This document shows positions 1 to 64,000 of a stretch of DNA of 64,000 nt, piece after piece. A program made the translations under genes and the position numbers. Numbering within the stretch: the first letter of the stretch is position 1; every line of letters begins with the position of its first letter. The DNA is from Bradymonadia bacterium (GTDB lineage Bacteria; Myxococcota_A; Bradymonadia; UBA7976; UBA1532). The notes under the pieces are model-generated. The model was not told the origin of the DNA. It made no database searches and saw only the letters and a program-made list of their open reading frames with translations. The stretch lies in NCBI GenBank assembly GCA_046290225.1, contig JBKAGE010000034.1, positions 343,598 to 407,597 on the forward strand, in the 5' to 3' direction.

Positions 1-12
1 CAGGTTCAGCAG

Positions 13-906
13 TTGCTGGCCCCCCTCGCCCACGATCACGGTGCGCGCTGGACCCCGGAGCGCAGCGCCCGGGTGTGGTCCAACATCGAAGAGCAGCGCC
101 AGAGCCGAAGCGCCTGGCGCCTGCCCGCCTTCGCGCTGCCCCTCGCCGCTGCTGCAGCCTGTGCCCTGGCGCTCTTCGTCTGGCGAGGCAGTGATCGCCC
201 CGTGGCGCCTGAGCCCACCATCGCCCAGGCGGGTGATGTCTTGTCCGGGCCGAGCACCCTGCCCTCCGGAGCACAGCTGGCCATCAGCGGTCAGGTGCAG
301 GTGGCCCGGGCCACCACAGGGGACACCACCCTGGTGCTCGAATCCGGCGAGGTCACCAACACCGTGCCGCCGGTCCCCGAAGGTGGCAGCTATGTGGTGA
401 AGACACCTGCGGCCACGGTGCACGTCGTGGGCACGGTGTTCACCGTGCGTCGCATGGACGACGGCGGCACAGCCGTCGAGGTCACTGAAGGCCGAGTGCG
501 GGTGCAGCCCACAGATGGCAGCCCCGCGGTGATGGTGAGCGCCGGCGAGCGCCACGAGGTCACCCCTGCAAGTGTTCGACTCAAGGAATCAGCCTCGGCA
601 ACGACGCCTGACTCAGCCCCCTCGAACGATGCGATGGAGGCCTCTGTCGCTGCCCAGAACGCCGCACTGGCCAGGGGGCGTACGCTCTCCAGGAACGCCC
701 CGGAGCAGGCTGTGCAACATTGGGGTGAATTCATCGCCCGATGGCCCGAGGGGGTGCACCTCGAAGAGGCCATGATGCGATACGCCTTTGCTCAGGCCGC
801 CGTGGGCAATCGACTCGCCGCCGCAGCCGCCGCCCAGCAGTGCCTCGACCGGTTCCCCGAGAGCCCCTATCAGGCCCGCTTGAAGGGTTTGCTGAGCCGC
901 CCCTGA
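13..906 (+). CDS. FecR-like anti-sigma factor / sensor protein (single TM helix, FecR domain, C-terminal TPR-like region); probably 5'-truncated by the window edge
   Basis: TM segment LPAFALPLAAAAACALALFVW; FecR-type beta region (TTLVLESGEVTNTV...VKTPAATVHVVGTVFTV); reading frame is open back to nt 1. Confidence 0.55.
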   Translation: MLAPLAHDHGARWTPERSARVWSNIEEQRQSRSAWRLPAFALPLAAAAACALALFVWRGSDRPVAPEPTIAQAGDVLSGPSTLPSGAQLAISGQVQVARATTGDTTLVLESGEVTNTVPPVPEGGSYVVKTPAATVHVVGTVFTVRRMDDGGTAVEVTEGRVRVQPTDGSPAVMVSAGERHEVTPASVRLKESASATTPDSAPSNDAMEASVAAQNAALARGRTLSRNAPEQAVQHWGEFIARWPEGVHLEEAMMRYAFAQAAVGNRLAAAAAAQQCLDRFPESPYQARLKGLLSRP

Positions 907-951
907 CGACTCGAAGTTGAACCCCCAGCCGCCCAGGACTATCGTGCGGCC

Positions 952-2553
952 ATGCCTCAGTTCACCGAGTTCCCAGTCCTGCCCCAGGGTGAGTACACCC
1001 AGGCTGTCGATGCCTTCATCCGATTGATTCGCGGGGTCCCCCCTGAGGGCGAGCCCTTCTCCAGCTTTCGAAAGCGGCTGAAGAAAGCCAGCATGTGGAG
1101 CCGAGACCGCCTGATCGGTCTGCTGAGGTTCCTGCAGATCCCGCACGCGGATCCCATCATGCCCTCCGAGTTCATGACCGCCGTCACCGAGGCGGACGGT
1201 CTCGAAGGGGCCCGTGATGTGATCACCGCGCGTCTCTGGGCCATCAACCCCCTGCTGTTCAAAGCGGTGCTCGAGCGGCTCGAGGAGCGGGTGCACTCCC
1301 CGAACGAGCTGTTCAAGTACGTCGACTCCTTCGCGTACCCTGGGGCCCGGTTGAGCCATCCCGAGATGCAGAACTGGATCAAGCTCGCTCAGGGCCTGGG
1401 TGTGCTCAAGCCCGTGGGCATTCGCGTCGCCGCCGACGTTCGGGGTGAGCAGTACCTGCCCGAAGCGCTGGACCTCGACATCGAGGACTTCCTCGAAGAA
1501 GACCAGGAGGAGATCTGGCCTCCACCTGGGAGTGACACGGGCTCTGCAGGCGCAACGAGCGCTGAAGCCGCGACGGACGAGACTGCGGCAGCCTCCGCAG
1601 CGGTTGCGACAGTTGCCCCCGCACCCACGCCGTCTGTGGTGACGACCTCAGCATCAGCGCCCGCTGCACCACAGGCAGTCCGGTCATCTGCCCATGGGGC
1701 GCCCTCTGTGGTGCCCACCGCCCTCGCGCTCCCCAGCAGCTTGTCGGATCCACATCAAGGCTCGGGCACCAAAGTTCGGCTCGACCAGATTCGGGCCAGC
1801 GAAGGCCTCAGCGCCTCTCTGCAAAGCACCCTCGCGGAGCGGATCGAAGGGTGGTGGTCCGACCAGACAGCCGTGGAAGATCCCTACCCGCTCAACGACT
1901 TCCACTTCGACGCCGAAGCCTGGATGGAAGATCCTCAGCGGGCACTCTTCCGCCTCGCAGTCGGTGCCGCCTTCGCCTTCCGGCTCGGCCGCAGTCCCGA
2001 TCAGGCACGCCAGGCCTTCGAACACCTCGACGCTGTGGGCGTACTCGACGACTTGTTCCTCGGGACCGTGCCCGATCATCCCCCCGTCGACCTCGACCCT
2101 CAGGGGCTGATGCTGGCCTCTCTGGTGGCTCGACGCCTCGCGGAGAGCCCGGATCTGGCGACAGACCTGGAGCGGCAGAAGGATGCTGAGTCTGTTCTTC
2201 AGGCTCTGGAGAAGTCTCTGGGCCGGGGGCTGTTCTCCATCGAACTCTTCTGGATGCTGAGGCGGCTCGACCAGCTCGGCGTCGTCAGGGTGCCAGGCGC
2301 TGTCGACGTACGGGCGCTGCCCACGCGCTCGCTTCGAGAAGCGCTCTTCCGATTTGGCGTGCTCGACTCCCCCTACGCCAGCAACCTCGCCGATCTCGTG
2401 AAGGCATCTCAGGCAGCTCGGGCGCTCGTGGCGGCCCCGGGTTTGCCTGATCAAGTGATCTTGTCCTTCGCTCAGGCTGCCCAATGCGCCTTCGGCTGCC
2501 CTCAGCGCAAGCGGTGTGGGCTCCCCTGCAGAGAGCGGGTGGATCTGGGGTGA
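952..2553 (+). CDS. hypothetical protein (acidic, Ala/Pro/Ser-rich central linker)
   Basis: long ORF with codon usage typical of the window; no recognisable catalytic motif; its stop is overlapped (GTGA) by the next gene. Confidence 0.5.
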   Translation: MPQFTEFPVLPQGEYTQAVDAFIRLIRGVPPEGEPFSSFRKRLKKASMWSRDRLIGLLRFLQIPHADPIMPSEFMTAVTEADGLEGARDVITARLWAINPLLFKAVLERLEERVHSPNELFKYVDSFAYPGARLSHPEMQNWIKLAQGLGVLKPVGIRVAADVRGEQYLPEALDLDIEDFLEEDQEEIWPPPGSDTGSAGATSAEAATDETAAASAAVATVAPAPTPSVVTTSASAPAAPQAVRSSAHGAPSVVPTALALPSSLSDPHQGSGTKVRLDQIRASEGLSASLQSTLAERIEGWWSDQTAVEDPYPLNDFHFDAEAWMEDPQRALFRLAVGAAFAFRLGRSPDQARQAFEHLDAVGVLDDLFLGTVPDHPPVDLDPQGLMLASLVARRLAESPDLATDLERQKDAESVLQALEKSLGRGLFSIELFWMLRRLDQLGVVRVPGAVDVRALPTRSLREALFRFGVLDSPYASNLADLVKASQAARALVAAPGLPDQVILSFAQAAQCAFGCPQRKRCGLPCRERVDLG

Positions 2554-4103
2554 AGAAGAAGACGCTCACGGGACGCATCAGCGGCTTCTTCCGCCGCGCA
2601 CCACAAGGTGAGGAGGAGCCGCCCTCCGAGCCCGCACCGAACGATGAGCCTCTGCCTCCGGCCACGGAGGGCGTCAACCTGCTCCTCATCAGTGATCTGC
2701 ACCTCGGGGAGGCGTGCAAGGATCACAGCCGAATCGAATATCTGAAGCGCAGCGCCACCCTCGACGAGGACCTCTGTCGGTTCCTCGAGCACCACACCCA
2801 CAATCGTCTCGACGGGCGGCCGTGGCGTCTGGTCCTCGCAGGTGATCTGCTCGACTTCCTGCAGGTGACCATCGTGCCCACCGGCGCCTCTGATGAGGCC
2901 AGACGATTTGGTCTGGGCACGACGGAGGAAGAGTCCGCCTGGAAGCTCTCCAGGCTGATGGAGCGTCACCGCCGTGCCTTTGTCTATCTCGCTGGCTTCG
3001 TCGGCGCCGGGCACCAGCTCGACATCATCCAGGGCAACCATGACGAAGAGCTGTTCTGGCCCAAAGTGCAGGAGACCCTCGTGGCGGGGCTCAAGCAGAT
3101 CTACTTCGGCGGCGAGGACACCGCGGAGGTCACCCCCGAGGATTTCGAATCTCGAGTGCGGTTTCATCCGTGGTGCTTGCACATTCCCGGCGTGCTCTAT
3201 GTCGAGCATGGCCATCGATATGATCCGTACTGCGCCACGCCCCCACAGCTCTGCCCCTTGCGTCCCGGTGACGAGCGCGAGCTGACCCAACCGCTCAGCG
3301 GACTGGCCATTCGTTACTTCGCCAACCTGGAGCGGGGGTTCCAGACCCACGACAAGGAGCACTGGGGCCTGAGAGAGTACAGCGCCTACTATCGCTCTCG
3401 GGGCTGGGGCCACCTGATCGACGTATGGCATCGCTATGTGCACTTCCTGAAGCAGGCCCATCAGTACTATCGGGATCATGGCAGCCTCAGCAGCGAAGCG
3501 GCACACGCGCAACATCAGGCCGCCCTCGTAGAGGTGGCCGAGGCAGAGCAGATCACCCTCGCTGATCTTCAGGCCCTCGACACCCTCGGCGCCCCCTCGG
3601 TGACCAGTGACGCCTTCGGGTTGTACGCCGGGGTGGGCATGGCCGAGTGGACCGCCATCTCCGGCGCGCTGTTCGTGGCTCTGCTGATGTTGCTGACCCC
3701 CTGGTCCTGGTGGGTCGAGTTGGGCCTCATCGGCGCAGGCATCTTTGCTGGGGTGCGCTGGGTCCGATACGCACGAGGGCGGTTCCCCCTCGCTGCCCCC
3801 ATCTACCTCAGCGATGCAGCGGAGCAGATCGGCGCCCGGTTGAAAGTCCCGGTCGTAGCCATGGGCCACACCCACAAACCCCTGCGACGACGCCAGGCCT
3901 TCGATCACCGGGCCTTCTACGTGAACACGGGCTCGTTCCTGGCGCCTCATGGACCGCACCACGGCCCCACTGAGCCCTGCACTTGTAGAACCACCTTCGT
4001 GGTGATCCCTCATGCGGGGGCGCATGACCGGCCCTCACCCAAACTGTATCGCTGGTGTGTGGTGAATCAGAAGCCTGCGCCCTTCAAGGTCAAGCGCGGC
4101 TGA
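2550..4103 (+). CDS. calcineurin-like metallophosphoesterase with C-terminal transmembrane segments
   Basis: phosphoesterase motifs LLISDLHLGE, LAGDLLDF, IQGNHDEE, GHTHKP; two hydrophobic helices near aa 390-430; GTG start overlapping the upstream stop. Confidence 0.65.
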   Translation: MKKKTLTGRISGFFRRAPQGEEEPPSEPAPNDEPLPPATEGVNLLLISDLHLGEACKDHSRIEYLKRSATLDEDLCRFLEHHTHNRLDGRPWRLVLAGDLLDFLQVTIVPTGASDEARRFGLGTTEEESAWKLSRLMERHRRAFVYLAGFVGAGHQLDIIQGNHDEELFWPKVQETLVAGLKQIYFGGEDTAEVTPEDFESRVRFHPWCLHIPGVLYVEHGHRYDPYCATPPQLCPLRPGDERELTQPLSGLAIRYFANLERGFQTHDKEHWGLREYSAYYRSRGWGHLIDVWHRYVHFLKQAHQYYRDHGSLSSEAAHAQHQAALVEVAEAEQITLADLQALDTLGAPSVTSDAFGLYAGVGMAEWTAISGALFVALLMLLTPWSWWVELGLIGAGIFAGVRWVRYARGRFPLAAPIYLSDAAEQIGARLKVPVVAMGHTHKPLRRRQAFDHRAFYVNTGSFLAPHGPHHGPTEPCTCRTTFVVIPHAGAHDRPSPKLYRWCVVNQKPAPFKVKRG

Positions 4104-4118
4104 GACTGGCCTGAGCGG

Positions 4119-4697
4119 TCACGCCTCGAAGGCCGCCCTGAGCACCCCGTCGAGTCGGCTCACGGCCTCTCTCGCCGTCTCCTTGCGCCCCATGGTCATG
4201 GGGATGCCGGCCCCAACTCGATGGGTGACGCCGGTGACCAGCGGGCCAGGACCACGACGCAGGCTGCGCCTCACGGGTACGATGGGCACATCGCACTTGA
4301 ACGCCACCTGCACCAGCCCCTCGCCCTCACCGAGTTGAGCCAGCACAGCGTGCCCGGCCATCAGCCGACGACGGATCACATAGTGGGAAGCAGGCAGCAC
4401 CCCGAGGGCGCCGAGGTGCGGGTTGAGCGCCGGCCATCGCAGCCAGCGCTCGTCGAGCACGAGGCGTGGCCAGGGTCGGCCCGCCCGGCGCAGGGCCGAG
4501 GCCATCGCCAGGGCATCGAGGGGGCTCGTCCCTGCAGGCAGGACCCAGAGGGCCCCCGCTGAGGGCCAGCGCTCAGGCCACTCCACACGATGGCGGCTCG
4601 CTCGGAGGGCGCCGGAGAGCAAGGGGCTCAGGCGATCGAGGGCGCTGGGGTCAAAAGCGTCAGGGGCGTCTGGGGGAAACAGTTCGGCAGTCTTCAT
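4119..4697 (-). CDS. hypothetical protein
   Basis: ORF starting at internal Met (MKTAELF...) 20 nt downstream of the kinase gene stop; no motif recognised. Confidence 0.4.
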   Translation of the reverse strand: MKTAELFPPDAPDAFDPSALDRLSPLLSGALRASRHRVEWPERWPSAGALWVLPAGTSPLDALAMASALRRAGRPWPRLVLDERWLRWPALNPHLGALGVLPASHYVIRRRLMAGHAVLAQLGEGEGLVQVAFKCDVPIVPVRRSLRRGPGPLVTGVTHRVGAGIPMTMGRKETAREAVSRLDGVLRAAFEA

Positions 4698-4716
4698 GGC
4701 CCGGGTGGGATGCAGT

Positions 4717-5898
4717 TCAGTTGTGTCCGGTCGCAGCGTCGGGATCGAGAAAACGACCCGTGGCCTCATTGGACTCGTGCACGCCGGTGTCTTCATCGTG
4801 CACGTGGGTCTCGTTCGTGTGGGCTGCTCTTTCGAGCGACGCGAGCGTCTCGAGACCTGGCAGAGGGCCGGTCATGTCCACGAGGCGGGTGTAATTCACC
4901 CTCAGGCCTGTGGGCGTGTCGTCATCTGAGGGGCCCACGAGATCGAACTCTTGATAGCGCTCGTCGTGCTCCATGCGCTCACGGGCGAAAATACGGCTGA
5001 GCGTACGCCCCAGGTCGAGGGGCTTGAAGCGCGGGAACCGATCCCGCCGGTAGACCTCGAGCTCGTCTGCGAAAGCCTCGGCAGTGGCGTATCGTGCCTC
5101 TGCATCCTTCGCCAGAGCCCTGGCGAGGATGCGCTCGAGGGTGGCATCGAGGCCAGGGAGATCGGCGACGCCGGGGTGAGGCTGATGGCGAATCGCCTCC
5201 ATGACCTCGACGTCTTCAGATCCCTTGAAGGGGGTCTCGCCCGTGAGGGTTTCGAAGAGCACGGCCCCTGCTGCGAAGACATCGGAGCGCCGGTCGAGCC
5301 GTCGCCCCATGGTCTGCTCCGGGCTCATGTAGCGCACCTTGCCCTTGATGACCCCCACCCGGGTCTTCACCCGGTTGAGGCGCCCCTTGGCGATGCCGAA
5401 GTCGATGAGCTTCACCTCGCCGCGGTAGCTGACCATGATGTTCGACGGGCTGAAGTCGCGGTGCACGATGTCGAGGGGCTCACCGGTGAGGTCGACCTGC
5501 TCGTGGGCACAATGCAAGCCCCTCAGCGCCTGTTCCACCGCCCACAAGCCGTACTCCACGGGCCAGGGCATCTCCCGAGCCCGGCAGCGACGCAGCGCAG
5601 ATCGTAGATCTACCCCTTCGACGTACTCCATCACCAGGAAGTACTCGTCTTCGAGGTGGCTGAACTCGTACGTGCGGGTGATGTTGGGGTGATCGAAGAG
5701 GCACGTGATCTTGGCCTCGTCAATGAGCATGTCGATGAACTCTTGATCGGCGGTGTAGAACGACAGCAACCGCTTGATGGCCACAGCCTCGAGCTCACCG
5801 TCGGCGTCGCGCCGGGCGGCACGATAGATCTCCGCCATTCCCCCAGAGGAGATCCGGTAGAGCAAACGATAGGGTCCAAGTGATCGAGCGCGGCGCAC
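4717..5898 (-). CDS. serine/threonine protein kinase
   Basis: Hanks kinase motifs: GxGxxAxIY glycine loop (SSGGMAEIYRA), AIKRL, HRDFSPSNIMV, DFGIAKG, SPE. Confidence 0.85.
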   Translation of the reverse strand: MRRARSLGPYRLLYRISSGGMAEIYRAARRDADGELEAVAIKRLLSFYTADQEFIDMLIDEAKITCLFDHPNITRTYEFSHLEDEYFLVMEYVEGVDLRSALRRCRAREMPWPVEYGLWAVEQALRGLHCAHEQVDLTGEPLDIVHRDFSPSNIMVSYRGEVKLIDFGIAKGRLNRVKTRVGVIKGKVRYMSPEQTMGRRLDRRSDVFAAGAVLFETLTGETPFKGSEDVEVMEAIRHQPHPGVADLPGLDATLERILARALAKDAEARYATAEAFADELEVYRRDRFPRFKPLDLGRTLSRIFARERMEHDERYQEFDLVGPSDDDTPTGLRVNYTRLVDMTGPLPGLETLASLERAAHTNETHVHDEDTGVHESNEATGRFLDPDAATGHN

Positions 5899-6065
5899 GA
5901 GGGAAGGCTAGCTTGCCCGGCCCGCAGTTGCAATCCACCATACCCGGTGATAAGAGCTGCTCAGGGCAGCGCCTGGGCTGATGGTGCCGCGCATAAAGCC
6001 GCTCTCAGGGGTGTTTGACGAGATCGAGCCCCCACCATCACCGCGCTGACGAAGAGGAGATCACC

Positions 6066-6629
6066 ATGACTCGCCCCCTGCTTTTCCGCACCTCGACCCT
6101 CACAGGTGCCCTCACCCAGGCCGCTCTCCTGGGGACGCTCACCCTCACCGCCTTCGGGTGCCAGGAGTCCGCCAAGGCCAAAGGTCCGGACCAGACGCCG
6201 CCCAAGGCGGCAGATGCTCCGGCGTCCCCTGATGCGGTGAAGGCTGAAGCGAAGCCCGCTGAGGCACCTGCAGCCGAGCAGGCTGAGGCCCCCATCTACG
6301 CGGTGAAGATCCGTCCTGGCGACGCCAAGGCCGGTCAGGCAGGGACTTCGGTCATCGAGGTGACCCCGGCGAAGGGCTACAAGGTCAACCTCGAGTTCCC
6401 CAGCCGTCTGAAGCTCTCGCCCGTGCAGGGTATCGCCCACACCAAGGCCGAGCTGGGCAAGGACGACGCCGAGGTCACCGAGAAGGTGTTGCGGTTCAAC
6501 GTCGGCTTCACCCCCTCTGCTGCAGGGAAGTACGCCCTTGAAGGTGTGGCCGACTTCAGCGTCTGCAATGATCGCACGTGCCGCCTGATCCGCGGCGAAA
6601 AGCTCACCTGGGAGGTGGCGGTACAGTAA
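6066..6629 (+). CDS. lipoprotein, function unknown
   Basis: GAGGAG RBS 8-13 nt upstream of the ATG; signal peptide with lipobox (LTLTAFGC); Ala/Pro/Glu-rich linker; precedes prkA on the same strand. Confidence 0.6.
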   Translation: MTRPLLFRTSTLTGALTQAALLGTLTLTAFGCQESAKAKGPDQTPPKAADAPASPDAVKAEAKPAEAPAAEQAEAPIYAVKIRPGDAKAGQAGTSVIEVTPAKGYKVNLEFPSRLKLSPVQGIAHTKAELGKDDAEVTEKVLRFNVGFTPSAAGKYALEGVADFSVCNDRTCRLIRGEKLTWEVAVQ

Positions 6630-6665
6630 GCTGCCGTCACACAGCACAACCCTCGAGGACCATCG

Positions 6666-8948
6666 GTGACCAAGACACACGACGACGCACCCGATCAGGG
6701 TGGCGCCTCCACAGGCGCCCTCGACAGCACCAGCTTGCTCGCCCAGGCGGTGGAGCACACTCGGGCGCGGTTCGAGCAGGAGAAGTCCCTGCTCAGCTTC
6801 GATGACTACCTCGCCATGGTGGCCCGCGATCCCGTGCCCCAGACCCGGGACACGGCCCGGTACATCCGGGACTGCTTCCTCTTCTACGGCACTGACGAGA
6901 TCTCGAGGCCGTACGGGCAATTCACGCGTTATCGTCTGTTCGACTGCCCCTTCGACAACGGCCGCGATCCGCTCATCGGCCAGGAAGGCGTGCAGCAGCA
7001 GGTCTTCGGCCTGCTGAGCGACTTCGTCAACGATGGCCGCGCCCAGAAGCTCATCCTGCTCCACGGCCCCAACGGCAGCGCCAAGAGCAGCTTCGTGCGG
7101 TGCCTCATGCGGGCCCTCGAGCACTACAGTCAGCAGCCCGAGGGCGCCCTCTACACCTTCAACTGGGTCTTCCCTACCAACAAGGTGTCCAAGGGTGGCA
7201 TCGGCTTCTCCGGCGGCAGCGCAGGCCCCGATCTGGCCACCTACGCCAACCTCGGCGAGTTGGAGATCGACGCCCGGCTCACCAACGAGCTGCGAGATCA
7301 CCCGCTGCTGCTGCTGCCCAAGGCAGAGCGTCGCGTGCTGCTCGACGCCCTCTACGCCAACACCGGCGCTCGCCCACCGCTCAGCCTTTACGATGGTGAG
7401 CTCAGCCCCAAGGCCCGGACCATCTTCCAGGCCCTGCTCAAGGCCTACCACGGCGACCTCTCCGAGGTCCTCAAGCACGTTCAGGTGGAGCGTTTCTACG
7501 TCTCCCGGCGCTACCGCACCGGCGCGGTGACCGTGAATCCCCAGCTCCGCGTCGACGCCTCCATGCGTCAGCTCACGGCGGATCGCAACCTCGCCTCGTT
7601 GCCCCCGAGCCTGCAGAACCTCAGCCTGTTCGAGGCCATGGGCGACCTGGTGGACGCCAACCGCGGCATGATCGAGTTCAATGATCTGCTCAAGCGGTCT
7701 CCAGAGGCCTTCAAGTACCTGTTGTCCACCTGTGAAGACGGCCGGGTCAGCCTCGACCTGATGACCTTCCAGATGGACGCGGTCTTCATCGGCAGCACCA
7801 ACGAGAAGTACCTCAACGCCTTCAAGGAGACGCCGGACTTCTCGAGCTTCAAGGCCCGCATCGAGCTGATCCAGGTGCCCTACCTTCGAGACTACACGCT
7901 CGAGGCCCGCATCTACGCCGATCAGGTGGACCCGGAGCGCATTGATCGGCCGGTGGCACCCCACACAGATCAGGTCATGGCCTTGTGGGCGGTGCTCACG
8001 CGGTTGCAGCCCCCTGCAGGGGTCGATCTGCCCAAGAACGTTCAAGACGTGGTGCAGAAGCTCACGCCGCTCCAGAAGGCCCGCCTGTACGCCTCGGGCT
8101 TCATGCCCAGCGGCCTGCCCCGCGACGTGTCCAACGCTCTGCGGAGCGGCACCCCGAGCCTGTACCGGGAGACCCTGAACCACCCCTTCTACGAAGGCCG
8201 GTTCGGCGCCAGCCCCCGGGAGCTGCGTGCGGCCCTGCTCAGCGCCAGCAGGCGCTCGGGCTATCGCTCGCTCACCCCCATGGCGGTCTTCGAAGAGCTC
8301 GAGGCGCTGTGCACCCAGACCTCGGTGTACGAGTTCCTGCGGCTCGAGTCGGAGCGCGAATACCGCGCCCCTAAGGAGGCCATCGCCACCGTGCGTCAGT
8401 GGTACCTGAGTACCGTGGAAGACGAGCTGCACGGGGCCATGGGCCTCGTGGACTCGGTGCGCACCCTGGAGCTGTTTGCCCAGTACATCGATCACGTGAC
8501 CCACTACCTGCGCAAAGAGAAGCGCCTCGATCCCGTCACTGGCAACTACCAGGATCCGGACGAGAAGCTGATGTCGGACGTAGAGAGTCGGATCGGAGTG
8601 AAAGGCAACGCCGACGATGCCCGTGCCGGGGTACTCCACCGCATCGCTGCGTGGCGGATGGACAACCCCGACGCCCCCCTCGACTACCAGATCATCTTCA
8701 GCAACGAGATCGGCAAGATCACCGACGCCTTCTACGCCGAGAAGCGCGAGGTGGCCGATCGCATCAAACGCAACCTGCTGAAGTATCTCGTGGAAGAGAG
8801 CCATGGGCTCAACGCAGACGAGGTGGCTCAGGTCGAGCACACCTTGAAGTCTCTGGAAGAAGATTACGGATACGCCCGCCCGTGCGCCATCGACGTGGTG
8901 GGTTTTGTGCTCAAGCACGGCCTCGTGAACCAGACGCGGGATCAGTGA
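6666..8948 (+). CDS. prkA: PrkA family serine protein kinase (AAA-type P-loop N-domain)
   Basis: Walker A LILLHGPNGSAKSS; overall length and architecture of PrkA/YeaG; GTG start. Confidence 0.8.
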   Translation: MTKTHDDAPDQGGASTGALDSTSLLAQAVEHTRARFEQEKSLLSFDDYLAMVARDPVPQTRDTARYIRDCFLFYGTDEISRPYGQFTRYRLFDCPFDNGRDPLIGQEGVQQQVFGLLSDFVNDGRAQKLILLHGPNGSAKSSFVRCLMRALEHYSQQPEGALYTFNWVFPTNKVSKGGIGFSGGSAGPDLATYANLGELEIDARLTNELRDHPLLLLPKAERRVLLDALYANTGARPPLSLYDGELSPKARTIFQALLKAYHGDLSEVLKHVQVERFYVSRRYRTGAVTVNPQLRVDASMRQLTADRNLASLPPSLQNLSLFEAMGDLVDANRGMIEFNDLLKRSPEAFKYLLSTCEDGRVSLDLMTFQMDAVFIGSTNEKYLNAFKETPDFSSFKARIELIQVPYLRDYTLEARIYADQVDPERIDRPVAPHTDQVMALWAVLTRLQPPAGVDLPKNVQDVVQKLTPLQKARLYASGFMPSGLPRDVSNALRSGTPSLYRETLNHPFYEGRFGASPRELRAALLSASRRSGYRSLTPMAVFEELEALCTQTSVYEFLRLESEREYRAPKEAIATVRQWYLSTVEDELHGAMGLVDSVRTLELFAQYIDHVTHYLRKEKRLDPVTGNYQDPDEKLMSDVESRIGVKGNADDARAGVLHRIAAWRMDNPDAPLDYQIIFSNEIGKITDAFYAEKREVADRIKRNLLKYLVEESHGLNADEVAQVEHTLKSLEEDYGYARPCAIDVVGFVLKHGLVNQTRDQ

Positions 8949-9009
8949 CGATCCCCCATCGACCCGTACACCGATGCGGAACGCACGACGCTGTGCCAAA
9001 GGAGAAGAC

Positions 9010-9444
9010 ATGAGGACGCTCTTCACGCGGATGACCCGCGGCCTGTCCCTGGCCGTGCTGGGCGTTGCCCTGAGCGCCGGTGTTGCCCTCGGCAACGCCA
9101 AGGTGCAGGAGCAGCTCACCCAGTACACGGTGAAGGCTCAAGAGTTCGACGCCCAGGACAAGGACAACCTCGTCGTCAAGGAGCGGGGCACCCTGCGGGC
9201 CTGGCTCAACGAGGCTCAGGGCCACCTGGCCAAGGACGACATCGACGAGTGCAAGCTGGCCCTCGATCGGGTCAAGGAGCAGACCAAGCTCATCGGCGCG
9301 CTGCTCACTCAGGCCGAGCGCCTGAACACCGCCCGGGTGACCCACGACAAGGCCGCCAACCTGGAGCAGTCGCTCCTGAAGACCAAGAACGAGGCTCTGC
9401 GCCTCGAGGCCCGCAAGGCCGAGCTCGAGCAGCAGGGGTTCTGA
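9010..9444 (+). CDS. secreted coiled-coil protein, function unknown
   Basis: AAAGGAGAAG RBS before the ATG; signal peptide MRTLFTRMTRGLSLAVLGVALSAGVALG; heptad-rich C-terminus. Confidence 0.6.
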   Translation: MRTLFTRMTRGLSLAVLGVALSAGVALGNAKVQEQLTQYTVKAQEFDAQDKDNLVVKERGTLRAWLNEAQGHLAKDDIDECKLALDRVKEQTKLIGALLTQAERLNTARVTHDKAANLEQSLLKTKNEALRLEARKAELEQQGF

Positions 9445-9445
9445 G

Positions 9446-10618
9446 ATGCACGTGAATCAGCCGAAGACCCGCAAGTTCCTGGGCCTCAAGCTCGCCAGCG
9501 CCACCGTGGCCGCCGGCGTGTTGCTGGCCTGCTCTGCCCCGCCGAAGACCAAGGCCATCCTCGACTACGAGGCCATGCGTCAGGCCGAAGAGGCCAAGAT
9601 CATCCAGGAGCGGTTTCCCGAGCTCTTCAAGAAGAGCGAGGCCAACTACCGCGAGGGGCTGGAGTACCACAACGACGGCGATGATGTTGAAGCCCTGCAC
9701 TTCACCCGCATGGCCACCATCATCTGGCGCACCGCCGCGGCCCAGAACAAGATCCGCGAGGCCGACAACTCCATCGCCGCCGGGCAGAACCGCATCCGCA
9801 ACGCCCAGGAGTCCATCGAGGTGGCCACCGCCCGCCGCGACACCGCCCAGGTGGCTGTGAACCGCATGGAGCGGTTGCAGAAGATGGAGCAGGAGATGCG
9901 GGCCCAGCAGGCGGCCCTGGAGAAGCAGGCCAAGGCCAAGAAGGCCACCGAGAAGATCAACGGTGTGCTGGTGAAGCTCAAAGAGGTGGAGGCCATGGAC
10001 GCTGAGCGTCACGCCCCCGGCGAGCTGAACCGCGCCCGGGCCAGCTTCCAGAACGCCCGCGAGGCCCTCGTGGCCAACAAGTTCCAGGAGGCCGAGGGCC
10101 TCGCCGATCTGGCCATGAAGGATGTGCTGGCCACCATGGCCGTGGCCAAGCCCAAATACGACGTGGAGCAGAAGGCCCGGGCCATCGAGGCCCGCCTGAA
10201 GGCCGTCGCCGAGTCTTCCTCCAGCGTGCCCACGGCCACCGCCCGCATCGCCAAGCGCGGCGTCGAGATCACCGTGCTCGAGGGTGAGCTCTTCAAGCGC
10301 AAGAAGACCAAGCTGCTGTCGGACGGCAAGGCCGTGCTCGGCCAAGCGGTGAAGCTCGCTCAGTCCTTCCCCGAGTTCAAGCTGCTCATCGAGGCCCACA
10401 CCGACAACCGTGGCCGCGCCCGGACCAACCTCAACATCACCACCAGCCAGTCTCAGGCTGTGATGAACCACCTCATCGAGGGTGGCATCTCCCCCGATCG
10501 CATCACCTCGATCGGTCAGGGCGAAGAGGTGCCGATCCAGGAGAACTCCACCCGCGACGGCCGATCTCAGAACCGCCGCGTGAACATCGTCTTCCTGCGC
10601 CCCTCCGCCTCGAACTGA
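9446..10618 (+). CDS. OmpA-family lipoprotein (coiled-coil N-region, C-terminal OmpA-like peptidoglycan-binding domain)
   Basis: lipobox LLACS; C-terminal OmpA_C motifs (LLIEAHTDNRG...NRRVNIVF); start is 2 nt after the upstream stop. Confidence 0.8.
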   Translation: MHVNQPKTRKFLGLKLASATVAAGVLLACSAPPKTKAILDYEAMRQAEEAKIIQERFPELFKKSEANYREGLEYHNDGDDVEALHFTRMATIIWRTAAAQNKIREADNSIAAGQNRIRNAQESIEVATARRDTAQVAVNRMERLQKMEQEMRAQQAALEKQAKAKKATEKINGVLVKLKEVEAMDAERHAPGELNRARASFQNAREALVANKFQEAEGLADLAMKDVLATMAVAKPKYDVEQKARAIEARLKAVAESSSSVPTATARIAKRGVEITVLEGELFKRKKTKLLSDGKAVLGQAVKLAQSFPEFKLLIEAHTDNRGRARTNLNITTSQSQAVMNHLIEGGISPDRITSIGQGEEVPIQENSTRDGRSQNRRVNIVFLRPSASN

Positions 10619-10832
10619 CCCCCTGCTCGGGGCAGCATCTCGCCCCTCGGCACGCCATTTCACCGTCCAGGTGTCCCCCCCTCTGCTGCGTGCAGCAGAT
10701 TGCACCTTCGTGCAGACAATCACTGTGTCATACACGAGAGTGAGGGGCCCCTCGTCGAGGGGCATCCCATCTTCGATGGGGGGCCGTGTCTTTACCCCCT
10801 CATCGACACGCTGATGCGGTAGAGTAGGCCTG

Positions 10833-12743
10833 ATGATCCCCGCCCGCCTCGGACGATATGCACTCGGTGATGAAGTCGGTCGCGGCGGCATGTCCGTCGT
10901 GTATCGCGGTCATGATCCCGTGCTCGACCGCATCGTGGCCCTCAAGGTGCTCCACCCCCACCTCACGGGTAGAGAAGAGTCCCGGGCGCGGTTCTCGCGA
11001 GAGGCCCGGGCCGCAGCCCGCCTCGAGCATCCGCACATCGTGGCGATCCATGACTTCGCCGATGCCGCTGAAGATCAGGCCTACATCGTCACCGAGTTCA
11101 TCGATGGCCCCACGCTGAGGGCCTTCATCGAAGCGCACCCGATCACCCGCCCCGAGGTGGCCGCCCTCGTGATGTTGCCCCTCTTCGAGGCGCTGGCCCA
11201 TGCCCACGAGCATGGGGTGATCCATCGCGACGTAAAGCCCGAGAACATCATGTTCCGCCCTGACGGTGGCCCGGTGCTCATGGACTTCGGGATCGCCCAG
11301 ATCGTCGACATGGAGACCCTCACCAGCACCGGCACCATCCTCGGCTCTCCGGCCCACATGGCCCCGGAGATCGTCGACGGCCAGCCTGCGGTGGAGCCCG
11401 CGGACATCTTCAGCGCCGGGACGGTGCTCTACTGGTTGGTGTGTGGCGCTTTGCCCTTTTCCGGCCCCACCCCGGCAGCGCTCTTTCGGCGCATCCTCGA
11501 GGTCCGCTTCGATCCCGTGCTTCAACGCAGGCCTCACGCCGGCCGTGCCCTGGCCCGGCTCGTGGAGCAGTGTCTCGCCCGAGAGCCCACAGATCGGCCC
11601 AGCAGTGCCGCTGAGGTGGCCCGCACGCTCAAGGGTCTGCTCGAAGAGGCAGGCCTCGTCGACCCCTCTCAGGAACTCTCGGACTTCTTCACTGATCCAG
11701 AAGTGTACCAGGAGCGCCTCGGGCATCGGGTACTGCCGGTGTACCTCACCGCTGCTCAGGATGCCTGGTCGATCAAGCAGATCCCTCGGGCCCTCGATCT
11801 GCTCGATCGCGTGCTGGCCATTGACGAGGACCATCCCGAGGCTCAAGCCCTGCTCGCCCGCATCGAGCGCGGTCAGCGCAGCGGCACCATCATCCGCATT
11901 GCGCTGGCGGCCTCGCTCTTTCTGGGGCTGGGCGCTGGCGTGTGGGCCCTCACCCTCGATGAAAGTGGGCTCGGAACACCTGACGCCGGCATCACCGCAA
12001 TCACCACGGCTCAGCGTGACGCCGTCGTCGCCGTGGCGGATGCGACGCTGGATGCCAGGGTGCCCGACGCGGTGGTACCAGACGCCGAGATCCCTGATGC
12101 CAGAATCCCTGATGCCAGAGTCCCTGATGCGGCGCCCGACGCTCGGACGCCAGACGCCACGACGACAGTGTCCACCATGGCCAGGCGCCGTCGGCGACCC
12201 TCACGGCGCGCTGACGCAAGCGTAGCCGCCAGGTTGCCCGCTGACGCCAGCGTGCCCGTGGCGAAGATCCCCGTGGAGTTCCGGGTGGGGCGCTGGCAGG
12301 GGGCCGCCATCAAGGTCGATGGTGATCTCAAAGGCTTCGGCGGCACACTCATGGGCCGACAGGCCCGTGGCAACCCGCTCACCTTGCCCCCAGGTCGCCA
12401 CCTCGTAGAGATCACAGTGCCCGGCTGTGTGCCCTTCAAGAAGACATACACGCTCCGGAGTGGACAGCCCCGCCTGCTTGTGCCCTACAACTGCACGCTG
12501 CGGCCAGCGACCCTTGTAGTGAAGACTGCCAACCAGGCAGAGCGGCTGCCTGTGCTGGCGAGCAACCGCAGCGGCACCTACCGTGGCCTGACCAATGTGC
12601 CCTTCGCCATCAAGATGAGCGATCCCGAGACCAGCACTCGTGTCTCCGTACAGCACAAAGATCGGCAGCTGTGGTCCAACATCGTGAAACTCAGAGCCGG
12701 TGGTCAGAAGTCGGTGGATTATCCCTCAGGGGGTCAGCCTTGA
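10833..12743 (+). CDS. serine/threonine protein kinase with TM segment and tandem xPDA repeats
   Basis: GRGGMSVVYRG, ALKVLHP, HRDVKPENIMF, DFGIAQ, APE; TM helix IIRIALAASLFLGLGAGVWAL; repeats DARVPDAVVPDAEIPDARIPDARVPDAAPDARTPDA. Confidence 0.85.
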   Translation: MIPARLGRYALGDEVGRGGMSVVYRGHDPVLDRIVALKVLHPHLTGREESRARFSREARAAARLEHPHIVAIHDFADAAEDQAYIVTEFIDGPTLRAFIEAHPITRPEVAALVMLPLFEALAHAHEHGVIHRDVKPENIMFRPDGGPVLMDFGIAQIVDMETLTSTGTILGSPAHMAPEIVDGQPAVEPADIFSAGTVLYWLVCGALPFSGPTPAALFRRILEVRFDPVLQRRPHAGRALARLVEQCLAREPTDRPSSAAEVARTLKGLLEEAGLVDPSQELSDFFTDPEVYQERLGHRVLPVYLTAAQDAWSIKQIPRALDLLDRVLAIDEDHPEAQALLARIERGQRSGTIIRIALAASLFLGLGAGVWALTLDESGLGTPDAGITAITTAQRDAVVAVADATLDARVPDAVVPDAEIPDARIPDARVPDAAPDARTPDATTTVSTMARRRRRPSRRADASVAARLPADASVPVAKIPVEFRVGRWQGAAIKVDGDLKGFGGTLMGRQARGNPLTLPPGRHLVEITVPGCVPFKKTYTLRSGQPRLLVPYNCTLRPATLVVKTANQAERLPVLASNRSGTYRGLTNVPFAIKMSDPETSTRVSVQHKDRQLWSNIVKLRAGGQKSVDYPSGGQP

Positions 12744-13597
12744 AGCGTGCTCTGCTCACCAGTCTCGCCCTCTGTGCCTGCGCAGGTGCTGCTCAGGCTC
12801 AAGGGCAGCCTGCTGCTGCGGCGGAAGCACCCTTCGACGCCGAGCGCGCTCTGGAGCGCGCCAACCGCGCGTACACCTTCGGGGACTACCAGACCGCCGT
12901 AAACGAGCTCACTCCCGCTGTGGAGCCCAAGATGCGGCTGGTGGGCATCGGAGAGCAGGCTCGGGCCTTCGAGCTCCTTGGGCTGAGCCACTGGTACCTC
13001 GGCCAGACCAGCCTCGCCCAGCGCTACTTCCGGCGCATGATCCTGCTCAACCCTGACAAGGCCCTCGATCCACGGCTGGTGCCACCGCCCATCATCGAGT
13101 TCTACGACGGCTTGCGGGCTGATCTCGCCGACGACATCAAGCGCTCCGAGGCAGAGCTGCGCAAACGCATCGAGGAAGAAGAGCGCCAACGCCAGGAGCG
13201 CAACGCTTTGATCCGCGAGGTGACCATCGAGAAGCGCGAGCGGCTCGTGGCGCTCCTGCCCTTTGGTGCTGGCCAGTTTCAGAACGGGGATCACAAACTC
13301 GGCTGGTTCTTCATGATCTCGGAGGGGGCCGCGGCGATGACCTCGCTGGCCTGCTTCCTCGCCATCGAGAGCCTGCGGCAGGACAATACCCGCTTTCGCC
13401 AGGACGAGACGGATCTCGCCCAGAACCTTCAGACCGTTCAGCTGACCTCGGCCTATCTGGCCATCGGCCTGGGGCTGGTGGGCATCATCGAGGCCCAGGT
13501 CAGCTTCACAGAGCAAGTCGAGACCGACCGCGGCTTCCTCCGCCCTGGCGGGCCGGACGGCTCCCCTGCTGGAGCCACGTTCATCTGGCGCTGGTAA
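12740..13597 (+). CDS. TPR-like repeat protein with signal peptide and a C-terminal membrane segment
   Basis: TTG start overlapping the kinase stop (TTGA); signal/lipobox-like LLTSLALCACAGAAQA; TPR-like helices; coiled-coil (EEEERQRQER); hydrophobic C-terminus. Confidence 0.55.
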   Translation: MKRALLTSLALCACAGAAQAQGQPAAAAEAPFDAERALERANRAYTFGDYQTAVNELTPAVEPKMRLVGIGEQARAFELLGLSHWYLGQTSLAQRYFRRMILLNPDKALDPRLVPPPIIEFYDGLRADLADDIKRSEAELRKRIEEEERQRQERNALIREVTIEKRERLVALLPFGAGQFQNGDHKLGWFFMISEGAAAMTSLACFLAIESLRQDNTRFRQDETDLAQNLQTVQLTSAYLAIGLGLVGIIEAQVSFTEQVETDRGFLRPGGPDGSPAGATFIWRW

Positions 13598-13645
13598 GCT
13601 GACCAGGCCATCGAGCAGCAGAAACATCGAGTAGAAAGAGAGGAC

Positions 13646-15430
13646 ATGCCCAGTCTGGTGCAACACGGCCGCAGCGCCCCCTCCCCGTTGGTGAGGCGGC
13701 TGACCTCCATTGGCTCTGATCCCGAGAACGACATCGTCGTCGATGCAGACGGCGTACTCAGCACCCACGCTCACGTGAAGCTCGAGAGCGGCCGCTTCCT
13801 GCTGGTGGCTCTGCATCGCAGCGCCCCGGTGATGGTGAATGGTCGCAAGATCAAGAAGCACGTGCTCGAGCATGGTGACGAGATCGCCATCGGCGCCGCG
13901 GGTCTGCGTTTCAACCTCTGGGACGAGCCCGGGACGCAGGAGCGGGATCAGGACGAGGGCCCCGGCGGAGACGTCATGGGGGCCTACAAACGGCTGGTGA
14001 TGTTCTCCACCACACTGGCCGAGCGCCTCGACGTGCCCACTCTGCTCGAAGCCCTCATGGACGAGATCATCGCCCTCACCGGGGCCGACAAGGGCTTCTT
14101 GCTGCTCATGGAAGAGGCACCGAAGGTGGTGACCGCCCGCAACCTCAAGCGGGAGAACGTCGCCGCCACCCTCAACCAGCTCTCGGACAGCATCATCAGG
14201 CGGGTCATCGAGGGTCGACAGCCCATCATCGTGAGCGATGCCCTCCACGACACCGAGTTCAAGAGCAGCGTCTCCGTGGTGCAGCTCAGGCTGTGCTCCG
14301 TGATGTGCGTGCCTCTGGTGTTCAGAGGTCAACTGCTCGGACTCATCTACGTGGGCAACGACAATGTGGTGAATCTATTCGACGAGCACTCTCTCGAGCA
14401 GCTCACGGTCTTCGCCACGCAGGCTGCGCTCCTGCTCGATCACGCCATTCAGCGCGACGCCCTTCAGCGGGACAACAAGGCGCTGCGCACAGCGCTCGAG
14501 GGCAGCCGCTTCGGATCCATCATCGGCGCCTGTGATCCGATGCGCGGTGTGTTCCGCACCTTGGAGAAGGTCGCAGTCACTGACATCAACGTGCTCGTGC
14601 TCGGTGAAACAGGCACCGGTAAAGAGCTCATCGCCCGGGAGCTGCACCGTCGCTCCGCCCGCAAGGATGGCCCTTTCGTGGCAGTGAACTGCGGAGCGCT
14701 GCCTGCGGATCTCATGGAATCCGAGCTCTTCGGCCACCGCCGCGGGGCCTTCACCGGCGCAGTGGAGGACAAAAAGGGCCGATTCCAGGCGGCACACAAG
14801 GGCACACTGTTCCTCGACGAGATCGGCGAGATGCCTGCAGCGTTGCAGGTGAAGTTGCTCCGAGCGATCCAGGATCGGACGGTGACCCGAGTGGGCGACA
14901 ACCGCCCTCAGCCGGTGGACATCCGCCTGGTGGCGGCGACCCACGTCGACCTGCAGGAGGCGATCAGAGAAGGTCGGTTCCGCGAGGATCTCTACTACCG
15001 CCTGAACGTGGTGAGCATCACGCTCCCGGCCCTGCGGGAGCGTGACGAAGATGTGGTGCTCATCGCCCGCTACCTGTTGGAGCGGTACGCCAAGGAATAC
15101 GATCGCAAGCTCAAGGGCTTCACCTCCGATGCCCTCATCGCCATGCGCAAGCACGCCTGGCCCGGCAACATCCGGGAGTTGGAGAACCGCCTGAAGAAGG
15201 CGGTGGTCCTCGCCGAGGGCACTCAGCTGGGCCCAGATGATCTCGATTTGGGCGAAGAGGCCCTTGCAGATCGCATCCTGCCCCTCGCTGAAGCCAAAGA
15301 GGCGTTTCAGCGCCGCTACATCGACCAGGTGCTGGCCCTGAACAACCACAACCGCACCAAGACCGCCCGCGATCTGGGCGTCGATCCCCGGACCATCTTC
15401 CGCCACCTGGAGAAGACCCGCGGCGAGTGA
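13646..15430 (+). CDS. sigma54-dependent transcriptional activator with N-terminal FHA domain, GAF domain, AAA+ domain and C-terminal HTH
   Basis: FHA-like N-terminus (RLTSIGSDPENDIVVD...HAHVKLESGRF); Walker A GETGTGKE; GAFTGA signature (HRRGAFTGA); Fis-type HTH at the C-terminus. Confidence 0.9.
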   Translation: MPSLVQHGRSAPSPLVRRLTSIGSDPENDIVVDADGVLSTHAHVKLESGRFLLVALHRSAPVMVNGRKIKKHVLEHGDEIAIGAAGLRFNLWDEPGTQERDQDEGPGGDVMGAYKRLVMFSTTLAERLDVPTLLEALMDEIIALTGADKGFLLLMEEAPKVVTARNLKRENVAATLNQLSDSIIRRVIEGRQPIIVSDALHDTEFKSSVSVVQLRLCSVMCVPLVFRGQLLGLIYVGNDNVVNLFDEHSLEQLTVFATQAALLLDHAIQRDALQRDNKALRTALEGSRFGSIIGACDPMRGVFRTLEKVAVTDINVLVLGETGTGKELIARELHRRSARKDGPFVAVNCGALPADLMESELFGHRRGAFTGAVEDKKGRFQAAHKGTLFLDEIGEMPAALQVKLLRAIQDRTVTRVGDNRPQPVDIRLVAATHVDLQEAIREGRFREDLYYRLNVVSITLPALRERDEDVVLIARYLLERYAKEYDRKLKGFTSDALIAMRKHAWPGNIRELENRLKKAVVLAEGTQLGPDDLDLGEEALADRILPLAEAKEAFQRRYIDQVLALNNHNRTKTARDLGVDPRTIFRHLEKTRGE

Positions 15431-15610
15431 GGGGCACACATCTCGGGCTCCGTAGGGAAAACGCCCCTCATATGGGCCCAAACATTGCTCGAAACTCGCA
15501 CGATTTGCTACAACGCCCCGGTCGACCCCAAATTGCCTATTGGTGACCGACATTCGGGCCATTCAGATGGCCTGCCCCCAGTATAGATTTCCGGAAGCGA
15601 GGAGAAGCAC

Positions 15611-16798
15611 ATGGGGAACATCAAAGACTGGATGGTGGTGGCCCTGGCCGCCGGTGCCCTGACCCTGACCGCGGGCTGTGACGACGACAGCACCAGCGAC
15701 GACGGCGCCGGTGGCGCCGGTGCCGCAGCTGGCGCAGGTGCTGCTGGCGGTGGCGCTGCTGGCGCCGGCGGTGGCGTCGGTGGTGCAGGTGGTGGTGCTG
15801 CTGGCGCCGGCGGTGGCGCAGCTGGTGCTGGCGGTATGGCCGGCGGTGGCGGCATGGGTGGTGAGGGCGGCATGGCCGGTATGCCCGGCGGTGCTGGCGG
15901 CGAAGGCGGCATGGGCGGCGATCCCGGCCCCGTCGACAAGTGCGAGGACGGCGCGGGCGACATGACCGCTCTGGGCGCCATCAACGAGTTCGGCCCCAGC
16001 AGCCGCCTCGTGGGTCTCGCCATCCCCGAGAGCGCCGAGGCCGCCACTGAGGCCAACTGTGGTCTCGTGGGCCCCTCCAACGGCTCGGGCCTCTCGGCTC
16101 TGCTCGACCTCGTGGGCGGCGAAGGCCTCGACGAGTTCGTGCAGCCCGACGAGAACGGCGACATCAGCCTCCTGATCTTCTCCCAGTTCGCTGGCATGGC
16201 CGAGGGTGACACCATCCCCGGCACCGACACTGCCGACATCAACCTGTACGTCGGTGTGCAGGCCGAGGATGGCTTCCGCTACGCCAAGTCCTCCTTCGTG
16301 GATTCGGATCCCGCCAACGGGCCCCTGATCTCCTTCGACGGCGCCAACATCTGCGACAACGGCTACCTCGAGGCCGGCCCCTCGGTCTTCACCGTGGACC
16401 TGCCCCTCGTGGAAGGTCTGCCCCTGGCCATCAGCCTGGAGCAGGCTGCCCTCCGCGGCTTCACCGCCGTGAACGGCTCCGGCCTCGACTTCAACGACGG
16501 CGTGATCGCAGGCTACCTGACCCGCGACACCCTGCTCGCCCTGGTGAACGGCATCATCACCGCCTGCGCCGCTGACGAGCCCCCCTCCCTCTGCGACACC
16601 GTCGGGCCCCTGCTCGGCAACGATCCCGAGGCAGGCCTCGACCTGCTCCTGAGCTTCATCGGCGACTTCGAGGCCGCCGTCGAGGGCAACGGCAACGTGC
16701 GCGACTGCGACGCTGGTGTGCCCGACGACTGCAACGCCATTGGCGTGTGTCTCCAGGTGGAGATGGCCGCCGAGACCGTGGTCGGCATCGAAGACTGA
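15611..16798 (+). CDS. Gly/Ala-rich lipoprotein, function unknown
   Basis: signal peptide with lipobox LTLTAGC; roughly 80-aa G/A low-complexity linker followed by a Cys-containing, Asp-rich globular part. Confidence 0.65.
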   Translation: MGNIKDWMVVALAAGALTLTAGCDDDSTSDDGAGGAGAAAGAGAAGGGAAGAGGGVGGAGGGAAGAGGGAAGAGGMAGGGGMGGEGGMAGMPGGAGGEGGMGGDPGPVDKCEDGAGDMTALGAINEFGPSSRLVGLAIPESAEAATEANCGLVGPSNGSGLSALLDLVGGEGLDEFVQPDENGDISLLIFSQFAGMAEGDTIPGTDTADINLYVGVQAEDGFRYAKSSFVDSDPANGPLISFDGANICDNGYLEAGPSVFTVDLPLVEGLPLAISLEQAALRGFTAVNGSGLDFNDGVIAGYLTRDTLLALVNGIITACAADEPPSLCDTVGPLLGNDPEAGLDLLLSFIGDFEAAVEGNGNVRDCDAGVPDDCNAIGVCLQVEMAAETVVGIED

Positions 16799-16800
16799 TC

Positions 16801-16864
16801 TTTGCTCCGACGCTCCGGCGGCGCCAGCCGCCTTTGCTCCGACGCTCCGGCGGCACCAGCCGCC
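16801..16864. repeat. tandem direct repeat, 2 x 32 bp (tttgctccgacgctccggcggcRccagccgcc)
   Basis: two adjacent copies with a single mismatch, immediately after the lipoprotein stop codon. Confidence 0.9.
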
Positions 16865-17040
16865 GTGAGCGCGGCGATTCCGCGCACAGCTGCGACCTTT
16901 CCGTCCTCGGGGTAGCGCTGCTACCCCTGCGGGTGAAAGCTCGCATCTGCACACGAACTCCCCACCCTCACGACGACTGTCGCCACCTCCGCGTCTCCGC
17001 GGGGCACGTGCATGACTGGCTCTGATTTCGTTGGGGGCAC

Positions 17041-17768
17041 CAGATGAAGCAGTGGGCAGTCGCGGAGGCTGCGCTGAGCCTTTGTAGGCAGTCATCGCTT
17101 CGCTCTGCCTGCGTAGGCGCCGAGCCTTCGGCACATCTTCGATGCGCCTCGTCTGGCGCGTACACGTTCGGGCATCCGCTTCGCGGACACCCTTCCGGGT
17201 AGGCAGGGTCGCTCAGGGCTTCGCCCTTCTTGCTCGCTCCCCTGCGTAAAGAGCTTCTTCTGTATCTTGTTGCTGATGTCTGCCGGGACTCGACCTACCG
17301 CGAACCTACAAGCCTCTGAGTGTGAATGCTCGGCGAAAGCCCCAACAGCGCCAGAATCAGTGCTAGAGCGCCATAAACAAATAAACTGTTAGGGAGCGCG
17401 CAGGATGGTGTTTTGAGATGGGCTTCGGTGGGCGCAGGCGATGCCGGCTAAAGCCTTTAAAGCATCGTCGAGTACCAGCGAAGCTCATATCGGAGCACCA
17501 GACAAGCGTTCGCAGCAGGTATTTGTTTATGGTGCTCTAAGTCACACCAGAACTGACTTTTTACGCAGGGGAGCGAGCAAACAATGCGTCAGCATTGAGC
17601 GACCTCTGCCTACCCGGAGGCCTGCTCGCCTCAGCGAGCGTGCCGACGTGTACGCAGCTCCAAGGCGGGCCGAAGGCCGGCCGTCGGCAGCTGCCTACGC
17701 AGGCAGAGCGAAGCGATGACTGCCTACAAAGGCTCAACGCAGACTCTGCGACTGCCCATTCAACTGTG
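17041..17768. repeat. long imperfect palindrome (inverted repeat arms of roughly 350 bp, about 85-90% identity) with an AT-rich centre; MITE-like or hairpin element
   Basis: 17041-17118 is the reverse complement of 17694-17768 (for example ctttgtaggcagtcatcgcttcgctctgcctgcgtagg versus cctacgcaggcagagcgaagcgatgactgcctacaaag); nested matches gctcgctcccctgcgtaaa/tttacgcaggggagcgagc and cgccataaacaaata/tatttgtttatggtg; centre near 17440 is GC-poor. Confidence 0.8.
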
Positions 17769-17807
17769 TATCAGCGTTGAGTCCGTAACGCCCAAAGCCC
17801 GTCGGCA

Positions 17808-19973
17808 TCAGGGTCGGACACACCGAAAATCGTCCGCCGCCATCACCCCATCAGCGCTCTTGTCGATCAGCTCGATCTGTACTTCCCGGCCTCGCAGTGA
17901 TCGCGTGTCGAGGCTCACCCGTCGCAGCGCTCGCCCTGAGGGCACCGGCTTGCGGTGAAGCAGCTCCCCATTGGAGAGCAGCCGCACCTCGAGGCCTGGC
18001 TTTCGATCCCCTGCAGCCATCCACGTGAGGCGATCACACTCCAGAGTAAACGGCGCAGACGTCAGGCGACCCGCTTCGTCGGCGCGGTTGCTGACCATCA
18101 CCCAGTCTCCCTGTACCCCCGAAACCCTGCCTGAGCGCAGGCGGGCCCGTCGCTTTTGAGCAGGAGCCTCGGAGAAGCCCCCCGAAGCAGTCCAGCCCGT
18201 TGTCTGTCCTGCCTCGAAGTTTCCCGTGATGCCTGGGGCGAGCTCCCGGGGCTCTGGATCTTGCGCCAGCCACAGCTCTGCCGGCCTCACCAGGAAGCCA
18301 GTCTTCGCTCGAAGCACATCTTTGTCGGGCCAGACAAGCCGATCAGCGAGGTAGTACTGGCGACCAAGGCCCGGCACTCGATTGCGCTCATCCACGACCA
18401 CGGCAGCCCACTCCTTCTTCCGCAGACGGGGGCCGAGATCTTTGAGGCCCTTCATGAAAGCGACGTCCTGGATGCCCATCTGGTGCGTGTGCACCTGCCC
18501 GTCCCGGGTGTAGGCATAGAATGGGTGTGCGGGCATGAAAACCTTGCCCTTCACCTCCGACAGCTGACGGTCGAGCTGGGCCACAGCCTCGTGATCTGCG
18601 CTGCCCGGCACTTGCTCTGCGGGGTTGTATGCCAGGGCGATGAACTGCAGGGCCAGTGCAGCGGGCACGAGGGCAGTCCACCGATGACTTGAAGGTTGAG
18701 GTGTGCCTTCGGCATCACCTGCTTGGGTCAGATCCCGGACGGCCAGCGCGATCAGGATGCTCCCGAAGACGCTCAAGGGCATGAAGCAGTTGCTGTAGGC
18801 CCATTGGGTGCTGTGATTGAGCGCGCTCGAGCCTGCACCGGCGACGAACATCCAGAGCCAGAAGCCATGGGTGCGGGGGGCGATAGCCACACCGCGTCGA
18901 GCCACACGATAGGCCACCAACATCAACACCATCACCGCGGGTGGCACCATGATGAGCCAGTGAGGCTCTACATAGAACAGCTCCCGGTAGTACATGTGAG
19001 GCATGTCCTTCCAGCCGCTGTTGGCCCGCAAGAACCACGCGTAGGTCCAGTGGGCCGACAGGAGCAGGCTCGGCAGGACGATGGGCACCTTGTATCCAAA
19101 CCACAGCAGTGGGATCAGCAGGAGCACCGGCGCCAGACACAGCACATCTCGCCAGTACTCCATCAAGATGTTCTTCCAATAGAACAAGTGCCCTTGGTGA
19201 CCCTCGAAGGTGTACACCCAGAACCAGCCATCAGTGGCCTGGTTGGCCACGTACACACCAAGAGCACCCAGCCCGAAGGCAAGTGCGCCGAACACTACGC
19301 CGTGTCGCCAGTTGCGCCACAGCAAGTACACCGCGATGGCGGGGGTGAACACGCTGGCAGTCTGCTTGGTGAAGAAACCCACCACACACAGCACAGCGGC
19401 GAGGATGACGCCTCGCCATCGCGGCATCGTGTAGGCGACGTACACCGCCCACAGCATGATGGTGATGAACAACGCGTCGGGGCGGACCAGGTCATAGAAG
19501 GCCCCGTTGAGCCGGAAGAGCGAGGCGTAGATGCCCATGGCCAGCAAGCCGAAGCGCACCCCAGCCTCCCGACGGCCGATGAGGAACAAACAGTAGAACG
19601 TCGACAACGTCGCCGCGAGGGAGACGAGCCGGCCCAACGTGAAGGATAGTCCCCCAGTGATCTGGGACAGACCCCACAACGTGATCGGATACCCCGGTGT
19701 GTAGAAAAATGGCACGAAGTCAGCGCTGGGCTCGGCGTAGATCGGCTGGCCCGAGGCGAGGCGGGCGGCGTGGGCCAGCATGCCCCCCTCCATCCACTCC
19801 ACCTCGAAGGGGTAGAACACCCTGATCAAGGCGACGACCACGAAGATCACCACATAGATCAGCCCCATGGTCACGGCGACGTCGAGCAGGCGCCGAGTGA
19901 TGGGGGGCGTGTTGAACGGCTCAGTCACGGCAGCTCGCGTCAACGGAGGCTCCAGTGAGGTTGATGTCTGCAT
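17808..19973 (-). CDS. polytopic membrane protein, putative GT-C family (PMT/ArnT-like) glycosyltransferase with C-terminal periplasmic domain
   Basis: more than 10 predicted TM helices in the N-terminal 450 aa; soluble C-terminal roughly 250 aa; start assigned to internal Met (MQTSTSLEPP) to avoid overlap with the divergent gene, so start is uncertain. Confidence 0.55.
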   Translation of the reverse strand: MQTSTSLEPPLTRAAVTEPFNTPPITRRLLDVAVTMGLIYVVIFVVVALIRVFYPFEVEWMEGGMLAHAARLASGQPIYAEPSADFVPFFYTPGYPITLWGLSQITGGLSFTLGRLVSLAATLSTFYCLFLIGRREAGVRFGLLAMGIYASLFRLNGAFYDLVRPDALFITIMLWAVYVAYTMPRWRGVILAAVLCVVGFFTKQTASVFTPAIAVYLLWRNWRHGVVFGALAFGLGALGVYVANQATDGWFWVYTFEGHQGHLFYWKNILMEYWRDVLCLAPVLLLIPLLWFGYKVPIVLPSLLLSAHWTYAWFLRANSGWKDMPHMYYRELFYVEPHWLIMVPPAVMVLMLVAYRVARRGVAIAPRTHGFWLWMFVAGAGSSALNHSTQWAYSNCFMPLSVFGSILIALAVRDLTQAGDAEGTPQPSSHRWTALVPAALALQFIALAYNPAEQVPGSADHEAVAQLDRQLSEVKGKVFMPAHPFYAYTRDGQVHTHQMGIQDVAFMKGLKDLGPRLRKKEWAAVVVDERNRVPGLGRQYYLADRLVWPDKDVLRAKTGFLVRPAELWLAQDPEPRELAPGITGNFEAGQTTGWTASGGFSEAPAQKRRARLRSGRVSGVQGDWVMVSNRADEAGRLTSAPFTLECDRLTWMAAGDRKPGLEVRLLSNGELLHRKPVPSGRALRRVSLDTRSLRGREVQIELIDKSADGVMAADDFRCVRP

Positions 19974-20055
19974 CGGCGGATGCGCTGCCTGCGCAGCGCC
20001 GAGACAGGGGGCAAAGTTTGCGGCCCGGCAGTATATAGCGTTCATTCATCTGGAG

Positions 20056-22008
20056 ATGACCAGAAACCGCCCATTGTCCTGTCTCGCTGGAGGCCTCTGC
20101 GCCGGTCTCACCGTCGCGACGCTACATCTCGTGTGGCTCCTCGAGGCGCTGCCCGATGCGCTTCTGAGCCACGAACGGGCTCTGGCAGGTGCCTATGCCC
20201 TCGTACCGCTCCTCACGGTGGCCCTGCTCGTGGGCGGCGCGCTCCAGGGGGTGTGGTGGGCTCGACACCGACTGGCTGATGGCGGGCGACGATGGTTATC
20301 CCGGCTGCTCTGGGGCGCCTCGGCTCTGGCTGTATCGACGCCCGTGGCCTTGTCTCTCGGTGACCGCCTTCAGCCTGTGCTGGCCCACCCGGGAGGCTGG
20401 CCGGCGCTTCAACTGTTGCTCATCTGCGGGCTCGCCCTGCCCTGGGCGTGGGCCCTGAGTAAAATCCCAGCCTCACTGGCTTCGATCTCGAGTGTCTACC
20501 TGAGCCGGCGTCTGCCCTTCGTCGTCGCGGGCATATGTATCGTGGGGGGCCATGGCCTTGTGCATCACCTGCACAGCGTCCCCCAGGTCCAGCGGGCCCT
20601 GCTCGAGCACGCGCCGGGCTTCTCGGGCCTCGCCCTGGCGCTTCAGCCTCTCTTCGATGGCGATGGTGACGGCTTCGCTGATCGTTTTGGCGGAGGAGAC
20701 TGTGACGATGGCGATCCGAATGTGCACCCCAGCGCCCGGGAGATCCCGGGGAATGGTGTGGACGAGGATTGCTTCGGCGGTGACGCTCCGATCCTGCGCG
20801 CTCCGGAGCCCGAGGTGGCCGCGCCAGCACACCCCGACACCTTTCCCCCCGTGGAGCAACCCAACCTCGTCCTCATCACCGTCGACACGCTGCGACCTGA
20901 TGCCCTCGGCGCCTATGGCAACACCTTGGGGCACACCCCGCACCTCGACGCCCTCGCCCACGGCGGGCTGCAGTTCGACTGGGCCTTCGCCCAGGGGCCA
21001 CAGACCAAGGCCTCCGTGCCATCGATGTTCACGGGCGTCTACTTCTCCGAAGTCGATCGAACGCCTGACGCCTGGGCCCGGACCTATGAGACGCACACCA
21101 CCATCGCCGAGCACCTGAAGTCTGCGGGGTACACCACCGCGGGCGTGCCCTGTCACCGCTTCTTCTTGCCCCGGTATGGGCTGGACCAGGGCTTCGACCA
21201 CTGGGATCTCTCTGTGGTACGCGCCCACAACCAGGATGTGGTGCATCACATCACTGGGGGGGAGATCACCGAGCGAGCTTTGACGTGGTTGGAGAGCGAT
21301 GCTGCTCGGGAGAAGCCGTTCTTCTTGTGGCTGCACTACTTCGACCCACACCACTTCTACCAGGACCACGAGACCATCGAAGGTTTTGGCGCGGATGATC
21401 AGGGTCGATACGCGGAAGAGGTGGCCTACACCGATCAGCAAATCGGTGCGTTGATGCAGGCCCTCTCAGCGCCTCCCTTCGCCGATCGCACCTATGTGAT
21501 GGTGCACAGCGATCACAGCGAGGCCTTTCACGACCATGGGTACCGCTATCATGGGGCCCACCTCTACAACGATCAGATCAGGGTGCCTCTGTTGCTGTGG
21601 GGGCCAGGCCTCCAGGGTCACGTGGTGGATCAGCCCGTGGCTCTGCTCGACGTGATGCCCACCCTGCTCGCCCTCGCAGGGGCGCCACCAGAGGTACGGG
21701 CGAGAGGTCGCTCTTTGTTGGGGCACCGCGTGGGCTCGCCTCGGCAGCCTCCGCCCCGACCGATCTTCTCGGAGATGGTCAAAGACGCCACCCACAGCGC
21801 CCGGCGAGTCATCGTCGAGTGGCCCTGGAAGCTGCACTACAGCATCACCTACGACCACTATGCGCTCTTCGACCTGAGCGCAGATCCGAAGGAGCAGACG
21901 GACGTACTCGAGGCGCACCCTGACGTCGCCGAGGCCTTGAAGCGCCGGCTACGACGTTGGATGAGTCAGGAGGTTGAGCGGGCCATGCCACGATGGCCTC
22001 AGAAGTGA
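20056..22008 (+). CDS. sulfatase-family (alkaline-phosphatase superfamily) protein with N-terminal membrane domain, LtaS/EptA-like architecture
   Basis: N-terminal TM helices; sulfatase N-domain NLVLITVDTLRPDALGAYG...SVPSMFTG; canonical C/S-x-P-x-R is replaced by S-V-P-S-M. Confidence 0.7.
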   Translation: MTRNRPLSCLAGGLCAGLTVATLHLVWLLEALPDALLSHERALAGAYALVPLLTVALLVGGALQGVWWARHRLADGGRRWLSRLLWGASALAVSTPVALSLGDRLQPVLAHPGGWPALQLLLICGLALPWAWALSKIPASLASISSVYLSRRLPFVVAGICIVGGHGLVHHLHSVPQVQRALLEHAPGFSGLALALQPLFDGDGDGFADRFGGGDCDDGDPNVHPSAREIPGNGVDEDCFGGDAPILRAPEPEVAAPAHPDTFPPVEQPNLVLITVDTLRPDALGAYGNTLGHTPHLDALAHGGLQFDWAFAQGPQTKASVPSMFTGVYFSEVDRTPDAWARTYETHTTIAEHLKSAGYTTAGVPCHRFFLPRYGLDQGFDHWDLSVVRAHNQDVVHHITGGEITERALTWLESDAAREKPFFLWLHYFDPHHFYQDHETIEGFGADDQGRYAEEVAYTDQQIGALMQALSAPPFADRTYVMVHSDHSEAFHDHGYRYHGAHLYNDQIRVPLLLWGPGLQGHVVDQPVALLDVMPTLLALAGAPPEVRARGRSLLGHRVGSPRQPPPRPIFSEMVKDATHSARRVIVEWPWKLHYSITYDHYALFDLSADPKEQTDVLEAHPDVAEALKRRLRRWMSQEVERAMPRWPQK

Positions 22009-22020
22009 CAGATGACAGCT

Positions 22021-22698
22021 CTACAGCGCCGCCGCCCTGGCAAAGAGACTCTTCCCCACTCTGTGCCACCCCAGGGGGCGCGCCTCTCGAGCGGCCGGGC
22101 GTGCCTCGATGCGGTCCACGTAGGCCTGGAGTCGGGGCCATCGCTCACCGAGGATGAGCCCTCTTCGGATTTGATATCCCAAGGCCGGATAGAAGACACA
22201 GTCGGCGAGGGTGAGTGCTGGCCCGGCGATCCAAGGGTGCTCTTCGAGATGACTGGACCAGATGCTCAGCTCCTGAGCCACCCTGGCCGGCGCCGCCCGG
22301 GCTGCCTCGATTTGCTCAGACGACAACGACGACTGTTGGAGGAACAATGCTTCCAGGGGTCGATACGCCATGCGCAGACGCTCCACCTCGTACATGCGCT
22401 GGAGCATCAGTGCCATGGCCGGGCCCTCGGGACACAACGACGTCTCCGGCCGGCTGGCCTCCAGCCAGTGCAAGATGGCCATGGACTCACACACCGTCGT
22501 GCCGTCAGGCTCCACCCAGACCGGTGCCTGTCCTCTGGGGTTGATGGCCAGAAACTCAGGGCTGCGCGTCTCCCGGGTCGAGCCCATGACTTTGAGACGC
22601 CGGCTCTCGTACTCCACCCCCCGCAGGTGGCACGCCAGCATCACCTGCCAGCTCGGGATGGAGCCGTTGATCCAGTAAAGAGTGGGTCGCTCACTCAC
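22021..22698 (-). CDS. glutathione S-transferase family protein
   Basis: GST N-domain motifs (LYWINGSIPSW..., ESMAILHWLE); GTG start chosen so the overlap with the upstream gene is only 8 nt (the ATG at 22848 would overlap by 158 nt). Confidence 0.7.
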   Translation of the reverse strand: MSERPTLYWINGSIPSWQVMLACHLRGVEYESRRLKVMGSTRETRSPEFLAINPRGQAPVWVEPDGTTVCESMAILHWLEASRPETSLCPEGPAMALMLQRMYEVERLRMAYRPLEALFLQQSSLSSEQIEAARAAPARVAQELSIWSSHLEEHPWIAGPALTLADCVFYPALGYQIRRGLILGERWPRLQAYVDRIEARPAAREARPLGWHRVGKSLFARAAAL

Positions 22699-24121
22699 GA
22701 GGGCGCCCCATATCGAGGATGTCGAACCCCTGACCGTACTCTGCGTCCCAGTCGAAGTCTGGCGTACGATTCTCAAGGCCAAAGGCACGACTGAGTTGGT
22801 CACGCTGCACCGCCCAGGGCCGGCCTTCGAAACCCGGCTTGGGGGCACCCTGGCCGGAGATCGAGCCGTCCGCCTCGATGAAGGTGGAGACGGTTCGGAA
22901 GGTGAGGCTGATGCGGGCGCCGCCCTGAATCAGGGCCGAGGCGGGGCGCTCACCTTCAGTCCGTTTGTCGGGTTTGATGCCGTGTTGAAACAGGCGGTTG
23001 GTTCGCCAGCCCAGAACAAAGAGCGAGTTGTGAGGCATTTCCACCTGACGGGTGGCACCGCTGGCCTTGTCTTTGAGCACCATCATACGTGTGGCGCCGA
23101 GGCTCAGGTTCACCACCGCGCTCCCCCGCTCGATGTCGAGGGTTTTGTCGGCGTGCACCCCGATGTGGCTGTAGCCGTCAGGGTAGAGCTGAATCAACGC
23201 GTGATTGAGCCGCTGTCCGAGACGTCGCTCAGCAGCGATCTTGAGCTTCTCCACTGTGGGCGTCCAGGGCGTGAGGACGGGCTGCTCGTCTGCAGGATGA
23301 CGGTAGAGGGGCGTACGATCGTGCTCCACAGTGGCCTGGATCGCCATACGTCGGGGGACGGGGCTGCCACGGTGCACCATGTCCTGCCAGTCGATCTCGG
23401 CCATGAGATCGTCAAAGGCCGTCTCTGCCAGATCTGACGAGAGCACCCCGTACATCACCGCACTGTCGCCGGCGCCGATCCCCGACCGATCTGCACCCCA
23501 CTGGCCGAGCAGCTCCGCGGAGGAGATCAATTGTCCATAGTGTGTGCCGATGGCAGTGAGCCCGCGATGATGCCGGTTGGGCGTCGTGGCACCGATACAG
23601 TCGGCGATCGCCACCACCTCATACCCGAGGAAGAACGCATCGGCGGCGGTGGCTTGCACGCACACGTTGGCCACCACACCGGTGATGAAGACCCGCTTCA
23701 CTCCAGCCGCTCGCAGCGCGTCGTGGAGCGTCGTTTCAGTAAAGGCAGAGTACCTGTCTTTGACGATCTGTCGGTCTTCCGGTGCGACCAGCTCTGCAGC
23801 AGGTGGCCAGAGCTCGGCCCCCTCTGAGTCGGGGCGGCAACACGGACGACCCGCATGACCGCTGGCGAGGTAGTCGTCGTTCTGCGGCACCCCTTTCGCC
23901 CACGCCTCTTCAGGCCGAGGCGGCCGAACGGGTGGAGGTGCCTCCACACGCTCAGGGTAGTGGCTGGAGACCCAGAAGATCGCCATGCCTCGGCGTCGGG
24001 CCTCAGGCAGCACGGCGCCCAGGGACTCCACGAGGGCGTCGCCAGGCACTGGCCGCTTGAACATACGCTCTGCTTCGAGAAAATCTCTTTGCAGATCAAT
24101 GATGATGATGGCGTCGCTCAT
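22691..24121 (-). CDS. fusion protein: N-terminal isochorismatase-family cysteine hydrolase plus C-terminal AlkB-like 2OG-Fe(II) oxygenase domain
   Basis: AGGAGG RBS 7 nt upstream of ATG (MSDAIIIIDLQRDF); isochorismatase motifs (VFITGVVANVCV...DC); C-terminal LYPDGYSHIGVHADKT...NLSLG...R.N..HGI (HxD...H dioxygenase motif). Confidence 0.7.
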   Translation of the reverse strand: MSDAIIIIDLQRDFLEAERMFKRPVPGDALVESLGAVLPEARRRGMAIFWVSSHYPERVEAPPPVRPPRPEEAWAKGVPQNDDYLASGHAGRPCCRPDSEGAELWPPAAELVAPEDRQIVKDRYSAFTETTLHDALRAAGVKRVFITGVVANVCVQATAADAFFLGYEVVAIADCIGATTPNRHHRGLTAIGTHYGQLISSAELLGQWGADRSGIGAGDSAVMYGVLSSDLAETAFDDLMAEIDWQDMVHRGSPVPRRMAIQATVEHDRTPLYRHPADEQPVLTPWTPTVEKLKIAAERRLGQRLNHALIQLYPDGYSHIGVHADKTLDIERGSAVVNLSLGATRMMVLKDKASGATRQVEMPHNSLFVLGWRTNRLFQHGIKPDKRTEGERPASALIQGGARISLTFRTVSTFIEADGSISGQGAPKPGFEGRPWAVQRDQLSRAFGLENRTPDFDWDAEYGQGFDILDMGRPRE

Positions 24122-24229
24122 GACTTCGTCCTCCTGGCAGCGAAAAATATCATCATTCTTTTCGAATCGGTGTCCCATGATGCGCAGCCGACGTGTCTCC
24201 ACACTGTGACCACCACGGGAGCATGGTTC

Positions 24230-25987
24230 ATGGGCCGATCACTGTTGACATCCAGCACCTCGCCAGTGGCCAGAGCATTGCCATCGACGTCGTGGCTGAG
24301 CCCACTGTCCCTGGCGCTGTGCGCCAGCCTCTGGCTGGCGTCCATGGCCCAGGCCCGTGAGGTCAACGAGGCCGCAGATCAACTGCCCATCGCTGAGCGG
24401 TATGCCCTGGTGGTGGGGCACAACCAGCCCGGCCCTGGTCAATCTGCGCTGCGCTATGCCGAGCAGGACGCCGAAGCCTTCGCTGATGTCCTCACCACGC
24501 TCGGTGGGTTCCCCGAGGATCGCGTGATGCTGTTGCGGCAGCCCACAGCGGCGAAGGTTCGAGCGGCGTTGAGCCATCTCGAAGCCGAGGTGGGCGCTCA
24601 ACACGATCGAGGGGCCCGAACTCTGGTGACGTTCTACTATTCAGGTCACGCCCGCCGTGATCGCCTCGACCTCGGGGCTGATCCCCTGCCCCTCGAGGAG
24701 CTGCGGGCCAGCCTGGAGGGCCTCGAGGCCACAGTGACGCTGGTGGTGCTCGATGCATGCCGCAGCGGTTCGTTCTCCCGGGCCAAGGGGGCCACCGCAG
24801 TGGCCGACTTCGGGTTCGACCGCGCCCGGCAGCTGGACACTCGAGGGTTGGCGGTGATGGCCTCCAGCGCGGCGGAGGAGCTGAGCCAGGAGTCCGAGCG
24901 CCTACAAGGCTCGTTCTTCACCCATCACTTGCTCGCTGCTCTCCGTGGCGCCGGCGACACCGATACAGATGGTCGAGTGTCCCTGCGAGAGGCCTACACA
25001 TATGCCTACAACCAGACCTTGGTGAGCACGGCTCAGACTGCCATCGGCCAACAGCATGTCTCCTTCGAAACAGGCCTCGAAGGCCGCGGCGCTCTGTGGC
25101 TCACTGCGCCAGGTGAGAACGGCAGTCAGCTCGTGCTCCCCTCTGACCTCGCTGGTGAAGCCCTCGTCACCCACCAGGGCCCCTCGGGCACCACAGTGAT
25201 CGCCGAGCTGCACCGGCCTCAGAATGGTGCTGTCAGCCTCGCGGTGAGCCCAGGTCGGTACCAGACGCTCCTGCGTCAGGGGGATCAAATCGGCACCTGT
25301 GTCACCACAGTGGCCCCTGGAGCGCGGCAGAGCGTCTCCCCAGCACAGTGTGCCTTCGGCCCGGTCACAGCCACCGTGGACAAGGGGGCCCTCGGCGCTG
25401 AGGGGACGGATACGCCTTCGCGCAGATGGTCCGTGGAAGTCGCCCTTGGCCTCGCCGACACCCAAGACTCGCCTTACACCGATCGACTGCGAGATTTCGA
25501 CTATCACCGACAGGACGCCCTCTTCGATCTCGTGCCCCGCTATGTGGTGGGTGCTGGCTATCAGCTCGACGATGTGTGGAGCGTGCATCTCACGGGTCGA
25601 AACCTCGGCCAGGCACGATGGCGAATTCATGCTGATGGCGCTGACGACGTCGACACCAATGGCGATACCGACTTCACGTTCAACACATTGGCTCTCACCG
25701 TACACCTGCGTCGACAGGTGAACCTCTTCGATGGGCGCCTGGTGCCCTATGTGCAAGCTGGAGCCGGACCCGCCCTGGCGTGGAGTCGCCTCGAGAACAG
25801 CCCCATCGAATATCACGGCGGTTTTGCGCTGATGGGTGGTGCGGGCGTGCAGCTGATGCCGTGGGACGTCCTCGGGGGCTTCGTGGAGTTCTCCTGGAGC
25901 TACGCGCCGGTCATGGAAAACCTCATCGGCGATACCCACGATCACGGTGGTCGCGCCTTCATCTTCGGCCTGAGAGGAGCCCTCTGA
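24230..25987 (+). CDS. caspase-family (peptidase C14) protein with signal peptide and C-terminal beta-rich domain
   Basis: signal peptide MGRSLLTSSTSPVARALPSTSWLSPLSLALCASLWLASMAQA; catalytic dyad context YYSGHA ... LVVLDACRSG; GGGAG RBS upstream. Confidence 0.75.
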   Translation: MGRSLLTSSTSPVARALPSTSWLSPLSLALCASLWLASMAQAREVNEAADQLPIAERYALVVGHNQPGPGQSALRYAEQDAEAFADVLTTLGGFPEDRVMLLRQPTAAKVRAALSHLEAEVGAQHDRGARTLVTFYYSGHARRDRLDLGADPLPLEELRASLEGLEATVTLVVLDACRSGSFSRAKGATAVADFGFDRARQLDTRGLAVMASSAAEELSQESERLQGSFFTHHLLAALRGAGDTDTDGRVSLREAYTYAYNQTLVSTAQTAIGQQHVSFETGLEGRGALWLTAPGENGSQLVLPSDLAGEALVTHQGPSGTTVIAELHRPQNGAVSLAVSPGRYQTLLRQGDQIGTCVTTVAPGARQSVSPAQCAFGPVTATVDKGALGAEGTDTPSRRWSVEVALGLADTQDSPYTDRLRDFDYHRQDALFDLVPRYVVGAGYQLDDVWSVHLTGRNLGQARWRIHADGADDVDTNGDTDFTFNTLALTVHLRRQVNLFDGRLVPYVQAGAGPALAWSRLENSPIEYHGGFALMGGAGVQLMPWDVLGGFVEFSWSYAPVMENLIGDTHDHGGRAFIFGLRGAL

Positions 25988-26520
25988 TGTGGAACAGTAC
26001 CCGTAAAATCTGCGCCCTGGCCCTCGTAGCCCCCATGTTGATGGGCAACACGTGTGATGCGCTGCTCAACGACGATCCCTTCTTCGAAGCCTGGTGCGGC
26101 GAGTCACTGTGTGACTGGACGGTGGAGGCAGGCACCGTGCGCAAGGTGTCCACCTGGCACAGCGCAGATCACGGCGTCGCCCTCGATGGACCCCAGGTGG
26201 CCATCAGCCAGATCTTTGAAGAGCGCGATGTGGACTGCCTCTTCATCGATCTGCTCACAGACGTCAGCCCAGGTGCCAATGTCGAGCTGCTCGTCGACTT
26301 CGGCCTCGATGGGGATGTCGACGTGCGGCACGCCATCGACGGACGTGATTGGAACGAGGTGAACTACTACATCACCCCTCCGGCGCCGGATGCTTCAGGG
26401 AAAACGGCCATGAAGCTGACCATCGAGAAGACCGGCGATGCCCGAGCAGTCCTCGGCCGCATCGCGCTGTACGACACCGCCCGAGAGCACTGTACGGCAC
26501 CGCCGACGGAGACTGACTGA
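25987..26520 (+). CDS. small secreted Cys-containing protein, function unknown (translationally coupled to the caspase gene)
   Basis: ATG overlaps the upstream stop (TGATG); signal peptide MWNSTRKICALALVAPMLMGNTC. Confidence 0.55.
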   Translation: MWNSTRKICALALVAPMLMGNTCDALLNDDPFFEAWCGESLCDWTVEAGTVRKVSTWHSADHGVALDGPQVAISQIFEERDVDCLFIDLLTDVSPGANVELLVDFGLDGDVDVRHAIDGRDWNEVNYYITPPAPDASGKTAMKLTIEKTGDARAVLGRIALYDTAREHCTAPPTETD

Positions 26521-26523
26521 GCC

Positions 26524-27003
26524 GTGGAGATCTACGCGCTGTACGGCCCGGCGTTGGTGCGCAAGGCCACCCGGATCCTGCACAGCGAAGACGACGCTCG
26601 AGATGTGGTGCAGGGGCTGTTCCTCGATCTGCTGAAGAAGCGAAAGACCGAGGCCACCCTGCCCTACCTCTATCAGGCCATCACGCGCCGTTGCCTGAAC
26701 CATCTGCGGGACACGCGCAATCGGCAGCGGCTGCTCGACGCCCATGGCGACATGCTCACGCCTTCAGGGGCGTCCACCCTTGAGGGGCGCACCCTCGACC
26801 GGGCCCTCATCGTGGCCCTTGCCCAACGCCTCGATCGAAAACGGTTCGAAGTGATGGTGCACCGCTACATCGACGAGATGGGGGTCGAGGAGATCGCCCA
26901 GCTCACGGGTCGCAGCCGGAAGACCATCGGCCGCTGGCTCAGCCAGATCACCCAGGAAGCCCGGCGCCTCGCCGCTGAGTCTGCAGGAGACGACCATGCA
27001 TGA
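26524..27003 (+). CDS. RNA polymerase sigma factor, ECF subfamily
   Basis: sigma-70 region 2 (DDARDVVQGLFLDLL) and region 4 (VMVHRYIDEMGVEEIAQLTGRSRKTIGRWL). Confidence 0.8.
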   Translation: MEIYALYGPALVRKATRILHSEDDARDVVQGLFLDLLKKRKTEATLPYLYQAITRRCLNHLRDTRNRQRLLDAHGDMLTPSGASTLEGRTLDRALIVALAQRLDRKRFEVMVHRYIDEMGVEEIAQLTGRSRKTIGRWLSQITQEARRLAAESAGDDHA

Positions 27004-27643
27004 GCCCATCAGCTGGCTGACCCTGGAACGGTATCACCTCGGCGAGCTCGACCCTTCAGAGGCCACGGCGCTGCAGGCGAAGATCGAGGTCGATCCGACG
27101 CTCGCTGCTCGACTCGCACAGATCGAGGCAGGCACTTCACTGAAGCCGCTCCCGGTTCAGAATGCACCACAGCCCACGTGGACGATGTGGAAGTGGGCGC
27201 TCCCCATCGCCGCAGTTGCAGCCGTCGCAGTGGCCGTGTTGCCTGGCAAGTCAGTGGTCCCACCTGGGTACATCGGTGCCAAAGGTGGAGAGCCTTTGTC
27301 TCTCACCCTGGTGGCCCAAAGGGGCGATCAGTATGTGCCCATCTCTCACCAATTTACCCCTGATGACGTGCTCAAGGTGCAGGTGACCTGCGCTCCGCCT
27401 GACCAGGAGCGCGTTCAGGTGGTGGTCTTCCAAGAGGACGGAGCCAGCTTCCCTTATCCTGAGCCGCCAGAGGTTCAATGCGGGAACGCAGTTTTGTTGC
27501 CCGGCGCTTTTAGAATCGACCCTGCCGAAGCCAGGGTGTGCGCGCTGCTCTCGGCAGACCATGTCGACCGAGCCCGTTTCCTCTCTGATGGGGTGAAGGC
27601 TCTCCCCGCCCACGCACAGTGCATAACGATCGCCCCATTGTGA
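26996..27643 (+). CDS. anti-sigma factor (N-terminal cytoplasmic anti-sigma domain, one TM helix, periplasmic domain)
   Basis: overlaps the sigma-factor gene by 8 nt; N-terminal WLTLERYHLGELDPSEATALQAKIEVDP motif; TM WKWALPIAAVAAVAVAVL. Confidence 0.7.
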   Translation: MHEPISWLTLERYHLGELDPSEATALQAKIEVDPTLAARLAQIEAGTSLKPLPVQNAPQPTWTMWKWALPIAAVAAVAVAVLPGKSVVPPGYIGAKGGEPLSLTLVAQRGDQYVPISHQFTPDDVLKVQVTCAPPDQERVQVVVFQEDGASFPYPEPPEVQCGNAVLLPGAFRIDPAEARVCALLSADHVDRARFLSDGVKALPAHAQCITIAPL

Positions 27644-27789
27644 ACCTCGACACAGTCGATGCTGTGAACCGCCGTTGACGCCCCGTCGAATCCCGCCTGA
27701 AAACTGGCCTTTTCAGATCTGGCACGGCCCCTGCTTTATCCCCTGGCGTCCGCAATCGAGACCCACACTGAGACGGGAGAGCACCTCAC

Positions 27790-29373
27790 ATGGCCCACGC
27801 GACACTCAAAGCCCTCATGCCTCTGGCCCTCGCCACCCTCACTGCCTGTGGCGCAATGGATGATGATGCCTACGACAGCGGGGATCAGGGCGGGGCCTAC
27901 TATCCCCCGGCACCGAACAACGGCTATGTCCCGCCGCAAGAGACCCCGCCCAGCGGGGATCCTCAGTCCGGGGAGCAATATGAGCACTACGGCCACAACC
28001 CCTTCGTGGACGCTGAAGAGGACAACCTCGCCACCTTCGCCATCGACGTGGACACTGCGAGCTACACGCTCACCCGCAGGAACATCAACAATGGCTGGCT
28101 GCCGGATCCTGCTTCGATCCGTGTGGAAGAGTTCATCAACTACTTCAAGTACGCCGACGAGGGCCCTGCCCCCTCCGACGCTCGCCCCTTCGCCATTCAC
28201 ATGGAGGTGGCGCCCTCGTTGTTCGGTGACAGCGCTGGCGGCCAGGCCGCGGACGATGTGGAGCGCTCGCTGATGCGGGTGAACATTCGCGGCATCGATC
28301 TCGAAAACGAAGAGCGCAAGTCCGCGAACCTCGTGTTCCTGCTCGACGTCTCCGGCTCCATGTCCAGCCCCGACAAGCTGGGTCTCGTGCAGTACAGTAT
28401 GCGACGTCTCACGGAGACATTGCGCCCCGACGACACCATCAGCATCGTGGTCTATGCGGGCGCCGACGGCGTGGTGCTCCCCCCCACCCCGGTCTCCAAC
28501 GCTGGCCGCATCATCGATGCTGTCGAGAGCCTGCGACCTGGTGGCGGGACCAACGGCGAGGCGGGCATTCGCACGGCCTACCGCCTCGCTCAGGAAGCCT
28601 ACAAGAACGACGGCATCAACCGGGTGATCCTGTGTACCGACGGCGACTTCAACGTGGGCCTCACCGGCGACGCCCTGGTGGGGCTCATCGAGGAGAAGCG
28701 CGACGAGGGTGTCACCCTCACGGTCCTCGGCTTCGGCAGCGGGAACTACAACGATCGCACGATGGAGCAGCTGGCCAACAAGGGGAACGGCAACTACGCG
28801 TACATCGACCAGATCGCCGAAGCGGAGCGGGTGCTCGTCGAAGGCATCACCGGCACACTGCAGGTCATCGCCAAGGACGTGAAGATCCAGGTGGAGCTGA
28901 ACAGCGACGCTGTGGCCCGATACCGGCTCATCGGGTACGAAAACCGCGACATCGCCGACGACCAGTTCCGCGACGACGCGGTGGACGCTGGGGAGATCGG
29001 CGCCGGCCACCAGGTGACGGCCTACCTCGAGCTGGAGCTACAGCCCAATGTGCGGGCCGACGCCACCCTCGACCTGGCCACGGTCCGGGTGCGCTACAAG
29101 GCCCCTGATGCCACGGCGGACGACGCCGCCCTCGAGGAGGTGGCCCGTACGCTGGAGATGGGGGCCCATCGACGGGACTTCGAGGACGCCAGCGACGACT
29201 TCCAGTTCGGCGCAGCCGTAGTGGAGTTCGCCGAGGTCCTCCGGGAGAGCCCGCACAGCGTCGGTCGCCGCCTCGGTGAGCTTCAGAGCGTAGCCCGCCG
29301 CGCTGCCGGCGACGACGCACGACGCGCCGAGTTCATCGAGCTCGTAGAGCGTGCCGCCACCCTCACCCGCTGA
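27790..29373 (+). CDS. von Willebrand factor A domain lipoprotein (YfbK-like, vWA plus DUF3520-type C-terminus)
   Basis: lipobox LALATLTACG; MIDAS motif LLDVSGSMS; conserved N-terminal FAIDVDTASYT and C-terminal VRVRYKAP.. regions. Confidence 0.8.
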   Translation: MAHATLKALMPLALATLTACGAMDDDAYDSGDQGGAYYPPAPNNGYVPPQETPPSGDPQSGEQYEHYGHNPFVDAEEDNLATFAIDVDTASYTLTRRNINNGWLPDPASIRVEEFINYFKYADEGPAPSDARPFAIHMEVAPSLFGDSAGGQAADDVERSLMRVNIRGIDLENEERKSANLVFLLDVSGSMSSPDKLGLVQYSMRRLTETLRPDDTISIVVYAGADGVVLPPTPVSNAGRIIDAVESLRPGGGTNGEAGIRTAYRLAQEAYKNDGINRVILCTDGDFNVGLTGDALVGLIEEKRDEGVTLTVLGFGSGNYNDRTMEQLANKGNGNYAYIDQIAEAERVLVEGITGTLQVIAKDVKIQVELNSDAVARYRLIGYENRDIADDQFRDDAVDAGEIGAGHQVTAYLELELQPNVRADATLDLATVRVRYKAPDATADDAALEEVARTLEMGAHRRDFEDASDDFQFGAAVVEFAEVLRESPHSVGRRLGELQSVARRAAGDDARRAEFIELVERAATLTR

Positions 29374-30796
29374 GTGCATACACCTCGCCCCTCACCCTCC
29401 CTACGCCACCTTCTGATTGCACAGTCAAGGTGTCGAAGGGGGCTGAGGGCATCACAAGCGCGCTCAACCCTCGCCGCCCACACAGCGAGAACACCTCGAC
29501 CGAGCCGTGATCGATGATGAGCCTGATGCCATGGCTCGCCTGCCCCGGCGCTTCGCAGAGTGTCGGGCCCTCCCGCTGAGCGAACACCGTGGAGCGGTCG
29601 AGAGACATCCCCTCAAATCCCACACGGATCACCACCCGCTCCCCCGCAACACCAGAGAGTGTCACCACCACAGTGAGATCGTCTCGCTCCGGCAGCCAAT
29701 CCACGCTCACATCAGCCACTTCGGGCAGACTCATCTTCAATGTGCTCTCGTTCAGAGGCTTCCAGGGCAGTTCCTGATGCGCACCTCGAAACGCCTCGAG
29801 CTGCTCTGCGGGCAAAGCAGACAGCCGCAAACCCTCAGGTGTCTCTTTCAGTGACAGAGTGCGCGGCGTCGCCATGGCGCCTCGCCATGTCGTGGCCGGT
29901 ACCGTCCGGGCGTACTTCCAGTTGTTCATCCAGCCCAGCATCAACACCGACGTCGATGGTGTCGGAGCCCCAGACCACGTGACGGCTGCATAGTGGTCCG
30001 GTCCGTAGTCCAACCAGAGTGGTTGCTCGATCGGCTCCGCCACGAACCGCTCACCATCAAAGTCACCTACGAAATATTGCGTGCCTGAGCCTGAGTTGGG
30101 GCCACCATCGTCCAGGCTGACCAGCATGATCCAGCGGGTGCGGCCCTCGTATTCGAGGGGGAACACATCAGGGCACTCCCACACGCCTCCATGGGCGCCG
30201 AGGCCTTCACCGAAGTCCGAGCTGTGGTGCCAGCGCCGCAGATCCCGCGAGACCCAAATCTGTACCCGATCCCCAGCGGCGAGCACCATCACCCATCGAC
30301 CCGTGGGCCGGTGCCAGCGCACCTTCGGATCTCTGAAGTCCTTCAGGCCTGGGTTGGGGATGATGGGATTGTCGGGCCATTCACACCAGGTCTGCCCCTT
30401 GTCGGTGCTGTACGCCAGGCTCTGGACCTGATGCCCCTCGGCGGTGGAGTGCGTAAACAACGCAACGATCGAAGGTGCGCCGACCCCAAGTGTGTCGTGG
30501 GCATCAAAGACAGCACACCCGGAGAAAACCATGCCCAGTTCTGGGTGAGGCTTCAGCGCCGGCGGGTGGTATTGCCACCTGACAAGATCGGTCGAAGTGG
30601 CGTGGCCCCAATGAATGTCCCCCCACGAGAGGCCGTTCGGGTTGGCTTGGTAGAAGAGGTGATACACCCCATCGACGTACACCATGCCATTGGGATCGTT
30701 CATCCACCCCACCTCAGGGGTGAAATGGATGATGGGGCGGAGGGGGATGTAGGGCATGTGCTCGCTCTGCGTGGTGAGAGACATCGGGTCTACCAC
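29363..30796 (-). CDS. glycoside hydrolase family 32 (beta-fructofuranosidase/levanase-like)
   Basis: GH32 signature HFTPEVGWMNDPNGMVY...YHLFYQ; RDPKV and EC motifs further in. Confidence 0.8.
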   Translation of the reverse strand: MVDPMSLTTQSEHMPYIPLRPIIHFTPEVGWMNDPNGMVYVDGVYHLFYQANPNGLSWGDIHWGHATSTDLVRWQYHPPALKPHPELGMVFSGCAVFDAHDTLGVGAPSIVALFTHSTAEGHQVQSLAYSTDKGQTWCEWPDNPIIPNPGLKDFRDPKVRWHRPTGRWVMVLAAGDRVQIWVSRDLRRWHHSSDFGEGLGAHGGVWECPDVFPLEYEGRTRWIMLVSLDDGGPNSGSGTQYFVGDFDGERFVAEPIEQPLWLDYGPDHYAAVTWSGAPTPSTSVLMLGWMNNWKYARTVPATTWRGAMATPRTLSLKETPEGLRLSALPAEQLEAFRGAHQELPWKPLNESTLKMSLPEVADVSVDWLPERDDLTVVVTLSGVAGERVVIRVGFEGMSLDRSTVFAQREGPTLCEAPGQASHGIRLIIDHGSVEVFSLCGRRGLSALVMPSAPFDTLTVQSEGGVGRVRGEVYALSG

Positions 30797-30971
30797 GTCC
30801 GGCTCTGCAGGCGGAGCGCCCCAGCATATCCATTCAGATAAACCAACGCGCTAAACCAATCACACCAACATAACCAACTTGAATACGCTTCTCATCCCCA
30901 GCCATCAAACACGCAACAAAGCAATTACATAACAAGCACTTGCACTAAAACAACCTCATCCCCCGGAAAAA

Positions 30972-30988
30972 CTGGCACGCCCCCTGCT
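30972..30988 (+). promoter_or_regulatory. putative sigma54 (-24/-12) promoter: CTGGCACGccccCTGCT
   Basis: matches YTGGCACG-N4-TTGCW with correct spacing and one mismatch (CTGC for TTGC); located about 45 nt upstream of the first tRNA-like gene. Confidence 0.45.
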
Positions 30989-31034
30989 CTAGCCTCAGAG
31001 CGCCGACAGAGAGGCACCTGCTCAGCGCAGACAA

Positions 31035-31151
31035 CGAGGCGTAGCTCAGCCAGGGAGAGCGCCCGCTGTTGAAAAATGGTGTCCGACTGTCTCGACGTCT
31101 TACTTCGCTTTGGGGGCGGGAGGTCGCAGGTTCGAATCCTGCCGTCTCGCA
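31035..31151 (+). ncRNA. tRNA-like RNA (tRNA-Pro-derived) with a ~43-nt insertion at the 5' side of the anticodon loop; candidate Y-RNA-like tRNA mimic
   Basis: 7-bp acceptor CGAGGCG/CGTCTCG, D arm GCTCAGCCAGGGAGAGC, T arm GCAGGTTCGAATCCTGC, anticodon stem CCCGC/GCGGG flanking the insert, then a TTTGGGG loop identical to the tRNA-Pro(UGG) loop. Confidence 0.6.
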
Positions 31152-31223
31152 GTGTGCGCTGAGCAGGTGTCTCTCTGTTGGCCATTGGAGAAACCGGAAG
31201 AAGTTGCTGTTCGGCCCATGCAT

Positions 31224-31332
31224 CGAGGTGTAGCTCAGTCTGGTAGAGCGCTTGATGATGATGTCCGACTGCCTTGATGTCTTACTTCGCTTTGGGTGCG
31301 AGAGGTCGCAGGTTCGAATCCTGCCACCTCGA
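31224..31332 (+). ncRNA. tRNA-like RNA with a ~38-nt insertion in the anticodon arm (same conserved motif); candidate Y-RNA-like tRNA mimic
   Basis: acceptor CGAGGTG/CACCTCG (perfect), D arm GCTCAGTCTGGTAGAGC, T arm GCAGGTTCGAATCCTGC; insert contains GTCCGACTG...TGTCTTACTTCGC followed by TTTGGGT. Confidence 0.6.
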
Positions 31333-31382
31333 TGGATGCGCCGAGCAGGATCTTCCTTCGGGTCGTGGGGCTGCGCCTCTTC

Positions 31383-31489
31383 GGGGGTGTAGCTCAGTGG
31401 TGAGAGCGCTATTACAGATTTCCGACTGTCTGGATGTCTTACTTCGACTGTCAATCGAGAGGTCGTGGGTTCGAATCCCACCGCCCCCG
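31383..31489 (+). ncRNA. tRNA-like RNA with a ~40-nt insertion in the anticodon arm (same conserved motif); candidate Y-RNA-like tRNA mimic
   Basis: acceptor GGGGGTG/CGCCCCC (one GU pair), D arm GCTCAGTGGTGAGAGC, T arm GTGGGTTCGAATCCCAC; insert TTCCGACTGTCTGGATGTCTTACTTCGACTG. Confidence 0.55.
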
Positions 31490-31553
31490 CTCAGCGCAGC
31501 CCCACGACATTTTCGTACGACGCAGTGACTCGAGATCGATGCGCCGTGCTCAT

Positions 31554-31627
31554 CGGAGTGTAGCTCAGCCTGGGAGAGCCGACGGTTTGGGGCCGTAAGG
31601 TCGCAGGTTCAAATCCTGCCACTCCGA
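31554..31627 (+). tRNA. tRNA-Pro (anticodon UGG)
   Basis: 74-nt cloverleaf: acceptor CGGAGTG/CACTCCG, D arm GCTCAGCCTGGGAGAGC, anticodon loop TTTGGGG, T arm GCAGGTTCAAATCCTGC; no encoded CCA. Confidence 0.8.
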
Positions 31628-31733
31628 CAGTGTTTTTCAGATCCTGCCCTTCGGGCGCCCCTCCGCTCCTACGGCTTCGCCTCCGTCGGCTGCGGGGCGT
31701 CCGGCCGCAGGCCGGACAGGATCGCGAGTGTTT
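31628..31733 (+). repeat. structured ~100-bp repeat unit A (multi-hairpin, UUCG tetraloop, GUCCGGCC-GCAG-GCCGGAC hairpin)
   Basis: three near-identical copies in the window (also 31726-31830 and 32061-32165); outer stem GATCCTG/CAGGATC. Confidence 0.75.
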
Positions 31734-31830
31734 TTAGGATCTTGCCCTTCGGGCGCCCCTCCGCTCATACGGCTTCGCCTCCGTCGGTTACGGGGCGTCC
31801 GGGCACAGGCCGGACAAGATCGCGAGCTCA
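31726..31830 (+). repeat. structured ~100-bp repeat unit B (tandem to unit A)
   Basis: about 90% identical to unit A; same hairpin layout. Confidence 0.75.
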
Positions 31831-31860
31831 CGCTCGCTGGTTCAGCCAAGGCGTTTTGAC

Positions 31861-31975
31861 TGCGCCGTGATGGTTCGGGTGAGCTCATCCACTCAGGCTT
31901 CCGACTGACTGGGTGTCTTACTTCGACTGAAACTCCAAGAATGTGGGTGGGCTCTCTCGAGCCATCACGGCGCTG
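31861..31975 (+). ncRNA. stand-alone copy of the conserved CCGACTG-N6-TGTCTTACTTCGACTG motif enclosed by a perfect 12-bp terminal stem (GCGCCGTGATGG/CCATCACGGCGC); candidate small structured RNA
   Basis: direct sequence observation; same motif as in the three tRNA-like insertions. Confidence 0.45.
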
Positions 31976-31986
31976 TCAATACTCAT

Positions 31987-32060
31987 CGGGGTGTAGCTCA
32001 GCCTGGAAGAGCGCACGGTTCGGGTCCGTGAGGCCGCAGGTTCAAATCCTGCCACCCCGA
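31987..32060 (+). tRNA. tRNA-Pro (anticodon CGG)
   Basis: 74-nt cloverleaf: acceptor CGGGGTG/CACCCCG, anticodon stem CACGG/CCGTG, loop TTCGGGT, T arm GCAGGTTCAAATCCTGC. Confidence 0.85.
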
Positions 32061-32165
32061 CAGTGTTTTTCAGATCCTGCCCTTCGGGCGCCCCTCCGCT
32101 CCTGCGGCTTTGCCTCCGTCGGCTACGGGGCGTCCGGCCACAGGCCGGACAGGATCGCAGGCTTC
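32061..32165 (+). repeat. structured ~100-bp repeat unit C (third copy, again directly 3' of a tRNA-Pro)
   Basis: about 92% identical to unit A. Confidence 0.75.
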
Positions 32166-32217
32166 GCCTGCTGCCCATTTCCGCGTGCTGTGGTGACAAC
32201 GGCACTCCACCTGACCA

Positions 32218-32340
32218 CAGATGACTGTTGGTTTGGGTGCATCAACCCGACCAGGAGTCGGCACTTTGTGTGTCAACTCTTAGATGTCCAACTGACCGGG
32301 TGTCTTACTTCGACTGATGCATTCAAACGAGCAGTCATCT
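32218..32340 (+). ncRNA. second stand-alone copy of the conserved motif (GTCCAACTGACCGGGTGTCTTACTTCGACTG) enclosed by a 9-bp terminal stem (AGATGACTG/CAGTCATCT); candidate small structured RNA immediately upstream of rsr
   Basis: direct sequence observation; internal hairpin TTGGGTGCATCAACCCGA. Confidence 0.45.
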
Positions 32341-32360
32341 GTATCGGGTGCATTTGACTC

Positions 32361-34169
32361 GTGACTGAGCGGAATACACCCGCTCGACTGGAGGATGACA
32401 TGACTCGCGTGTTGAAGACTCAGAACATGAAGCAGTGGCTGACCCAGGGCTGGATCAGCACCTACGAGGGCGCGCCTGCCTACGACTACAGCGACACGCA
32501 CCCGCTCATCCACTTGGTGTTCACCATGGGCTCGGCCCTGTTCACCGACGGCTTCTATGAGACTGAGCAGGCCCAGGTCCGCACCTTCGCACAGTCCCTG
32601 CTCCGGGCGGCCCAGGTCGACCCCAAGTTTCCCTGGCAGTACGCCGCGTGGATGCGTGACCCCAAGCGCGGCAAGGGCAACCGGATCCAGGGCTCCCTGG
32701 CGCCGGCGCTGCTCGACGCCCTGTTGCCCAAGGATCTGCGAGACGAGGCAATCGTCGCCCAGTACACCGCCCTGGCTCTGAGCCATCGGCCCGATGACGT
32801 CACCGCATGCCTGACGCACTACGAGCGGCTTGGCCTCGGCCGCCCCTCAAAGGCGGTGCGGCAGGGCATGGCGCTGGCTCTGACGAAGTTCGACGAGTAC
32901 CAGCTGCTCAAGTACACCGGCAGCCGCCAGAAGGTACGCCTGTGCGATGTGATCTTGATGGTGCGCGAAGAGCTCGAGGCCCTCAGTGATGGTGGCGCTC
33001 TGGCGCTGGCTGTCGGTCGGTACCTGCACGCCCCCACACGATCACGGAAGGATCACCCCTCCCTCGATCGCATGCACCTGACCCGAGCGCGCCGCGCGCT
33101 CTGGGCGATGCCGCCCTCTGGGGCGCTGTCGCCGGAGCTTCCGCTGCAGCTCGAGGCCTCACGGGTGACCTGGGAGCAGGTGCTCAGCCACTTCGGTGCG
33201 GGCAATGATCCGAGCGTGAAGCGCCGCCGTAAGGCAGTGTGGTCGGCGCTGCTCTCCGTGCGCGGGCTGGTACCCGACACTGCTTTGCTGCGCAACGTGC
33301 GCAACATGGTGGAGGCGGGTGTCTCTGCGGATCAACTCACCGAGGTGGTCTCTCAGCGCCGGTTCGACAAGGTCTGGCCGCACCAGGTCTACGCGGGCTA
33401 CAAGGCCGCGCCTCAGCTCGGCGCCCACTTCGAGGCGATCTTCAGCCGCACCCTCGATCGGCTCCCCCTCGGGCGCCATCTGGGCATCGCTGACGCCTCG
33501 GGCTCGATGATGGTGAAGGTGGGTGGCTCGAAGGGCTCGCTCAACGCCATGGATGTGGCGCTGTGCTTCACTGCCATCATGAGCGAGAGCTCCGGCCTCG
33601 GCGCCTCGTTCTCTGATGGCCAGTTCGCGCAGTGGTCTGGCGGCAAGTGCCTCTCGATCGCTGCCCGTGGGCAGCACGAGGGCGCCCTGAAGTTCGCTCA
33701 GAACCCGGCCCTGCGCCGAGGTATGGGCGGCACTCAGGTCTTCGGTGCCGTGATGGAGCTGATCAAGTGGCTGGTGGACCACCCAGAGGTGACCCCGCCG
33801 GACTGCTTGTGGTTCTTCTCTGATATGCAGTTCCACCCGGCGGCGGGCGCGCTCAAGAGCCAGCCCAACGTCATCACGGAGCTGTCGAAGATCCACGGCG
33901 TGTCACTGCAAGGCCCGCCCCTCGAGGCGGCCCTGAAGCTCTACCGGAAGGCCATCGGTCCGGTGGACGTGGTGCTCTGGAATCTGGCTGCCTATGCGCC
34001 TGTGCCGGTGCCCGCGGACATGGAAGGTGTGCTCTTGGTGAGCGGCTTCGACACCAACACTTTCGACACCGTCAGCCGCTGGCGACAAGGGCTGCCGATG
34101 TCCGGTGAGGGTGCGCCGTCGGTGGAGGAGAGCCAGGAGATCGTTCTGGATAAGATCCGCGCGTTCTGA
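32361..34169 (+). CDS. rsr: Ro60-like ribonucleoprotein (TROVE domain plus C-terminal vWA domain with MIDAS), Rsr homologue
   Basis: TROVE-like N-terminal block LIHLVFTMGSALFTDGFYETEQ (compare Ro60 LCFGSEGGTYYIKEQ); C-terminal vWA with MIDAS LGIADASGSM; size and architecture fit Ro60/Rsr. Confidence 0.7.
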   Translation: MTERNTPARLEDDMTRVLKTQNMKQWLTQGWISTYEGAPAYDYSDTHPLIHLVFTMGSALFTDGFYETEQAQVRTFAQSLLRAAQVDPKFPWQYAAWMRDPKRGKGNRIQGSLAPALLDALLPKDLRDEAIVAQYTALALSHRPDDVTACLTHYERLGLGRPSKAVRQGMALALTKFDEYQLLKYTGSRQKVRLCDVILMVREELEALSDGGALALAVGRYLHAPTRSRKDHPSLDRMHLTRARRALWAMPPSGALSPELPLQLEASRVTWEQVLSHFGAGNDPSVKRRRKAVWSALLSVRGLVPDTALLRNVRNMVEAGVSADQLTEVVSQRRFDKVWPHQVYAGYKAAPQLGAHFEAIFSRTLDRLPLGRHLGIADASGSMMVKVGGSKGSLNAMDVALCFTAIMSESSGLGASFSDGQFAQWSGGKCLSIAARGQHEGALKFAQNPALRRGMGGTQVFGAVMELIKWLVDHPEVTPPDCLWFFSDMQFHPAAGALKSQPNVITELSKIHGVSLQGPPLEAALKLYRKAIGPVDVVLWNLAAYAPVPVPADMEGVLLVSGFDTNTFDTVSRWRQGLPMSGEGAPSVEESQEIVLDKIRAF

Positions 34170-34319
34170 TCGCACAGTCTGATCTCACAGTACGCTCCTG
34201 GTCACGTGACGGCCACATCGCCCATCGAAGCGGTGTGGCCGTTCTCTTTTCGAAAAATGTGCCGTGAGACATGACCAAACCACGCAACCCTTCGCTTCGT
34301 TCCGGGCCGTATCCTGTGA

Positions 34320-34787
34320 ATGCCGATGCACAGCGGCGCGTCCAAGGGCCCTCAACTCACGGTCTGGAGGATTACAGCAAGTGAAGCCAAACGGCTTGCT
34401 CGCGATGTCATGCTGTCGAACATACTCAATTTTCTGTTCAACATCCTGGTATGGGTCATCGTGAAGGTGGTGCAGGCGGCCATCCTGTTCCTGCCCCTGT
34501 TCACGCTCTATGTCATCCTCATCGTCCTGTTCAGCGACACTGACCGCACCGTGGCGCTCAAGCTGGGCCGGGATTTGCCTCCTTCTACAATGGAAGCGAA
34601 CCTCAAGGCGATGACTGGCCCCTTGTACCCCCTGGCCCGTTTCATCCTTTGGGGGATCATCGTCGGGCTCGCCTACTCATTCATCGCCGCCTTCGTCCGC
34701 GCAATCAGGGGGTCCGGCCCTCACGAGGACGCCACAGCGTCTGATGTGCCTCAAGAACAACCCAACAAGCTGGACTCAGGGCTCTGA
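34320..34787 (+). CDS. small integral membrane protein, function unknown
   Basis: three hydrophobic helices; lower-GC context. Confidence 0.45.
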   Translation: MPMHSGASKGPQLTVWRITASEAKRLARDVMLSNILNFLFNILVWVIVKVVQAAILFLPLFTLYVILIVLFSDTDRTVALKLGRDLPPSTMEANLKAMTGPLYPLARFILWGIIVGLAYSFIAAFVRAIRGSGPHEDATASDVPQEQPNKLDSGL

Positions 34788-35008
34788 AGCCGTCCCGAGC
34801 CTTCAGGCTGCAGACTCTCAGACTTCGAATGTGCCGCAGGCCATCAGCTGTATTCTGGAACGCTGGAGTGCCCTTTGAAGGGGGCATCTCACCTCCAAAG
34901 CTCTGGGCTACAACGTACTGAAGAAGCTGAAGGTTTCGGAGGAGGGTGTAGCGACAAGGAGAGTATGAGGGATGGGAGTCAGTCGATGGGAGCCAAATCA
35001 GGCTGGGC

Positions 35009-35428
35009 CTAGTCGCAGGTGGGCTGGCTGTCGGACACATCAATCACGAGGCCACTGGACGCTTTGTCACGGCTCCAAACAGCCTTTACGCGTACCCATT
35101 TGTTGCGCTTCACGTTCTTTTTGGTCTTGCTGAAGCGCTTATTCTGAGCGCTGTTCTTGGCCACGATGAGCAAGTCGCACGCCCCCTTGCCCTCACCACG
35201 GCACTTGATGGTGCCCGTATCATTCTTCGCCTTGAGCCGGAGGGTTTCCTTGGCGTAGGACCGGTTCGAGTCCCGCCCGTTGAAGCTCTGAACGCGCAGG
35301 TGAGCCTGGCCGTGGAGGCAGTTGAGCACGTTGATGCGCACTGCTGAAGAGCGCTTTGCAGATGCTGTCCCGGTGAATCCGAGAGTGAAGAGAGCAGCGA
35401 AAGCACAGAGCCAGAAGGTGTGGCGCAT
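35009..35428 (-). CDS. small Lys-rich secreted protein, function unknown (low-GC island)
   Basis: signal peptide MRHTFWLCAFAALFTLGFTGTASA; conserved Cys pairs; K/R-rich mature part; local GC clearly below window average. Confidence 0.5.
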   Translation of the reverse strand: MRHTFWLCAFAALFTLGFTGTASAKRSSAVRINVLNCLHGQAHLRVQSFNGRDSNRSYAKETLRLKAKNDTGTIKCRGEGKGACDLLIVAKNSAQNKRFSKTKKNVKRNKWVRVKAVWSRDKASSGLVIDVSDSQPTCD

Positions 35429-35540
35429 GTATGTATCCTTGTGTGTCACCGAGAAAATCGTGGCGCCTTTGACGAAGCGCCAGTGAGTCCATTCAAAGTC
35501 ATTTCGCTTTTCTGCGGAAGCAACTCGAGGCAGCTCCAGC

Positions 35541-35987
35541 TCAAGAAGGCTCGACTACGACTTCCGTCGTGATCGAGTTCGCAATGAAACACCCCCGATG
35601 CGCAGACGTATGCAGCCACTCAAGTTGCTCTTCGGACGGTTGTTCTCCGGAGAAAGCAACCTTGGGCCGAAGCACGATGCGGGTCACCGCGAGTCGCCCC
35701 TTGTCGTTCTTCCCGAGGGTCCCGACCGCGTCGTCTTCGTAGGCATCCACCACCCACCCCCTCTTCGAGGCGATGGCGAGTAAAGTCAGCATGTGGCAAC
35801 TCGACACTGCTGCAACCAGGGCTTCCTCCGGGTCCACGCGATCCGCATCTCCCAGGTACGTGGTGGCGGCAGATGCTGGCACCGTGATCCCTGCGTCGAA
35901 GCCCCAGGTGTGAGACCGGTTGTAGTTTTCGTACGCGAAACCTTCGGTCTCGCGAGTCCAGCGAATCACCGCAGTATGTTCAGACAT
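35541..35987 (-). CDS. OsmC/Ohr-family protein
   Basis: size (148 aa) and OsmC-like pattern (VAAVSSCHMLTL ... RGCFIANS) with two conserved Cys. Confidence 0.55.
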   Translation of the reverse strand: MSEHTAVIRWTRETEGFAYENYNRSHTWGFDAGITVPASAATTYLGDADRVDPEEALVAAVSSCHMLTLLAIASKRGWVVDAYEDDAVGTLGKNDKGRLAVTRIVLRPKVAFSGEQPSEEQLEWLHTSAHRGCFIANSITTEVVVEPS

Positions 35988-36331
35988 TGGCCCTCCAACA
36001 GGCGTCAGCGCTCCAGCCGCACCGGGGTTCCATCGAAAACGTCCTCCGAGAGCTCAGGCTGCATCTACAGGTCCGTGACTCCTCATTGGAGTTCCGCATA
36101 AAACGGCGCCCGTGGCCAGAGACGCGATGCTCTTCGGACAAAGTAAATCGCCCCCGCTGGTCCTCACCATCTCTCGGCGCCCCATCGCAGCTCGGCACAG
36201 CATGCTCGCCCACATGCCGACGATTTAAGCGGAACCACGTGGGTTGAGTTCGACTGAACCACACAGCCCTCTCTACAATCCGCCGCTCAATCGCCAGCGA
36301 TTCATTTCATGGCGTTTTGGCAGTGCTCGAG

Positions 36332-37696
36332 ATGAGGCATCCCATGACCCGCACCTTCCTTCTGCTGTCGCTCTCCCTGCTCGCCGCTTGCGACACGGAG
36401 ACCCCATCGACAGAGAGCATTCAGGACGCGCAGGCACCCGGCCCAGGTGCTCTGGATGCTGCGATCACCGACCTGTCATTTGCTCAGGACGATGCGCTTA
36501 CACCTGAGGTGTCGCTCGTAGCAGATGCTGCTGTCGTGGAAGGCGATGCCGACGTGGAGGACGGCCTTACCCCGGACGCCGATGTGCCTCCTGAGATACC
36601 TCGCCCTGACGATCCAACGCCTCCGGACTACCTGCGTGTCCCCGACGACGCGCTCGTCATCGACTCGACGTTGTCGTGTGCAGAGGCACCGATCATCGAA
36701 GCCCCTGCCACGCTCTTCGTCCCCGGACAGCCGGAGAAATCGCCATTTGTGCGTTTGAGCGCGCCGCCGCAGACTGCCATCGGCGTCTACTTCACCCGTG
36801 GGCGTACTGAAGACGCGCTGCCCACTCTGCAGGGGATCGGGGCCTCTCCGGTCGCCTGCCATCAATGCCGGGACTTCGACCGTGACGGGTTCACCTGCCA
36901 GAGCCCGGGGATCCCACCCCAACGTTTCTACCAGGAACAATACTGGTCCACTGGCAACCCGTTGTTCGTCAATGACACTGACAGCCCGATGGAGGCGGCG
37001 CTCTCTCTGGGGCCTGGAGGCGGTGTGTTCACCCTCGTCGAGTTCCCTGTCGCGCCACCGTTCCCGGACGATGCCTGCGACGATGGCGGTCAGCTCGACC
37101 TGCCTTCGAACATGGCCTTCACAGCCCTGCCACCATGTGCAGCGATCACCATCGCCTCGCGCACTCGAGCCCAACCCTTCGGCATTACCTACCGTCTCCC
37201 CGATGTGTGGGGGCAACTCAACGACATTGAGCGCGTTCACCCTGTCGAAGGTGTGCCCTTCGCATGGCGTGAGATCCCCCTGCCCCCGTCCAGCGCCTGT
37301 GACACCGCGCCTGTGCTCGAGCCAGGCCAGCTTGAGCACGCTCGCGTTGATTTGGAGCCTTGGGAGGGAGGCGGTCTGTGCCAGTTCGACGACACCGCCA
37401 GGGGGACGGGTTACTTCCGCATCGTGATTCCGCCCAGTACCCGAGCTCACCTCACGTCGATCTCTGCGGTGGTGGCGGATGGCGGTGGATACCCCGTCAT
37501 GGTGATTGCTGATCAGTGTGATCCCGAAACCCGGTGTGACGCCGAGCATGCCCCACCTACTTGGACCGATCCCTTGCGGGTCACCTTGGAGAACCCTGGA
37601 GAGACGCCAGTCGAACACATCATCGGATTGATGCAGGGTGGAGTGGGCTACGAGGGCAACACGGTGGAGGTCTGGATGGCCACGGAGTCACTGTGA
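36332..37696 (+). CDS. lipoprotein, function unknown (Asp/Pro-rich N-region, Cys-containing globular domain)
   Basis: signal peptide with lipobox LLSLSLLAAC; start among Met1/Met6/Met10 is uncertain. Confidence 0.5.
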   Translation: MRHPMTRTFLLLSLSLLAACDTETPSTESIQDAQAPGPGALDAAITDLSFAQDDALTPEVSLVADAAVVEGDADVEDGLTPDADVPPEIPRPDDPTPPDYLRVPDDALVIDSTLSCAEAPIIEAPATLFVPGQPEKSPFVRLSAPPQTAIGVYFTRGRTEDALPTLQGIGASPVACHQCRDFDRDGFTCQSPGIPPQRFYQEQYWSTGNPLFVNDTDSPMEAALSLGPGGGVFTLVEFPVAPPFPDDACDDGGQLDLPSNMAFTALPPCAAITIASRTRAQPFGITYRLPDVWGQLNDIERVHPVEGVPFAWREIPLPPSSACDTAPVLEPGQLEHARVDLEPWEGGGLCQFDDTARGTGYFRIVIPPSTRAHLTSISAVVADGGGYPVMVIADQCDPETRCDAEHAPPTWTDPLRVTLENPGETPVEHIIGLMQGGVGYEGNTVEVWMATESL

Positions 37697-37837
37697 TCTC
37701 AGAGCCATACGGGGCCTGACTCGGGCAACCTGCTCACATGCCCCCGCTGTGGTGCGCACATGGCTCGATTCGAACACTCGACTTCGGCCTCAGGCTGATC
37801 AATAAGAGCCCGAGCCCTCGGAGTCCGGAGTCTGCCC

Positions 37838-38503
37838 ATGCACCACCTGCCCCACCTGCCTGGTTGGATCGAAGTCGTCTGCGGCAGCATGTTCTCCGGC
37901 AAGACCGAAGAGCTGATCCGCCGGCTGCGCCGCGCCGTGTACGCCCACCAGAAGGTGCAGGTCTTCAAGCCTCGTGTGGATACTCGCTACGACGACACCG
38001 CCGTGGTGAGTCACAACGATGCTCGGGTGGAAGCAGAGCCCGTCGACCACGCCAACGCCATCCCGGGGCTGGTTCGGCCCGATACCTCGGTGGTCGGCGT
38101 CGACGAGGCCCAGTTCTTCGACGAGAGCCTCGTGGCGGTGGTGAACCAGCTCGCCGACAAGGGCCTGCGGGTCATCTGCGCCGGCCTCGACATGGACTAC
38201 CTCGGGCAACCCTTCGAGCCCATGCCCCAGCTTATGGCCATCGCTGAGTACGTCACCAAGACCCGGGCCATCTGCACCGTGTGTGGTCAACCCGCGAGCC
38301 GCTCGCAGCGGCTCACCGCCAGCGAGAGTCAGGTGGAGCTCGGCGCCCACGATTCGTACGAGGCGCGCTGCCGTCATCATCATCACGACGGCGCAGGCAT
38401 GCCCGAGCAGCAGCCTCTGCCCATGTCACTTCCCGACCTGGGGCCTCGACACGGCCCCGTCCCCGAACAGATCCCATTGCGTTTGAAGAACGGAGGCCGC
38501 TGA
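37838..38503 (+). CDS. tdk: thymidine kinase
   Basis: P-loop [14 protein letters not shown]; [10 protein letters not shown]; C-terminal zinc ribbon [13 protein letters not shown]. Confidence 0.85.
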
Positions 38504-38504
38504 C

Positions 38505-39050
38505 ATGGACTTCTACAACAAGAGCTACCGCATCGAGACCATGCTCACCGAGGCCCAGCTCGACGAGCGTATCCAGGCCCTCGGCGCGCAGATCACCGAA
38601 GAGTATCGCGATCGCGGCACGGTGGTGCTCGTGGGGGTGCTCCGGGGCAGCTTCATGTTCATCGCCGATCTGGTCCGGGCCATCGATCTGCCCATCGAGG
38701 TGGATTTCATCGGGGTCTCTTCCTACGGCGACGCTCAGTCCTCCTCTGGCGTGGTCCGGCTCACCCAGGATCTGACCCGCCCCGTGGAAGACAAGCACGT
38801 GCTCCTTGTGGAAGACATCGTCGACACCGGGCTGACCATCGACTACCTCATGGCCAACCTCGCCACCCGTCGACCGGCGTCGATCAAGGTGTGCACCTTG
38901 CTCCACAAGCCCGACAACAAGAAGATCGAGGTGCCGCTCGACTATGTGGGCTTCGAAATCGAGAACAAATTCGTGGTGGGTTATGGCCTCGATCACTCCG
39001 CCAAATTGCGCAACCTCCCCTTCATCGGGGTGGTCACTGGCACGCCCTGA
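38505..39050 (+). CDS. hpt: hypoxanthine-guanine phosphoribosyltransferase
   Basis: PRPP-binding motif VLLVEDIVDTGLT; overall HGPRT pattern; start is 2 nt after the tdk stop. Confidence 0.85.
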   Translation: MDFYNKSYRIETMLTEAQLDERIQALGAQITEEYRDRGTVVLVGVLRGSFMFIADLVRAIDLPIEVDFIGVSSYGDAQSSSGVVRLTQDLTRPVEDKHVLLVEDIVDTGLTIDYLMANLATRRPASIKVCTLLHKPDNKKIEVPLDYVGFEIENKFVVGYGLDHSAKLRNLPFIGVVTGTP

Positions 39051-41259
39051 AGCACGCCTCTGGGTGCTCGCCGCCCTGTTGTGCCTCTCGGGCTGTGGCG
39101 ACAAGCCCGCCAAAAATGGCGCTGACGATGGCCATGCGTCGAAGGATGCTGTGGCGACACCGTCTCCGCAAACGCCCCCTGTCGAGCCCAACCCACCGCC
39201 ACCACCCGATGTAGACTGGCTCGCGGTAAGCCGCGCAGACGACACCTGCGCCGATTGCCATCCTGCCATTGCAGAGTCGTGGGCCAGACAGCCCATGGGG
39301 CGCAGCTGGTCCGTCGTCACCCCGACCAGCGTCGAGGGCGCCCAGCTGCCTGCCACGGTGAGACACCCCATCACGCACGAGACCTTCACCTTGCGTCTCG
39401 AAGGCGGCTCTCTGCTCTTCGAAGATGGCCATGGCCCTCCGCTCGAAGCGGTACAGATCGTCGGCAGCGGCGCCCACACACGCTCGTTCGTCGCCGAAGC
39501 TGATGGCGTCATGCGAATTCTGCCCATCACGGAATATGCCGGGAAAGGCTTCGCCCTCAGCCCCGGATATGAGGTGCCAGATCATCCGGGTGCAAGCCGT
39601 CGCGTCACGGACGATTGTCTCAACTGCCACGCCGACCAATTGCCTGTGGTGAAAGGCACACGGGACCGCTTCGCGTCGATGCCGGCCACCGCCATCGGCT
39701 GCAGTCGCTGCCATGGCGACGCCCGGGCCCATGCCAAGGCACAGACTGATGGTCAGCCCGATCCTGGCGTGCGATCTCCGGCGAAGATGCCCCCTGAGCG
39801 CGCCGCCGATGTCTGTGGTGCGTGCCATCTACAGGGACAGGTGCGGGTGCTGAGGGCGGGCCGTCGCTGGGACCATCATCGACCCGGTGCAGCTCTGAGC
39901 GACACCCTCGCGGTCTTTGACCGCACCCAGAGTGGCGAGGCCTTCAACATCGCCAGCCAGGCAGAGCGTCTGGGTCGAAGCCGCTGCGCCCAGGTGACGG
40001 GGCCCAGCCTCAACTGCACCACATGCCATGCCCCCCACCCTACTGAGGCTCAGCCTGATCGGTCTGCTCCGTGTCGGTCGTGCCATGTAGCCCCTGAGCG
40101 GGCGAAGTGCACCGCACCTGAGGGTCAGCGCGCAGAGGCAGATTGCGCCCAGTGCCACATGCCCAAAGGCAACACGGCTGACGTGATGCACGTGCAGATG
40201 ACAGATCACTTCATCCGCAAGCGCCCTGGTCAGATACCGCCCCCTCCGAAAGATGGCCCGCTCCTCTGGCTCAACCGCCCCAGTGACATCGCAGAGGATT
40301 CGGGGACGGCCCAGAGGCTGCTCGGACGTGCGTATGCCGAAGCGCACAGACTGTATGGCCGGCCCAAGGACCGTGCCCGGGCCCTCGCCGTGCTTCAGAA
40401 ACATCTGCGCCCAGGTGCGGACCCCGACGGCTGGTTCGATCTCGCCTCCATGGCCCGACTCGGGGGTGATCTCGCCGGGGCACGCACGGCCATGACCGAA
40501 GCGCTGAAGCGTGAGACCCCCTCGGCAGATGTCTACGGGGCAGCAGCAGACATCGCCCTCGCCTCGGGCGACGCCACAGGCGCCCTCACCCACCTCGAAG
40601 CGTCGCTGGCCCTGGCACCCCACGACGTCGATCGATGGACCCGCAAGGCCATGGCGCAGCTGGCTCTGGGGCAGCTCGACGCCGCGAAGGCCACCCTTGA
40701 CCACGCACAAACGCTCGACCCGCGCGATCCGACGCCCCTCATCGCCCGAGGGGCCGTGGCCCGCCTGCAGGGCAACCTCACCGAGGCCATCGCCCACTTC
40801 GAGGCCGCTGTGGCGTTGCGGCCAGGGCACGTACAGGGGTGGCTCGATCTCTGCCGGGCCCAGCTCGACGGGCGCGCCGCAGCGGCGACGCGGAACTGTG
40901 CCCGTGGATCAGGCCTCGGCCGTGGCCCTGGAGCCAAGGCGCGCTTCGATGGGGCCTTCGCCCGGGTGAGCCTCAACGAGGGCAACACCCGCAAAGCGAA
41001 GATGTTGGCGCTGAGGACCATGGTGGCCGATCAGTTCAACGCCGACGCCCAGATGGTGGCGGGGGTCCTCGCTGCGGAAGCTGGAGATGTGGCTGCCGGT
41101 CGGCAGGCCCTCGAGAAGGCCGTGTCCATCGATCCGGTCATGGCAGAGGGGTGGTGGCATCTGAGCAAGGTCAGAGCCCAAGGGGGGGACACCGCTGGGG
41201 CGACTCAGGCGAGAGATCGAGCCCTCGCACTGGGCTATCCAGCCACCAGCGAGCCGTAA
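38983..41259 (+). CDS. multiheme c-type cytochrome lipoprotein (7 CxxCH motifs) fused to a C-terminal TPR-repeat domain
   Basis: lipobox LLCLSGC; CADCH, CLNCH, CSRCH, CGACH, CTTCH, CRSCH, CAQCH; TPR-like repeats in the last 300 aa; start codon uncertain (ATG 38983 overlapping hpt, or CTG 39037). Confidence 0.7.
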   Translation: MASITPPNCATSPSSGWSLARPEARLWVLAALLCLSGCGDKPAKNGADDGHASKDAVATPSPQTPPVEPNPPPPPDVDWLAVSRADDTCADCHPAIAESWARQPMGRSWSVVTPTSVEGAQLPATVRHPITHETFTLRLEGGSLLFEDGHGPPLEAVQIVGSGAHTRSFVAEADGVMRILPITEYAGKGFALSPGYEVPDHPGASRRVTDDCLNCHADQLPVVKGTRDRFASMPATAIGCSRCHGDARAHAKAQTDGQPDPGVRSPAKMPPERAADVCGACHLQGQVRVLRAGRRWDHHRPGAALSDTLAVFDRTQSGEAFNIASQAERLGRSRCAQVTGPSLNCTTCHAPHPTEAQPDRSAPCRSCHVAPERAKCTAPEGQRAEADCAQCHMPKGNTADVMHVQMTDHFIRKRPGQIPPPPKDGPLLWLNRPSDIAEDSGTAQRLLGRAYAEAHRLYGRPKDRARALAVLQKHLRPGADPDGWFDLASMARLGGDLAGARTAMTEALKRETPSADVYGAAADIALASGDATGALTHLEASLALAPHDVDRWTRKAMAQLALGQLDAAKATLDHAQTLDPRDPTPLIARGAVARLQGNLTEAIAHFEAAVALRPGHVQGWLDLCRAQLDGRAAAATRNCARGSGLGRGPGAKARFDGAFARVSLNEGNTRKAKMLALRTMVADQFNADAQMVAGVLAAEAGDVAAGRQALEKAVSIDPVMAEGWWHLSKVRAQGGDTAGATQARDRALALGYPATSEP

Positions 41260-41279
41260 TTCATCTTCGCAGCAGGTGC

Positions 41280-43262
41280 TCAGGTGGTTGCAGGTGCCTG
41301 CTCCGCCGTCATGTACTGCTTGGCCAGCTGGAGCGCCTCCACCGCCGCTTGGGGCTGCTGCAATCTCAGGAACAGCTTGGCGAGGTGGGCCCAGAAGCTC
41401 GAGTCGGTGCAGCCCGCCTGGGCCACCCTCTCGTACCACCGCAAGGCCTCCATGTCCTCGTTGGCCTCTTCGGCGATTTGCCCGATGGCGAGGCAGAGCG
41501 ACTCTGACTCGCGGACCGCCTCGTGGGCCTCGTACAGACCCGTGAGCAGATCATAGGCGCCTTGCAGGCCTTGCGCTTGCTTGATCATCGCCGCCACCTG
41601 TACGGCCACGTCCACCTCTGAGGGCCGCACGGCGATGTAGCGATGTACGTGGCCAGGGGCCTCGTTCAGGTGACCGAGATTGCAGCCCAGCTCCACGAGG
41701 CGCGCTCTGACGACGACGTCTTCCTCACGGCCATCGCCGGGCATCGTCTCCACGATCTCGTTGTAGAGGGCATAGGCCTCGGCCCACTTCTCCTCCTCGA
41801 ATTCGATGTCGCCGAGCAGCTTCTTCGCCCGCCATTGCTGAATGGCCGGATCGTGGATCGCCAGCAGGTTGTAGCCGTCCATCTTCACCGCGAGAGAGCG
41901 CTGAAGGTTGCGTCGGGCCATCTCCAACTGGCCCTCGCCGATGTGGCCGTAGGCGGAGTGGTACCAGAGATCTACATTGTCGGGCCATCGAGTCAGGGCC
42001 CTGTCGGCCACCTCGATGGCCTCCGCCGAGCGCCCCTCACCAGTGAGCGATCGCACGAGGCCCACATAACTGTAGGGCACGGGCATGTGTCGGACTGCTG
42101 GCGGGTGGGCACCGGGATCCCGCTCGAACAACCTCACCACCTGACTGAAAGCCTCACGGGCCCGATCCACTCGACCAGCCACCCAGTGTTGGGAGCCGAG
42201 GTAGAAGTGGGTCATCAGGTCGTCAGGGCGCTCGGCGAGGCGGGCCTCGAGCAGCTCGATGTTCCGCTCGTCCTTGGCCTTCTCCTTCATGACCTCCGGA
42301 TCAGCACCATAGTGGTCGAGGATGAGATCCAGCCGGAAGTCGAGGGAGGTCTGCAGTGCAGTGCCCACCTCTTCGTGCACCCGGCCGGTGAAACGCATGC
42401 CCTCGACGTTGCGGAACAGCCGCCCGGAGAAGCCTTCTCCCATGAAGGTGCCGTCCCGAGTGAAGTTCCGAAGCCTCGGACAGACGATGAGATGCTGCGG
42501 GCCACCGGCCTCGAGGATGGACTTGAGCACGCTCCGAGACTCCGGCGCGAGACGCTCGTCGCAGTCGAGACAGAGGATCCAGTCGGATTCGGCCATGTCC
42601 AGCGAGGCGTTCCGGGCGGTGGAGAAGCTGCCGTCCCAGGGGTAGTAGCCCACCTTCACGCCGAGGGCTTCGCAGATGGCCACGGTGTCGTCGGTGCTCC
42701 CAGTGTCCACCACGATGATCTCGTCGGCCACCCCCTGCACCGACTCGATGGCGCCTGCGATGAACTCGGCCTCGTCTTTGGCGATCATGCACACCGCCAG
42801 CGTGGGCCTCTGCGCCCGCCGAGCGGCCTTCACCGTCTCTTGCACCACACGATGTACGTGCTTGGGGGCCGATTTGGAGCGGCCCAGCATCTGCCGGGCG
42901 TTCTTCTGGCTCTCCTTCGCCGCGGTGTACTCCGGATCAAGCCAAAGGCAATGCTCGAAGAGGGTGAGCGCCTCTGCGGCGTGCTGGCGGTTGAACAGCG
43001 CCACGCCGAGCAGATTGCACAGGTGGATGTTTCGCGGATGCTCGGTGAGGACCGGCGTGAGCAGCTCGATGACGTCCTTGTCCCGACCGAGGTCGAGCAG
43101 GTTCACCGAGGCATGGCCGAGGATCGTGGCGTTGCCGGGCTCGAGCTCGAGGGCCTGCTTCCAGAGGGGCTGCGCCCGCTCCGGGGCCGAGGCCCGCATG
43201 GCGATGGACTTCAGATACTCAGCGGACTGAGGATCTCGAACGGTGGCGATCTTGAAGGGCAT
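41280..43262 (-). CDS. TPR-repeat protein with central family-2 glycosyltransferase domain
   Basis: GT2 motifs LAVCMIAKDEAEFIAGAIESV...IIVVDTGSTDDT...LCLDCDERL; TPR repeats on both sides; start moved to internal Met (MPFKIATV) because the first ~124 aa of the track ORF look like translated intergenic sequence. Confidence 0.7.
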   Translation of the reverse strand: MPFKIATVRDPQSAEYLKSIAMRASAPERAQPLWKQALELEPGNATILGHASVNLLDLGRDKDVIELLTPVLTEHPRNIHLCNLLGVALFNRQHAAEALTLFEHCLWLDPEYTAAKESQKNARQMLGRSKSAPKHVHRVVQETVKAARRAQRPTLAVCMIAKDEAEFIAGAIESVQGVADEIIVVDTGSTDDTVAICEALGVKVGYYPWDGSFSTARNASLDMAESDWILCLDCDERLAPESRSVLKSILEAGGPQHLIVCPRLRNFTRDGTFMGEGFSGRLFRNVEGMRFTGRVHEEVGTALQTSLDFRLDLILDHYGADPEVMKEKAKDERNIELLEARLAERPDDLMTHFYLGSQHWVAGRVDRAREAFSQVVRLFERDPGAHPPAVRHMPVPYSYVGLVRSLTGEGRSAEAIEVADRALTRWPDNVDLWYHSAYGHIGEGQLEMARRNLQRSLAVKMDGYNLLAIHDPAIQQWRAKKLLGDIEFEEEKWAEAYALYNEIVETMPGDGREEDVVVRARLVELGCNLGHLNEAPGHVHRYIAVRPSEVDVAVQVAAMIKQAQGLQGAYDLLTGLYEAHEAVRESESLCLAIGQIAEEANEDMEALRWYERVAQAGCTDSSFWAHLAKLFLRLQQPQAAVEALQLAKQYMTAEQAPATT

Positions 43263-43359
43263 GCAGGCCTCTCGGGCGTAGACAGACTCGCACGATAGAA
43301 CGGCGCAACGACCCCCACGACTTGAGGCAGATCGAACAGAGAGAGGCTGGCTGTTTTCC

Positions 43360-45174
43360 TTGAGGCCCAGTGGGGTTATCCTCCCGGGGCACTCTGACCG
43401 CCAAAGGCCCCTCTTGAGCCAGCGACCCGTCCCTTTTGGCAAATATCTGCTCCTCGAGCGCATCAGCGTCGGCGGCATGGCCGAGGTCTTCAAGGCCCGT
43501 ACGTTCGGTGTGCAGGGCTTCAGCAAGCTGGTGGCCATCAAGAAGATCCTGCCGCACCTCGCCGAAGATGAGCAGTTCGTCGACATGTTCATCGCCGAAG
43601 CCAAGATGGCGGTGCAGCTCACCCACACCAACATCGCCCAGATCTACGATCTCGGCTGCATCGACAACGATCACTACATCGCCATGGAGTACGTGAGCGG
43701 CCGTGATCTGCTGTCGCTGCACAACCACTTCCGCAAGACCGGCCGCAAGCTGCCTGTAGAGCTGGTGGCCTACATCGGCGCCCGCATCGCCGAGGGCCTC
43801 GATTACGCCCACAACAAGAAGGGTGCCGATGGCCGGCCGATGAACCTCGTGCACCGGGACATCAGCCCCCAGAACGTGCTCATCAGCTACGACGGCGCGG
43901 TGAAGTTGATCGACTTCGGCATCGCCAAGGGCAGCCTGCAAGGTCGCCAGCAGACCCAGGCGGGGGTGCTCAAGGGCAAGTTCGGCTATATGAGCCCCGA
44001 GCTCGTCACCGGCCAGGAGATCGACCACCGCAGCGACATCTTCGCCCTGGGCACGGTGCTCTACGAGCTGCTCACCAGCGAGCGGCTGTTCCTCGGCGAG
44101 TCCGACTTTGCCACTCTGGAACAAATCAAAACCTGCGATATTCCCCCGCCCAGCGTTCGATCCCCTGAGGTGTCCCCGGCCCTCGACGACATCTTGATGA
44201 AGGCCCTCACTCGAGATCCGAACGATCGTTACAGCCGGGCCGCGGAGATGTCCGAGGCCTTTGAGCGGATGCTCCGAGAGGTGGGCCACCATCACCCCAT
44301 GAAGGCCCTCGGGCACTGGATGCAGACCAGCTTTCGCGAAGAGCGGGCCAAAGAGGTCAGCCGCAACGAAGCCTGGATGCGCATGGAGATGTACCCGGAC
44401 GACGAGGAGGAAGAAGAGACCTCGCTCTGGGACGACGCCCCCGACGTCGCCGCCGCAGCCAACCCTGAGAAGCCCACCTGGCTCTCACCAGAGGAAGCGC
44501 CGGCGCCGAACCTGCCCCTCGTGGGGACCCAGGTCGGCGACGATCCCATGGCCCTGCCCAACGCGCCGACCCCCACTCCAGATCCGCCTCCTCGGCCCAT
44601 CACCATCGATCACGCCCCCCGAGGGCAGCGGCGCCTCTTTCTGGTGGCCTCGGCCCTCGTGGTGATGGTGCTCACCGGTGTGGTGGTGGGCTGGCTGGTC
44701 CTCGAGCCCGCCCCCCCCAAGGCAAAGTCGGGGCTGGTGTTGCACATCGAACCCCCCGAAGGGGTCTCGATCTTCGTCGACAACACGCTCGCGGGCGAGG
44801 GCAGTCCATTCATCCAGAAGGGCTGGGCGCCTGGGGCCTACGCCGTGCGGGTAGAGCGCAGCGGGTACACTGCATGGAGGCGTCGATTCCTGCTCAAGCC
44901 CGGGGAGTTCGCCGAAGAGCGTGTGGTGCTCAAGCCCACCGCAGGCCTGCCGGGCAAGATCCGGTTCGTCACCGAGCCTGACGACGCACAGATCCTCATC
45001 GATGGACGACCGCTCCGTATCGATCAACGGTATGGATATGTGAGCCTCGACAGCAGCCACCCCAGCACCATCGAGATCAGAAAAACAGGCTACCTGCCCT
45101 ACCGGGAGCAGCTCACACCAGAGCCTGGGGGCAAACAGACCCGAACCTTCAGGCTCGAGCCCGCTCAGCCCTGA
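43360..45174 (+). CDS. serine/threonine protein kinase with Pro-rich linker, TM helix and C-terminal PEGA-like extracellular domain
   Basis: GGMAEVFKA, AIKKILP, HRDISPQNVLI, DFGIAKG, SPE; TM LFLVASALVVMVLTGVVVGWLVL; PEGVSIFVDN...; TTG start (alternative TTG at 43414). Confidence 0.85.
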   Translation: MRPSGVILPGHSDRQRPLLSQRPVPFGKYLLLERISVGGMAEVFKARTFGVQGFSKLVAIKKILPHLAEDEQFVDMFIAEAKMAVQLTHTNIAQIYDLGCIDNDHYIAMEYVSGRDLLSLHNHFRKTGRKLPVELVAYIGARIAEGLDYAHNKKGADGRPMNLVHRDISPQNVLISYDGAVKLIDFGIAKGSLQGRQQTQAGVLKGKFGYMSPELVTGQEIDHRSDIFALGTVLYELLTSERLFLGESDFATLEQIKTCDIPPPSVRSPEVSPALDDILMKALTRDPNDRYSRAAEMSEAFERMLREVGHHHPMKALGHWMQTSFREERAKEVSRNEAWMRMEMYPDDEEEEETSLWDDAPDVAAAANPEKPTWLSPEEAPAPNLPLVGTQVGDDPMALPNAPTPTPDPPPRPITIDHAPRGQRRLFLVASALVVMVLTGVVVGWLVLEPAPPKAKSGLVLHIEPPEGVSIFVDNTLAGEGSPFIQKGWAPGAYAVRVERSGYTAWRRRFLLKPGEFAEERVVLKPTAGLPGKIRFVTEPDDAQILIDGRPLRIDQRYGYVSLDSSHPSTIEIRKTGYLPYREQLTPEPGGKQTRTFRLEPAQP

Positions 45175-46283
45175 TCGTCGTCCGCGCCGCCCTTGAGCCG
45201 CTGAGCCACGCGCACGCGCTGACGGGCCTTGTAGAGATCGTGACGGTTCTCACCGGCTTCGTTCGCCGCCGCCGTGGCCTGATCACACAGCTGAAACTCC
45301 ACCAACATGAAGACCACCACCCCGTGCTCGGGGTTCACCGGCACGTTGTAGCGCGCGAGCAGATCATCCACTCGGATCGGCAGGTCGACGACGAAGTTGA
45401 TGATCTTGAAGGAGTGCCCGCTGAAGTGGTTCACCGGCGCCGCCGTCGCCGAGCGGGGCAGCGGGCCCTGAGCTTCGGGGAACTGCATCACCTTGAGGAA
45501 CCGCTTCATCTGCGGATCGGCGGCGATGGTCCGGTGCAGGTCGATGAGGCCATTTCGAGAGGCCCCAGGCACCACATAGTTGAAGGGGAACAGCTCGGTG
45601 CTCAAGTAGACCAGGGCTTCGAAGAGATCGTCGAGGCTGTCGGTGATCACCCTGAACCGGATGCGATCGTGCAGCTGCACCGCGTGGCTCTCGGACTGCA
45701 CGAGCAGCTTGGTGATCATCGAGTCTACGGTCTTGCGACTGCCGGCGAACTCGGCGACCCGCACACCTCGGGCCTTGAGGCCGTCGAGGGCGGTGAAGAC
45801 CTTGTTCTCGATGCGTTGGTACAGCTCTGCAGCGGAGACTGGCAGGGTGAACAACAGCTCCCTGCCCTGCAGATGATGGAACACGTGCATGACCTTGAGG
45901 ATCCGGCACGCCTGCCTCTGGGCAGGGCTGTCCGGGCCGCTGGCCATCAAAAACAGGCCCTTGACGTTCTCCAGCTGGGTGAGAGCCGCGGTGAGATCGA
46001 ACTCGAAGTAGCGATCGAGGTACTCGACGGCCTGGGTAAAGATGTGGCCCACCCGCTGTTGATCGATGGGATCACCCGGGTCGAACCCCTGCAGTCTCAG
46101 CAAGCGGTCCACCTCGGCCTCGCTGCGCAGCGAAAGCCGGCGCCAGTCCACCACGGAGTTGCCTTCGAGGAGCAATCTGAGTTGCTCGAGCTCTTGTAAC
46201 CCGGTGCTCAAGAGGCCATGCTCTTCGAAGCTCGCGTTCAGGTGCACTTCGAAATCTGCGGGGCCCTCTTCAACCTGGGTCAT
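45165..46283 (-). CDS. RelA/SpoT (nucleotidyltransferase, alarmone-synthetase-like) domain protein with an unknown ~170-aa N-terminal domain
   Basis: motifs aligned with small alarmone synthetases: GSRKTVDSMITKL (G-R-x-K), DRIRFRVIT (D..G.R.I), SGHSFKIINFVV (SGYRS.H), VVFMLVEFQLCD...HDLYK (EIQIRT...YK); RT is replaced by CD. Confidence 0.55.
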   Translation of the reverse strand: MTQVEEGPADFEVHLNASFEEHGLLSTGLQELEQLRLLLEGNSVVDWRRLSLRSEAEVDRLLRLQGFDPGDPIDQQRVGHIFTQAVEYLDRYFEFDLTAALTQLENVKGLFLMASGPDSPAQRQACRILKVMHVFHHLQGRELLFTLPVSAAELYQRIENKVFTALDGLKARGVRVAEFAGSRKTVDSMITKLLVQSESHAVQLHDRIRFRVITDSLDDLFEALVYLSTELFPFNYVVPGASRNGLIDLHRTIAADPQMKRFLKVMQFPEAQGPLPRSATAAPVNHFSGHSFKIINFVVDLPIRVDDLLARYNVPVNPEHGVVVFMLVEFQLCDQATAAANEAGENRHDLYKARQRVRVAQRLKGGADDDQG

Positions 46284-46342
46284 CGTTCACTCGCGCTGTG
46301 GGGACTGGGAAGGCGTTAACCTCGACCACAACGCCAGGAATT

Positions 46343-46501
46343 TCAACCCCTGGAAGTTCCGCGGTCGATGCCCAGTGTACCACCGAGCAGAGCAACGCTG
46401 GTGGCCATGATGGCCAGGTTGCCCAGAACGATGGCAGCGGGGGTGCCCGCGACGACGGCGGTGAGTGCCCCTGCCCCACCGAAAATGGCCAATGCCTTCA
46501 T
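46343..46501 (-). CDS. unannotated 52-aa Gly/Ala-rich hydrophobic membrane peptide (not in the ORF track, which has a 60-aa cut-off)
   Basis: AGGAGG RBS 6 nt upstream of ATG; translation MKALAIFGGAGALTAVVAGTPAAIVLGNLAIMATSVALLGGTLGIDRGTSRG; 60 nt upstream of, and co-oriented with, the RelA/SpoT-domain gene. Confidence 0.5.
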   Translation of the reverse strand: MKALAIFGGAGALTAVVAGTPAAIVLGNLAIMATSVALLGGTLGIDRGTSRG

Positions 46502-46630
46502 GTTTGCCCTCCTGAAAACGACTTACACCTACAACAGAACACCTGAAACCACCTTGTCCCCTTATGGTGCGGGCGTCAAAAAAATCGCCGACCCCTTGGA
46601 ACGACGTGTGTGTTCGCCGAGAGCCCTTTG

Positions 46631-47935
46631 ATGTCGCAGATTCTCACCGAGCCCCCCTGGGCCACCCGCGCCCTGAGCAATGGACTCACTGCCGTGGCGG
46701 TACAGCGCCCTGGCGCCCGCAGCGCCCACTTGAACGTGGCGGTCCGTCTGGGGGTGCGCTTCGAAGCTCCAGAAGACAACGGACTGTCGCACTTTCTCGA
46801 GCACGCCTTGTTCCTGGGCTGTGAGGGCTACCCGAACGCCGACGCGGTGAACGAGGCCGCGGAGCGGATGGGGGAAGTCATCGAGGCGTCCACAGGCCGT
46901 GACACAGTGCAGTTCGAGCACACTCTGGCCCCAAGCCGACTGAGGGCGGGGCTCGATCTCATGGCGGCCATGCTCACGGCGCCCCGGTTCGAAGGCCTCG
47001 AGCCCGAGCGGGCCATCATCCTCGAAGAAGCCCTGGACGAGCTCGACGATCGTGGTCGGCTCATCGACGCCGACACGCTGTCACGCATGGATCTCTGGCC
47101 AGGGATCTCCATGGGCCAGCGCATCATCGGCCCGGAGTCGAACATCGAGCGCTTCGATCTCGATGATCTCCACCGGATGCATCGCCGCCACTTCCAGGGG
47201 CCGAACATGGTGGTGACTGTGGTGGCCGACGCGGATCCGCAGATCCTGCTCGACGACATCGAGGCGGCCTTCTCGAAATTGCCCGGCGGCGACGCCCGCG
47301 CGCTCACGCCTCTGCCCGAATTCGCCGCGGGTCCCCTCCTCCGTCAGGTCCCGGACAGTGGTAGCCAAGTGGAATGCCGCCTGGCCTTTCGCACCCCAGG
47401 CTTTAGACACCCCGACGCGCCGATCATCGACATGATCAAGCGCATCCTCGATGACGGCATGGCAAGTCGGATCCAGAGGCGTCTGGGCAATGACCTGGGC
47501 CTGGCGTACGACCAGTGGGCCGCCTGGGATCGATACCCTGACACCGGGGCCTTCGAGATCGGCGCCACGGTGAGCCCGGGCAAGGCGATCACCCTCGTGA
47601 AGGAAGCTTACGCCCTGCTGGAGGGCCTCGTGACTGATCCACCCGACGATGCCGAGCTGTCACGGGTGCGGTTCAGAGCCCAGTGGGCGGCGGAGACCGG
47701 CGGTGAGCACGGGGAAGTCCTCGCAGCGCGGTACGGCACTCGACGTCTCTACTGGCCCGACGCCCGGCCAGTGGCCGAGCGCCTCGCGGCTCAACTCGAT
47801 GTCAGTGCCGAAGACATCGCCCGGGTGGCGGCTTCGCTCTTTCAGGGCAAAAACCACGTGGCCTGTGTGGTGGGCGATCTGAGCCGCCCCGCTGGGCGCA
47901 CGCTCGAACGCACGGTGGCCGCCTTTGGCCGCTGA
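46631..47935 (+). CDS. M16-family zinc peptidase (pitrilysin/insulinase-like)
   Basis: inverted zinc motif HFLEH ... E; overall M16 two-domain length; start ATG 46631 (a GTG at 46610 is also possible). Confidence 0.75.
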   Translation: MSQILTEPPWATRALSNGLTAVAVQRPGARSAHLNVAVRLGVRFEAPEDNGLSHFLEHALFLGCEGYPNADAVNEAAERMGEVIEASTGRDTVQFEHTLAPSRLRAGLDLMAAMLTAPRFEGLEPERAIILEEALDELDDRGRLIDADTLSRMDLWPGISMGQRIIGPESNIERFDLDDLHRMHRRHFQGPNMVVTVVADADPQILLDDIEAAFSKLPGGDARALTPLPEFAAGPLLRQVPDSGSQVECRLAFRTPGFRHPDAPIIDMIKRILDDGMASRIQRRLGNDLGLAYDQWAAWDRYPDTGAFEIGATVSPGKAITLVKEAYALLEGLVTDPPDDAELSRVRFRAQWAAETGGEHGEVLAARYGTRRLYWPDARPVAERLAAQLDVSAEDIARVAASLFQGKNHVACVVGDLSRPAGRTLERTVAAFGR

Positions 47936-48099
47936 CGATGGGCTCGGGCCACATCAGCGTCTCGTTTCGCTTGGCGAAGCATGATTCACCGACGCCTGTG
48001 AGCGGAGCTGAATCGACATCTGCACAAAAAAACCTGTCGTGGCTCTGCCCGCGTCGTCGCCTCTGCAGTTGAAACACCACTCAACTCGAGGAGACGATC

Positions 48100-48945
48100 A
48101 TGCACCACTTCACCCTGCTCACCACCCGCACCTGCCTCATCGCTCTGTTGGCCTCTCTGACCCTCACGGGCTGCCCCACGGGTGACGATGGTCCTGCTCC
48201 GGAGGACCAGGCTGACATGTCTGGTGAAACAGGGGGCGCCGAAGCGCCCTCTGAGAACCCTGACGGTCGAGCACCTGCAGACGGCCTCGACGAAGCCCCT
48301 GCTCAGAGCGAAGTCGACGTTCTCGACCCAGAGGGGATCTCCGCCGATGACCTCACGAGGCCCGGCCCTGAAGAGGAAAGCCCTGAAGAAGAGAGTCCTG
48401 ACGTCGAAGCTGATCCTGAAGAAGGTCCTCAAGCAAGCGAGACTCCAGAACGCGACCCTCAGGCAGGGACGCCGCGGGAGGAAGTCGATCCCCTGGCCTG
48501 TGATCAGGCCTGTGCCGACGAAGCTCAGGCGTACTACACCGACTGCATCGGCTGGGGCTTCTCAGAAGAGGTCTGCAGCGCCCGGGCTGGCTCCATGGCT
48601 CGACAGTGCATCGTCGATCAATGTCGGGACGACGAAGAGGTAGAGGAGACGCCCGAAGAAGCTGATTACGAGGCCTGTATGGATCGCTGCACTGACCGAG
48701 GCGGCTCTGCCCGCCAGTGCCATGAGATTTGCACCGAGCCTTTGGAGCGCGAGATGGCCGACCCTCGCGAAGACGAGGAGGACGGCCCCACCTGCGCCGA
48801 GACCTGTGAGGCCGAGGCCCTCGAGGTCTACGAGGCCTGTATGGATCGCCACGATGACGAGCAGGGTTGTCGGGATCGCGCTCGGCGGACTCAGCAGCGA
48901 TGCGTCGCCGAAGAGTGCACTGAGCGGGTGATCATCGCCGAGTGA
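48100..48945 (+). CDS. acidic Cys-rich lipoprotein, function unknown
   Basis: lipobox LTLTGC; about 35% Asp/Glu; repeated C-x-D/E-x-C-x...C pattern in the C-terminal half. Confidence 0.55.
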   Translation: MHHFTLLTTRTCLIALLASLTLTGCPTGDDGPAPEDQADMSGETGGAEAPSENPDGRAPADGLDEAPAQSEVDVLDPEGISADDLTRPGPEEESPEEESPDVEADPEEGPQASETPERDPQAGTPREEVDPLACDQACADEAQAYYTDCIGWGFSEEVCSARAGSMARQCIVDQCRDDEEVEETPEEADYEACMDRCTDRGGSARQCHEICTEPLEREMADPREDEEDGPTCAETCEAEALEVYEACMDRHDDEQGCRDRARRTQQRCVAEECTERVIIAE

Positions 48946-48954
48946 CACCCCAGG

Positions 48955-49617
48955 TTATGGCCCCAGGCCTACCCAGACCGACCCGTCCGCACGGATCTCC
49001 TTCTTGAAGATGGGCACGTCTTCTTTGAGCCGGTCGATGATGAACTGACAGGCCGCAAAGGCCTCACGCCGGTGCGGTGTGCTCACCGACACCACCACTG
49101 CAGCTTCACCCACGGGCAAGACACCCAGCCGATGATGCAGGGCGATGCGGGCGCCGGGCCACTGCCCCAGGGCCTCTTCACAAATGCCTTGCATCACCTT
49201 CACCGCCATGGGGCGGTAGGCCTCGTACTCCAGCCGCACCACCTGATGCTCGCCGGTGTGATCGCGCACACGGCCAGTGAACGTCACCAGACCTCCACGA
49301 TCGGGGGCATTCACGAGGTGCTCTACGCCTTGTGGATCGAGCGGCTCGTCCGTGAGCAGGACCTCGGGGCGGCCTCCAGAGACCGGTGGAATCATGGCCA
49401 CAGTGGCCTCGGCAGAGAGCCTCTGCTGATGGTCGAGGACAAAGGCCTCGTCCACCGCCCACCTCACGTGAGGGTGCAACGGCGCCAATGCAGGGTGCCG
49501 GGCATAGATCGACTCGATGAGCTCCGCGAGCGTAGCGCCCTCGGCGAGGGTGTAGGCCTCCTCGTCGAGGCCAGCCCGCTCCCGGGCGATGGCGAAGTAG
49601 AGCACGGTGATGGCCAT
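48955..49617 (-). CDS. moaDE: molybdopterin synthase MoaD-MoaE fusion protein
   Basis: MoaD-like N-terminus ending in PPVSGG (Gly-Gly); MoaE-like C-terminal part (VTFTGRVRD...LEYEAY...VVSVSTPHRREAFAACQFIID); start at internal Met (MAITVLYF). Confidence 0.7.
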   Translation of the reverse strand: MAITVLYFAIARERAGLDEEAYTLAEGATLAELIESIYARHPALAPLHPHVRWAVDEAFVLDHQQRLSAEATVAMIPPVSGGRPEVLLTDEPLDPQGVEHLVNAPDRGGLVTFTGRVRDHTGEHQVVRLEYEAYRPMAVKVMQGICEEALGQWPGARIALHHRLGVLPVGEAAVVVSVSTPHRREAFAACQFIIDRLKEDVPIFKKEIRADGSVWVGLGP

Positions 49618-49766
49618 GAAGCGCCTTCCTGGACGAGATCGCTTGAGCGAGACGAGCGCAGAAGGGTAAGAGTATCCGCTGGCCGCCAGCAACCCGCTTT
49701 GATGTCTCCACCATCGCGAGGGCATGTCGGCCCACCGATTTTCATCCACGCCCCAGGAGCCCTGCT

Positions 49767-52529
49767 TTGAGCTCGACCCTGAAACGCCTCCACCTTTATG
49801 CCCTCTGTGCCTTGTCCCCAGCTGCCTTCACTGCCTGTGACGACGGTGGCGGAAGTGGAGATCCCGGAGAGGCGGCGGACATGGCTGTGGGTGGAGCTGT
49901 GGGTGGAGCCGGTGGTGGCGCTGGCGGCGCCGGCGGCACCATGCGCGTGGGCAAGCTGCCCTGTGATGGCAGTGCCACAGGTACGGTGGGCGCCGACGGC
50001 CTTCAGCTCACGGTGGATGAAGGGGCGCTCTCCGGTGCACAGCTCAACATCCCCGAAGGGGCACTGCCCGAGGGCACCGAGATCACCTTAGGGTGTGGTG
50101 AGCAGGCGCTGCTCCGCGAGGGCTACACCCCCTTGGGGCCCAGCATCTCCATCACCACGCCAGAGCCGGGGCTGCTCACGGGCCACGCCGACATCACCCT
50201 GGTCTTCGCCCCCGAGGATCGCCCCGAGCGCATCAAGGGGCGCCATGTGCGGCTGTTCTGGCAGCCCGACAACTACCCCTACATCGCCGAGCCGCCGGTG
50301 ATGAACCCCAAGGCCGATCTTGAGGGGGGCACCTTCTCGCTGCGCACGCCCGGTCTCGGTCAGTTCCAGCTGGGCTACGACGAGGTGGCCGGTACCCCGG
50401 AGACCTTCGAGTTCACCTTCCGGGCCATTGGCGGCATCAGCATGGGCGGCGCCGGCTCGGCCTACATGGGCACCCGCTACGGCGACGTCTTCGATACGGT
50501 GCTGCCTCTCGGCGGGCCCACGGACTGGCGTTACCTGCTCTGGTACATCAGCGAGCGCCTGCTCGGCGGCTTCTGCGCCCATGATCAGGGAGACGGCCTC
50601 GGTGCCTGGTGTGGCCCCCCCGGACCTTCTGATCCCTTGGAGCACGACGGCGTGTCGATGCTCAACTGGTACTTTGATGACTCTGGGGGCTCCTTCGATC
50701 GCGACTCCTACCTGAGCATCTTCCACGATCTGGCCTACGCCTACGGGAACCCGATCCTGTACAACCCGGCGAGCCCCTACTTGCCTCCGGGCATGCCCGA
50801 AGAGTGGCTCAAGCTGCCCAACGAAGTCCGCTGCGCCCCAGAGTGTCGTGGTGACGATTGCCCCCCAGTCGATCTGCCCTTCTCCATCCCCGACGGGTTC
50901 TACGACGACGAGTTCAACCCCGACGGCACGCTCCCGGTCATCCCCTTCTGCGATGGTGAGGATGGTGAGCCTCTGGGCTTCTTCGACGGCGAGGCGGCCC
51001 ACAACGAGCCCGTCGAAGTGACCTATGCGGTGGACCTCAACGGCAACGGCCGCCGAGACGAGTTCGAGCCGGTGATCCGCAATCTGTCGGAGCCCTATGA
51101 AGATGTCGGCTGTGATGGGATCCCCAGCACCGAAGAGGCGGGCTACGATCCGGTGAGCAACCCTGATCCCGCCGGCGACGACTACCACTGGTACCGGAAC
51201 CCCACAGGCACCGAGAACAGCTGGCTGTACGACGACTGTGGCGATGAAGGCGCCGAGCCCTACGAAGACGTGGGCCTCGACGGGGTGCCCGACACGCCGA
51301 GCTTCGACGAGGGCGGCTACGACTGGGGCCAGGGCAATGGGGTCTTCGACTACAACCCCAACGTGGCCCGTATGCTCGAGCGCAACCCCGCGGCGCAGTA
51401 TCAGGCCCTGCCCGACCAGGAACGCCGCCGCATGCGCTTCTGGAACGATGGCGGTATCCGCGACATCTTCAACCTCGGCGTGGCCCACAGCCACTTCATG
51501 GGTCAGGTGCAGTCCACCGGTGAGAATGTGCGCATCTACGAAGGGTTCCCTGCCCTGCTGCCCACCGACGCCGAGACCTACACCCCCTCGGATGACTTGC
51601 CTGATCCCTTCGGTGACGCCGGCACTCACGTACTGATCCGCTACGGCAACCCCGACGCCACCCCTGCCGAGCTCGAAGAGGGCGACGGGAAGCACGTGGG
51701 CAGCGTGGCCGAGGCCCTCAACCGCTTCATCACCATGCTCGACTGGCTGCATCATCGCTGGCCTGACGGCAACTTCGACCGCGTCCGTGGCCTCGCCCGT
51801 GACGACGACCTGGTCTTCTTCGACTCCGAGCGCCTCGGGAAGCAGTACCGCTTCTCCATCAGCCTGCCCGCAGGATACTTCGCCGAGGAGAACGCCGATG
51901 TGCGCTACCCGGTCATGGTCCTGATGCACGGCTATGGCCAGTCCCCTGGTGATCTCGATATTGCAGGGCTGCTGGCTTCGACCAACGCCGCCCGGGGCCT
52001 GTGGCAGAAGTCGATTCTGCTGTACCCCGAGGGCTTCTGCGGCAAGGCCAGCCAGTATCAGTGCAATGACGGGGTGGACAACGACGGTGACGGTTTCGTG
52101 GACTCGGGGAACGACATCGCTCTCCGGGTGGCCTGTGAAGGTGATGACGACTGCAGCCGGGACTACACCTGCCGCAACGACTTCTGTTGCCCACCCGACT
52201 GGCCTGATTGTGGTCCGCCTGATCCGGAGTGTGGCGACAACAGCGAGGGCCGCAGCGAGGCCGGTGATCCCGAGATGGTGCTCTGCGCTGACGGGGTGGA
52301 CAACGATCTCGACGGCTTGATCGACCTCGACGACGCCGGGTGCATGGGCCTGACCACGCTGGACACAGAGGAAGACTGCAAACGGGGCAACTTCTACACC
52401 GACCACCCCTCGGCGAAAGATGGCTCCACCCCCGGGCCTGACTATGAGGGCGCCGTGCTCGACATGCTGGAGTACGTCGACGAGAACTACCGCACCCGCG
52501 CCCCGGAGACCCTCACCATCGTTCGATGA
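49767..52529 (+). CDS. large secreted lipoprotein with esterase-like alpha/beta-hydrolase segments, Asp-rich calcium-binding-type repeats and Cys-rich CxDGVDNDxDG repeats
   Basis: lipobox SPAAFTAC; GxSxG (GISMGGAGS) and later MVLMHGYGQSPGD block; D-rich repeats (DVGCDGIPSTEE, DVGLDGVPDTPSFDEGGYDWG); CNDGVDNDGDGFVD and CADGVDNDLDGLID. Confidence 0.65.
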   Translation: MSSTLKRLHLYALCALSPAAFTACDDGGGSGDPGEAADMAVGGAVGGAGGGAGGAGGTMRVGKLPCDGSATGTVGADGLQLTVDEGALSGAQLNIPEGALPEGTEITLGCGEQALLREGYTPLGPSISITTPEPGLLTGHADITLVFAPEDRPERIKGRHVRLFWQPDNYPYIAEPPVMNPKADLEGGTFSLRTPGLGQFQLGYDEVAGTPETFEFTFRAIGGISMGGAGSAYMGTRYGDVFDTVLPLGGPTDWRYLLWYISERLLGGFCAHDQGDGLGAWCGPPGPSDPLEHDGVSMLNWYFDDSGGSFDRDSYLSIFHDLAYAYGNPILYNPASPYLPPGMPEEWLKLPNEVRCAPECRGDDCPPVDLPFSIPDGFYDDEFNPDGTLPVIPFCDGEDGEPLGFFDGEAAHNEPVEVTYAVDLNGNGRRDEFEPVIRNLSEPYEDVGCDGIPSTEEAGYDPVSNPDPAGDDYHWYRNPTGTENSWLYDDCGDEGAEPYEDVGLDGVPDTPSFDEGGYDWGQGNGVFDYNPNVARMLERNPAAQYQALPDQERRRMRFWNDGGIRDIFNLGVAHSHFMGQVQSTGENVRIYEGFPALLPTDAETYTPSDDLPDPFGDAGTHVLIRYGNPDATPAELEEGDGKHVGSVAEALNRFITMLDWLHHRWPDGNFDRVRGLARDDDLVFFDSERLGKQYRFSISLPAGYFAEENADVRYPVMVLMHGYGQSPGDLDIAGLLASTNAARGLWQKSILLYPEGFCGKASQYQCNDGVDNDGDGFVDSGNDIALRVACEGDDDCSRDYTCRNDFCCPPDWPDCGPPDPECGDNSEGRSEAGDPEMVLCADGVDNDLDGLIDLDDAGCMGLTTLDTEEDCKRGNFYTDHPSAKDGSTPGPDYEGAVLDMLEYVDENYRTRAPETLTIVR

Positions 52530-52685
52530 CACTTTTGTGCATCGAACGATGCATAAACTGGGGCTTCTTCGATCTCGCCGTGAACCCCACCGGCATCACC
52601 TTGCCACACTGGGAGAGCCGGCTCGTACCCTCAGTCGAGATGAGCGCCGGCCGGGCATTTTGACCCAGCGTTGCAGAGTGCACGA

Positions 52686-53072
52686 TCAGTGCTGAAGCTG
52701 CTGGTGAGACCAGGCGATGATCAGCTCGGCGTCCATCATGGGGGTCAATGGCTCGGGCAGAGGCATCTTGAACCCTGCCTCGGGGCGCCCTCGAGCGGCG
52801 AGACGCCAAGCCGCCTCTCGCACAGCGACGTCTTGCACAGTCTCGTCGTCCGCGAGGGCGTTGAGGTGGTGCATGAAGTTGCGCCCGTACCCTTCGAGCG
52901 GAGCCCCGCGGTCCGCCATTGCCAGCAGCCAGCCCTTGAGAGCCATGCCCGCAGCCCGGCGCGAGCCGACTCGGGCCTTGCCGAGGTTCCCCTCGGCGTA
53001 GGCGTTGTGGGCCCCCTTGATCTCCGGCTCCACTACGGCGAACCAGCCCTCTGAAGTCTCCGGTTGTGTCAC
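52686..53072 (-). CDS. hypothetical protein (GTGA-coupled to trmL)
   Basis: GTG start overlapping the trmL stop; no motif recognised; true start uncertain (track ORF extends to 53195). Confidence 0.35.
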   Translation of the reverse strand: MTQPETSEGWFAVVEPEIKGAHNAYAEGNLGKARVGSRRAAGMALKGWLLAMADRGAPLEGYGRNFMHHLNALADDETVQDVAVREAAWRLAARGRPEAGFKMPLPEPLTPMMDAELIIAWSHQQLQH

Positions 53073-53533
53073 GACGTCTGATCTCCTCGCGTGCGTCGGT
53101 TGATCTGGCCACGGGCCTCGAAGAGGGCGATGGCGGCACACTGAGCCAGATTCAAACTGCGCACGTTGGGATTCTTGAAAGGGATCCGTACACACCGCTC
53201 CGGGTGAGCGGCGATCAGCTCTTTGGGCAGCCCCACACTCTCGCGACCCAGTACCAGGGCGTCTCCAGGCTGATACTCCACCTCGTCAAAACGCTGCTCG
53301 GTGTGGGTGGTGAACAGCCAGAACCTGCCCTCTCCGAGGGCCTCTTCCACCGACTGCACCACGCTGAGTTTGATCCAAGGCCAGTAGTCGAGGCCTGCGC
53401 GCTTCAGATATTTGTCCTCGAGGCTGAAGCCGAGGGGCTCCACGAGGGTGAGCGGGGTCTCGGTGGCGGCACAGAGCCGGCCGATGCTGCCGGTGTTGGG
53501 GGGAATCTCGGGTTCGACGAGCACAATGCGCAT
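53069..53533 (-). CDS. trmL: tRNA (cytidine/uridine-2'-O)-methyltransferase TrmL (SpoU family)
   Basis: 154 aa; SPOUT motifs MRIVLVEPEIPPNTGSIGRLC...LVLGRESVGLP...IPF..N.RSLNLAQCAAIALFE. Confidence 0.85.
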   Translation of the reverse strand: MRIVLVEPEIPPNTGSIGRLCAATETPLTLVEPLGFSLEDKYLKRAGLDYWPWIKLSVVQSVEEALGEGRFWLFTTHTEQRFDEVEYQPGDALVLGRESVGLPKELIAAHPERCVRIPFKNPNVRSLNLAQCAAIALFEARGQINRRTRGDQTS

Positions 53534-53643
53534 GGCGGCCTCCTCAGTTGAAGGCCGCCATCGTGCACCCTTTGTCTTGTCTTGGCCAGCAGGGTGAGTG
53601 GCTGTGCTGTTCAGAGGTGATGTTGCTCAGGGACTGATGTTGC

Positions 53644-54525
53644 TCAGGGGCTGACGTAGCTCGCGGGCTCGCAATCCTGACCCGCAGCGTTGAGGCCGGC
53701 GATGACGTCGGCAAACTCTTCGAGGTCCATGCCCATCTCACTGGCGAGGTGCTCACTGCCACCAAGGATCCAGTGGGCGGTGTCCGCCAGCGCACCGACG
53801 GAGTACCCCGCGAGCGGGCCAGAGGCGATCTTGATGTCGGCGAAGGGCATGGTGCCGAGCTTGCCAGCCTCGTTGAGGGCGATGTTGGTCTCAAGGACCG
53901 CGAGCTCTACAGCGAGGCGGTTGGCCTCGCTGGCCCGAGGATTCTGCACCGAGTGCCGGATCGCTTCAGACTTGCCGCCAGCAGGCATGGCCTGCATGAA
54001 GGCCTCGAAGCTGGTGAATTCGAAGTTCACCCCGCGGGTGACCTTGAAGCCGTCGGGGTAAAGCATGTCGAAGTGCTCGCTGAGCACACAGGCCGCGTTC
54101 TCGTGGCTGGAGCAGCCTTCCTTGTACTCGAACTGGGTGAACGTGCAGATGTCTCCGTAGATGAGCGACGCCGGGCCGGTGTCGTCCCCGTGAGTGGGCG
54201 GCTCGGTCTCCCAGCTGGGGTACTCCTCGATGGGCGAAAAGCCGTCACCGAGCTCGCCATTGGTGAGGCGCCACTGATGCTCGAACAGCGACTCGGGCGC
54301 TGCCTCGAAGTCGGCGGCGGTGACTGTGCGCGCTGCGATCTCCCCCTCGAACTGGCCATGGTGATCGACGACTGCCTCGAGGGTGAGGCTGGTGTCCACC
54401 TGCTCTACGAGGGTGAGATCTCCTTCGGGGTAGAGGCCGACGAGCTCTTCGTCATTGGCCTCGCCACAGGCAGTGAAGGTCAGGGCGGCGGCGCAGACGA
54501 GCAAATTGGTGTTCAGAGTGTTCAT
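53644..54525 (-). CDS. lipoprotein, function unknown
   Basis: signal peptide with lipobox MNTLNTNLLVCAAALTFTAC; start at internal Met. Confidence 0.5.
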   Translation of the reverse strand: MNTLNTNLLVCAAALTFTACGEANDEELVGLYPEGDLTLVEQVDTSLTLEAVVDHHGQFEGEIAARTVTAADFEAAPESLFEHQWRLTNGELGDGFSPIEEYPSWETEPPTHGDDTGPASLIYGDICTFTQFEYKEGCSSHENAACVLSEHFDMLYPDGFKVTRGVNFEFTSFEAFMQAMPAGGKSEAIRHSVQNPRASEANRLAVELAVLETNIALNEAGKLGTMPFADIKIASGPLAGYSVGALADTAHWILGGSEHLASEMGMDLEEFADVIAGLNAAGQDCEPASYVSP

Positions 54526-54757
54526 GATGTTCACCTTGATTTTGGGGTTGGTCTTCGCGGCCGTCTCAACCCACGACCGCTCCATGCATCCCCATCAACG
54601 GCAGAACGAGTAGAACCTTAAGAAGGCAAACCCTAGAAACCCTGGAGGCGGGTCTTTGAACACCCATGGGCATTAGAGGCAAGCCAGTGCTTCTTCATTC
54701 GAGTCATCTTGGAGTGACCGAATCTGCACCGGAAATGTGTCAGAGGAAGTTGGCGGG

Positions 54758-56047
54758 TCAGAGTTTGGCGGGGATCACCCTCAGCCCTTGGGCGTTGGGC
54801 ACATAGACCTGCCACTGTCCCTGAGCGTCCTGACCCAGAGCAGCGTTGAGCACAGGCTGCAATGTGGCGAGCTGCACCCGGCCAAAGCCTTCGGAGCCAG
54901 GTGAGACGGCGGAGACGGCCTTGTTGCCTCGGGCGAACAGCACGCGCTTGTTCCCCGCCAGCTCGATGTCGTCGATCTCGAAGAAGGTGAACTCTTCTGG
55001 CGATCGGGTCACCGCCTCCACCTTGATCTCCCCCTTCTCCACCCACGCCCGCTTCAGCTGCGCCTTGGCCTCTTTGCCGTAATTCGCCACCCAACCATCG
55101 GCGAAGTACAGGTAGGGGTGGGCATCACCGAACAGTTGAGCCACGACCACACTGCGTACGCCCTTGTCGGTGGGTACCTTCTGCAGACCCTTGCCCAGAT
55201 CGATCTTCAAATCGCCCGGCTCCCCCTTGGCGTCGCCGTAGACTCGGCCGATGGCCCGGTCCGTCGTGCCGTCTCCATCGATGTCACCAAAGGCCCAGGA
55301 CGACGCCATGCGGATCGGGGTCTCCGCAGCCTTCGCTGTGCCATCGGCTTCAATGTGGTGGGTGGTGACCATGTACTTGCTCTCGTAGTAGGTCACTGCG
55401 AGCTCAGGCTTGCCGTCTCGATCGACATCGGCGATGGACAGGTGGGCCACCTCGTTTCGAGGTCCGGCATGACGCCAGATGATCTCGCCCTTGCCCGTGG
55501 CGGGATCGAGGGCCTCGAGGGTGATGGGCGCGCCGAGATGACCCCGGCCGATGCCTCGAGCCACGTACAGCTTGCGACCCTGGCCGAAGTCACCGACGAC
55601 GACCTTCTGCACCACCCCCTGACCATCGACGGCCCAGAGGGGCTCGCCCTGACCCGATTTGCCTGGTGTTCGCGCCCACAGCCGACTGCCCTGTGCACCG
55701 AGGACGTGATCGATGCCTTCGGTGAGCTGAGCGACAAAGACCCGATCACAGGGTGGCCATGCACCACCCGCGGTCGATCCTGACGAAGCAGTGACAGGCT
55801 TTTGCGCCGCAATGGGGGTCGTCGGCGAGGTGGCCTGAGTGGTCTTGGCCGTATCCTTCGCAGTGCCAGTCTTCGCAGTACCAGTCTTCGCTGTGTCGGC
55901 CTGTGCAGCGCCCTTCTTCGAAGTCTCCTGGGCAGCAGAGGCCTTTGCCTGTGACTGAGTAGAGGGATCCGGCTTCACGTCAGAGGATTTGTCCCCCTGG
56001 CAGCCGGCCAGACCCAGAGCGACCACAGCACCCGCGATCAACTTCAT
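54758..56047 (-). CDS. FG-GAP-repeat lipoprotein
   Basis: lipobox LGLAGC; Thr/Lys-rich linker; FG-GAP-like calcium loops ([21 protein letters not shown]). Confidence 0.6.
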
Positions 56048-57189
56048 CGCTGAGACTCCATCATCTCGGTGAAGCGTGTGAAGAGGTAGTCCGCGTCATG
56101 GGGGCCGGGGCTTGCCTCGGGGTGGTACTGCACGCCGAAGATGGGCAGGCGCTCGTGGGCCAGCCCGGCCACCGTGTCGTCGTTCAGATTCACGTGACTC
56201 ACGATGGCGCCGTCCTCGAGGCCATCGGCGCTCACGGCGAAGCCGTGGTTCTGGCTGGTGATCTCCACCTTGCCGGTCTTGAGATCCTTCACGGGCTGGT
56301 TGCCGCCGCGGTGGCCGAACTTCAACTTGAAGGTCTGGGCGCCGAGGGCCCGGGAAAGCAGCTGATGCCCCAGGCAGATGCCGAAGATGGGTACCCCATT
56401 CTCGACGAGCTGCTTGATGGTGTCGACGGCGTAGTCCACCACCCCGGGATCACCAGGGCCATTGGACAAGAACACCCCATCGGGGCTGTGGGCCAGGATG
56501 GCCTCCGCCGAGGTCGTGGCAGGCACAACGGTGACGCTGCAGCCATGATCTACGAGCAGCCGCAGGATGTTGCGCTTCACCCCGAAGTCCATGGCCACCA
56601 CCTTGAAGGGGGTGTCGGGCTGAGGTGGCCGGGGCCGGGTGTGCTCCTCACCGAGCAGACGGGTCAGGCCCTCGCTCCAGGTGTAGGGCGCATCGCAGGT
56701 GACCTCGCGGACCAGATCGCGCCCCTGCATGGGGGGCTCGGCGGCCATCCGCTGCTGCAGCGCTTCGCTGGTGGTCTCGCCGGTGATGATAGACCCCTTC
56801 ATGGCGCCGTGTACGCGGATGCGTCGCACCAGGGCCCGGGTGTCGATGTCGTAGAGCCCCACGACGCCCGCGCGCCGCAAGTAGCTGTGCAGGCTGCTGG
56901 CGCTGCGCCAATTCGAGGGCGTCGGGCACGCATCGCGGACGATGAAGCCGGCCACCTGTACCTGACCACTCTCTACATCGGCGGGGTTTACCCCGTAGTT
57001 CCCGATGTGCGGGTAGGTCATGGTGACGATCTGCCCTCGATAGGACGGATCGGTCAGGATCTCCTGGTAGCCCGTCATCGAGGTGTTGAAGACCACCTCG
57101 CCAGCGGTCTCTCCAGTGGCGCCGAAGGCGTAGCCGTCGAAACGGGTGCCGTCTTCGAGGAGCAGGGCGGCAGGTTGAGGTCGGGTCAT
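56044..57189 (-). CDS. carA: carbamoyl-phosphate synthase small (glutamine amidotransferase) subunit
   Basis: CPSase small-chain N-domain plus class-I GATase motifs ([16 protein letters not shown]). Confidence 0.9.
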
Positions 57190-57236
57190 CGGTCACTCCT
57201 GGCGTTGAGTGATTCTGGGTTGTAAGGGCGATGGCC

Positions 57237-58118
57237 TCAGTTGTCATCAACGATCTGCGCGAGGTCCTCTATATCAGGCACCCCGTGCACCGCTCGGAAC
57301 ATGCGCGACCAGCGCATCGAGTCCCAGAATTCCCACATGTTCGAGGTGGACTTCACGCTCAGCCCGATGAAGAGCGCCTTGCCGATGATGTTCTCCTCGG
57401 GCACGAGTCCCCAGGCGCGAGAGTCGAGGGAGAAGTCCCGGTTGTCGCCCATGACCATCACGTACCCCTCGGGGATCTGCCACGGAAACGCCGGCATGGT
57501 GTCCGCCTCGGCCTGGCCGAGGGGATCTCCGGCTCGACAGTGGTTCACCGTGGCCCCCACGGGCCAGATGTGAGGCGCCTGCTCCGGGCGCCATCCGCGC
57601 AGCTGAGCCTGGCTGTCGCTCTCGCCGTGGTGCAGGGTCATGAAGGTCTCGTCACCGATCGTGGCCAGGTACATGTGTGGGGTGCCTCCGAGCCTGAAAG
57701 ATGCTTCGACCTCCTCCCCGGTCACGTACTGCCCCTGAGCCCGGAAATGATCGATGGCCCGCTCGCGCACAGGCTCACCGTTGATCGCGACAAACCCCTT
57801 CCCGGCGTGGGTAAAGGTCTCCGGCCCGATCACGTCGATCCGATCCCCCGGGAGGGCCATGATGCGTTTGACGAAGTGTCGTTCGGCGTTGCAGGGGTCG
57901 TCGAAGATCACCACATCGCCTCGAGCGGGGGCACCACCAAAGCTGTATGCGAATCGATTGACCAGGACGAAGTCACCGATGACGACGGTGGGGGTCATCG
58001 AGCTCGACGACACATCATAGGACTCGAGATAGACCAGCAAACCCAGCAGCAACGACAACAACCCCGAGACCCTCAGGGCTCGATAGATCGCGGCTCTGCC
58101 TCTGGATTGCCGGGCCAT
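57237..58118 (-). CDS. lepB: signal peptidase I
   Basis: SPase I boxes: SSSMTPT (Ser), FVKRIMALPGD (Lys), GDNRDFSLDSRAWG. Confidence 0.85.
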   Translation of the reverse strand: MARQSRGRAAIYRALRVSGLLSLLLGLLVYLESYDVSSSSMTPTVVIGDFVLVNRFAYSFGGAPARGDVVIFDDPCNAERHFVKRIMALPGDRIDVIGPETFTHAGKGFVAINGEPVRERAIDHFRAQGQYVTGEEVEASFRLGGTPHMYLATIGDETFMTLHHGESDSQAQLRGWRPEQAPHIWPVGATVNHCRAGDPLGQAEADTMPAFPWQIPEGYVMVMGDNRDFSLDSRAWGLVPEENIIGKALFIGLSVKSTSNMWEFWDSMRWSRMFRAVHGVPDIEDLAQIVDDN

Positions 58119-58189
58119 CGCACCTTCCAGATGAGTTCATGCGCCTTGAAAGGACTTCTCAAGGACATACCCCATCCATGGTCAGCGCA

Positions 58190-59533
58190 TCACCCTCTAT
58201 CGCTCAAGAGTTGACCGGGCATGTGCTCGACGGCCGAATAGACCACCTCACCATCGATGATGGTGCTGTGCACCACACCGGGGAGCGTCTGACCAATGAG
58301 GGGGGTGTTCTTGCTCCGGCCCACGAGGGTGTCCTTGCTCACGGACCACCGTGCGCCAGCGTCCACCACCACGACGTCGGCGCGCCTGCCCGGAGACAGC
58401 GTGCCGCTCTGCTCACCGATGATCTGCGCTGGGGCAGCGGTGAGGGCCGCGAGGGCGTGATGGAGCCCGAAGGCCCCGGCCTCCACCTGAGCCAGGGTTT
58501 GGCTGAGCAGCGTCTCCAACCCTGCGATCCCCGGCTCGGCGAGTTCGAACTCCACCTCTTTTTCTACGGGGCTCTGGGGTCGATGACCGCTGCTGATGGC
58601 GGTGATCACGCCTGAAGCGATGCCGGCGTTGAGCGCGCTGCGATCTGCCACTCCTCTGAGAGGTGGCCGCACCCGCAAGCAGCTGTCATAGCGCTCCGCG
58701 ATGGCCTCGTCGACGAGCTGCAGATGCATGGCGGTCACGGCACAGGTGACAGGCAGACCTTCACTCTGGGCTCTGCCCAAGGCTTCCACCGCGCCGGCGG
58801 TGCTGATGGGACCGATGTGGATCGGGCACCCGGTGAGGCGCGCCAGGGCGATGGCCCTGTCCACGGCGATGCGCTCGGCCGCTTCAGGCACGCCCCGCAG
58901 GCCGAGGCGAGTGGCTACAGGGCCCTCGTGCATGACCGCCGCTCGGGCGAGGCCCCGCTCTTCGGGCCATTCGAAGACCGGTCGACCGACAGCCCGGGCA
59001 TATTCCATGGCCCGCCGGAGCAGGCTGGCGTCGGCGAGGGCGGTGTCCCCTTCTCCGAACGCCACGGCACCGCCATCTCGGAGATCGAACATATCGGTGA
59101 GATGATCGCCTCGTCGCCCCCGTGTGAGGGTGGCCATGGGCAATACACGCACCGGGGTGATCTCAGCGGCTCGACGGATGATGAACTCGGTGATGGCCCG
59201 AGCATCGTTCACCGGCTCGGTGTCCGGGGCGGCCACGAGCGTGGTCACGCCGCCATGGGCAGCAGCCCGACCGGCGCTCGCCAGATCTTCTTTGTGTTCG
59301 AAGCCAGGCTCACCCAGGTGGGCGTGCAAATCGACCAGGCCGGGGATCACCAGAGATCCCGTGGCGTCGATGATCTGATCGTGATCGCCAGGTGTCGCGG
59401 GCTCGGGGCTTACCGCCTCGATGCGCCCATCCTGGATGATGAGGGTGGCATGGGCGTCGATGCCACTCGCCGGGCAAATCACCCGGCCACCGCTCACCCA
59501 GCGTCTCTCGGTGCCCGCCTCGAACTGACCCAT
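58190..59533 (-). CDS. pyrC: dihydroorotase (pyrB-associated type)
   Basis: amidohydrolase metal motifs LVDLHAHLGEPG, ...HA; positioned directly after pyrB; start at internal Met (MGQFEAG), about 23-nt overlap with pyrB. Confidence 0.75.
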   Translation of the reverse strand: MGQFEAGTERRWVSGGRVICPASGIDAHATLIIQDGRIEAVSPEPATPGDHDQIIDATGSLVIPGLVDLHAHLGEPGFEHKEDLASAGRAAAHGGVTTLVAAPDTEPVNDARAITEFIIRRAAEITPVRVLPMATLTRGRRGDHLTDMFDLRDGGAVAFGEGDTALADASLLRRAMEYARAVGRPVFEWPEERGLARAAVMHEGPVATRLGLRGVPEAAERIAVDRAIALARLTGCPIHIGPISTAGAVEALGRAQSEGLPVTCAVTAMHLQLVDEAIAERYDSCLRVRPPLRGVADRSALNAGIASGVITAISSGHRPQSPVEKEVEFELAEPGIAGLETLLSQTLAQVEAGAFGLHHALAALTAAPAQIIGEQSGTLSPGRRADVVVVDAGARWSVSKDTLVGRSKNTPLIGQTLPGVVHSTIIDGEVVYSAVEHMPGQLLSDRG

Positions 59534-59552
59534 GCAGGCTGCTCCTGTTGCC

Positions 59553-60488
59553 TCACCCGGCAAGCTCGGGGCCTCCGGCGCCGCCGCCGGCACAGTGGTA
59601 GAGCACCGCCATGCGCACAGCCAGCCCGTTGGCCACCTGGTCCAAGATGATCGACTGGTGGCCGTCGGCCACCTCGGGGGCGATTTCCACCCCGCGGTTG
59701 ATGGGCCCGGGGTGCATGACCCAACAGCCGGGCCGCGCCCGCTTGAGGGCTGCGAGGTCGAGACCATACCGCTGGCTGTACTCCCGATCGCTGGGAAACA
59801 GCTCCTCGTCGAGGCGCTCCTTCTGGATGCGCAGCATCATGATCACGTGGGCGCCATCGATGGCCTCGTCTCGATCGAAGGTGGCCGTGCAGCCGAGCTG
59901 CTCCACGCCGATGGGCACCATGGTGGGCGGTCCGCACACCACCACCTCGGCGCCGAGCTTGCTCAAAGCCGAGATGCCCGAGCGCGCCACCCGGCTATGG
60001 GCGATGTCGCCGATGATGGCCACCTTGTGGCCCTCGAAACTCTGCAACCGCTGCTTGATCGTAAGGCAGTCGAGCAGCCCCTGGGTGGGATGCTCGTGGG
60101 CGCCGTCCCCCGCGTTGACGATGGCGGCGTGCGTATGCTCTGCGAGCAACAGCGGTGCCCCGGCCTGCCGGTGACGCATGACGATGATGTCGGGGGCCAG
60201 GGCGTTGAGCGTACGGGCGGTGTCGACGAGGGTCTCCCCCTTCACCAGGCTGCTCGATCCCCCCGAGATGTTCATCGTGTCGGCGCTGAGACGTTTGGCG
60301 GCGAGTTCGAATGACGTGCGGGTCCGGGTCGATGCTTCGAGGAAGAGGTTGATCACCGTCTTGCCCCGCAGCGTGGGCACCTTCTTGATGGCCCGCTGGC
60401 TCACCTCGCCAAAGGCCTCGGCGAGGCTGAGTAGGTGCCTGATCTCGTCGGCGCTCAGAGAGGCGAGGTCGATCAGATGTCGCCGCAT
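59553..60488 (-). CDS. pyrB: aspartate carbamoyltransferase catalytic subunit
   Basis: STRTR carbamoyl-phosphate motif, HPTQ, HxLP-type aspartate-binding region. Confidence 0.9.
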
Positions 60489-60489
60489 G

Positions 60490-61077
60490 TCAGGCCTCCT
60501 GGCGCTCGGGCCACTTGTGCAACAGCACCTCGTCGGTGCCGTCGATCTCGGCGAGCTTCACCTGGATCGACTCGTCTCGCGCCGTGTCGACGGCGAGGCC
60601 AGTGTAGTCCGCAGCCACGGGCAACTCACGGTGGCCGCGATCGACGAGGACCGCGAGCTGGATCCGCCGGGGCCGGCCCCAGTCCATGAGGGCGTCCAGG
60701 GCAGCCTTCACCGTGCGGCCAGTGTAGAGCACATCGTCGACGAGCACGATTTGCCGATCACCGACCTCGAAGGGCAGATGAGTGGGCCCCACCTCGGGGG
60801 TGGCCAGGCCCGTGAACACGTCATCGCGATAGAGCGTGATGTCGAGCTCGCCCACGGGGACCTCGACGCCCTCCTGCTGTTGCAGCAGCTTTTGCAGGCG
60901 GTTGGCGAGGGGCACGCCACGGGTGCGCACGCCCACGAGGGCCACGTCTTCCACGCCATGGTTCTGTTCGATGATCTCGAAGGTGAGCCGCTGCAGCGCC
61001 CGGCGCAGGGCCACGGGATCGAGGATCACCCGCGATCGTGCCTCGCCGATGAGGGGCAGCTGATCACGATCAGACAT
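60490..61077 (-). CDS. pyrR: bifunctional pyrimidine operon regulator / uracil phosphoribosyltransferase PyrR
   Basis: PRTase motif [12 protein letters not shown]; PyrR-specific N-terminal region; start at internal Met (MSDRDQL), because the upstream ~59 aa of the track ORF are Gly/Ser/Thr-rich non-coding-looking sequence. Confidence 0.8.
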
Positions 61078-62179
61078 CGTCGGCATCCTCGTGCACGAGG
61101 TGACCCAGGCGGTGCCACCTGATCTTGTTCCAGAACTCGCCCCAGTCAGCGGTGCGATCCCAGCTGAGCCAGATGAACAAAGCCCGGCCCTTGATGTTGG
61201 CCATCGGCACCAACCCCCAGACCCGGGAGTCGCTGGAGTTGTCGCGGTTGTCACCCATGACCATCACGTGGCCCTCGGGGATCTTCCAGGGGAACGAAGG
61301 CAAGCGGGCGCCGGCCTGCACAGTGTCTTCTGGCTGATGGCAGACGTTCTTGGGTACCTCGGCGGGCCAGAGGTTCCAGTCGTAGGGCTCCTGGTTGGCC
61401 CGACGCCCGACGAGCTGCTCTTCGTCTTTGAAGGAGGTCCGGTGCAGGGTGGTGAGGGCCCAGTCCCCCATCACGCTGCGGTAGGCGTGGGTGGGGTTGC
61501 CGAACATCTGCTCTTTGGCCGTCTCGTCGGGGGTGGCGAAGGCGGGGTATGCCTCAAAAGGCCCCTGGCTGTCTTCCATCACGGGCTTGTCGTTCACCAC
61601 GAGGCTGCCAGGGATGAAGAACGGCCCACGGGGGCCGGTGATGTCCACCACGTCACCGGGCACGGCCACCACCCGCTTGATGAAGTCCTGGGGCGGGTTG
61701 CACGGATACGAGAACACGATCACGTCGCCCTTGCTGGGCTGATCCCACTCCACAAGCAGCTTGTTGGTGAAGGGCACCCGCATGCCGTACGACAGCTTGT
61801 TCACGAAGAGGAAGTCACCCACGGCGAGGGTGGGGATCATCGAGCCTGAAGGGATCGTGAAGGCCTCGATGATGAAGGCTCGCAGGATCAAGGCGATGAC
61901 GATGGCCAGACCGATGGACTCGGCATACTCGCGGGTCTGGCTCTTGCCCACCCCGGCCATGTGATCTTCCACGGCCTTGTCGAGGGCCTTGAGGGCATCC
62001 CAGATGGCCTTGACGCTCTCGCCCTCCACCGCAGTCTGGAGTGTGTCTGCGGCCCCTTTGACCTCTGCCCGGCGAGCAGGATCGATGGTGTGACCGTACT
62101 TCTTGAGGCGAGCACGGATCTCTTTGAGGGCGGGGGCGGCGCGCTTGCGCGCTTTCTTCAGGTTCGCGGTATCGGACAC
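61070..62179 (-). CDS. lepB: signal peptidase I (second copy, long N-terminal cytoplasmic/TM extension)
   Basis: TM IGLAIVIALILRAFIIEAF; SGSMIPT, FIKRVVAVPGD, GDNRDNSSDSRVWG. Confidence 0.85.
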   Translation of the reverse strand: MSDTANLKKARKRAAPALKEIRARLKKYGHTIDPARRAEVKGAADTLQTAVEGESVKAIWDALKALDKAVEDHMAGVGKSQTREYAESIGLAIVIALILRAFIIEAFTIPSGSMIPTLAVGDFLFVNKLSYGMRVPFTNKLLVEWDQPSKGDVIVFSYPCNPPQDFIKRVVAVPGDVVDITGPRGPFFIPGSLVVNDKPVMEDSQGPFEAYPAFATPDETAKEQMFGNPTHAYRSVMGDWALTTLHRTSFKDEEQLVGRRANQEPYDWNLWPAEVPKNVCHQPEDTVQAGARLPSFPWKIPEGHVMVMGDNRDNSSDSRVWGLVPMANIKGRALFIWLSWDRTADWGEFWNKIRWHRLGHLVHEDADDV

Positions 62180-62186
62180 GCTGTTG

Positions 62187-63983
62187 TCAATCCGTCTTCA
62201 AGACCGCCAAGAATGCCTCTTGGGGGATCTCGACGTTGCCCACCTGCTTCATCCGCTTCTTACCCGCCTTCTGCTTCTCGAGCAGCTTGCGCTTGCGGCT
62301 GATGTCGCCACCGTAGCACTTGGCGGTGACGTCTTTTCGCAGGGCCCGGACGGTCTCCCGGGAGATGATCTTGTTGCCGATGGCCGCCTGAATGGCCACC
62401 TCGTACTGCTGACGATCGATGACCTTGCGCAAACGCTCGCACAGGCCCTTGCCACGCTCGTAAGCCCGATCGCGGTGCACGATGATCGAGAGCGCGTCGA
62501 CATTGTCGCCGTTCACCTTCACATCGAGCTTCACGAGGTTCGAGGCCCGATAACCGGACATGGCATATTCCAAGCTGGCGTACCCCTTCGACACGCTCTT
62601 GAGGCGGTCGAAGAAGTCGAAGACCACCTCGGCGAGGGGCAACTCGTAGGTGATGAGCATGCGCCGGGTGCCTGAGTAGCCGAGCTCCTTCTGCATGCCC
62701 CGGCGCTCCTCGCACAACTTGAGCACCGGCCCGCAGTATTCGGTGGGCACGTGGATCGTCGCCGTGATGTACGGCTCTCTGATCTCACCGATGTGCTGCA
62801 CCTCGGGCAGGTGGGCGGGGTTGTCGATGCGCAGCTCTTCACCTTCGGTGGTGGTGACCTCGTACACCACCGTAGGTGCGGTGGTGATGAGATCCATGTT
62901 GAACTCGCGCTCGAGGCGCTCCTGCACGATCTCGAGGTGCAGCAGCCCGAGGAAGCCACACCGAAAGCCGAAGCCCAGGGCGGCGGAGTTCTCCATCTCG
63001 AAGGAGAAGGCGGCGTCGTTGAGGCGCAGCTTCTCGAGGGCCTCGCGGAGCATCTCGTAATCTGAAGAGATCACGGGGAACAACCCGGAGAACACCATGG
63101 GGTTCACCTCTTTGAACCCCGAGAGCGGCTCCAGCTCGTGCTTGAGCGCGGCGTCGACGATGGTGTCACCGACCTTGGCGTGGCGCACCTCTTTGATATT
63201 GGCCACCACGAAGCCCACGTCGCCGGCCACCATCTCCTTGAGGGAGACGGCGCCGGGGGTGAAGGCGCCAACCTCGAGCACGTCGTAGGTCTGGTTGGTG
63301 GCCTTCATGTGGATCTTGGAGCCCTTCTTCATGCACCCGTCAACGACGCGGACGAGCATGATCACCCCCCGGTAGTTGTCGTACCAGGAGTCGAAGATGA
63401 GGGCCCGCAGGGGCTTCTCGTCATTGTCGTCGGGCGGTGGGATCCACTCGACGATGGCCTCGAGGACCTCTTCGACGTTGAGCCCCGTCTTGGCGCTGAT
63501 GGCCACAGCGTTGCTGGTGTCGAGGCCGATGACGTCCTCGATCTCCTCGCTCACCCGCTCCACGTCGGCGGCGGGCAGGTCAACCTTGTTGAGCACCGGC
63601 ACCAGCTCGAGATCCTGATCGAGGGCCAGGTACACGTTGGCCAGCGTCTGGGCTTCGACCCCCTGAGAGGCGTCCACCACGAGCAGCGCGCCCTCACAGG
63701 CGGCGAGGCTGCGGGAGACCTCATAGGTGAAGTCCACGTGTCCAGGGGTATCGATCAAGTTGAAGGCGTATGTCTCGCCGTCCCGAGCGGTGTAGTTGAG
63801 GCGCACCGCCTGGGCCTTGATCGTGATGCCACGCTCCCGTTCGAGGTCCATGGAATCGAGCAATTGCTCACGCTCTTCTCGAGCGCTCACCGAGCCGGTG
63901 AGGCTGAGGATGCGGTCGGCCAGGGTGGACTTCCCGTGGTCGATGTGAGCAATGATCGCGAAATTACGTACTTTTTTGGCCAT
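62187..63983 (-). CDS. lepA: elongation factor 4 (LepA)
   Basis: GTPase motifs [21 protein letters not shown]; LepA-specific C-terminal domain; classic lepA-lepB arrangement. Confidence 0.95.
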
Positions 63984-64000
63984 ATGGCGGGGTGCTTTCC

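Follow-up and report, generated by a model that had tools for sequence, protein, structure and literature searches.

Bacterial MITEs and foldback elements include the Correia/NEMIS repeats of Neisseria (Correia, ca. 100-155 bp) and the ERIC/IRU repeats of enterobacteria (ERIC, ca. 127 bp). REPs are palindromic units of 20-40 bp that carry an unpaired GTAG tag and occur as tens to hundreds of dispersed copies; they are mobilised by RAYT (TnpA-REP), and the stems of their sub-families vary through complementary changes (PMC3733652, PMC2817692). Besides, there are the “TIRtrons,” families of long terminal inverted repeats that flank Y1 transposase genes, some of them with self-complementary tracts, of which gene-less dimers also occur (PMC3733652).

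We describe here a locus that is reminiscent of all of these and that differs from each of them. It lies in a 64-kb stretch of DNA from a Bradymonadia bacterium, the whole of which was analysed and is referred to below as the window. Positions 17053-17758 form an imperfect palindrome of 706 bp and 60% GC that can be read directly from the sequence and was also recovered by a repeat scan; it is real and highly non-random. The palindrome and its surroundings are composed as follows.

15611-16798, plus strand: left flanking gene, coding for a putative lipoprotein of 395 aa that belongs to no Pfam family
16800-16863, plus strand: tandem hairpin unit, 2 x 32 bp, directly after the lipoprotein stop codon
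16841-16995, plus strand: extended hairpin of 155 nt, just 3' of the lipoprotein gene, apex near 16918
17053-17758, no strand: whole imperfect palindrome, tips 5'-TGGGCAG...CTGCCCA-3'
17053-17262, plus strand: left arm, 210 nt, mirror of 17548-17758
17053-17118, plus strand: left terminal block, 63 of 66 bases equal to the mirror block, with a perfect 44-mer (17075-17118) inside
17263-17363, plus strand: segment of the left half only, 101 nt without a mirror, inserted here or deleted from the right half
17364-17383, plus strand: left copy of the inner inverted repeat, A+T-rich, TAGAGCGCCATAAACAAATA, 20 nt, 95% complementary to its mirror at 17520-17539
17384-17519, no strand: centre, a diverged palindrome (ca. 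65%) with its axis near 17451/17452
17520-17539, minus strand: right copy of the inner inverted repeat, 20 nt, 95% complementary to 17364-17383
17548-17758, minus strand: right arm, 211 nt, whose minus-strand reading matches the left arm
17693-17758, minus strand: right terminal block, perfect 44-mer at 17693-17736; 17709-17758 confirmed by an independent Illumina contig
17808-19973, minus strand: right flanking gene, a PMT_2 / ArnT-family glycosyltransferase, stop codon 49 bp from the palindrome

When 16781-17820 was compared with the window by BLASTN, the two arms gave a gapped alignment (17053-17253 vs. 17557-17758) with an E value of 1.5e-34. Over ca. 210 nt the arms share 86% of the aligned bases, or 77% when the gaps are counted (204 columns). 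This similarity comes in blocks, 95% in columns 1-66, 58% in the 81 columns from 67 to 147 and 82% in the 57 columns from 148 to 204, and the tips are the best-conserved portion, with an outer inverted repeat (17053-17118 and 17693-17758) of 66 nt that is 95% complementary. Such a blocky pattern, highest at the tips, is what might be expected if particular sites were constrained. Other mirrored pieces detected by the repeat scan are 17230-17262 with 17548-17580 and 17183-17206 with 17606-17629, and the exact mirrored runs measure 44, 21, 13, and 13 nt, the 21-mer being found at 17230-17250 in the left arm and at 17560-17580 in the right one. Beyond the tips there is no sharp stop. The symmetry fades and can be traced weakly outward in 17041-17048 and 17759-17766 (CAGATGAA and TTCAACTG), where seven of eight bases agree with an offset of 4 nt. 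The centre is weakly palindromic, and none of 500 shuffles reached its observed score. Folded as one strand, the whole region yields -464 kcal/mol, a z of -19 relative to dinucleotide shuffles. The palindrome is poorer in GC than the window (64.5%), and in 17380-17540 its GC content falls to 52%; over stretches of 100-160 nt the lowest values are 48-50%.

A preliminary description of this DNA had proposed an inverted-repeat structure between convergent genes, and both parts are borne out, the first by the scan, the alignment and the fold, the second by the gene coordinates (15611-16798 on the plus strand vs. 17808-19973 on the minus strand); even its outer limits agree with the weak extension of the symmetry. 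The identity of 85-90% that it gave for the arms is right for the outer ca. 210 nt only; the similarity comes in blocks of 95, 58, and 82%, and 101 nt of the left half have no mirror. Among the several perfect segments of 20-48 bp that it mentioned, two reach 20 nt (44 and 21 nt), the remaining runs being of 13 nt each. The GC dip is real but smaller than claimed, as a centre of ca. 45% had been set in a genome of 68%, against the 52% and 64.5% that we measured. Finally, the two mirror ORFs do encode a common peptide, both containing TQAERSDDCLQRL (AERSDDCLQRL).

The flanking gene pair is syntenic and convergent in MAGs of Myxococcota/Bradymonadia at only ca. 55-58% protein identity. The spacer measures 10-110 bp in four of these loci (L007, L009, L010, and L012) and is occupied by an unrelated gene in two (L004 and L006). 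The spacer of the closest relative found, L019 (78% protein identity in a neighbouring protein), matches the window only from 16812 to ca. 17000, at 68%. Nothing similar to the palindrome is present in L019, neither the flank nor the arms aligning significantly with its spacer, which has its own tandem hairpin repeats (2 x 19, 2 x 23, and 2 x 37 nt). Being absent from L019 and from the more distant syntenic relatives, the 0.7-kb palindrome appears, from these sequence comparisons, to be specific to this lineage. The right boundary is not comparable with L019 because there the glycosyltransferase has lost its C-terminal domain. The C-terminal ca. 150 residues of PMT_2 (window 17808-18270) are kept here and in L003, L004, L006, and L007 and are missing in L019, L009, L010, and L012, a patchy presence that points to evolutionary instability where this gene ends and the spacer begins.

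On the other side of the spacer, the 155-nt hairpin is kept in L019 at ca. 68% sequence identity, and 16 of its 52 consensus pairs are compensatory, when controls gave 4.4-8.5 and none of 300 randomisations reached 16. The hairpin probably represents a 3'-UTR or terminator structure that has been conserved. One of the Illumina contigs dealt with below ends at 16916, exactly at the apex of this hairpin. The tandem unit at 16800-16863 consists of two 32-bp copies, 97% identical, of a GC-rich hairpin with a TTTGCTCC tail, and L019 has analogous units.

The palindrome itself is non-coding. Its ORFs have a GC3 of 0.50-0.70 vs. 0.77-0.84 in real genes, that is, no coding bias, and are flat by codon position where the neighbouring genes have a GC of ca. 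0.7, 0.45, and 0.8. None of the 10 ORFs matches Pfam at E <= 1 or is present in a collection of 15 billion proteins, and the concatenated six-frame translation has no homologues at E <= 0.01. A coding gene is ruled out by the flat GC3 and by the lack of Pfam matches and homologues; a decayed gene was discarded as well, the spacer-encoded proteins of L004 and L006 failing to match by tblastn. Rfam 15 gave no match at E <= 1 across 16000-19000. Consensus scans of 16500-18100 revealed no promoter-like or terminator-like sites, and this same interval contains no U-tracts of the kind that an intrinsic (Rho-independent) terminator has. Around the A+T-rich block of 20 nt, inspection by eye showed no conserved match to sigma-70 or sigma-54. 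A replication origin or terminus was also considered and rejected, as the GC skew does not switch near 17 kb.

When the two arms were analysed with RNAalifold, four local, GC-rich stem-loops were predicted per arm, each mirrored in the other arm.

17056-17112, plus strand: stem-loop 1 (SL1) of the left arm, 20 pairs, nearly invariant between arms
17113-17163, plus strand: stem-loop 2 (SL2) of the left arm, 16 pairs, 6 of them compensatory with respect to the right arm, closing GTAGGC...GCGTAC
17165-17197, plus strand: stem-loop 3 (SL3) of the left arm, 9 pairs, 3 compensatory
17200-17248, plus strand: stem-loop 4 (SL4) of the left arm, 16 pairs, 2 compensatory, closing TAGGCAG...CTGCGTA; the perfect 21-mer 17230-17250 falls partly in its 3' side
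17562-17612, minus strand: stem-loop 4 of the right arm (RNAalifold consensus), with the perfect 21-mer 17560-17580 inside
17615-17648, minus strand: stem-loop 3 of the right arm (RNAalifold consensus)
17650-17698, minus strand: stem-loop 2 of the right arm (RNAalifold consensus)
17699-17755, minus strand: stem-loop 1 of the right arm (RNAalifold consensus)

The consensus fold comprises 61 pairs, and although 46 columns are substituted, both arms form all 61. Changes on both sides affect 11 of the 61, a covariation that only two sequences underlie. We compared this figure with four controls in which the structure was predicted anew after permuting the substituted bases, shuffling all columns, shuffling the columns of SL2-SL4 or swapping the states of the arms columnwise. 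These gave 3.0-5.3 compensatory pairs and never more than 10, so 11 was not reached in any of the 300-500 trials; the built-in shuffle of the tool gave 5.5 and its slid-partner controls 0-2. The consensus energy is -81.9 kcal/mol vs. -48 to -64 in the randomised controls. In the middle third of the arms the complementarity from arm to arm goes down to 58% and the local pairing within each arm is kept at 100%. The folding of a single arm is barely better than that of shuffled GC-rich sequence (z = -1.1 and -2.1). G-U pairs favour neither strand, and the consensus energy is equal on both.

This compensatory conservation of local hairpins between the two arms is the most notable feature of the palindrome. 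The diverged stretches preserve the same local hairpins, something that would not be expected of an inverted duplication in neutral decay. Since each arm has kept its own pairing where the arms have diverged, the conserved entity seems to be the set of small hairpins and not the long duplex from arm to arm. With two sequences only, hairpin-templated mutation without selection could be an alternative source of the compensatory changes.

The arms also contain repeated motifs, the most conspicuous being the following one.

17084-17091 and 17199-17206, plus strand; 17606-17613, 17691-17698, and 17720-17727, minus strand: GTAGGCAG motif (motif count)

Five of the six occurrences of GTAGGCAG in the window (1.2 expected) fall inside the palindrome, and in the other fetched loci the sole match is in L002, a copy of the same right tip. 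The longer form GTAGGCAG-N2-3-TCGCT is found twice per arm with a spacing of 114-115 bp, and SL1 and SL4 have a common tail, TCGCTC..CCTGCGTA. Several stem-loops are closed by one short stem, GT[A/G]GGCAG ... CTGC[C/G]T[A/G], and three hairpins per arm begin with GT[A/G]GGC(AG), in units of 33-57 nt whose GTA is base-paired in the consensus fold. The left tip (17052-17059) has the sequence GTGGGCAG, mirrored at the right tip (17752-17759, minus strand) by ATGGGCAG. The repeated subterminal motif and the 5'-TG...CA-3' tips resemble the multi-site ends of transposons.

A MITE, as a non-autonomous derivative of a DDE transposon, should be small and non-coding, occur in several copies, share its ends with an autonomous parent element and have terminal inverted repeats directly flanked by a target-site duplication (TSD). 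The palindrome has the repeats (66 nt at 95%; ca. 210 nt at 77-86%), is non-coding and measures only 706 bp. However, no direct repeat adjoins the repeat boundaries, and no TSD beyond chance is found. The best candidate is a 5-bp CGTTG (17029-17033 and 17775-17779) located 16-19 nt outside, and ca. 1000 boundary pairs should by chance alone yield about one match of this sort. There is no second copy in the window, where the BLASTN search with 16781-17820 matched only the two arms, and with a covariance model of the arm neither the window nor 14 related loci yielded another homologue. Exact words of the conserved blocks gave no matches either, for a 26-mer in 185,579 GTDB representative genomes, for a 23-mer of that block in IMG/VR or JGI metagenomes and for a 21-mer from a different block in JGI metagenomes, searches that diverged relatives would escape in each case. 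BLASTN in “distant” mode matched no plasmids or phages. No transposase was seen among the annotated neighbour genes and no RAYT (Y1 HUH transposase) among those with a Pfam label.

The MITE-like element of the preliminary description is thus right as to the look of the structure, which is that of a foldback or MITE, but the label is not established, as no second copy, TSD or homologue was found. Of the checks that it suggested, the copy-number BLASTN, within the window, matched only the arms, and the inspection of the ends for short direct repeats gave nothing better than CGTTG. A single copy with no TSD and no homologues, the outcome that it had named as contrary to a mobile element, is what we obtained in the window and in the exact-word, plasmid and phage searches. 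The fallback that it offered for that outcome, a simple local inverted duplication, is too simple for arms that are blocky and whose diverged stretches keep their hairpins through compensatory changes.

[quoted passage not shown] Two Illumina-only Logan contigs from this run are 100% identical to the window, one ending at 16916 and the other starting at 17709. The latter includes the outermost 50 nt of the right arm, and 16917-17708 is spanned by neither. The start at 17709 would be within 2-3 nt of the branch that a k = 31 graph is predicted to have from the perfect 44-nt inverted copy. This contig runs unbroken from the unique flank through the right tip (17709-17758), which would argue against other near-identical copies in the sample. 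Long palindromes of this kind break short-read assemblies, and here the Illumina contigs halt and resume on either side of it. That the palindrome is a fold-back chimera of a Nanopore-based assembly strikes us as barely conceivable. The sample was indeed assembled from Nanopore reads (PMC9872673), and the Illumina contigs retrieved leave the interval unspanned, but the arms are not copied from the flanking sequence, 50 nt of the right tip are included in an Illumina contig that breaks about where the 44-nt copy predicts, and the arms differ by compensatory changes rather than by random errors.

Within the window Logan contigs end at 5393, 16916, 17709, 31626, ca. 32075, and ca. 56320. Several of these ends correspond to internal repeats, namely two kinase paralogues (5378-5471 and 43844-43937), duplicated tRNA-Pro genes and the palindrome arm. 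The tRNA-Pro genes belong to an array of tRNA-like RNAs at 31000-32340, with five sites matched by the Rfam tRNA model. Two of them are ordinary tRNA-Pro genes and the other three (31035-31150, 31224-31332, and 31383-31489) are 107-116 nt long with an insert of ca. 36 nt. The first two of the three are flanked by complementary stems of 37-40 nt, and the conserved unit TCCGACTG..GATGTCTTACTTCG is present five times. The gene next to it (32361-34169) codes for a TROVE-domain (Ro60-like) protein. The array and this gene resemble bacterial Y RNAs, of the YrlA type, adjoining rsr.

How could a structure like this palindrome have originated? We lean, tentatively, towards a lineage-specific foldback insertion of hairpin modules, probably the relic of a non-autonomous element, which would at most act as a symmetric hairpin barrier between the convergent transcripts. 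Its origin would be a non-autonomous mobile or foldback element made of two mirror-image, transposon-like ends with little between them, which may have entered the spacer between two convergent core genes and would now be single-copy or inactive. The tips, one inner block and the 20-nt A+T-rich site are kept near-identical between the arms, and the intervening sequence has drifted yet forms the same local hairpins. In the single-stranded state, i.e., in read-through RNA of either gene or in replicating DNA, each arm could fold into the same series of hairpins, so that the structured 3' barrier may be equivalent for both convergent transcripts. With its diverged centre and its asymmetry of 101 nt, so long a palindrome would be tolerable for the chromosome. 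It is also possible, if doubtful, that the origin was local and never included a mobile element. In this clade, spacers would accumulate duplicated GC-rich hairpins of the terminator type, and one array would have been inverted-duplicated and kept as 3'-end or termination structures of the two convergent mRNAs. The same spacer does hold the 2 x 32-bp tandem hairpin unit and the 155-nt hairpin that covaries with L019, whose spacer has in turn its own tandem hairpin repeats of 2 x 19, 2 x 23, and 2 x 37 nt. The hairpin modules within an arm have head and tail motifs in common, the symmetry fades gradually at the ends, and neither a TSD nor another copy was found. However, for a local origin ca. 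350 bp of arm sequence would need a source, and none was detectable in the relatives or the window; the lipoprotein gene, moreover, already has hairpins of its own 255 bp before the palindrome. It also has to accommodate the absence of U-tracts, a centre with lower GC than its surroundings and tips that are the best-conserved part, as is typical of element ends.

A purely neutral relic seems unlikely to us. An old inverted duplication, or a dead foldback, would be decaying with no function, hairpin-templated (quasi-palindrome) mutation during replication having produced the compensatory changes and gene conversion between the arms the identical blocks. This would fit a single-copy sequence without homologues or TSD in the searches made, arms that fold no better than shuffled sequence and a covariation seen in two sequences only, but it fits badly with 61 of 61 consensus pairs intact in both arms in the face of 46 substituted columns and with a strongly blocky conservation that includes a short isolated 20-nt A+T-rich site. 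Two mirror-image genes for structured small RNAs of ca. 200-300 nt, transcribed outward from or inward to the A+T-rich centre, would explain why both copies keep the four-hairpin fold with compensatory changes and why the conserved 20-nt A+T-rich block is placed symmetrically about the centre. We regard them as improbable, as promoter-like and terminator-like sites were not found in the scans, Rfam gave no match, the covariance model detected no other homologue in the window or the 14 related loci, G-U pairs prefer no strand with the consensus energy equal both ways, and the folding energy of a single arm is unremarkable. Very improbable indeed is a functional long duplex, be it a ca. 350-bp hairpin RNA from which small RNAs are processed or a recombination hot spot in the form of a DNA cruciform. 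The whole region can be folded into one hairpin (-464 kcal/mol, z = -19), but with a complementarity of 58% in the middle third and ca. 65% in the centre, the 101-nt asymmetry and the local pairing within the arms fully kept, the long hairpin RNA precursor and the cruciform put forward in the preliminary description are both weakened.

We give little credit, as yet, to a bolder idea, namely that the palindrome and the 155-nt hairpin represent an undescribed class of hairpin-mosaic foldback modules maintained by selection in Bradymonadia, either as ends of mobile elements or as an RNA module. Were this the case, one version would be the ends of a single-stranded-DNA mobile element that recognises hairpins closed by GT[A/G]GGCAG, and the other a symmetric RNA module that determines where both convergent transcripts end and how stable they are. 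If the palindrome is mobile, Bradymonadia, a poorly sampled class, would have a first described repeat family, and ends made of structure-conserved hairpins could indicate the moving enzyme. If it is of local origin, the spacers of convergent genes in GC-rich genomes would grow via hairpin duplication, and the hairpins would be kept through compensatory change.

Coming back to the known systems, and keeping to the relic of a foldback insertion as our favoured reading, the palindrome is like bacterial MITEs in being non-coding, intergenic between gene 3' ends, foldable when transcribed and absent from related genomes, and in having terminal inverted repeats with the highest conservation at their tips. 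It is unlike Correia and ERIC in its much greater length, with arms of ca. 210 nt in 706 bp, and unlike bacterial MITEs in general in that its arms are arrays of local hairpins, that no TSD or second copy was found and that no parent transposon is known. With the TIRtrons it has in common long inverted repeats with self-complementary tracts and the lack of a gene, but there is no Y1 transposase gene near it and no sequence relationship. It occupies the same position as hairpin-rich bidirectional terminators or 3'-UTR structures of convergent genes, both transcripts would read the same hairpins, and the 155-nt covarying hairpin is adjacent; unlike terminators, however, it has no U-tracts, is far longer and has an A+T-rich centre and conserved blocks outside the hairpins. 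From the REPs it differs in its units of 33-57 nt, in a GTAG that is paired in the consensus fold, in a motif confined to one locus (in the window and the fetched loci), so that the dispersion typical of REPs and BIMEs is not seen, and in that no RAYT gene was seen beside it. Nevertheless, like the REP/BIME/REPIN sequences it is made of short GC-rich palindromic units in both orientations, 3' of convergent genes, and like the GTAG/GTGG-tagged REPs its units start with GT[A/G]G and its stems differ by complementary changes. This palindrome is apparently an orphan among the intergenic palindromic or foldback elements, a general kind that is already known.

Follow-up and report, generated by a model that had tools for sequence, protein, structure and literature searches.

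AlkB-family oxygenases are known to demethylate DNA and RNA and, in a few instances, proteins. ALKBH2 and ALKBH3 are the human oxidative demethylases that act on 1-meA and 3-meC in DNA and RNA, and protein-modifying precedents have been proposed for S. pombe Ofd2 (histone H2A) and ALKBH4 (actin). All isochorismatase-like hydrolases characterised to our knowledge, and most glutathione S-transferases (GSTs), have small-molecule substrates. In creatinine degradation, the isochorismatase-like N-carbamoylsarcosine amidase acts first and is followed by sarcosine oxidase, whose N-demethylation reaction releases formaldehyde.

A further AlkB subfamily, ALKBH13, was defined in silico by sequence clustering only, and the homologues that were assayed included none of its members (Mielecki et al. 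2012, PLoS One 7:e30588, PMC3265494). Its reported range, which covers bacteria, stramenopiles and fungi (PMC3265494), agrees with that of the homologues found in the present analysis. The ALKBH13 sequence file of that study (Fasta File S16) contains the motif YRHPAD 35 times and HSDKTLD 37 times, and its entries include an ‘isochorismatase family protein’ from Aspergillus and Coccidioides and a ‘putative pyrazinamidase/nicotinamidase’ from Sorangium cellulosum So ce56 (PMC3265494). The main text of that study never mentions a hydrolase, and searches of it turned up no reference to a GST partner (PMC3265494). The motifs YRHPAD and H[AS]DKTLD occurred only in the ALKBH13 file, and our homologue searches also recovered homologues from So ce56 as well as from Aspergillus and Coccidioides species. 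By these shared signature motifs and listed proteins, the oxygenase described below matches the ALKBH13 subgroup. A full-text literature search found no later paper on ALKBH13 (apparent matches were ‘ALKBH1 37-369’ constructs) and no functional study of the fusion or of the module to which it belongs. The module is already listed in databases, while a description of its function was not found in the literature searched.

The locus lies in the window, that is, the whole stretch of 64,000 nt of DNA from a Bradymonadia bacterium that was analysed, and comprises the following features:

22691..24121, minus strand: fusion gene, 476 aa plus stop codon (ORF list, sequence, Pfam and the identical NCBI protein P0001)
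24130..24135, minus strand: AGGAGG ribosome-binding site of the fusion gene (read from the sequence)
23516..24112, minus strand: isochorismatase-like cysteine hydrolase domain, aa 4-202, with the triad D9, K121, C154 (Pfam PF00857)
23807..23962, minus strand: insert without regular secondary structure, aa 54-105, with the motif H88-x-G-x-P-C94-C95 (alignment, profile alignment and model)
23459..23515, minus strand: conserved interdomain linker, aa 203-221, with a G-x-G-A-G-D-S motif (alignment consensus)
22895..23458, minus strand: AlkB-type Fe(II)/2OG oxygenase domain, aa 222-409 (Pfam PF13532)
22694..22894, minus strand: family-specific C-terminal tail, aa 410-476 (invariant alignment columns)
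22021..22698, minus strand: partner glutathione S-transferase gene, 225 aa, GTG start at 22698 (Pfam GST_N and GST_C)
22691..22698, minus strand: 8-nt overlap between the fusion stop and the GST GTG start (sequence)

The minus-strand ORF of the fusion gene runs unbroken and in one frame from 24202 to 22691 (ORF list), and its product carries, in this order, a cysteine hydrolase, a linker, an AlkB-type oxygenase and a C-terminal tail. The initial annotation had placed an isochorismatase half and an AlkB-type half in a single gene, and Pfam confirmed both: PF00857 (Isochorismatase) covers aa 4-202 (E 1e-34, 120.6 bits against a cut-off of 27) and PF13532 (2OG-FeII_Oxy_2) covers aa 222-409 (E 1.8e-28, 100.5 bits against a cut-off of 31.2). 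The proposed AGGAGG site and internal start were also borne out. The hexamer, which reads CCTCCT on the plus strand at 24130-24135, precedes the ATG at 24121 by an 8-nt spacer, and this ATG is favoured over the GTG at 24202 because homologue alignments start at residues 1-4 of the 476-aa form. The product is identical over its full length (100%) to an NCBI protein from a metagenome-assembled genome (MAG) of a Bradymonadia bacterium (P0001), whose deposited annotation is isochorismatase-family protein and nothing more. AlphaFold2 returned a single compact two-domain model (pLDDT 96.3, pTM 0.92). Judged by its residues, the gene is predicted to encode a bifunctional enzyme that combines a hydrolase with an intact Asp-Lys-Cys triad and an oxygenase with a complete metal/2OG site.

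The N-terminal domain has both the profile score and the fold of the isochorismatase-like cysteine hydrolase superfamily, and its triad D9/K121/C154 is intact in the window protein (C154 codon at 23660-23662). Among 35 family sequences, position 154 was Cys in 22, Ser in 11, Ala in 1 and Gly in 1. We compared the domain with nicotinamidase/pyrazinamidase PncA, maleamate amidase Ami/NicF, RutB, N-carbamoylsarcosine amidase, and biuret and triuret hydrolases. In contrast to PncA and other isochorismatase-like cysteine hydrolases, the fusion hydrolase contains an insert of ∼50 residues with a conserved Pro-Cys-Cys (Cys-Cys codons at 23837-23842), in which C94 is kept in 30 and C95 in 32 of the 35 sequences and pLDDT is 96-98 throughout. 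The insert sits where nicotinamidase has its metal site: profile alignment to P. horikoshii PncA puts S53, Y55 and C94 at the positions of the metal ligands D52, H54 and H71. PncA was rejected as an identity, since these ligands are absent and the PRK11609 score was 33.2 bits against a cut-off of 174. All NCBIfam equivalog scores were in fact far under their cut-offs, and RutB (51.2 bits against 378), biuret hydrolase BiuH (51.2 against 370) and YcaC (30.6 against 310) were discarded likewise. The comparison thus assigned the hydrolase to no particular class of substrate.

Behind the linker, whose G218 is at least 90% conserved, the second domain shows the double-stranded beta-helix fold of the AlkB family together with its N-terminal nucleotide-recognition lid, the elements of which are V255-P256-R257 and Y273-R-H275-P-A-D278. 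The initial annotation had quoted the peptide LYPDGYSHIGVHADKT, which lies at aa 312-327 of the fusion protein, and had made its proposal dependent on proper 2OG-binding residues. These are in place. The metal ligands H323-x-D325…H380, the R-x5-R 2OG motif R403/R409 within RISLTFR and the strand I tyrosine Y313 are all invariant among 88 homologues (codons: H323 23153-23155, D325 23147-23149, H380 22982-22984, R403 22913-22915, R409 22895-22897). The oxygenase is the most conserved part of the protein, with a mean pairwise identity of 0.57 against 0.42 for the hydrolase. The tail that follows matched no Pfam model over aa 410-476. It nevertheless contains the invariant residues G423, G425, F447, E450, N451, Y462 and G465, the match reaches into it in nearly all of the best 150 representative matches, and AlphaFold2 predicts short strands and helices at 436-452 and 458-462. 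The oxygenase core has a median isoelectric point of 8.0, or of 6.1 once the tail is included, and these values do not tell nucleic-acid binding from other substrates.

The domain was aligned with E. coli AlkB and human ALKBH2. Escherichia coli AlkB residues H131/D133/H187 correspond to H323/D325/H380, R204/R210 to R403/R409, Y122 to Y313 and K134 to K326, and its segments SRLFYHGIQP and RYNLTFR resemble NRLFQHGIKP and RISLTFR of the fusion. In ALKBH2, H171/D173/H236 and R248/R254 are the equivalents of the same ligands and arginines, and the base-stacking F124 is retained as Y273. However, an invariant threonine, T327, takes the place of ALKBH2 E175 (AlkB D135), the acid by which the exocyclic amine of 1-meA/3-meC is recognised, and an invariant lysine, K326, takes that of D174. 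The counterpart of the intercalating finger residue F102 is a variable position, V249, whose hairpin lacks a conserved Phe and is shortened by 7 residues. Conservation of the RKK loop is only partial. The fusion further differs from ALKBH2 and ALKBH3 by an 11-residue insert before the last strand, by the N-terminal cysteine hydrolase, by the conserved 67-aa tail and by a dedicated GST partner. With T327 and K326 at the acidic positions and the finger not kept, the domain departs from the ALKBH2/3-type 1-meA/3-meC repair demethylases in both of these features. A close structural or sequence relationship to the Ofd2-type histone-linked oxygenase of S. pombe was rejected.

The gene downstream encodes a protein with a thioredoxin-like N domain and a helical C domain (GST_N, GST_N_2, GST_N_3, GST_C and GST_C_2 all over their Pfam cut-offs), whose best PDB relative is the Rho-class GST 3qav (E 3.7e-23). 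Across 22 partner GSTs, conservation of the motifs Y..GSI.SW.V, NPRG..P and ES.AIL is 90% or higher, so that the predicted GSH site includes the N-terminal Ser, the cis-Pro region and the Glu-Ser pair. These motifs and the two-domain fold signatures are shared with Rho-class and theta/zeta-like soluble GSTs; in contrast to those, the partner GST forms its own orthologous group, which travels with the fusion gene at 43-61% identity across phyla. Maleylacetoacetate isomerase (zeta GST, TIGR01262) was rejected at 67.1 bits against a cut-off of 171. The 8-nt overlap reported in the initial annotation is exact, with the GST GTG at 22698 and the fusion stop codon at 22691-22693; it recurs as 8 nt in one other locus (L002) and as 4 nt in two more (L005 and L009). 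From this arrangement, the GST is predicted to be made from the same mRNA as the fusion by translational coupling. Since both flanking genes, a sulfatase (19867-22008) and a caspase-like/OMP protein ending at 25987, are on the opposite strand, the fusion and GST genes constitute a self-contained two-gene operon. Scanning of 21700-24600 revealed no promoter-like site and one terminator-like site, on the wrong strand, inside the GST gene and at chance level. Among PADLOC defence-system models, the fusion gave only a marginal generic 2OG match (E 0.0021) and the GST gave none.

The link to the GST extends well beyond this overlap. Of 40 genomes that could be assessed, 25 have an orthologue of the GST (43-61% identity) directly behind the fusion gene, and 15 lack it. 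The three activities occur in three arrangements. They are encoded by three coupled genes, for example in a Planctomycetota MAG; loci L034 and L041 have such a three-gene operon, with overlapping genes. The two-gene form is found in the window, in Myxococcota, and in Sorangium, Hyella, Xenococcaceae and Chamaesiphon. A single polypeptide in the order Iso-AlkB-GST is found as a marine protein (P0029) and in fungi, and the permuted order Iso-GST-AlkB in two other proteins (P0123 and P0178). The fungal ‘isochorismatase family’ proteins (∼800-1000 aa, Pfam PF24470 Thiored_Isochorism) resemble the module in joining Iso, AlkB-like and thioredoxin-like/GST_C parts, in this order, and their oxygenase parts are 45-51% identical to the window protein. 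They differ in that the hydrolase nucleophile is Ser instead of Cys, and in that the GST-like part, unlike the partner GSTs, has no NPRG and Glu-Ser GSH-binding motifs. Overall, the oxygenase subfamily comprises ∼510 representative clusters and the fusion architecture more than 100 homologue clusters, including the complete Sorangium and Chamaesiphon genomes. The domain combination, which the initial annotation had called unusual, is so with respect to characterised AlkB enzymes; in sequence databases it is common and already annotated automatically. The window locus brings no new architecture and is a typical representative of a three-enzyme module that is widespread from bacteria to fungi. 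Of 56 short subfamily representatives, 45 were stand-alone oxygenases; given these many stand-alone members and the loci without a GST, the oxygenase is evidently able to work alone.

All-against-all clustering of ORFs taken from 54 loci revealed no recurrent neighbour other than the GST. In one lineage only (L009), soxA/soxB-family amine-oxidase genes are directly upstream of the module. Two singletons carry the subfamily oxygenase in other uninterrupted-ORF fusions, with a GFA (glutathione-dependent formaldehyde-activating) domain in P0178 and with a Maf modified-nucleotide pyrophosphatase in P0183.

The coexistence of three-gene, two-gene, one-polypeptide and permuted forms, together with the lack of any other recurrent neighbour, indicates that the three activities are functionally coupled. 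On these genomic grounds, the hydrolase, the oxygenase and the dedicated Ser-type GST appear to form one evolutionarily conserved functional module. The shared detoxification or small-molecule function proposed in the initial annotation is plausible and is the reading that we favour. A small-molecule substrate is indicated by the kinship of the hydrolase and the GST, by T327 in place of the acid, by the finger that is not kept and by the lack of DNA-repair genes near the surveyed loci, and the GFA and Maf fusions point the same way, as do the soxA/soxB-family genes upstream in one lineage. As counterpoints, the GFA and Maf fusions are singletons, the GST is missing at 15 of the 40 loci, many subfamily oxygenases stand alone, and the fungal proteins have a Ser nucleophile and a GST-like part without GSH-binding motifs. 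On balance, that the module acts on a small N-alkylated heteroaromatic amide rather than on polymeric DNA is a proposition we hold to be evenly poised. The substrate would be small, planar, N-alkylated and probably cationic, such as a methylated nucleobase, a nucleotide or a pyridinium-type metabolite. The hydrolase would cleave an amide or ureido C-N bond via a thioester on C154, and the oxygenase would hold the ring between Y273 and H323 and hydroxylate the N-alkyl group, which would then depart as an aldehyde (formaldehyde if the group is methyl). The GST may provide glutathione chemistry in the same pathway, either capturing the aldehyde or another electrophile or carrying out a GSH-dependent step on the product. 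Creatinine degradation follows a similar logic, although the demethylase there is a flavoprotein, the enzymes are separate and the likeness is one of logic, with no homology of the oxidases implied.

Nucleic-acid repair by the oxygenase is a live rival to the small-molecule reading. The oxygenase may be a true DNA/RNA demethylase like ALKBH2/3, with the GST and the hydrolase detoxifying the electrophile that alkylates or a compound from which it arises (for example, a methyl halide or an N-nitroso amide or urea), so that fusion and co-expression would reflect a common stress and not a common substrate. We consider this explanation unlikely: Thr invariably stands in for the D135/E175 acid, conservation is lacking at the finger residue and only partial in the RKK loop, ada, ogt and alkA are absent from every neighbourhood surveyed, and the tight conservation of the linker, like the rigidity predicted for the interface, speaks more for sequential chemistry than for simple co-expression. 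It is improbable that the oxygenase modifies a protein, with the hydrolase and GST-like domains serving mainly as binding or regulatory modules, even though the fungal Ser nucleophile, the fungal GST-like region without GSH-binding motifs and the superior conservation of the oxygenase would agree with it. Still less credit can be given to a pair of tailoring enzymes from a secondary-metabolite biosynthetic gene cluster. Natural products abound in the host groups (Myxococcota, cyanobacteria and fungi), and clusters of this kind do contain 2OG oxygenases, hydrolases and GSTs; however, no PKS, NRPS or other biosynthetic genes were found in 53 loci, none accompany the Aspergillus gene, which sits amid housekeeping genes, or that of Plasmodiophora, and the window operon is flanked by unrelated opposite-strand genes, so that the present absence of such a context refutes this reading. 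Finally, an assembly or frameshift artefact joining two genes, a concern raised in the initial annotation, has practically no chance of being true: adjacent separate genes do exist in two lineages (L034 and L041), but the ORF is continuous, the same fusion is present in the finished genomes of Sorangium cellulosum So ce56 and Chamaesiphon minutus and in more than 100 independent clusters, and the linker is conserved and modelled at high confidence.

Within the small-molecule reading, we tentatively put forward a narrower version, which is possible but rather doubtful as a whole: the ALKBH13-type oxygenase would oxidatively N-dealkylate a free cationic N-methyl heteroaromatic metabolite, and not serve nucleic-acid repair, in a fixed assembly with a metal-independent cysteine amidase and an aldehyde-handling GST. 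Candidate metabolites would be N-methylpyridinium amides and, from the turnover of RNA or DNA, methylated nucleobases or nucleotides.

From bacteria to fungi, the ALKBH13-type subfamily is thus found time and again in combination with an amidohydrolase and a glutathione transferase, and the recurrence of the three-gene, two-gene and one-polypeptide pattern strongly implies a shared pathway, of which the literature searched held no description. A small-molecule substrate would widen the chemistry known for the AlkB family, and hundreds of ‘isochorismatase family’ proteins, those of Aspergillus and Coccidioides among them, could then be given a function. If the free-metabolite version is true, this oxygenase would set the first known precedent in the AlkB family for action on a free metabolite, and the module would represent a new salvage or detoxification pathway common to Myxococcota, cyanobacteria, protists and fungi.

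The fusion gene lies in a single, uninterrupted open reading frame extending from 24202 to 22691 on the minus strand (ORF list). Translation from the ATG at 24121 gives a 476-aa product that matches P0001 at every residue (100% identity, full length); P0001 is a Bradymonadia bacterium MAG protein in NCBI whose sole annotation is 'isochorismatase family protein'. Pfam assigned residues 4-202 to PF00857 (Isochorismatase, E = 1e-34) and residues 222-409 to PF13532 (2OG-FeII_Oxy_2, AlkB family, E = 1.8e-28), both far over the gathering cut-offs. The reading frame, the two domains, the ribosome-binding site, the glutathione S-transferase (GST) gene and the 8-nt overlap between the GST start and the fusion-gene stop codon were all found where the initial annotation had placed them. 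With the flanking genes, the locus is laid out as follows:

24130-24135, minus strand (CCTCCT on the plus strand): AGGAGG, followed by an 8-nt spacer before the ATG at 24121
24121-22691, minus strand: hydrolase-oxygenase fusion gene
22698-22021, minus strand: GST gene, GTG start, 225 aa, GST N- and C-terminal domains (Pfam)
19867-22008, plus strand: flanking sulfatase gene
ending at 25987, plus strand: flanking gene for a caspase-domain/OMP-barrel protein

Since both flanking genes are on the other strand, the fusion and GST genes constitute a two-gene operon.

The divergent gene, listed at 23855-25987 (plus strand), overlaps the fusion gene at its listed start, and its true start is therefore further downstream, probably near 24230. 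Its product combines a caspase (Peptidase_C14) domain with a subsequent outer-membrane beta-barrel domain, an uncommon combination in which the barrel match is weak (25.4 bits, under the 28.7-bit cut-off). The sulfatase-family protein has an extended N-terminal region and a putative MopE-like metal-binding motif. Its gene converges on the GST gene across a gap of only 12 nt and, at its 5′ end as listed, runs into the beginning of an opposite-strand ORF for a PMT_2-like membrane glycosyltransferase (17808-20045). The stretch 26524-27643 (plus strand) comprises an ECF-type sigma factor gene and, overlapping it by 8 nt, an ORF of 215 aa without a Pfam match, which may encode an anti-sigma factor; this pair is followed by a VWA/YfbK-type protein gene (27790-29373, plus strand). 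Other myxobacterial loci (L001, L005) likewise have VIT/VWA proteins and Ser/Thr kinases in the vicinity of the module, where they are probably lineage background.

Homologues were aligned in a first set of 35 sequences and a later set of 88. The window protein has the hydrolase residues D9, K121 and C154. Of the 35 sequences, 34 retain K121; at position 154, 22 have Cys, 11 have Ser (every fungal protein and a small number from bacteria), and Ala and Gly occur once each. A vicinal Cys-Cys pair (C94-C95, codons 23837-23842, minus strand), conserved in 30-32 of the 35 homologues, corresponds to the nicotinamidase metal-binding His-Cys position and could be a variant metal site or a redox-active disulfide. 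In the oxygenase, H323, D325, H380, R403 and R409 are invariant (88/88). We aligned the window protein with the E. coli AlkB sequence from the K-12 genome and with an ALKBH2 sequence verified against PDB chains, with the following equivalences:

H323, D325, H380: AlkB H131, D133, H187; ALKBH2 H171, D173, H236
R403, R409: AlkB R204, R210; ALKBH2 R248, R254
Y313: AlkB Y122; ALKBH2 Y161
K326: AlkB K134; ALKBH2 D174
T327: AlkB D135; ALKBH2 E175

Thus, the 2OG-binding residues of the C-terminal half are in place. Nor is the fusion a frameshift artefact, as it recurs across clusters, loci and finished genomes: nearly all of the best 120 homologue clusters have this architecture, as do 43 genomic loci, including those of the finished Sorangium cellulosum So ce56 and Chamaesiphon minutus genomes. 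AlphaFold2, run with the 88-sequence alignment, returned a single compact model (mean pLDDT 96.3, pTM 0.92), and the interdomain linker carries a conserved GxGAGDS motif. These results show the window protein to be an enzyme that is both intact and bifunctional, its GST being translated along with it.

A tblastn search with the window GST across the 43 loci located an orthologue (43-61% identity) directly downstream of the fusion gene in 25, that is, in 25 of the 40 assessable loci, since three end too early to judge. These loci belong to Myxococcota, Polyangia, Nannocystaceae, Sorangium, a Planctomycetota MAG and the cyanobacteria Hyella, Xenococcaceae and one Chamaesiphon, and gene overlaps of 4 or 8 nt are frequent among them. 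Three separate genes, for a hydrolase of ~210 aa, an oxygenase with its tail of 285-307 aa and a GST of 254 aa, are found in two loci:

L034:5986-8167 (Planctomycetota MAG): hydrolase and oxygenase genes overlapping by 4 nt; the longest GST ORF overlaps the oxygenase gene as well
L041:5529-7850 (unclassified MAG): hydrolase and oxygenase genes overlapping by 14 nt

A single chain in the unchanged Iso-AlkB-GST order is formed by the marine protein P0029 (729 aa, many contigs) and by fungal proteins of ~800-1000 aa, whose thioredoxin-like part is modelled in Pfam as PF24470 ('Thiored_Isochorism'); in P0123 and P0178 the order is permuted to Iso-GST-AlkB. All-against-all ORF clustering of 54 loci revealed no recurrent neighbour besides the GST. 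The existence of split, paired, fused and permuted forms bears out the proposed operon, shows that the hydrolase, oxygenase and GST evolve as a unit, and is strong evidence that they act in one process.

The nearest solved structure to the window GST is a Rho-class GST (E = 3.7e-23), and the 22 partner GSTs conserve an N-terminal Ser motif, an NPRG..P region and a Glu-Ser motif. The fungal triple fusions (P0036, P0063, P0074; alignments A1 and A4) have Ser in place of the nucleophilic Cys of the hydrolase, and their GST-like region is devoid of the glutathione-site motifs NPRG and Glu-Ser, while their oxygenase is fully intact; judging from these alignments, fungi may thus have given the accessory domains a different role.

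The initial annotation considered the domain combination unusual, a view that family size does not sustain. A phmmer search with the oxygenase and tail (residues 215-476) matched 510 of 1.84 billion cluster representatives at E <= 1e-30. The best 150 of these (E < 1e-54) vary in length between 248 and 1518 aa, and nearly all have a match that reaches into the C-terminal tail. The hydrolase domain is present in 46 of 48 long representatives (PF24470 in 36) and in 11 of 56 short ones, the rest being mostly stand-alone oxygenases (e.g. L046); on these figures the combination cannot be called rare. When Mielecki et al. 2012 (PMC3265494) sorted 1943 AlkB homologues into clusters, they introduced the name ALKBH13 for a new group within the ALKBH2/3 supergroup, with members from bacteria, stramenopiles and fungi. 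Among the supplementary files of that study, the family motifs YRHPAD (35 times) and HSDKTLD (37 times) are confined to the ALKBH13 FASTA, whose entries include 'isochorismatase family protein' from Aspergillus and Coccidioides and 'putative pyrazinamidase/nicotinamidase' from Sorangium So ce56. The main text of the study nowhere speaks of a hydrolase, and the homologues it assayed included no ALKBH13 member. The locus is thus an ordinary member of a widespread family catalogued as ALKBH13, as PF24470 and in automatic annotations; our literature search found no later study of it and, as far as we found, the family has not been functionally studied.

What does the module act on? The oxygenase is its most conserved part (mean pairwise identity 0.57, compared with 0.46 for the tail and 0.42 for the hydrolase), and the alignment with AlkB and ALKBH2 reaches through the nucleotide-recognition lid. 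V255-P256-R257 matches ALKBH2 V108-P109-R110, and an invariant Y273 occupies the position of F124, which in ALKBH2-DNA structures stacks on the flipped base opposite H171. In contrast, an invariant Thr replaces the acidic residue (ALKBH2 E175, AlkB D135) by which the exocyclic amine of 1-meA/3-meC is read, the position aligned with the intercalating finger F102 varies and lies in a hairpin shortened by 7 residues, and the RKK loop is kept only in part. The window protein further differs in an 11-residue insert before the last strand and a 67-aa tail after the fold, with seven invariant residues. Hence the aromatic sandwich for a planar ring is kept in the alignment, whereas the lesion-specific acid and the DNA finger are lost. 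As far as we know, small molecules are the substrates of the isochorismatase-like hydrolases characterised so far and of most GSTs. Because of these partner classes and this pattern of kept and lost features, our preferred candidate for the shared substrate is a small N-alkylated heteroaromatic amide. The hydrolase would cleave the amide via a C154 thioester, the oxygenase would hydroxylate the N-alkyl group in AlkB fashion so that it departs as an aldehyde, and the GST would handle the released aldehyde or the product in a GSH-dependent manner. The main rival reading, to which we give a lower probability, is a genuine ALKBH2/3-like nucleic-acid demethylase co-expressed with enzymes detoxifying an alkylating agent; the oxygenase is close to ALKBH2/3, has an invariant equivalent of R110 and a core that is mildly basic (median pI 8.0), all of which would leave room for it. 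A protein substrate for the oxygenase, or a module belonging to secondary metabolism, is less likely still.

Three arrangements are independent, if weak, hints at small-molecule chemistry:

P0178, L058:5001-8414, on a 3.3-Mb eukaryote-like contig: single uninterrupted ORF adding a GFA (glutathione-dependent formaldehyde-activating enzyme) domain, in the order GFA, hydrolase, GST, AlkB-like oxygenase
P0183, L057:35-1744: uninterrupted ORF, AlkB-like oxygenase followed by a Maf modified-nucleotide pyrophosphatase
L009:2958-5898: three soxA/soxB-family (sarcosine-oxidase alpha/beta family-like) amine-oxidase genes directly upstream (~100 nt) of the fusion-GST pair, same strand

Both protein fusions are singletons. 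The gene trio, every member of which scores under curated cut-offs, recurs in L010, L025 and L036, all within one deltaproteobacterial/Myxococcales lineage. Separately, in P0131 an oxygenase of the same subfamily has a HopJ domain as its fusion partner. Overall, the interest lies in the family rather than in this locus: a recurrent hydrolase-AlkB-GST module whose substrate is open to standard assays.

Follow-up and report, generated by a model that had tools for sequence, protein, structure and literature searches.

Described systems joining proteases to ECF sigma factors

A 2012 survey (Asplund-Samuelsson et al., PMC3501461) placed 4 of the 5 metacaspases of M. xanthus DK1622 in predicted operons with sigma-70-family factors and found the same metacaspase-sigma structure in Anaeromyxobacter, Haliangium, and Sorangium. 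The cassette described here very probably belongs to this metacaspase-sigma-70 class, for which the survey gives co-occurrence only, without an outer-membrane barrel, a partner protein, an anti-sigma factor, a promoter, a topology, or a mechanism. The barrel anatomy, the CBM-like partner, and the promoter of a caspase-sigma cassette are new relative to that work.

The closest studied analogue is the DdvA-DdvS pair, which is also found in Myxococcota; there a single-pass anti-sigma factor, in DdvA of ZAS type, holds an ECF sigma factor, and a caspase-fold Cys protease lies in the periplasm, as is predicted for the present cassette. In M. xanthus, the periplasmic CHAT domain of the anti-sigma factor DdvA has been proposed to serve DdvA itself as site-1 protease, making a site-1-like cut in the linker beside the transmembrane helix ahead of RseP (PMC11506125). 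Peculiar to DdvA are the fusion of CHAT and TPRs to the anti-sigma factor, action in trans within a dimer, and control of a CBASS/CRISPR island, whereas the present cassette has a separate Peptidase_C14 with a predicted outer-membrane anchor, an anti-sigma periplasmic domain of ~120 aa, a CBM-like partner, and no linked defence genes. An anti-sigma factor of the fused TPR-CHAT type can be set aside, as the protein has only 215 aa, family searches matched no CHAT or TPR domain in it, and the C14 protease is encoded separately.

The E. coli sigmaE-RseA-RseB-DegS-RseP pathway resembles the cassette, as we read it, in that an ECF sigma factor is paired with an anti-sigma factor of one membrane span, the operon is autoregulated, a dedicated periplasmic site-1 protease answers to outer-membrane status, and an accessory periplasmic protein binds ligand. 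However, DegS, a serine protease (HtrA), is anchored in the inner membrane and encoded elsewhere, and the fold of RseB is LolA-like, whereas the candidate protease here is an operon-encoded Cys enzyme of the caspase family, apparently anchored in the outer membrane, and homology is limited to the sigma/anti-sigma core. In the Craspase Csx29-Csx30-CASP-sigma system and the Haliangium SAVED-CHAT-PCaspase-PCc-sigma-PCi system, a caspase-fold protease controls, through cleavage, the ECF-like sigma factor encoded beside it. The Haliangium PCaspase is a myxobacterial Peptidase_C14, and the small neighbour PCi that modulates it is both its inhibitor and its substrate (bioRxiv 10.1101/2023.06.23.546230). 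These CRISPR-CBASS modules are cytoplasmic, nucleotide- or RNA-activated, and joined to defence genes, whereas the sensory parts of the present cassette are predicted to be exported and have no CARF, SAVED, or Cas context.

Two further resemblances are of layout only. In FecA-FecR-FecI, an outer-membrane barrel with a periplasmic N-terminal domain signals to an inner-membrane anti-sigma factor, and in RcsF-OmpA, a lipoprotein with an OmpA-like barrel acts as a sensor, with no homology to RcsF here. Cell-surface signalling of the TonB-dependent/FecR/FecI kind does not describe the cassette, which has a barrel of 8 strands in place of the TonB-dependent 22-strand transducer and no FecR/DUF4880 domain; searches of the anti-sigma family recovered no FecR, and DUF4880 matched only 1/64 members (E=0.022).

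Layout, linkage, and promoter of the cassette

The window, the whole 64,000-nucleotide stretch of DNA that was analysed, comes from a Bradymonadia MAG. Four close-set genes, for a caspase-family protein, a small partner, an ECF sigma factor, and an anti-sigma factor, occupy 24230-27643 on its plus strand, with these features:

24170..24197, +, ECF-type promoter-like bipartite motif: GTGTCCCA (24170-24177, -35-like), 14-nt spacer, CGTGTC (24192-24197, -10-like)
24230..25987, +, caspase-family (Peptidase_C14, Pfam PF00656) protein, predicted outer-membrane, 585 aa
24230-24355, +, caspase signal peptide
about 24395-25072, +, caspase domain
24647-24649 and 24758-24760, +, caspase catalytic residues His140 and Cys177
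24785-24790, +, Lys186-Gly187 in the disordered post-Cys loop of the caspase
25097-25363, +, caspase beta-sandwich (residues 290-378; AF2 model)
25427-25984, +, caspase 8-strand barrel (residues 400-585; AF2 model, Foldseek)
25987..26520, +, partner protein, 177 aa, with signal peptide and CBM-like beta-jelly-roll
26524..27003, +, ECF (group IV) sigma-70 factor, 159 aa, GTG start (Pfam Sigma70_r2, Sigma70_r4_2)
26996..27643, +, single-pass transmembrane anti-sigma factor, 215 aa, with cytoplasmic anti-sigma domain and periplasmic domain
27185-27247, +, anti-sigma transmembrane helix (residues 64-84)
27281-27286, +, anti-sigma juxtamembrane Lys96-Gly97
27790..29373, +, vWA / YfbK-type protein, 527 aa (Pfam vWF_A, VWA, YfbK_C)

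The gene junctions are those that the sequence-only reading had described. The partner starts on the caspase stop, its ATG overlapping the TGA (25987, cccTGATGtgg), and the anti-sigma gene, with its ATG at 26996, shares 8 nt with the end of the sigma gene (stop codon 27001-27003); the sigma GTG at 26524 lies three bases 3' of the partner stop.

Among Myxococcota loci with enough flanking DNA, the linkage of the four genes is kept in 75/76 from genomes and in 38/38 from an independent metagenome set, so the four-gene set goes beyond chance and the co-occurrence of caspase and ECF pair across genomes is near-universal. The genes flanking the cassette are housekeeping genes that vary among loci, and three cyclic permutations leave the four-gene set whole; in permuted loci, a stand-alone barrel gene stands beside a short partner gene, directly 3' of the promoter. 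The sigma gene adjoins the caspase in every related locus but L037. Judged from sequence, this four-gene operon conserved in Myxococcota is most likely a self-contained trans-envelope signalling unit, with a proteolytic signalling path across the envelope, and the label of proteolytic signalling cassette proposed earlier names a predicted function.

The operon appears to have its own ECF-type promoter. With up to 3 mismatches allowed, a motif with the family consensus GGTTCCCA-N14-CGTGT(C/T)(A/T)TA lies 5' of the caspase gene in 46 of 73 genome loci, compared with 1/73 for coding and 4/73 for reverse-complement controls; in the independent metagenome set, the figures are 38/48 loci and 0/48 controls. 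Of 49 plus-strand matches across 909 kb of loci, ~40 lie just 5' of the caspase gene; the minus strand has only 6 matches. The motif is thus specific in strand and position, and this is replicated in the independent set. The window copy, with 2 mismatches, is the sole match at that level (2 or fewer) in the window, where the motif judged by itself is not significant. Its end is separated from the caspase ATG by 32 nt, and the motif overlaps with the start of a divergent minus-strand gene. From its position, we infer that the promoter answers to the sigma factor of the cassette.

Predicted anatomy of the encoded proteins

The first gene is predicted, from its sequence and a structural model, to encode a Sec-exported Cys protease of the caspase/metacaspase fold. 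The C14 identity proposed from the letters was borne out by Pfam, in which Peptidase_C14 matched residues 57-245 (E=5.3e-16, 59.5 bits against a cutoff of 21.4) as one stretch covering profile positions 2-198 of 233; the NCBIfam caspase model also matched (E=1.8e-19), under its subfamily cutoff. The context of the His/Cys dyad, YYSGH(140)A and LDAC(177)RSG, can be read directly, and neither His140 nor Cys177 varies among 114 homologs, in which D80 and D175 are invariant too. When a profile of the homologs was compared with the PDB, H140 fell on the catalytic His of metacaspases 4 and 9 from Arabidopsis, and D80 on the ND motif of metacaspase-4. The alignment of the Cys was weaker: the best hhalign segment, which was not significant, set C177 on the Cys of QACRG in human caspase-3. 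Asp80, following the first strand, and Asp175, two residues ahead of Cys177, form what we take, following published metacaspase structures, to be the acidic S1 pocket of the caspase, and such a pocket would predict a basic P1 residue, with cleavage after Lys or Arg.

An AF2 model of the whole protein (pLDDT 85.8) has three domains. The caspase fold exceeds pLDDT 90 across most of residues 56-281, and in Foldseek the N-terminus matched AtMC9, the metacaspase 7qp1 of Candida, and caspase-9 3v3k, with E values of about 6e-6 to 1e-5 over alignments of 260-320 columns. Model confidence is low in the loop of residues 185-201 that follows Cys177, in which Lys/Arg186 and Gly187 are each present in 114/114 homologs. 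From the ATG at 24230, the N-terminus reads MGRS...LWLASMAQA/REV, in keeping with the signal peptide first proposed, and a hydrophobic stretch is found there in 107/114 homologs. The deposited start at Met39 (547 aa) drops the signal peptide, and the ATG at 24230 is the better start.

The ~350-aa beta-rich C-terminus had been offered as either an outer-membrane domain or a beta-propeller. Structure prediction divides it into a beta-sandwich (residues 290-378) and a barrel (400-585) whose 8 long strands, at residues 400-584, have pLDDT >95, and Foldseek matched the C-terminus to the transmembrane domain of OmpA (TM 0.81, E=1e-9) as well as to OmpX, Ail, NspA, and OmpW; the AF2 and Foldseek results rule out the propeller and uphold the outer-membrane option. 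Pfam OMP_b-brl scores 26 bits in the window copy, just below the 28.7 cutoff, and is a precomputed match in several orthologs; the C-terminal residue is F, W, Y, or L in 70/114 caspase sequences. On this model, the caspase is anchored to the outer membrane via its OmpA-like barrel, and the earlier description of a secreted protein gives way to one that would not be freely secreted. Even-stranded outer-membrane barrels have both their N- and C-termini in the periplasm, so by this general topology the caspase and beta-sandwich domains would face the periplasm, hanging into it from the outer membrane.

The partner does carry the signal peptide attributed to it, and a near-invariant Cys23 lies within the signal-peptide region; from sequence, the protein is probably a lipoprotein. 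Its fold is a generic CBM-like jelly-roll, where CBM-like denotes likeness of fold, and sequence and profile searches gave no similarity to RseB, FecR-binding domains, or known protease inhibitors.

That the last two genes form an ECF sigma/anti-sigma pair was confirmed by family models and orthologs. The sigma factor contains Sigma70_r2 (residues 4-65) and Sigma70_r4_2 (residues 95-141) in Pfam and scores 57.8 bits against a cutoff of 42.9 for NCBIfam TIGR02937 sigma70-ECF. Among the anti-sigma orthologs, Pfam zf-HC2 is found in 52/64 and HxxxCxxC in 57/64, and in the PDB the ortholog profile matches RslA (3hug_B) and M. xanthus DdvA (8rot_B), in both at the anti-sigma domain. The zinc ligands are lost in the window copy, as in its closest relative, L005; this copy has a weak NCBIfam anti-sigmaE match (E=0.0017) and one transmembrane helix. 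The periplasmic domain, of ~120 aa with 4 conserved Cys, matches no family. About 12 residues outside the helix lies Lys96-Gly97, part of a juxtamembrane consensus [VI]-K-G-G-[ED] in which Lys/Arg96 is present in 63/64 orthologs and Gly97 in 62/64.

Candidate roles of the caspase in signalling

From these sequence features and by analogy with the systems above, we tentatively favour a reading in which the caspase acts as the site-1 protease on the juxtamembrane linker of the anti-sigma factor and so releases the sigma factor. At rest, the sigma factor would be held at the inner membrane by the anti-sigma factor, with the caspase a latent zymogen. Activation of the caspase would come from a cue in the envelope or outside the cell, possibly a glycan or a disturbance of the outer membrane sensed by the CBM-like partner, perhaps bound to the barrel, and the caspase may cut itself at the invariant Lys186-Gly187, 9 residues past Cys177; the inter-subunit linker is the normal cut site of caspases, and this position matches it. 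The caspase would then make the site-1 cut in the anti-sigma factor at Lys96-Gly97, and an RseP-type site-2 protease would process the short stub and free the sigma factor. By starting transcription at the GGTTCCCA-N14-CGTGTC promoter, the freed sigma factor would raise expression of its own operon in a positive feedback loop, and now and then it would transcribe extra genes, such as the vWA gene, as well.

The case for regulated intramembrane proteolysis is circumstantial, in that a Lys/Arg-Gly ~12 residues from the helix and a predicted Lys/Arg-specific protease would share a compartment. The post-Cys Lys-Gly of the caspase is mirrored by the conserved juxtamembrane Lys-Gly of the anti-sigma factor (A-K-G-A and A-K-G-G in the window), a match of a 2-5 residue motif picked out post hoc; in the second, metagenome set, Lys/Arg-Gly occurs in 47/47 caspase loops and 44/45 aligned anti-sigma factors. 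In the periplasmic domain of the anti-sigma factor, the first beta-strand starts at K-G-G, and folding could explain the conservation of this motif. In the first set, the P2 residues of cognate caspase loops and anti-sigma sites seemed to covary (23/58, expectation 14.9, p about 0.003), but the independent set did not bear this out (3/21, expectation 4.6, p about 0.9). A sigma factor that induces the protease activating it would need a brake, which counts against the site-1 reading.

A caspase placed first in an autoregulated operon fits an output role equally well. In this role, which we regard as possible but somewhat doubtful, the sigma and anti-sigma factors would sense alone through the Cys-rich domain, with generic site-1 proteases, and the caspase-barrel and lipoprotein would be the regulon. 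The product would be a periplasmic protease, inducible and tethered to the outer membrane, whose adaptor binds glycan or substrate; by analogy with pairs of protease and lipoprotein adaptor of the Prc-NlpI type, it could serve envelope remodelling or quality control, or else autolysis and developmental cell death. ECF operons often include effector genes, the ECF-type promoter precedes the caspase gene so that caspase and partner would be made first, and the vWA gene of L036, with its own promoter copy, indicates that the regulon can take in effectors; the failure of the P2 covariation, expected of a dedicated protease-substrate pair, to replicate also speaks for an output role. A mere effector, however, would not be expected to stay linked in ~113/114 loci, through permutations and with changing flanks, and an output role leaves the conserved basic-Gly site at site-1 distance from the membrane unexplained.

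It is unlikely that the caspase-barrel, the partner, or both bind and protect the periplasmic domain of the anti-sigma factor until a signal breaks the contact, as RseB does on RseA or an outer-membrane receptor on FecR, with the protease serving its own removal or turnover of the partner and leaving the anti-sigma factor uncut. The strict joint inheritance of three periplasm-exposed components, the unit that barrel and partner form in permuted loci, and the precedent of Haliangium PCi (bioRxiv 10.1101/2023.06.23.546230) favour such an arrangement, but the partner is without similarity to the proteins that would be its models, its jelly-roll is generic, and the full catalytic apparatus is invariant, which argues that proteolysis is central. 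An anti-phage or abortive-infection module, on the pattern of the CRISPR/CBASS caspase-sigma islands (Craspase-Csx30-CASP-sigma, SAVED-CHAT-PCaspase-PCc-sigma, DdvA/DdvS), is very improbable: myxobacterial precedents do join caspase-fold proteases, ECF sigma factors, and defence, and PADLOC gave a weak match to its 'caspase' model (E=3.5e-7), but that match is to the generic caspase domain only, the known systems are cytoplasmic whereas all sensing parts here would lie in the envelope, the variable flanking genes are housekeeping genes, and no CRISPR, CBASS, SAVED, CHAT, or TPR genes were found in the window neighbourhood or the inspected loci.

The vWA gene begins 146 nt 3' of the anti-sigma end of the cassette, and no terminator-like site was found within 23800-29600. 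It adjoins the cassette in L036 and L037 only, and its promoter-motif copy in L036 has 1 mismatch; it is possibly an accessory member of the regulon, outside the conserved core.

Organization of the cassette and architecture of the caspase

The four-gene arrangement that the sequence-only reading had placed at 24230-27643 is borne out by the tight junctions read in the sequence, with almost no spacing between the four plus-strand genes in a window of approximately 65% G+C, and the same gene order appears in a Logan contig.

Genes of the cassette, in window coordinates
24230-25987, + strand: caspase gene, 585 aa, first in the series
25987-26520, + strand: partner gene, 177 aa, the A of its ATG shared with the caspase TGA
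26524-27003, + strand: sigma factor gene, 159 aa, GTG start 3 bases past the partner stop codon
26996-27643, + strand: anti-sigma factor gene, 215 aa, overlapping the sigma factor gene by 8 nt

The public gene call begins the caspase at Met39 (547 aa), which produces an annotated protein without a signal peptide (window 24223-24360 and 24344), and in that annotation the true 5' end of the gene is covered by a spurious 45-aa ORF read in a different frame. The ATG at 24230, the start originally read from the sequence, gives a typical signal peptide ending between AQA and RE, and since comparable signal-type N-termini are found in 107 of 114 caspase homologs, we prefer this start to the deposited one.

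Both motifs from which a caspase had been proposed, YYSGHA and LDACRSG, are found in the protein, and Pfam assigns Peptidase_C14 to residues 57-245 (E=5e-16). In a database search, full-length relatives numbered in the hundreds, with identities of 36-48%, and those with names are all Myxococcota (Sandaracinaceae, Kofleriaceae, Polyangia). An alignment of 114 sequences shows no variation at His140, Cys177, Asp80, or Asp175. The family profile aligns with metacaspases 4 and 9 of plants, and this alignment includes both the ND motif (Asp80) and the catalytic His. In metacaspases, the two corresponding Asp positions line the S1 pocket and confer Arg/Lys specificity.

An AlphaFold2 model built on this 114-sequence alignment has a mean pLDDT of 85.8 and three domains.

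Domains of the caspase protein in the AlphaFold2 model
Residues 56-281: caspase fold
Residues 290-378: beta-sandwich with two invariant Cys
Residues 400-584: eight long antiparallel strands

Foldseek searches against the PDB match the N-terminus to metacaspases and caspase-9, and the C-terminus to the transmembrane domain of OmpA (TM 0.81, E=1e-9) as well as to OmpX, Ail, NspA, and OmpW; Pfam OMP_b-brl also matches residues 400-549, below threshold. The sequence-only reading had offered either an outer-membrane domain or a beta-propeller for this region, and the model and the Foldseek matches uphold the former as an 8-strand barrel and rule out the latter. Autotransporter-like secretion of the caspase was rejected by comparison with known type V systems, as the barrel has 8 strands rather than 12. 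The last residue in the family is mostly Phe, Trp, Tyr, or Leu, the residues in which beta-barrel assembly signals end. Even-stranded outer-membrane barrels have both termini in the periplasm, so the protease domain is predicted to reach into this compartment from its outer-membrane anchor. The sole low-confidence stretch within the caspase domain is a loop at residues 185-201, directly after Cys177, in which Lys/Arg186 and Gly187 are each present in 114 of 114 sequences. The post-Cys loop is where autoprocessing of caspases and metacaspases takes place.

The partner protein and the sigma/anti-sigma pair

The partner found no family match in Pfam, NCBIfam, or PADLOC. An identical protein is attributed by NCBI to a Bradymonadia MAG. 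A single-sequence word-index search returned nothing beyond the partner itself, a profile search gave 12 usable homologs, and an exhaustive phmmer search gave 374 cluster representatives, so that this appears to be a small, specific family. Its orthologs have in common a core motif, DPxFDxWCGDxLCxW...TWH, and an N-terminal signal sequence running up to a near-invariant Cys, whose context is often lipobox-like. Most also carry an additional C-terminal stretch, rich in Cys and approximately 190 aa long, that is absent from the window copy. The CBM-like jelly-roll fold of the partner is used for binding protein too, as in ephrin receptors and MAM domains, and for this reason glycan binding is only a lead.

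The sigma protein is a minimal ECF factor with Pfam Sigma70_r2 and Sigma70_r4_2 domains. The window copy of the anti-sigma factor has no Pfam match, but 52 of its 64 orthologs match zf-HC2 and 57 of 64 contain HxxxCxxC, and the family profile compared with the PDB matches the anti-sigma domains of Mycobacterium tuberculosis RslA and Myxococcus xanthus DdvA. Neither the window copy nor its nearest relative has kept the zinc ligands. Altogether, HxxxCxxC is lost in 7 of the 64 orthologs, namely the window copy (26996-27120) and those at the related loci L005, L013, L018, L035, L042, and L062, all of which keep the remaining domain (PxSWLxLER...) and constitute a non-zinc variant inside the ZAS family.

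A single transmembrane helix (residues 64-84) leads to a periplasmic part of approximately 120 aa with four conserved Cys, for which no family was matched. A DUF4384-like domain here was rejected, with no Pfam DUF4384 match in 64 members, as was kinship with the beta-sandwich of the caspase, since hhalign of the anti-sigma and caspase profiles was empty; hhalign of the partner profile with the anti-sigma profile gave nothing either. The most conserved juxtamembrane feature is [VI]-K-G-G-[ED], approximately 12 residues past the helix, where the basic position is Lys/Arg in 63 of 64 orthologs and Gly is present in 62 of 64.

Conservation of the cassette and its putative promoter

In the first three loci examined, the gene order was the same and the flanking genes were unrelated. 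A scan of species-representative genomes found at least 562 relatives, and the loci of the best 80 of these all come from Myxococcota-type MAGs. Linkage was scored by searching six-frame ORFs, counting loci with enough DNA: the four genes are together in 75 of 76 genome loci and, in an independent metagenome scan, in 38 of 38. The co-occurrence of the caspase with the sigma/anti-sigma pair that the initial reading called for is thus nearly without exception. Some MAGs, such as DATEOF01 and JADGRE01, have two or three copies of the cassette.

The one exception, L037 in the Polyangiales MAG DATEOF01, is the only locus with enough DNA and no detectable sigma gene. Here the partner gene is followed by an overlapping weak anti-sigma-like ORF and then a vWA-like ORF, and this copy may have decayed or been rearranged; two intact ones, L053 and L082, are present in the same MAG. 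Six cassette-bearing records are titled "uncultured Enterobacterales" (L013, L014, L045, L046, L052) or "uncultured Planctomycetales" (L051). Their cassettes are of the myxobacterial type, with approximately 40% identity and with synteny and promoter both kept, and the titles are probably wrong.

Three loci carry cyclic permutations of the gene order. In these, the gene after the promoter motif encodes an 8-strand barrel on its own, homologous to the C-terminal domain of the caspase, and a short partner gene comes next.

Barrel/partner region in the permuted loci
L046: 1308-1955
L052: 3390-4160
L055: about 1420-2130

In L046 the partner gene is present twice, in a short and a long form. The adjacency of barrel and short partner in these loci suggests that the two act together.

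Enrichment of k-mers identified a motif, GGTTCCCA-N14-CGTGT(C/T)(A/T)TA, 20-90 nt upstream of the caspase start codon.

Loci with the motif upstream of the caspase gene, allowing up to 3 mismatches
Genome loci: 46/73; controls 1/73 (coding) and 4/73 (reverse complement)
Independent metagenome loci: 38/48; controls 0/48 (coding)

Across 909 kb of loci, approximately 40 of 49 plus-strand matches lie at the position upstream of the caspase, and the other strand has only 6 matches. The window copy, GTGTCCCA-N14-CGTGTC at 24170-24197, is the sole match with 2 or fewer mismatches in 64 kb. In the window alone the motif is not significant (3 matches with up to 3 mismatches versus 8.4 expected), and it is the conservation of its position across loci that makes it meaningful. 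Searches of 23800-29600 found no sigma70-like promoters and no intrinsic terminators. The layout of the motif is that of an ECF promoter, and we infer that it is served by the cognate sigma factor.

The divergent neighbor at 22691-24202 (- strand) is an isochorismatase domain fused to a 2OG-Fe(II) oxygenase domain (AlkB-like, PF13532); its start region and the caspase operon's -35-like element overlap. Further upstream, at 19867-22008 (+ strand), a sulfatase is encoded that has a membrane region at its N-terminus and also a MopE-like Cu-binding motif. Downstream of the cassette, after a 146-nt spacer with no obvious copy of the motif, lies a vWA/YfbK-type gene (27790-29373). This gene is ruled out as a core member, being found only in L036 and L037. 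In L036, a copy of GGTTCCCA-N14-CGTGT with 1 mismatch sits at approximately 7289, ahead of the vWA/YfbK-type gene at 7321-8943, so this gene can belong to the regulon.

A candidate trans-envelope proteolytic switch

We consider a trans-envelope proteolytic switch to be a plausible and the best-supported reading of the cassette. The module would be autoregulated, the outer-membrane-tethered caspase, with its predicted Lys/Arg specificity, would act as site-1 protease on the anti-sigma linker, and the CBM-like lipoprotein would serve as sensor or modulator. The arguments for this switch are circumstantial: the four genes are strictly co-inherited and their exported parts meet in a common compartment, a conserved basic-Gly site lies at the right distance from the membrane, and a matching conserved site is present in the protease's own activation-type loop. 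The overall interpretation in the sequence-only reading, a cassette for envelope-stress or proteolytic signaling, is supported and made sharper.

The main rival has the sigma factor driving the caspase and partner as outputs, in place of being activated by them. The inferred control of the caspase operon by the cognate sigma factor would be expected if this were so, and it also belongs to the autoregulated switch; the two readings are compatible, since positive feedback could join them. Membership of a defense system is considered very unlikely, PADLOC yielding a generic caspase match only.

If the proteolytic switch is elaborated into a full periplasmic caspase cascade, then the CBM-like lipoprotein would sense a glycan and switch on an outer-membrane C14 zymogen, which would process itself between Lys and Gly of a Val/Ile-Lys-Gly motif and then cut the same motif in the transmembrane anti-sigma factor. 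Predatory and social Myxococcota, including Bradymonadia, would in this way gain paralogous trans-envelope switches gated by limited proteolysis. Taken as a whole, this cascade is speculative and we think it rather unlikely. A sharper prediction of the proteolytic switch itself, tested here, was that the residue before Lys (P2) covaries between the cognate caspase loop and anti-sigma site. In the genome set, 23 of 58 pairs matched versus 14.9 expected (p ~0.003, robust to clustering), but the result failed in the independent, de-duplicated metagenome set (3/21 versus 4.6 expected). The covariation was therefore dropped as evidence for caspase-anti-sigma pairing and is probably a phylogenetic or post hoc artifact.

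A survey in 2012 recorded 4 of 5 M. xanthus metacaspases in predicted operons with sigma-70 factors, and likewise metacaspases of Anaeromyxobacter, Haliangium, and Sorangium (PMC3501461), so the association itself is not new. Our literature search found no description of the barrel, partner, anti-sigma factor, promoter, or mechanism for such operons, and for Myxococcus it turned up no publication that treats an ECF factor together with Peptidase_C14 or a metacaspase. The ECF review literature ties CHAT domains to group ECF54 (PMC8999054). Among studied systems, DdvA/DdvS comes closest: its anti-sigma factor carries a fused periplasmic TPR-CHAT region, for which self-cleavage ahead of RseP has been proposed (PMC11506125). 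In CRISPR-associated systems, cytoplasmic caspase-like proteases cleave sigma regulators. Four features set the present cassette apart: its protease is C14 rather than CHAT, the protease resides on a separate outer-membrane barrel protein, there is a CBM-like partner, and a defense context is absent. ECF sigma/anti-sigma signaling with a dedicated protease is a plausible description of the kind of cassette this is.

Bacterial caspase homologs are abundant, and to our knowledge a substrate or physiological role has been established for almost none of them. Those with a known role, Craspase and PCaspase, are cytoplasmic defense proteases. The cassette contains a defined, highly conserved candidate protease-substrate pair in the envelope; the evidence spans hundreds of species, and the four genes recur together at no fewer than 113 independent loci. 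A cleavage site and a promoter read-out are predicted for it, and one of its proteins is a candidate sensor. Bacterial metacaspase function thereby becomes testable, for example in the tractable relative M. xanthus. If the switch is real, ECF sigma biology would gain a site-1 protease of a new class, along with a new outer-to-inner-membrane signaling layout, and the operon association of 2012 would acquire functional meaning.

Elsewhere in the window, three tandem tRNA-like genes of 107-116 nt (31035-31150, 31224-31332, and 31383-31489, + strand) adjoin tRNA-Pro genes at 31554-31628 and 31987-32061. All three match the Rfam tRNA model over its full length at 47-52 bits. Default ARAGORN did not call them; with its intron option, two were called as Pro(tgg) and one, doubtfully, as Leu(cag). 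Each carries 14-42 nt inserted within the anticodon region, with TCCGACTGYCTNGAYGTCTTACTTCG common to all three; short conserved insertions in the anticodon arms of bacterial tRNA are unusual.
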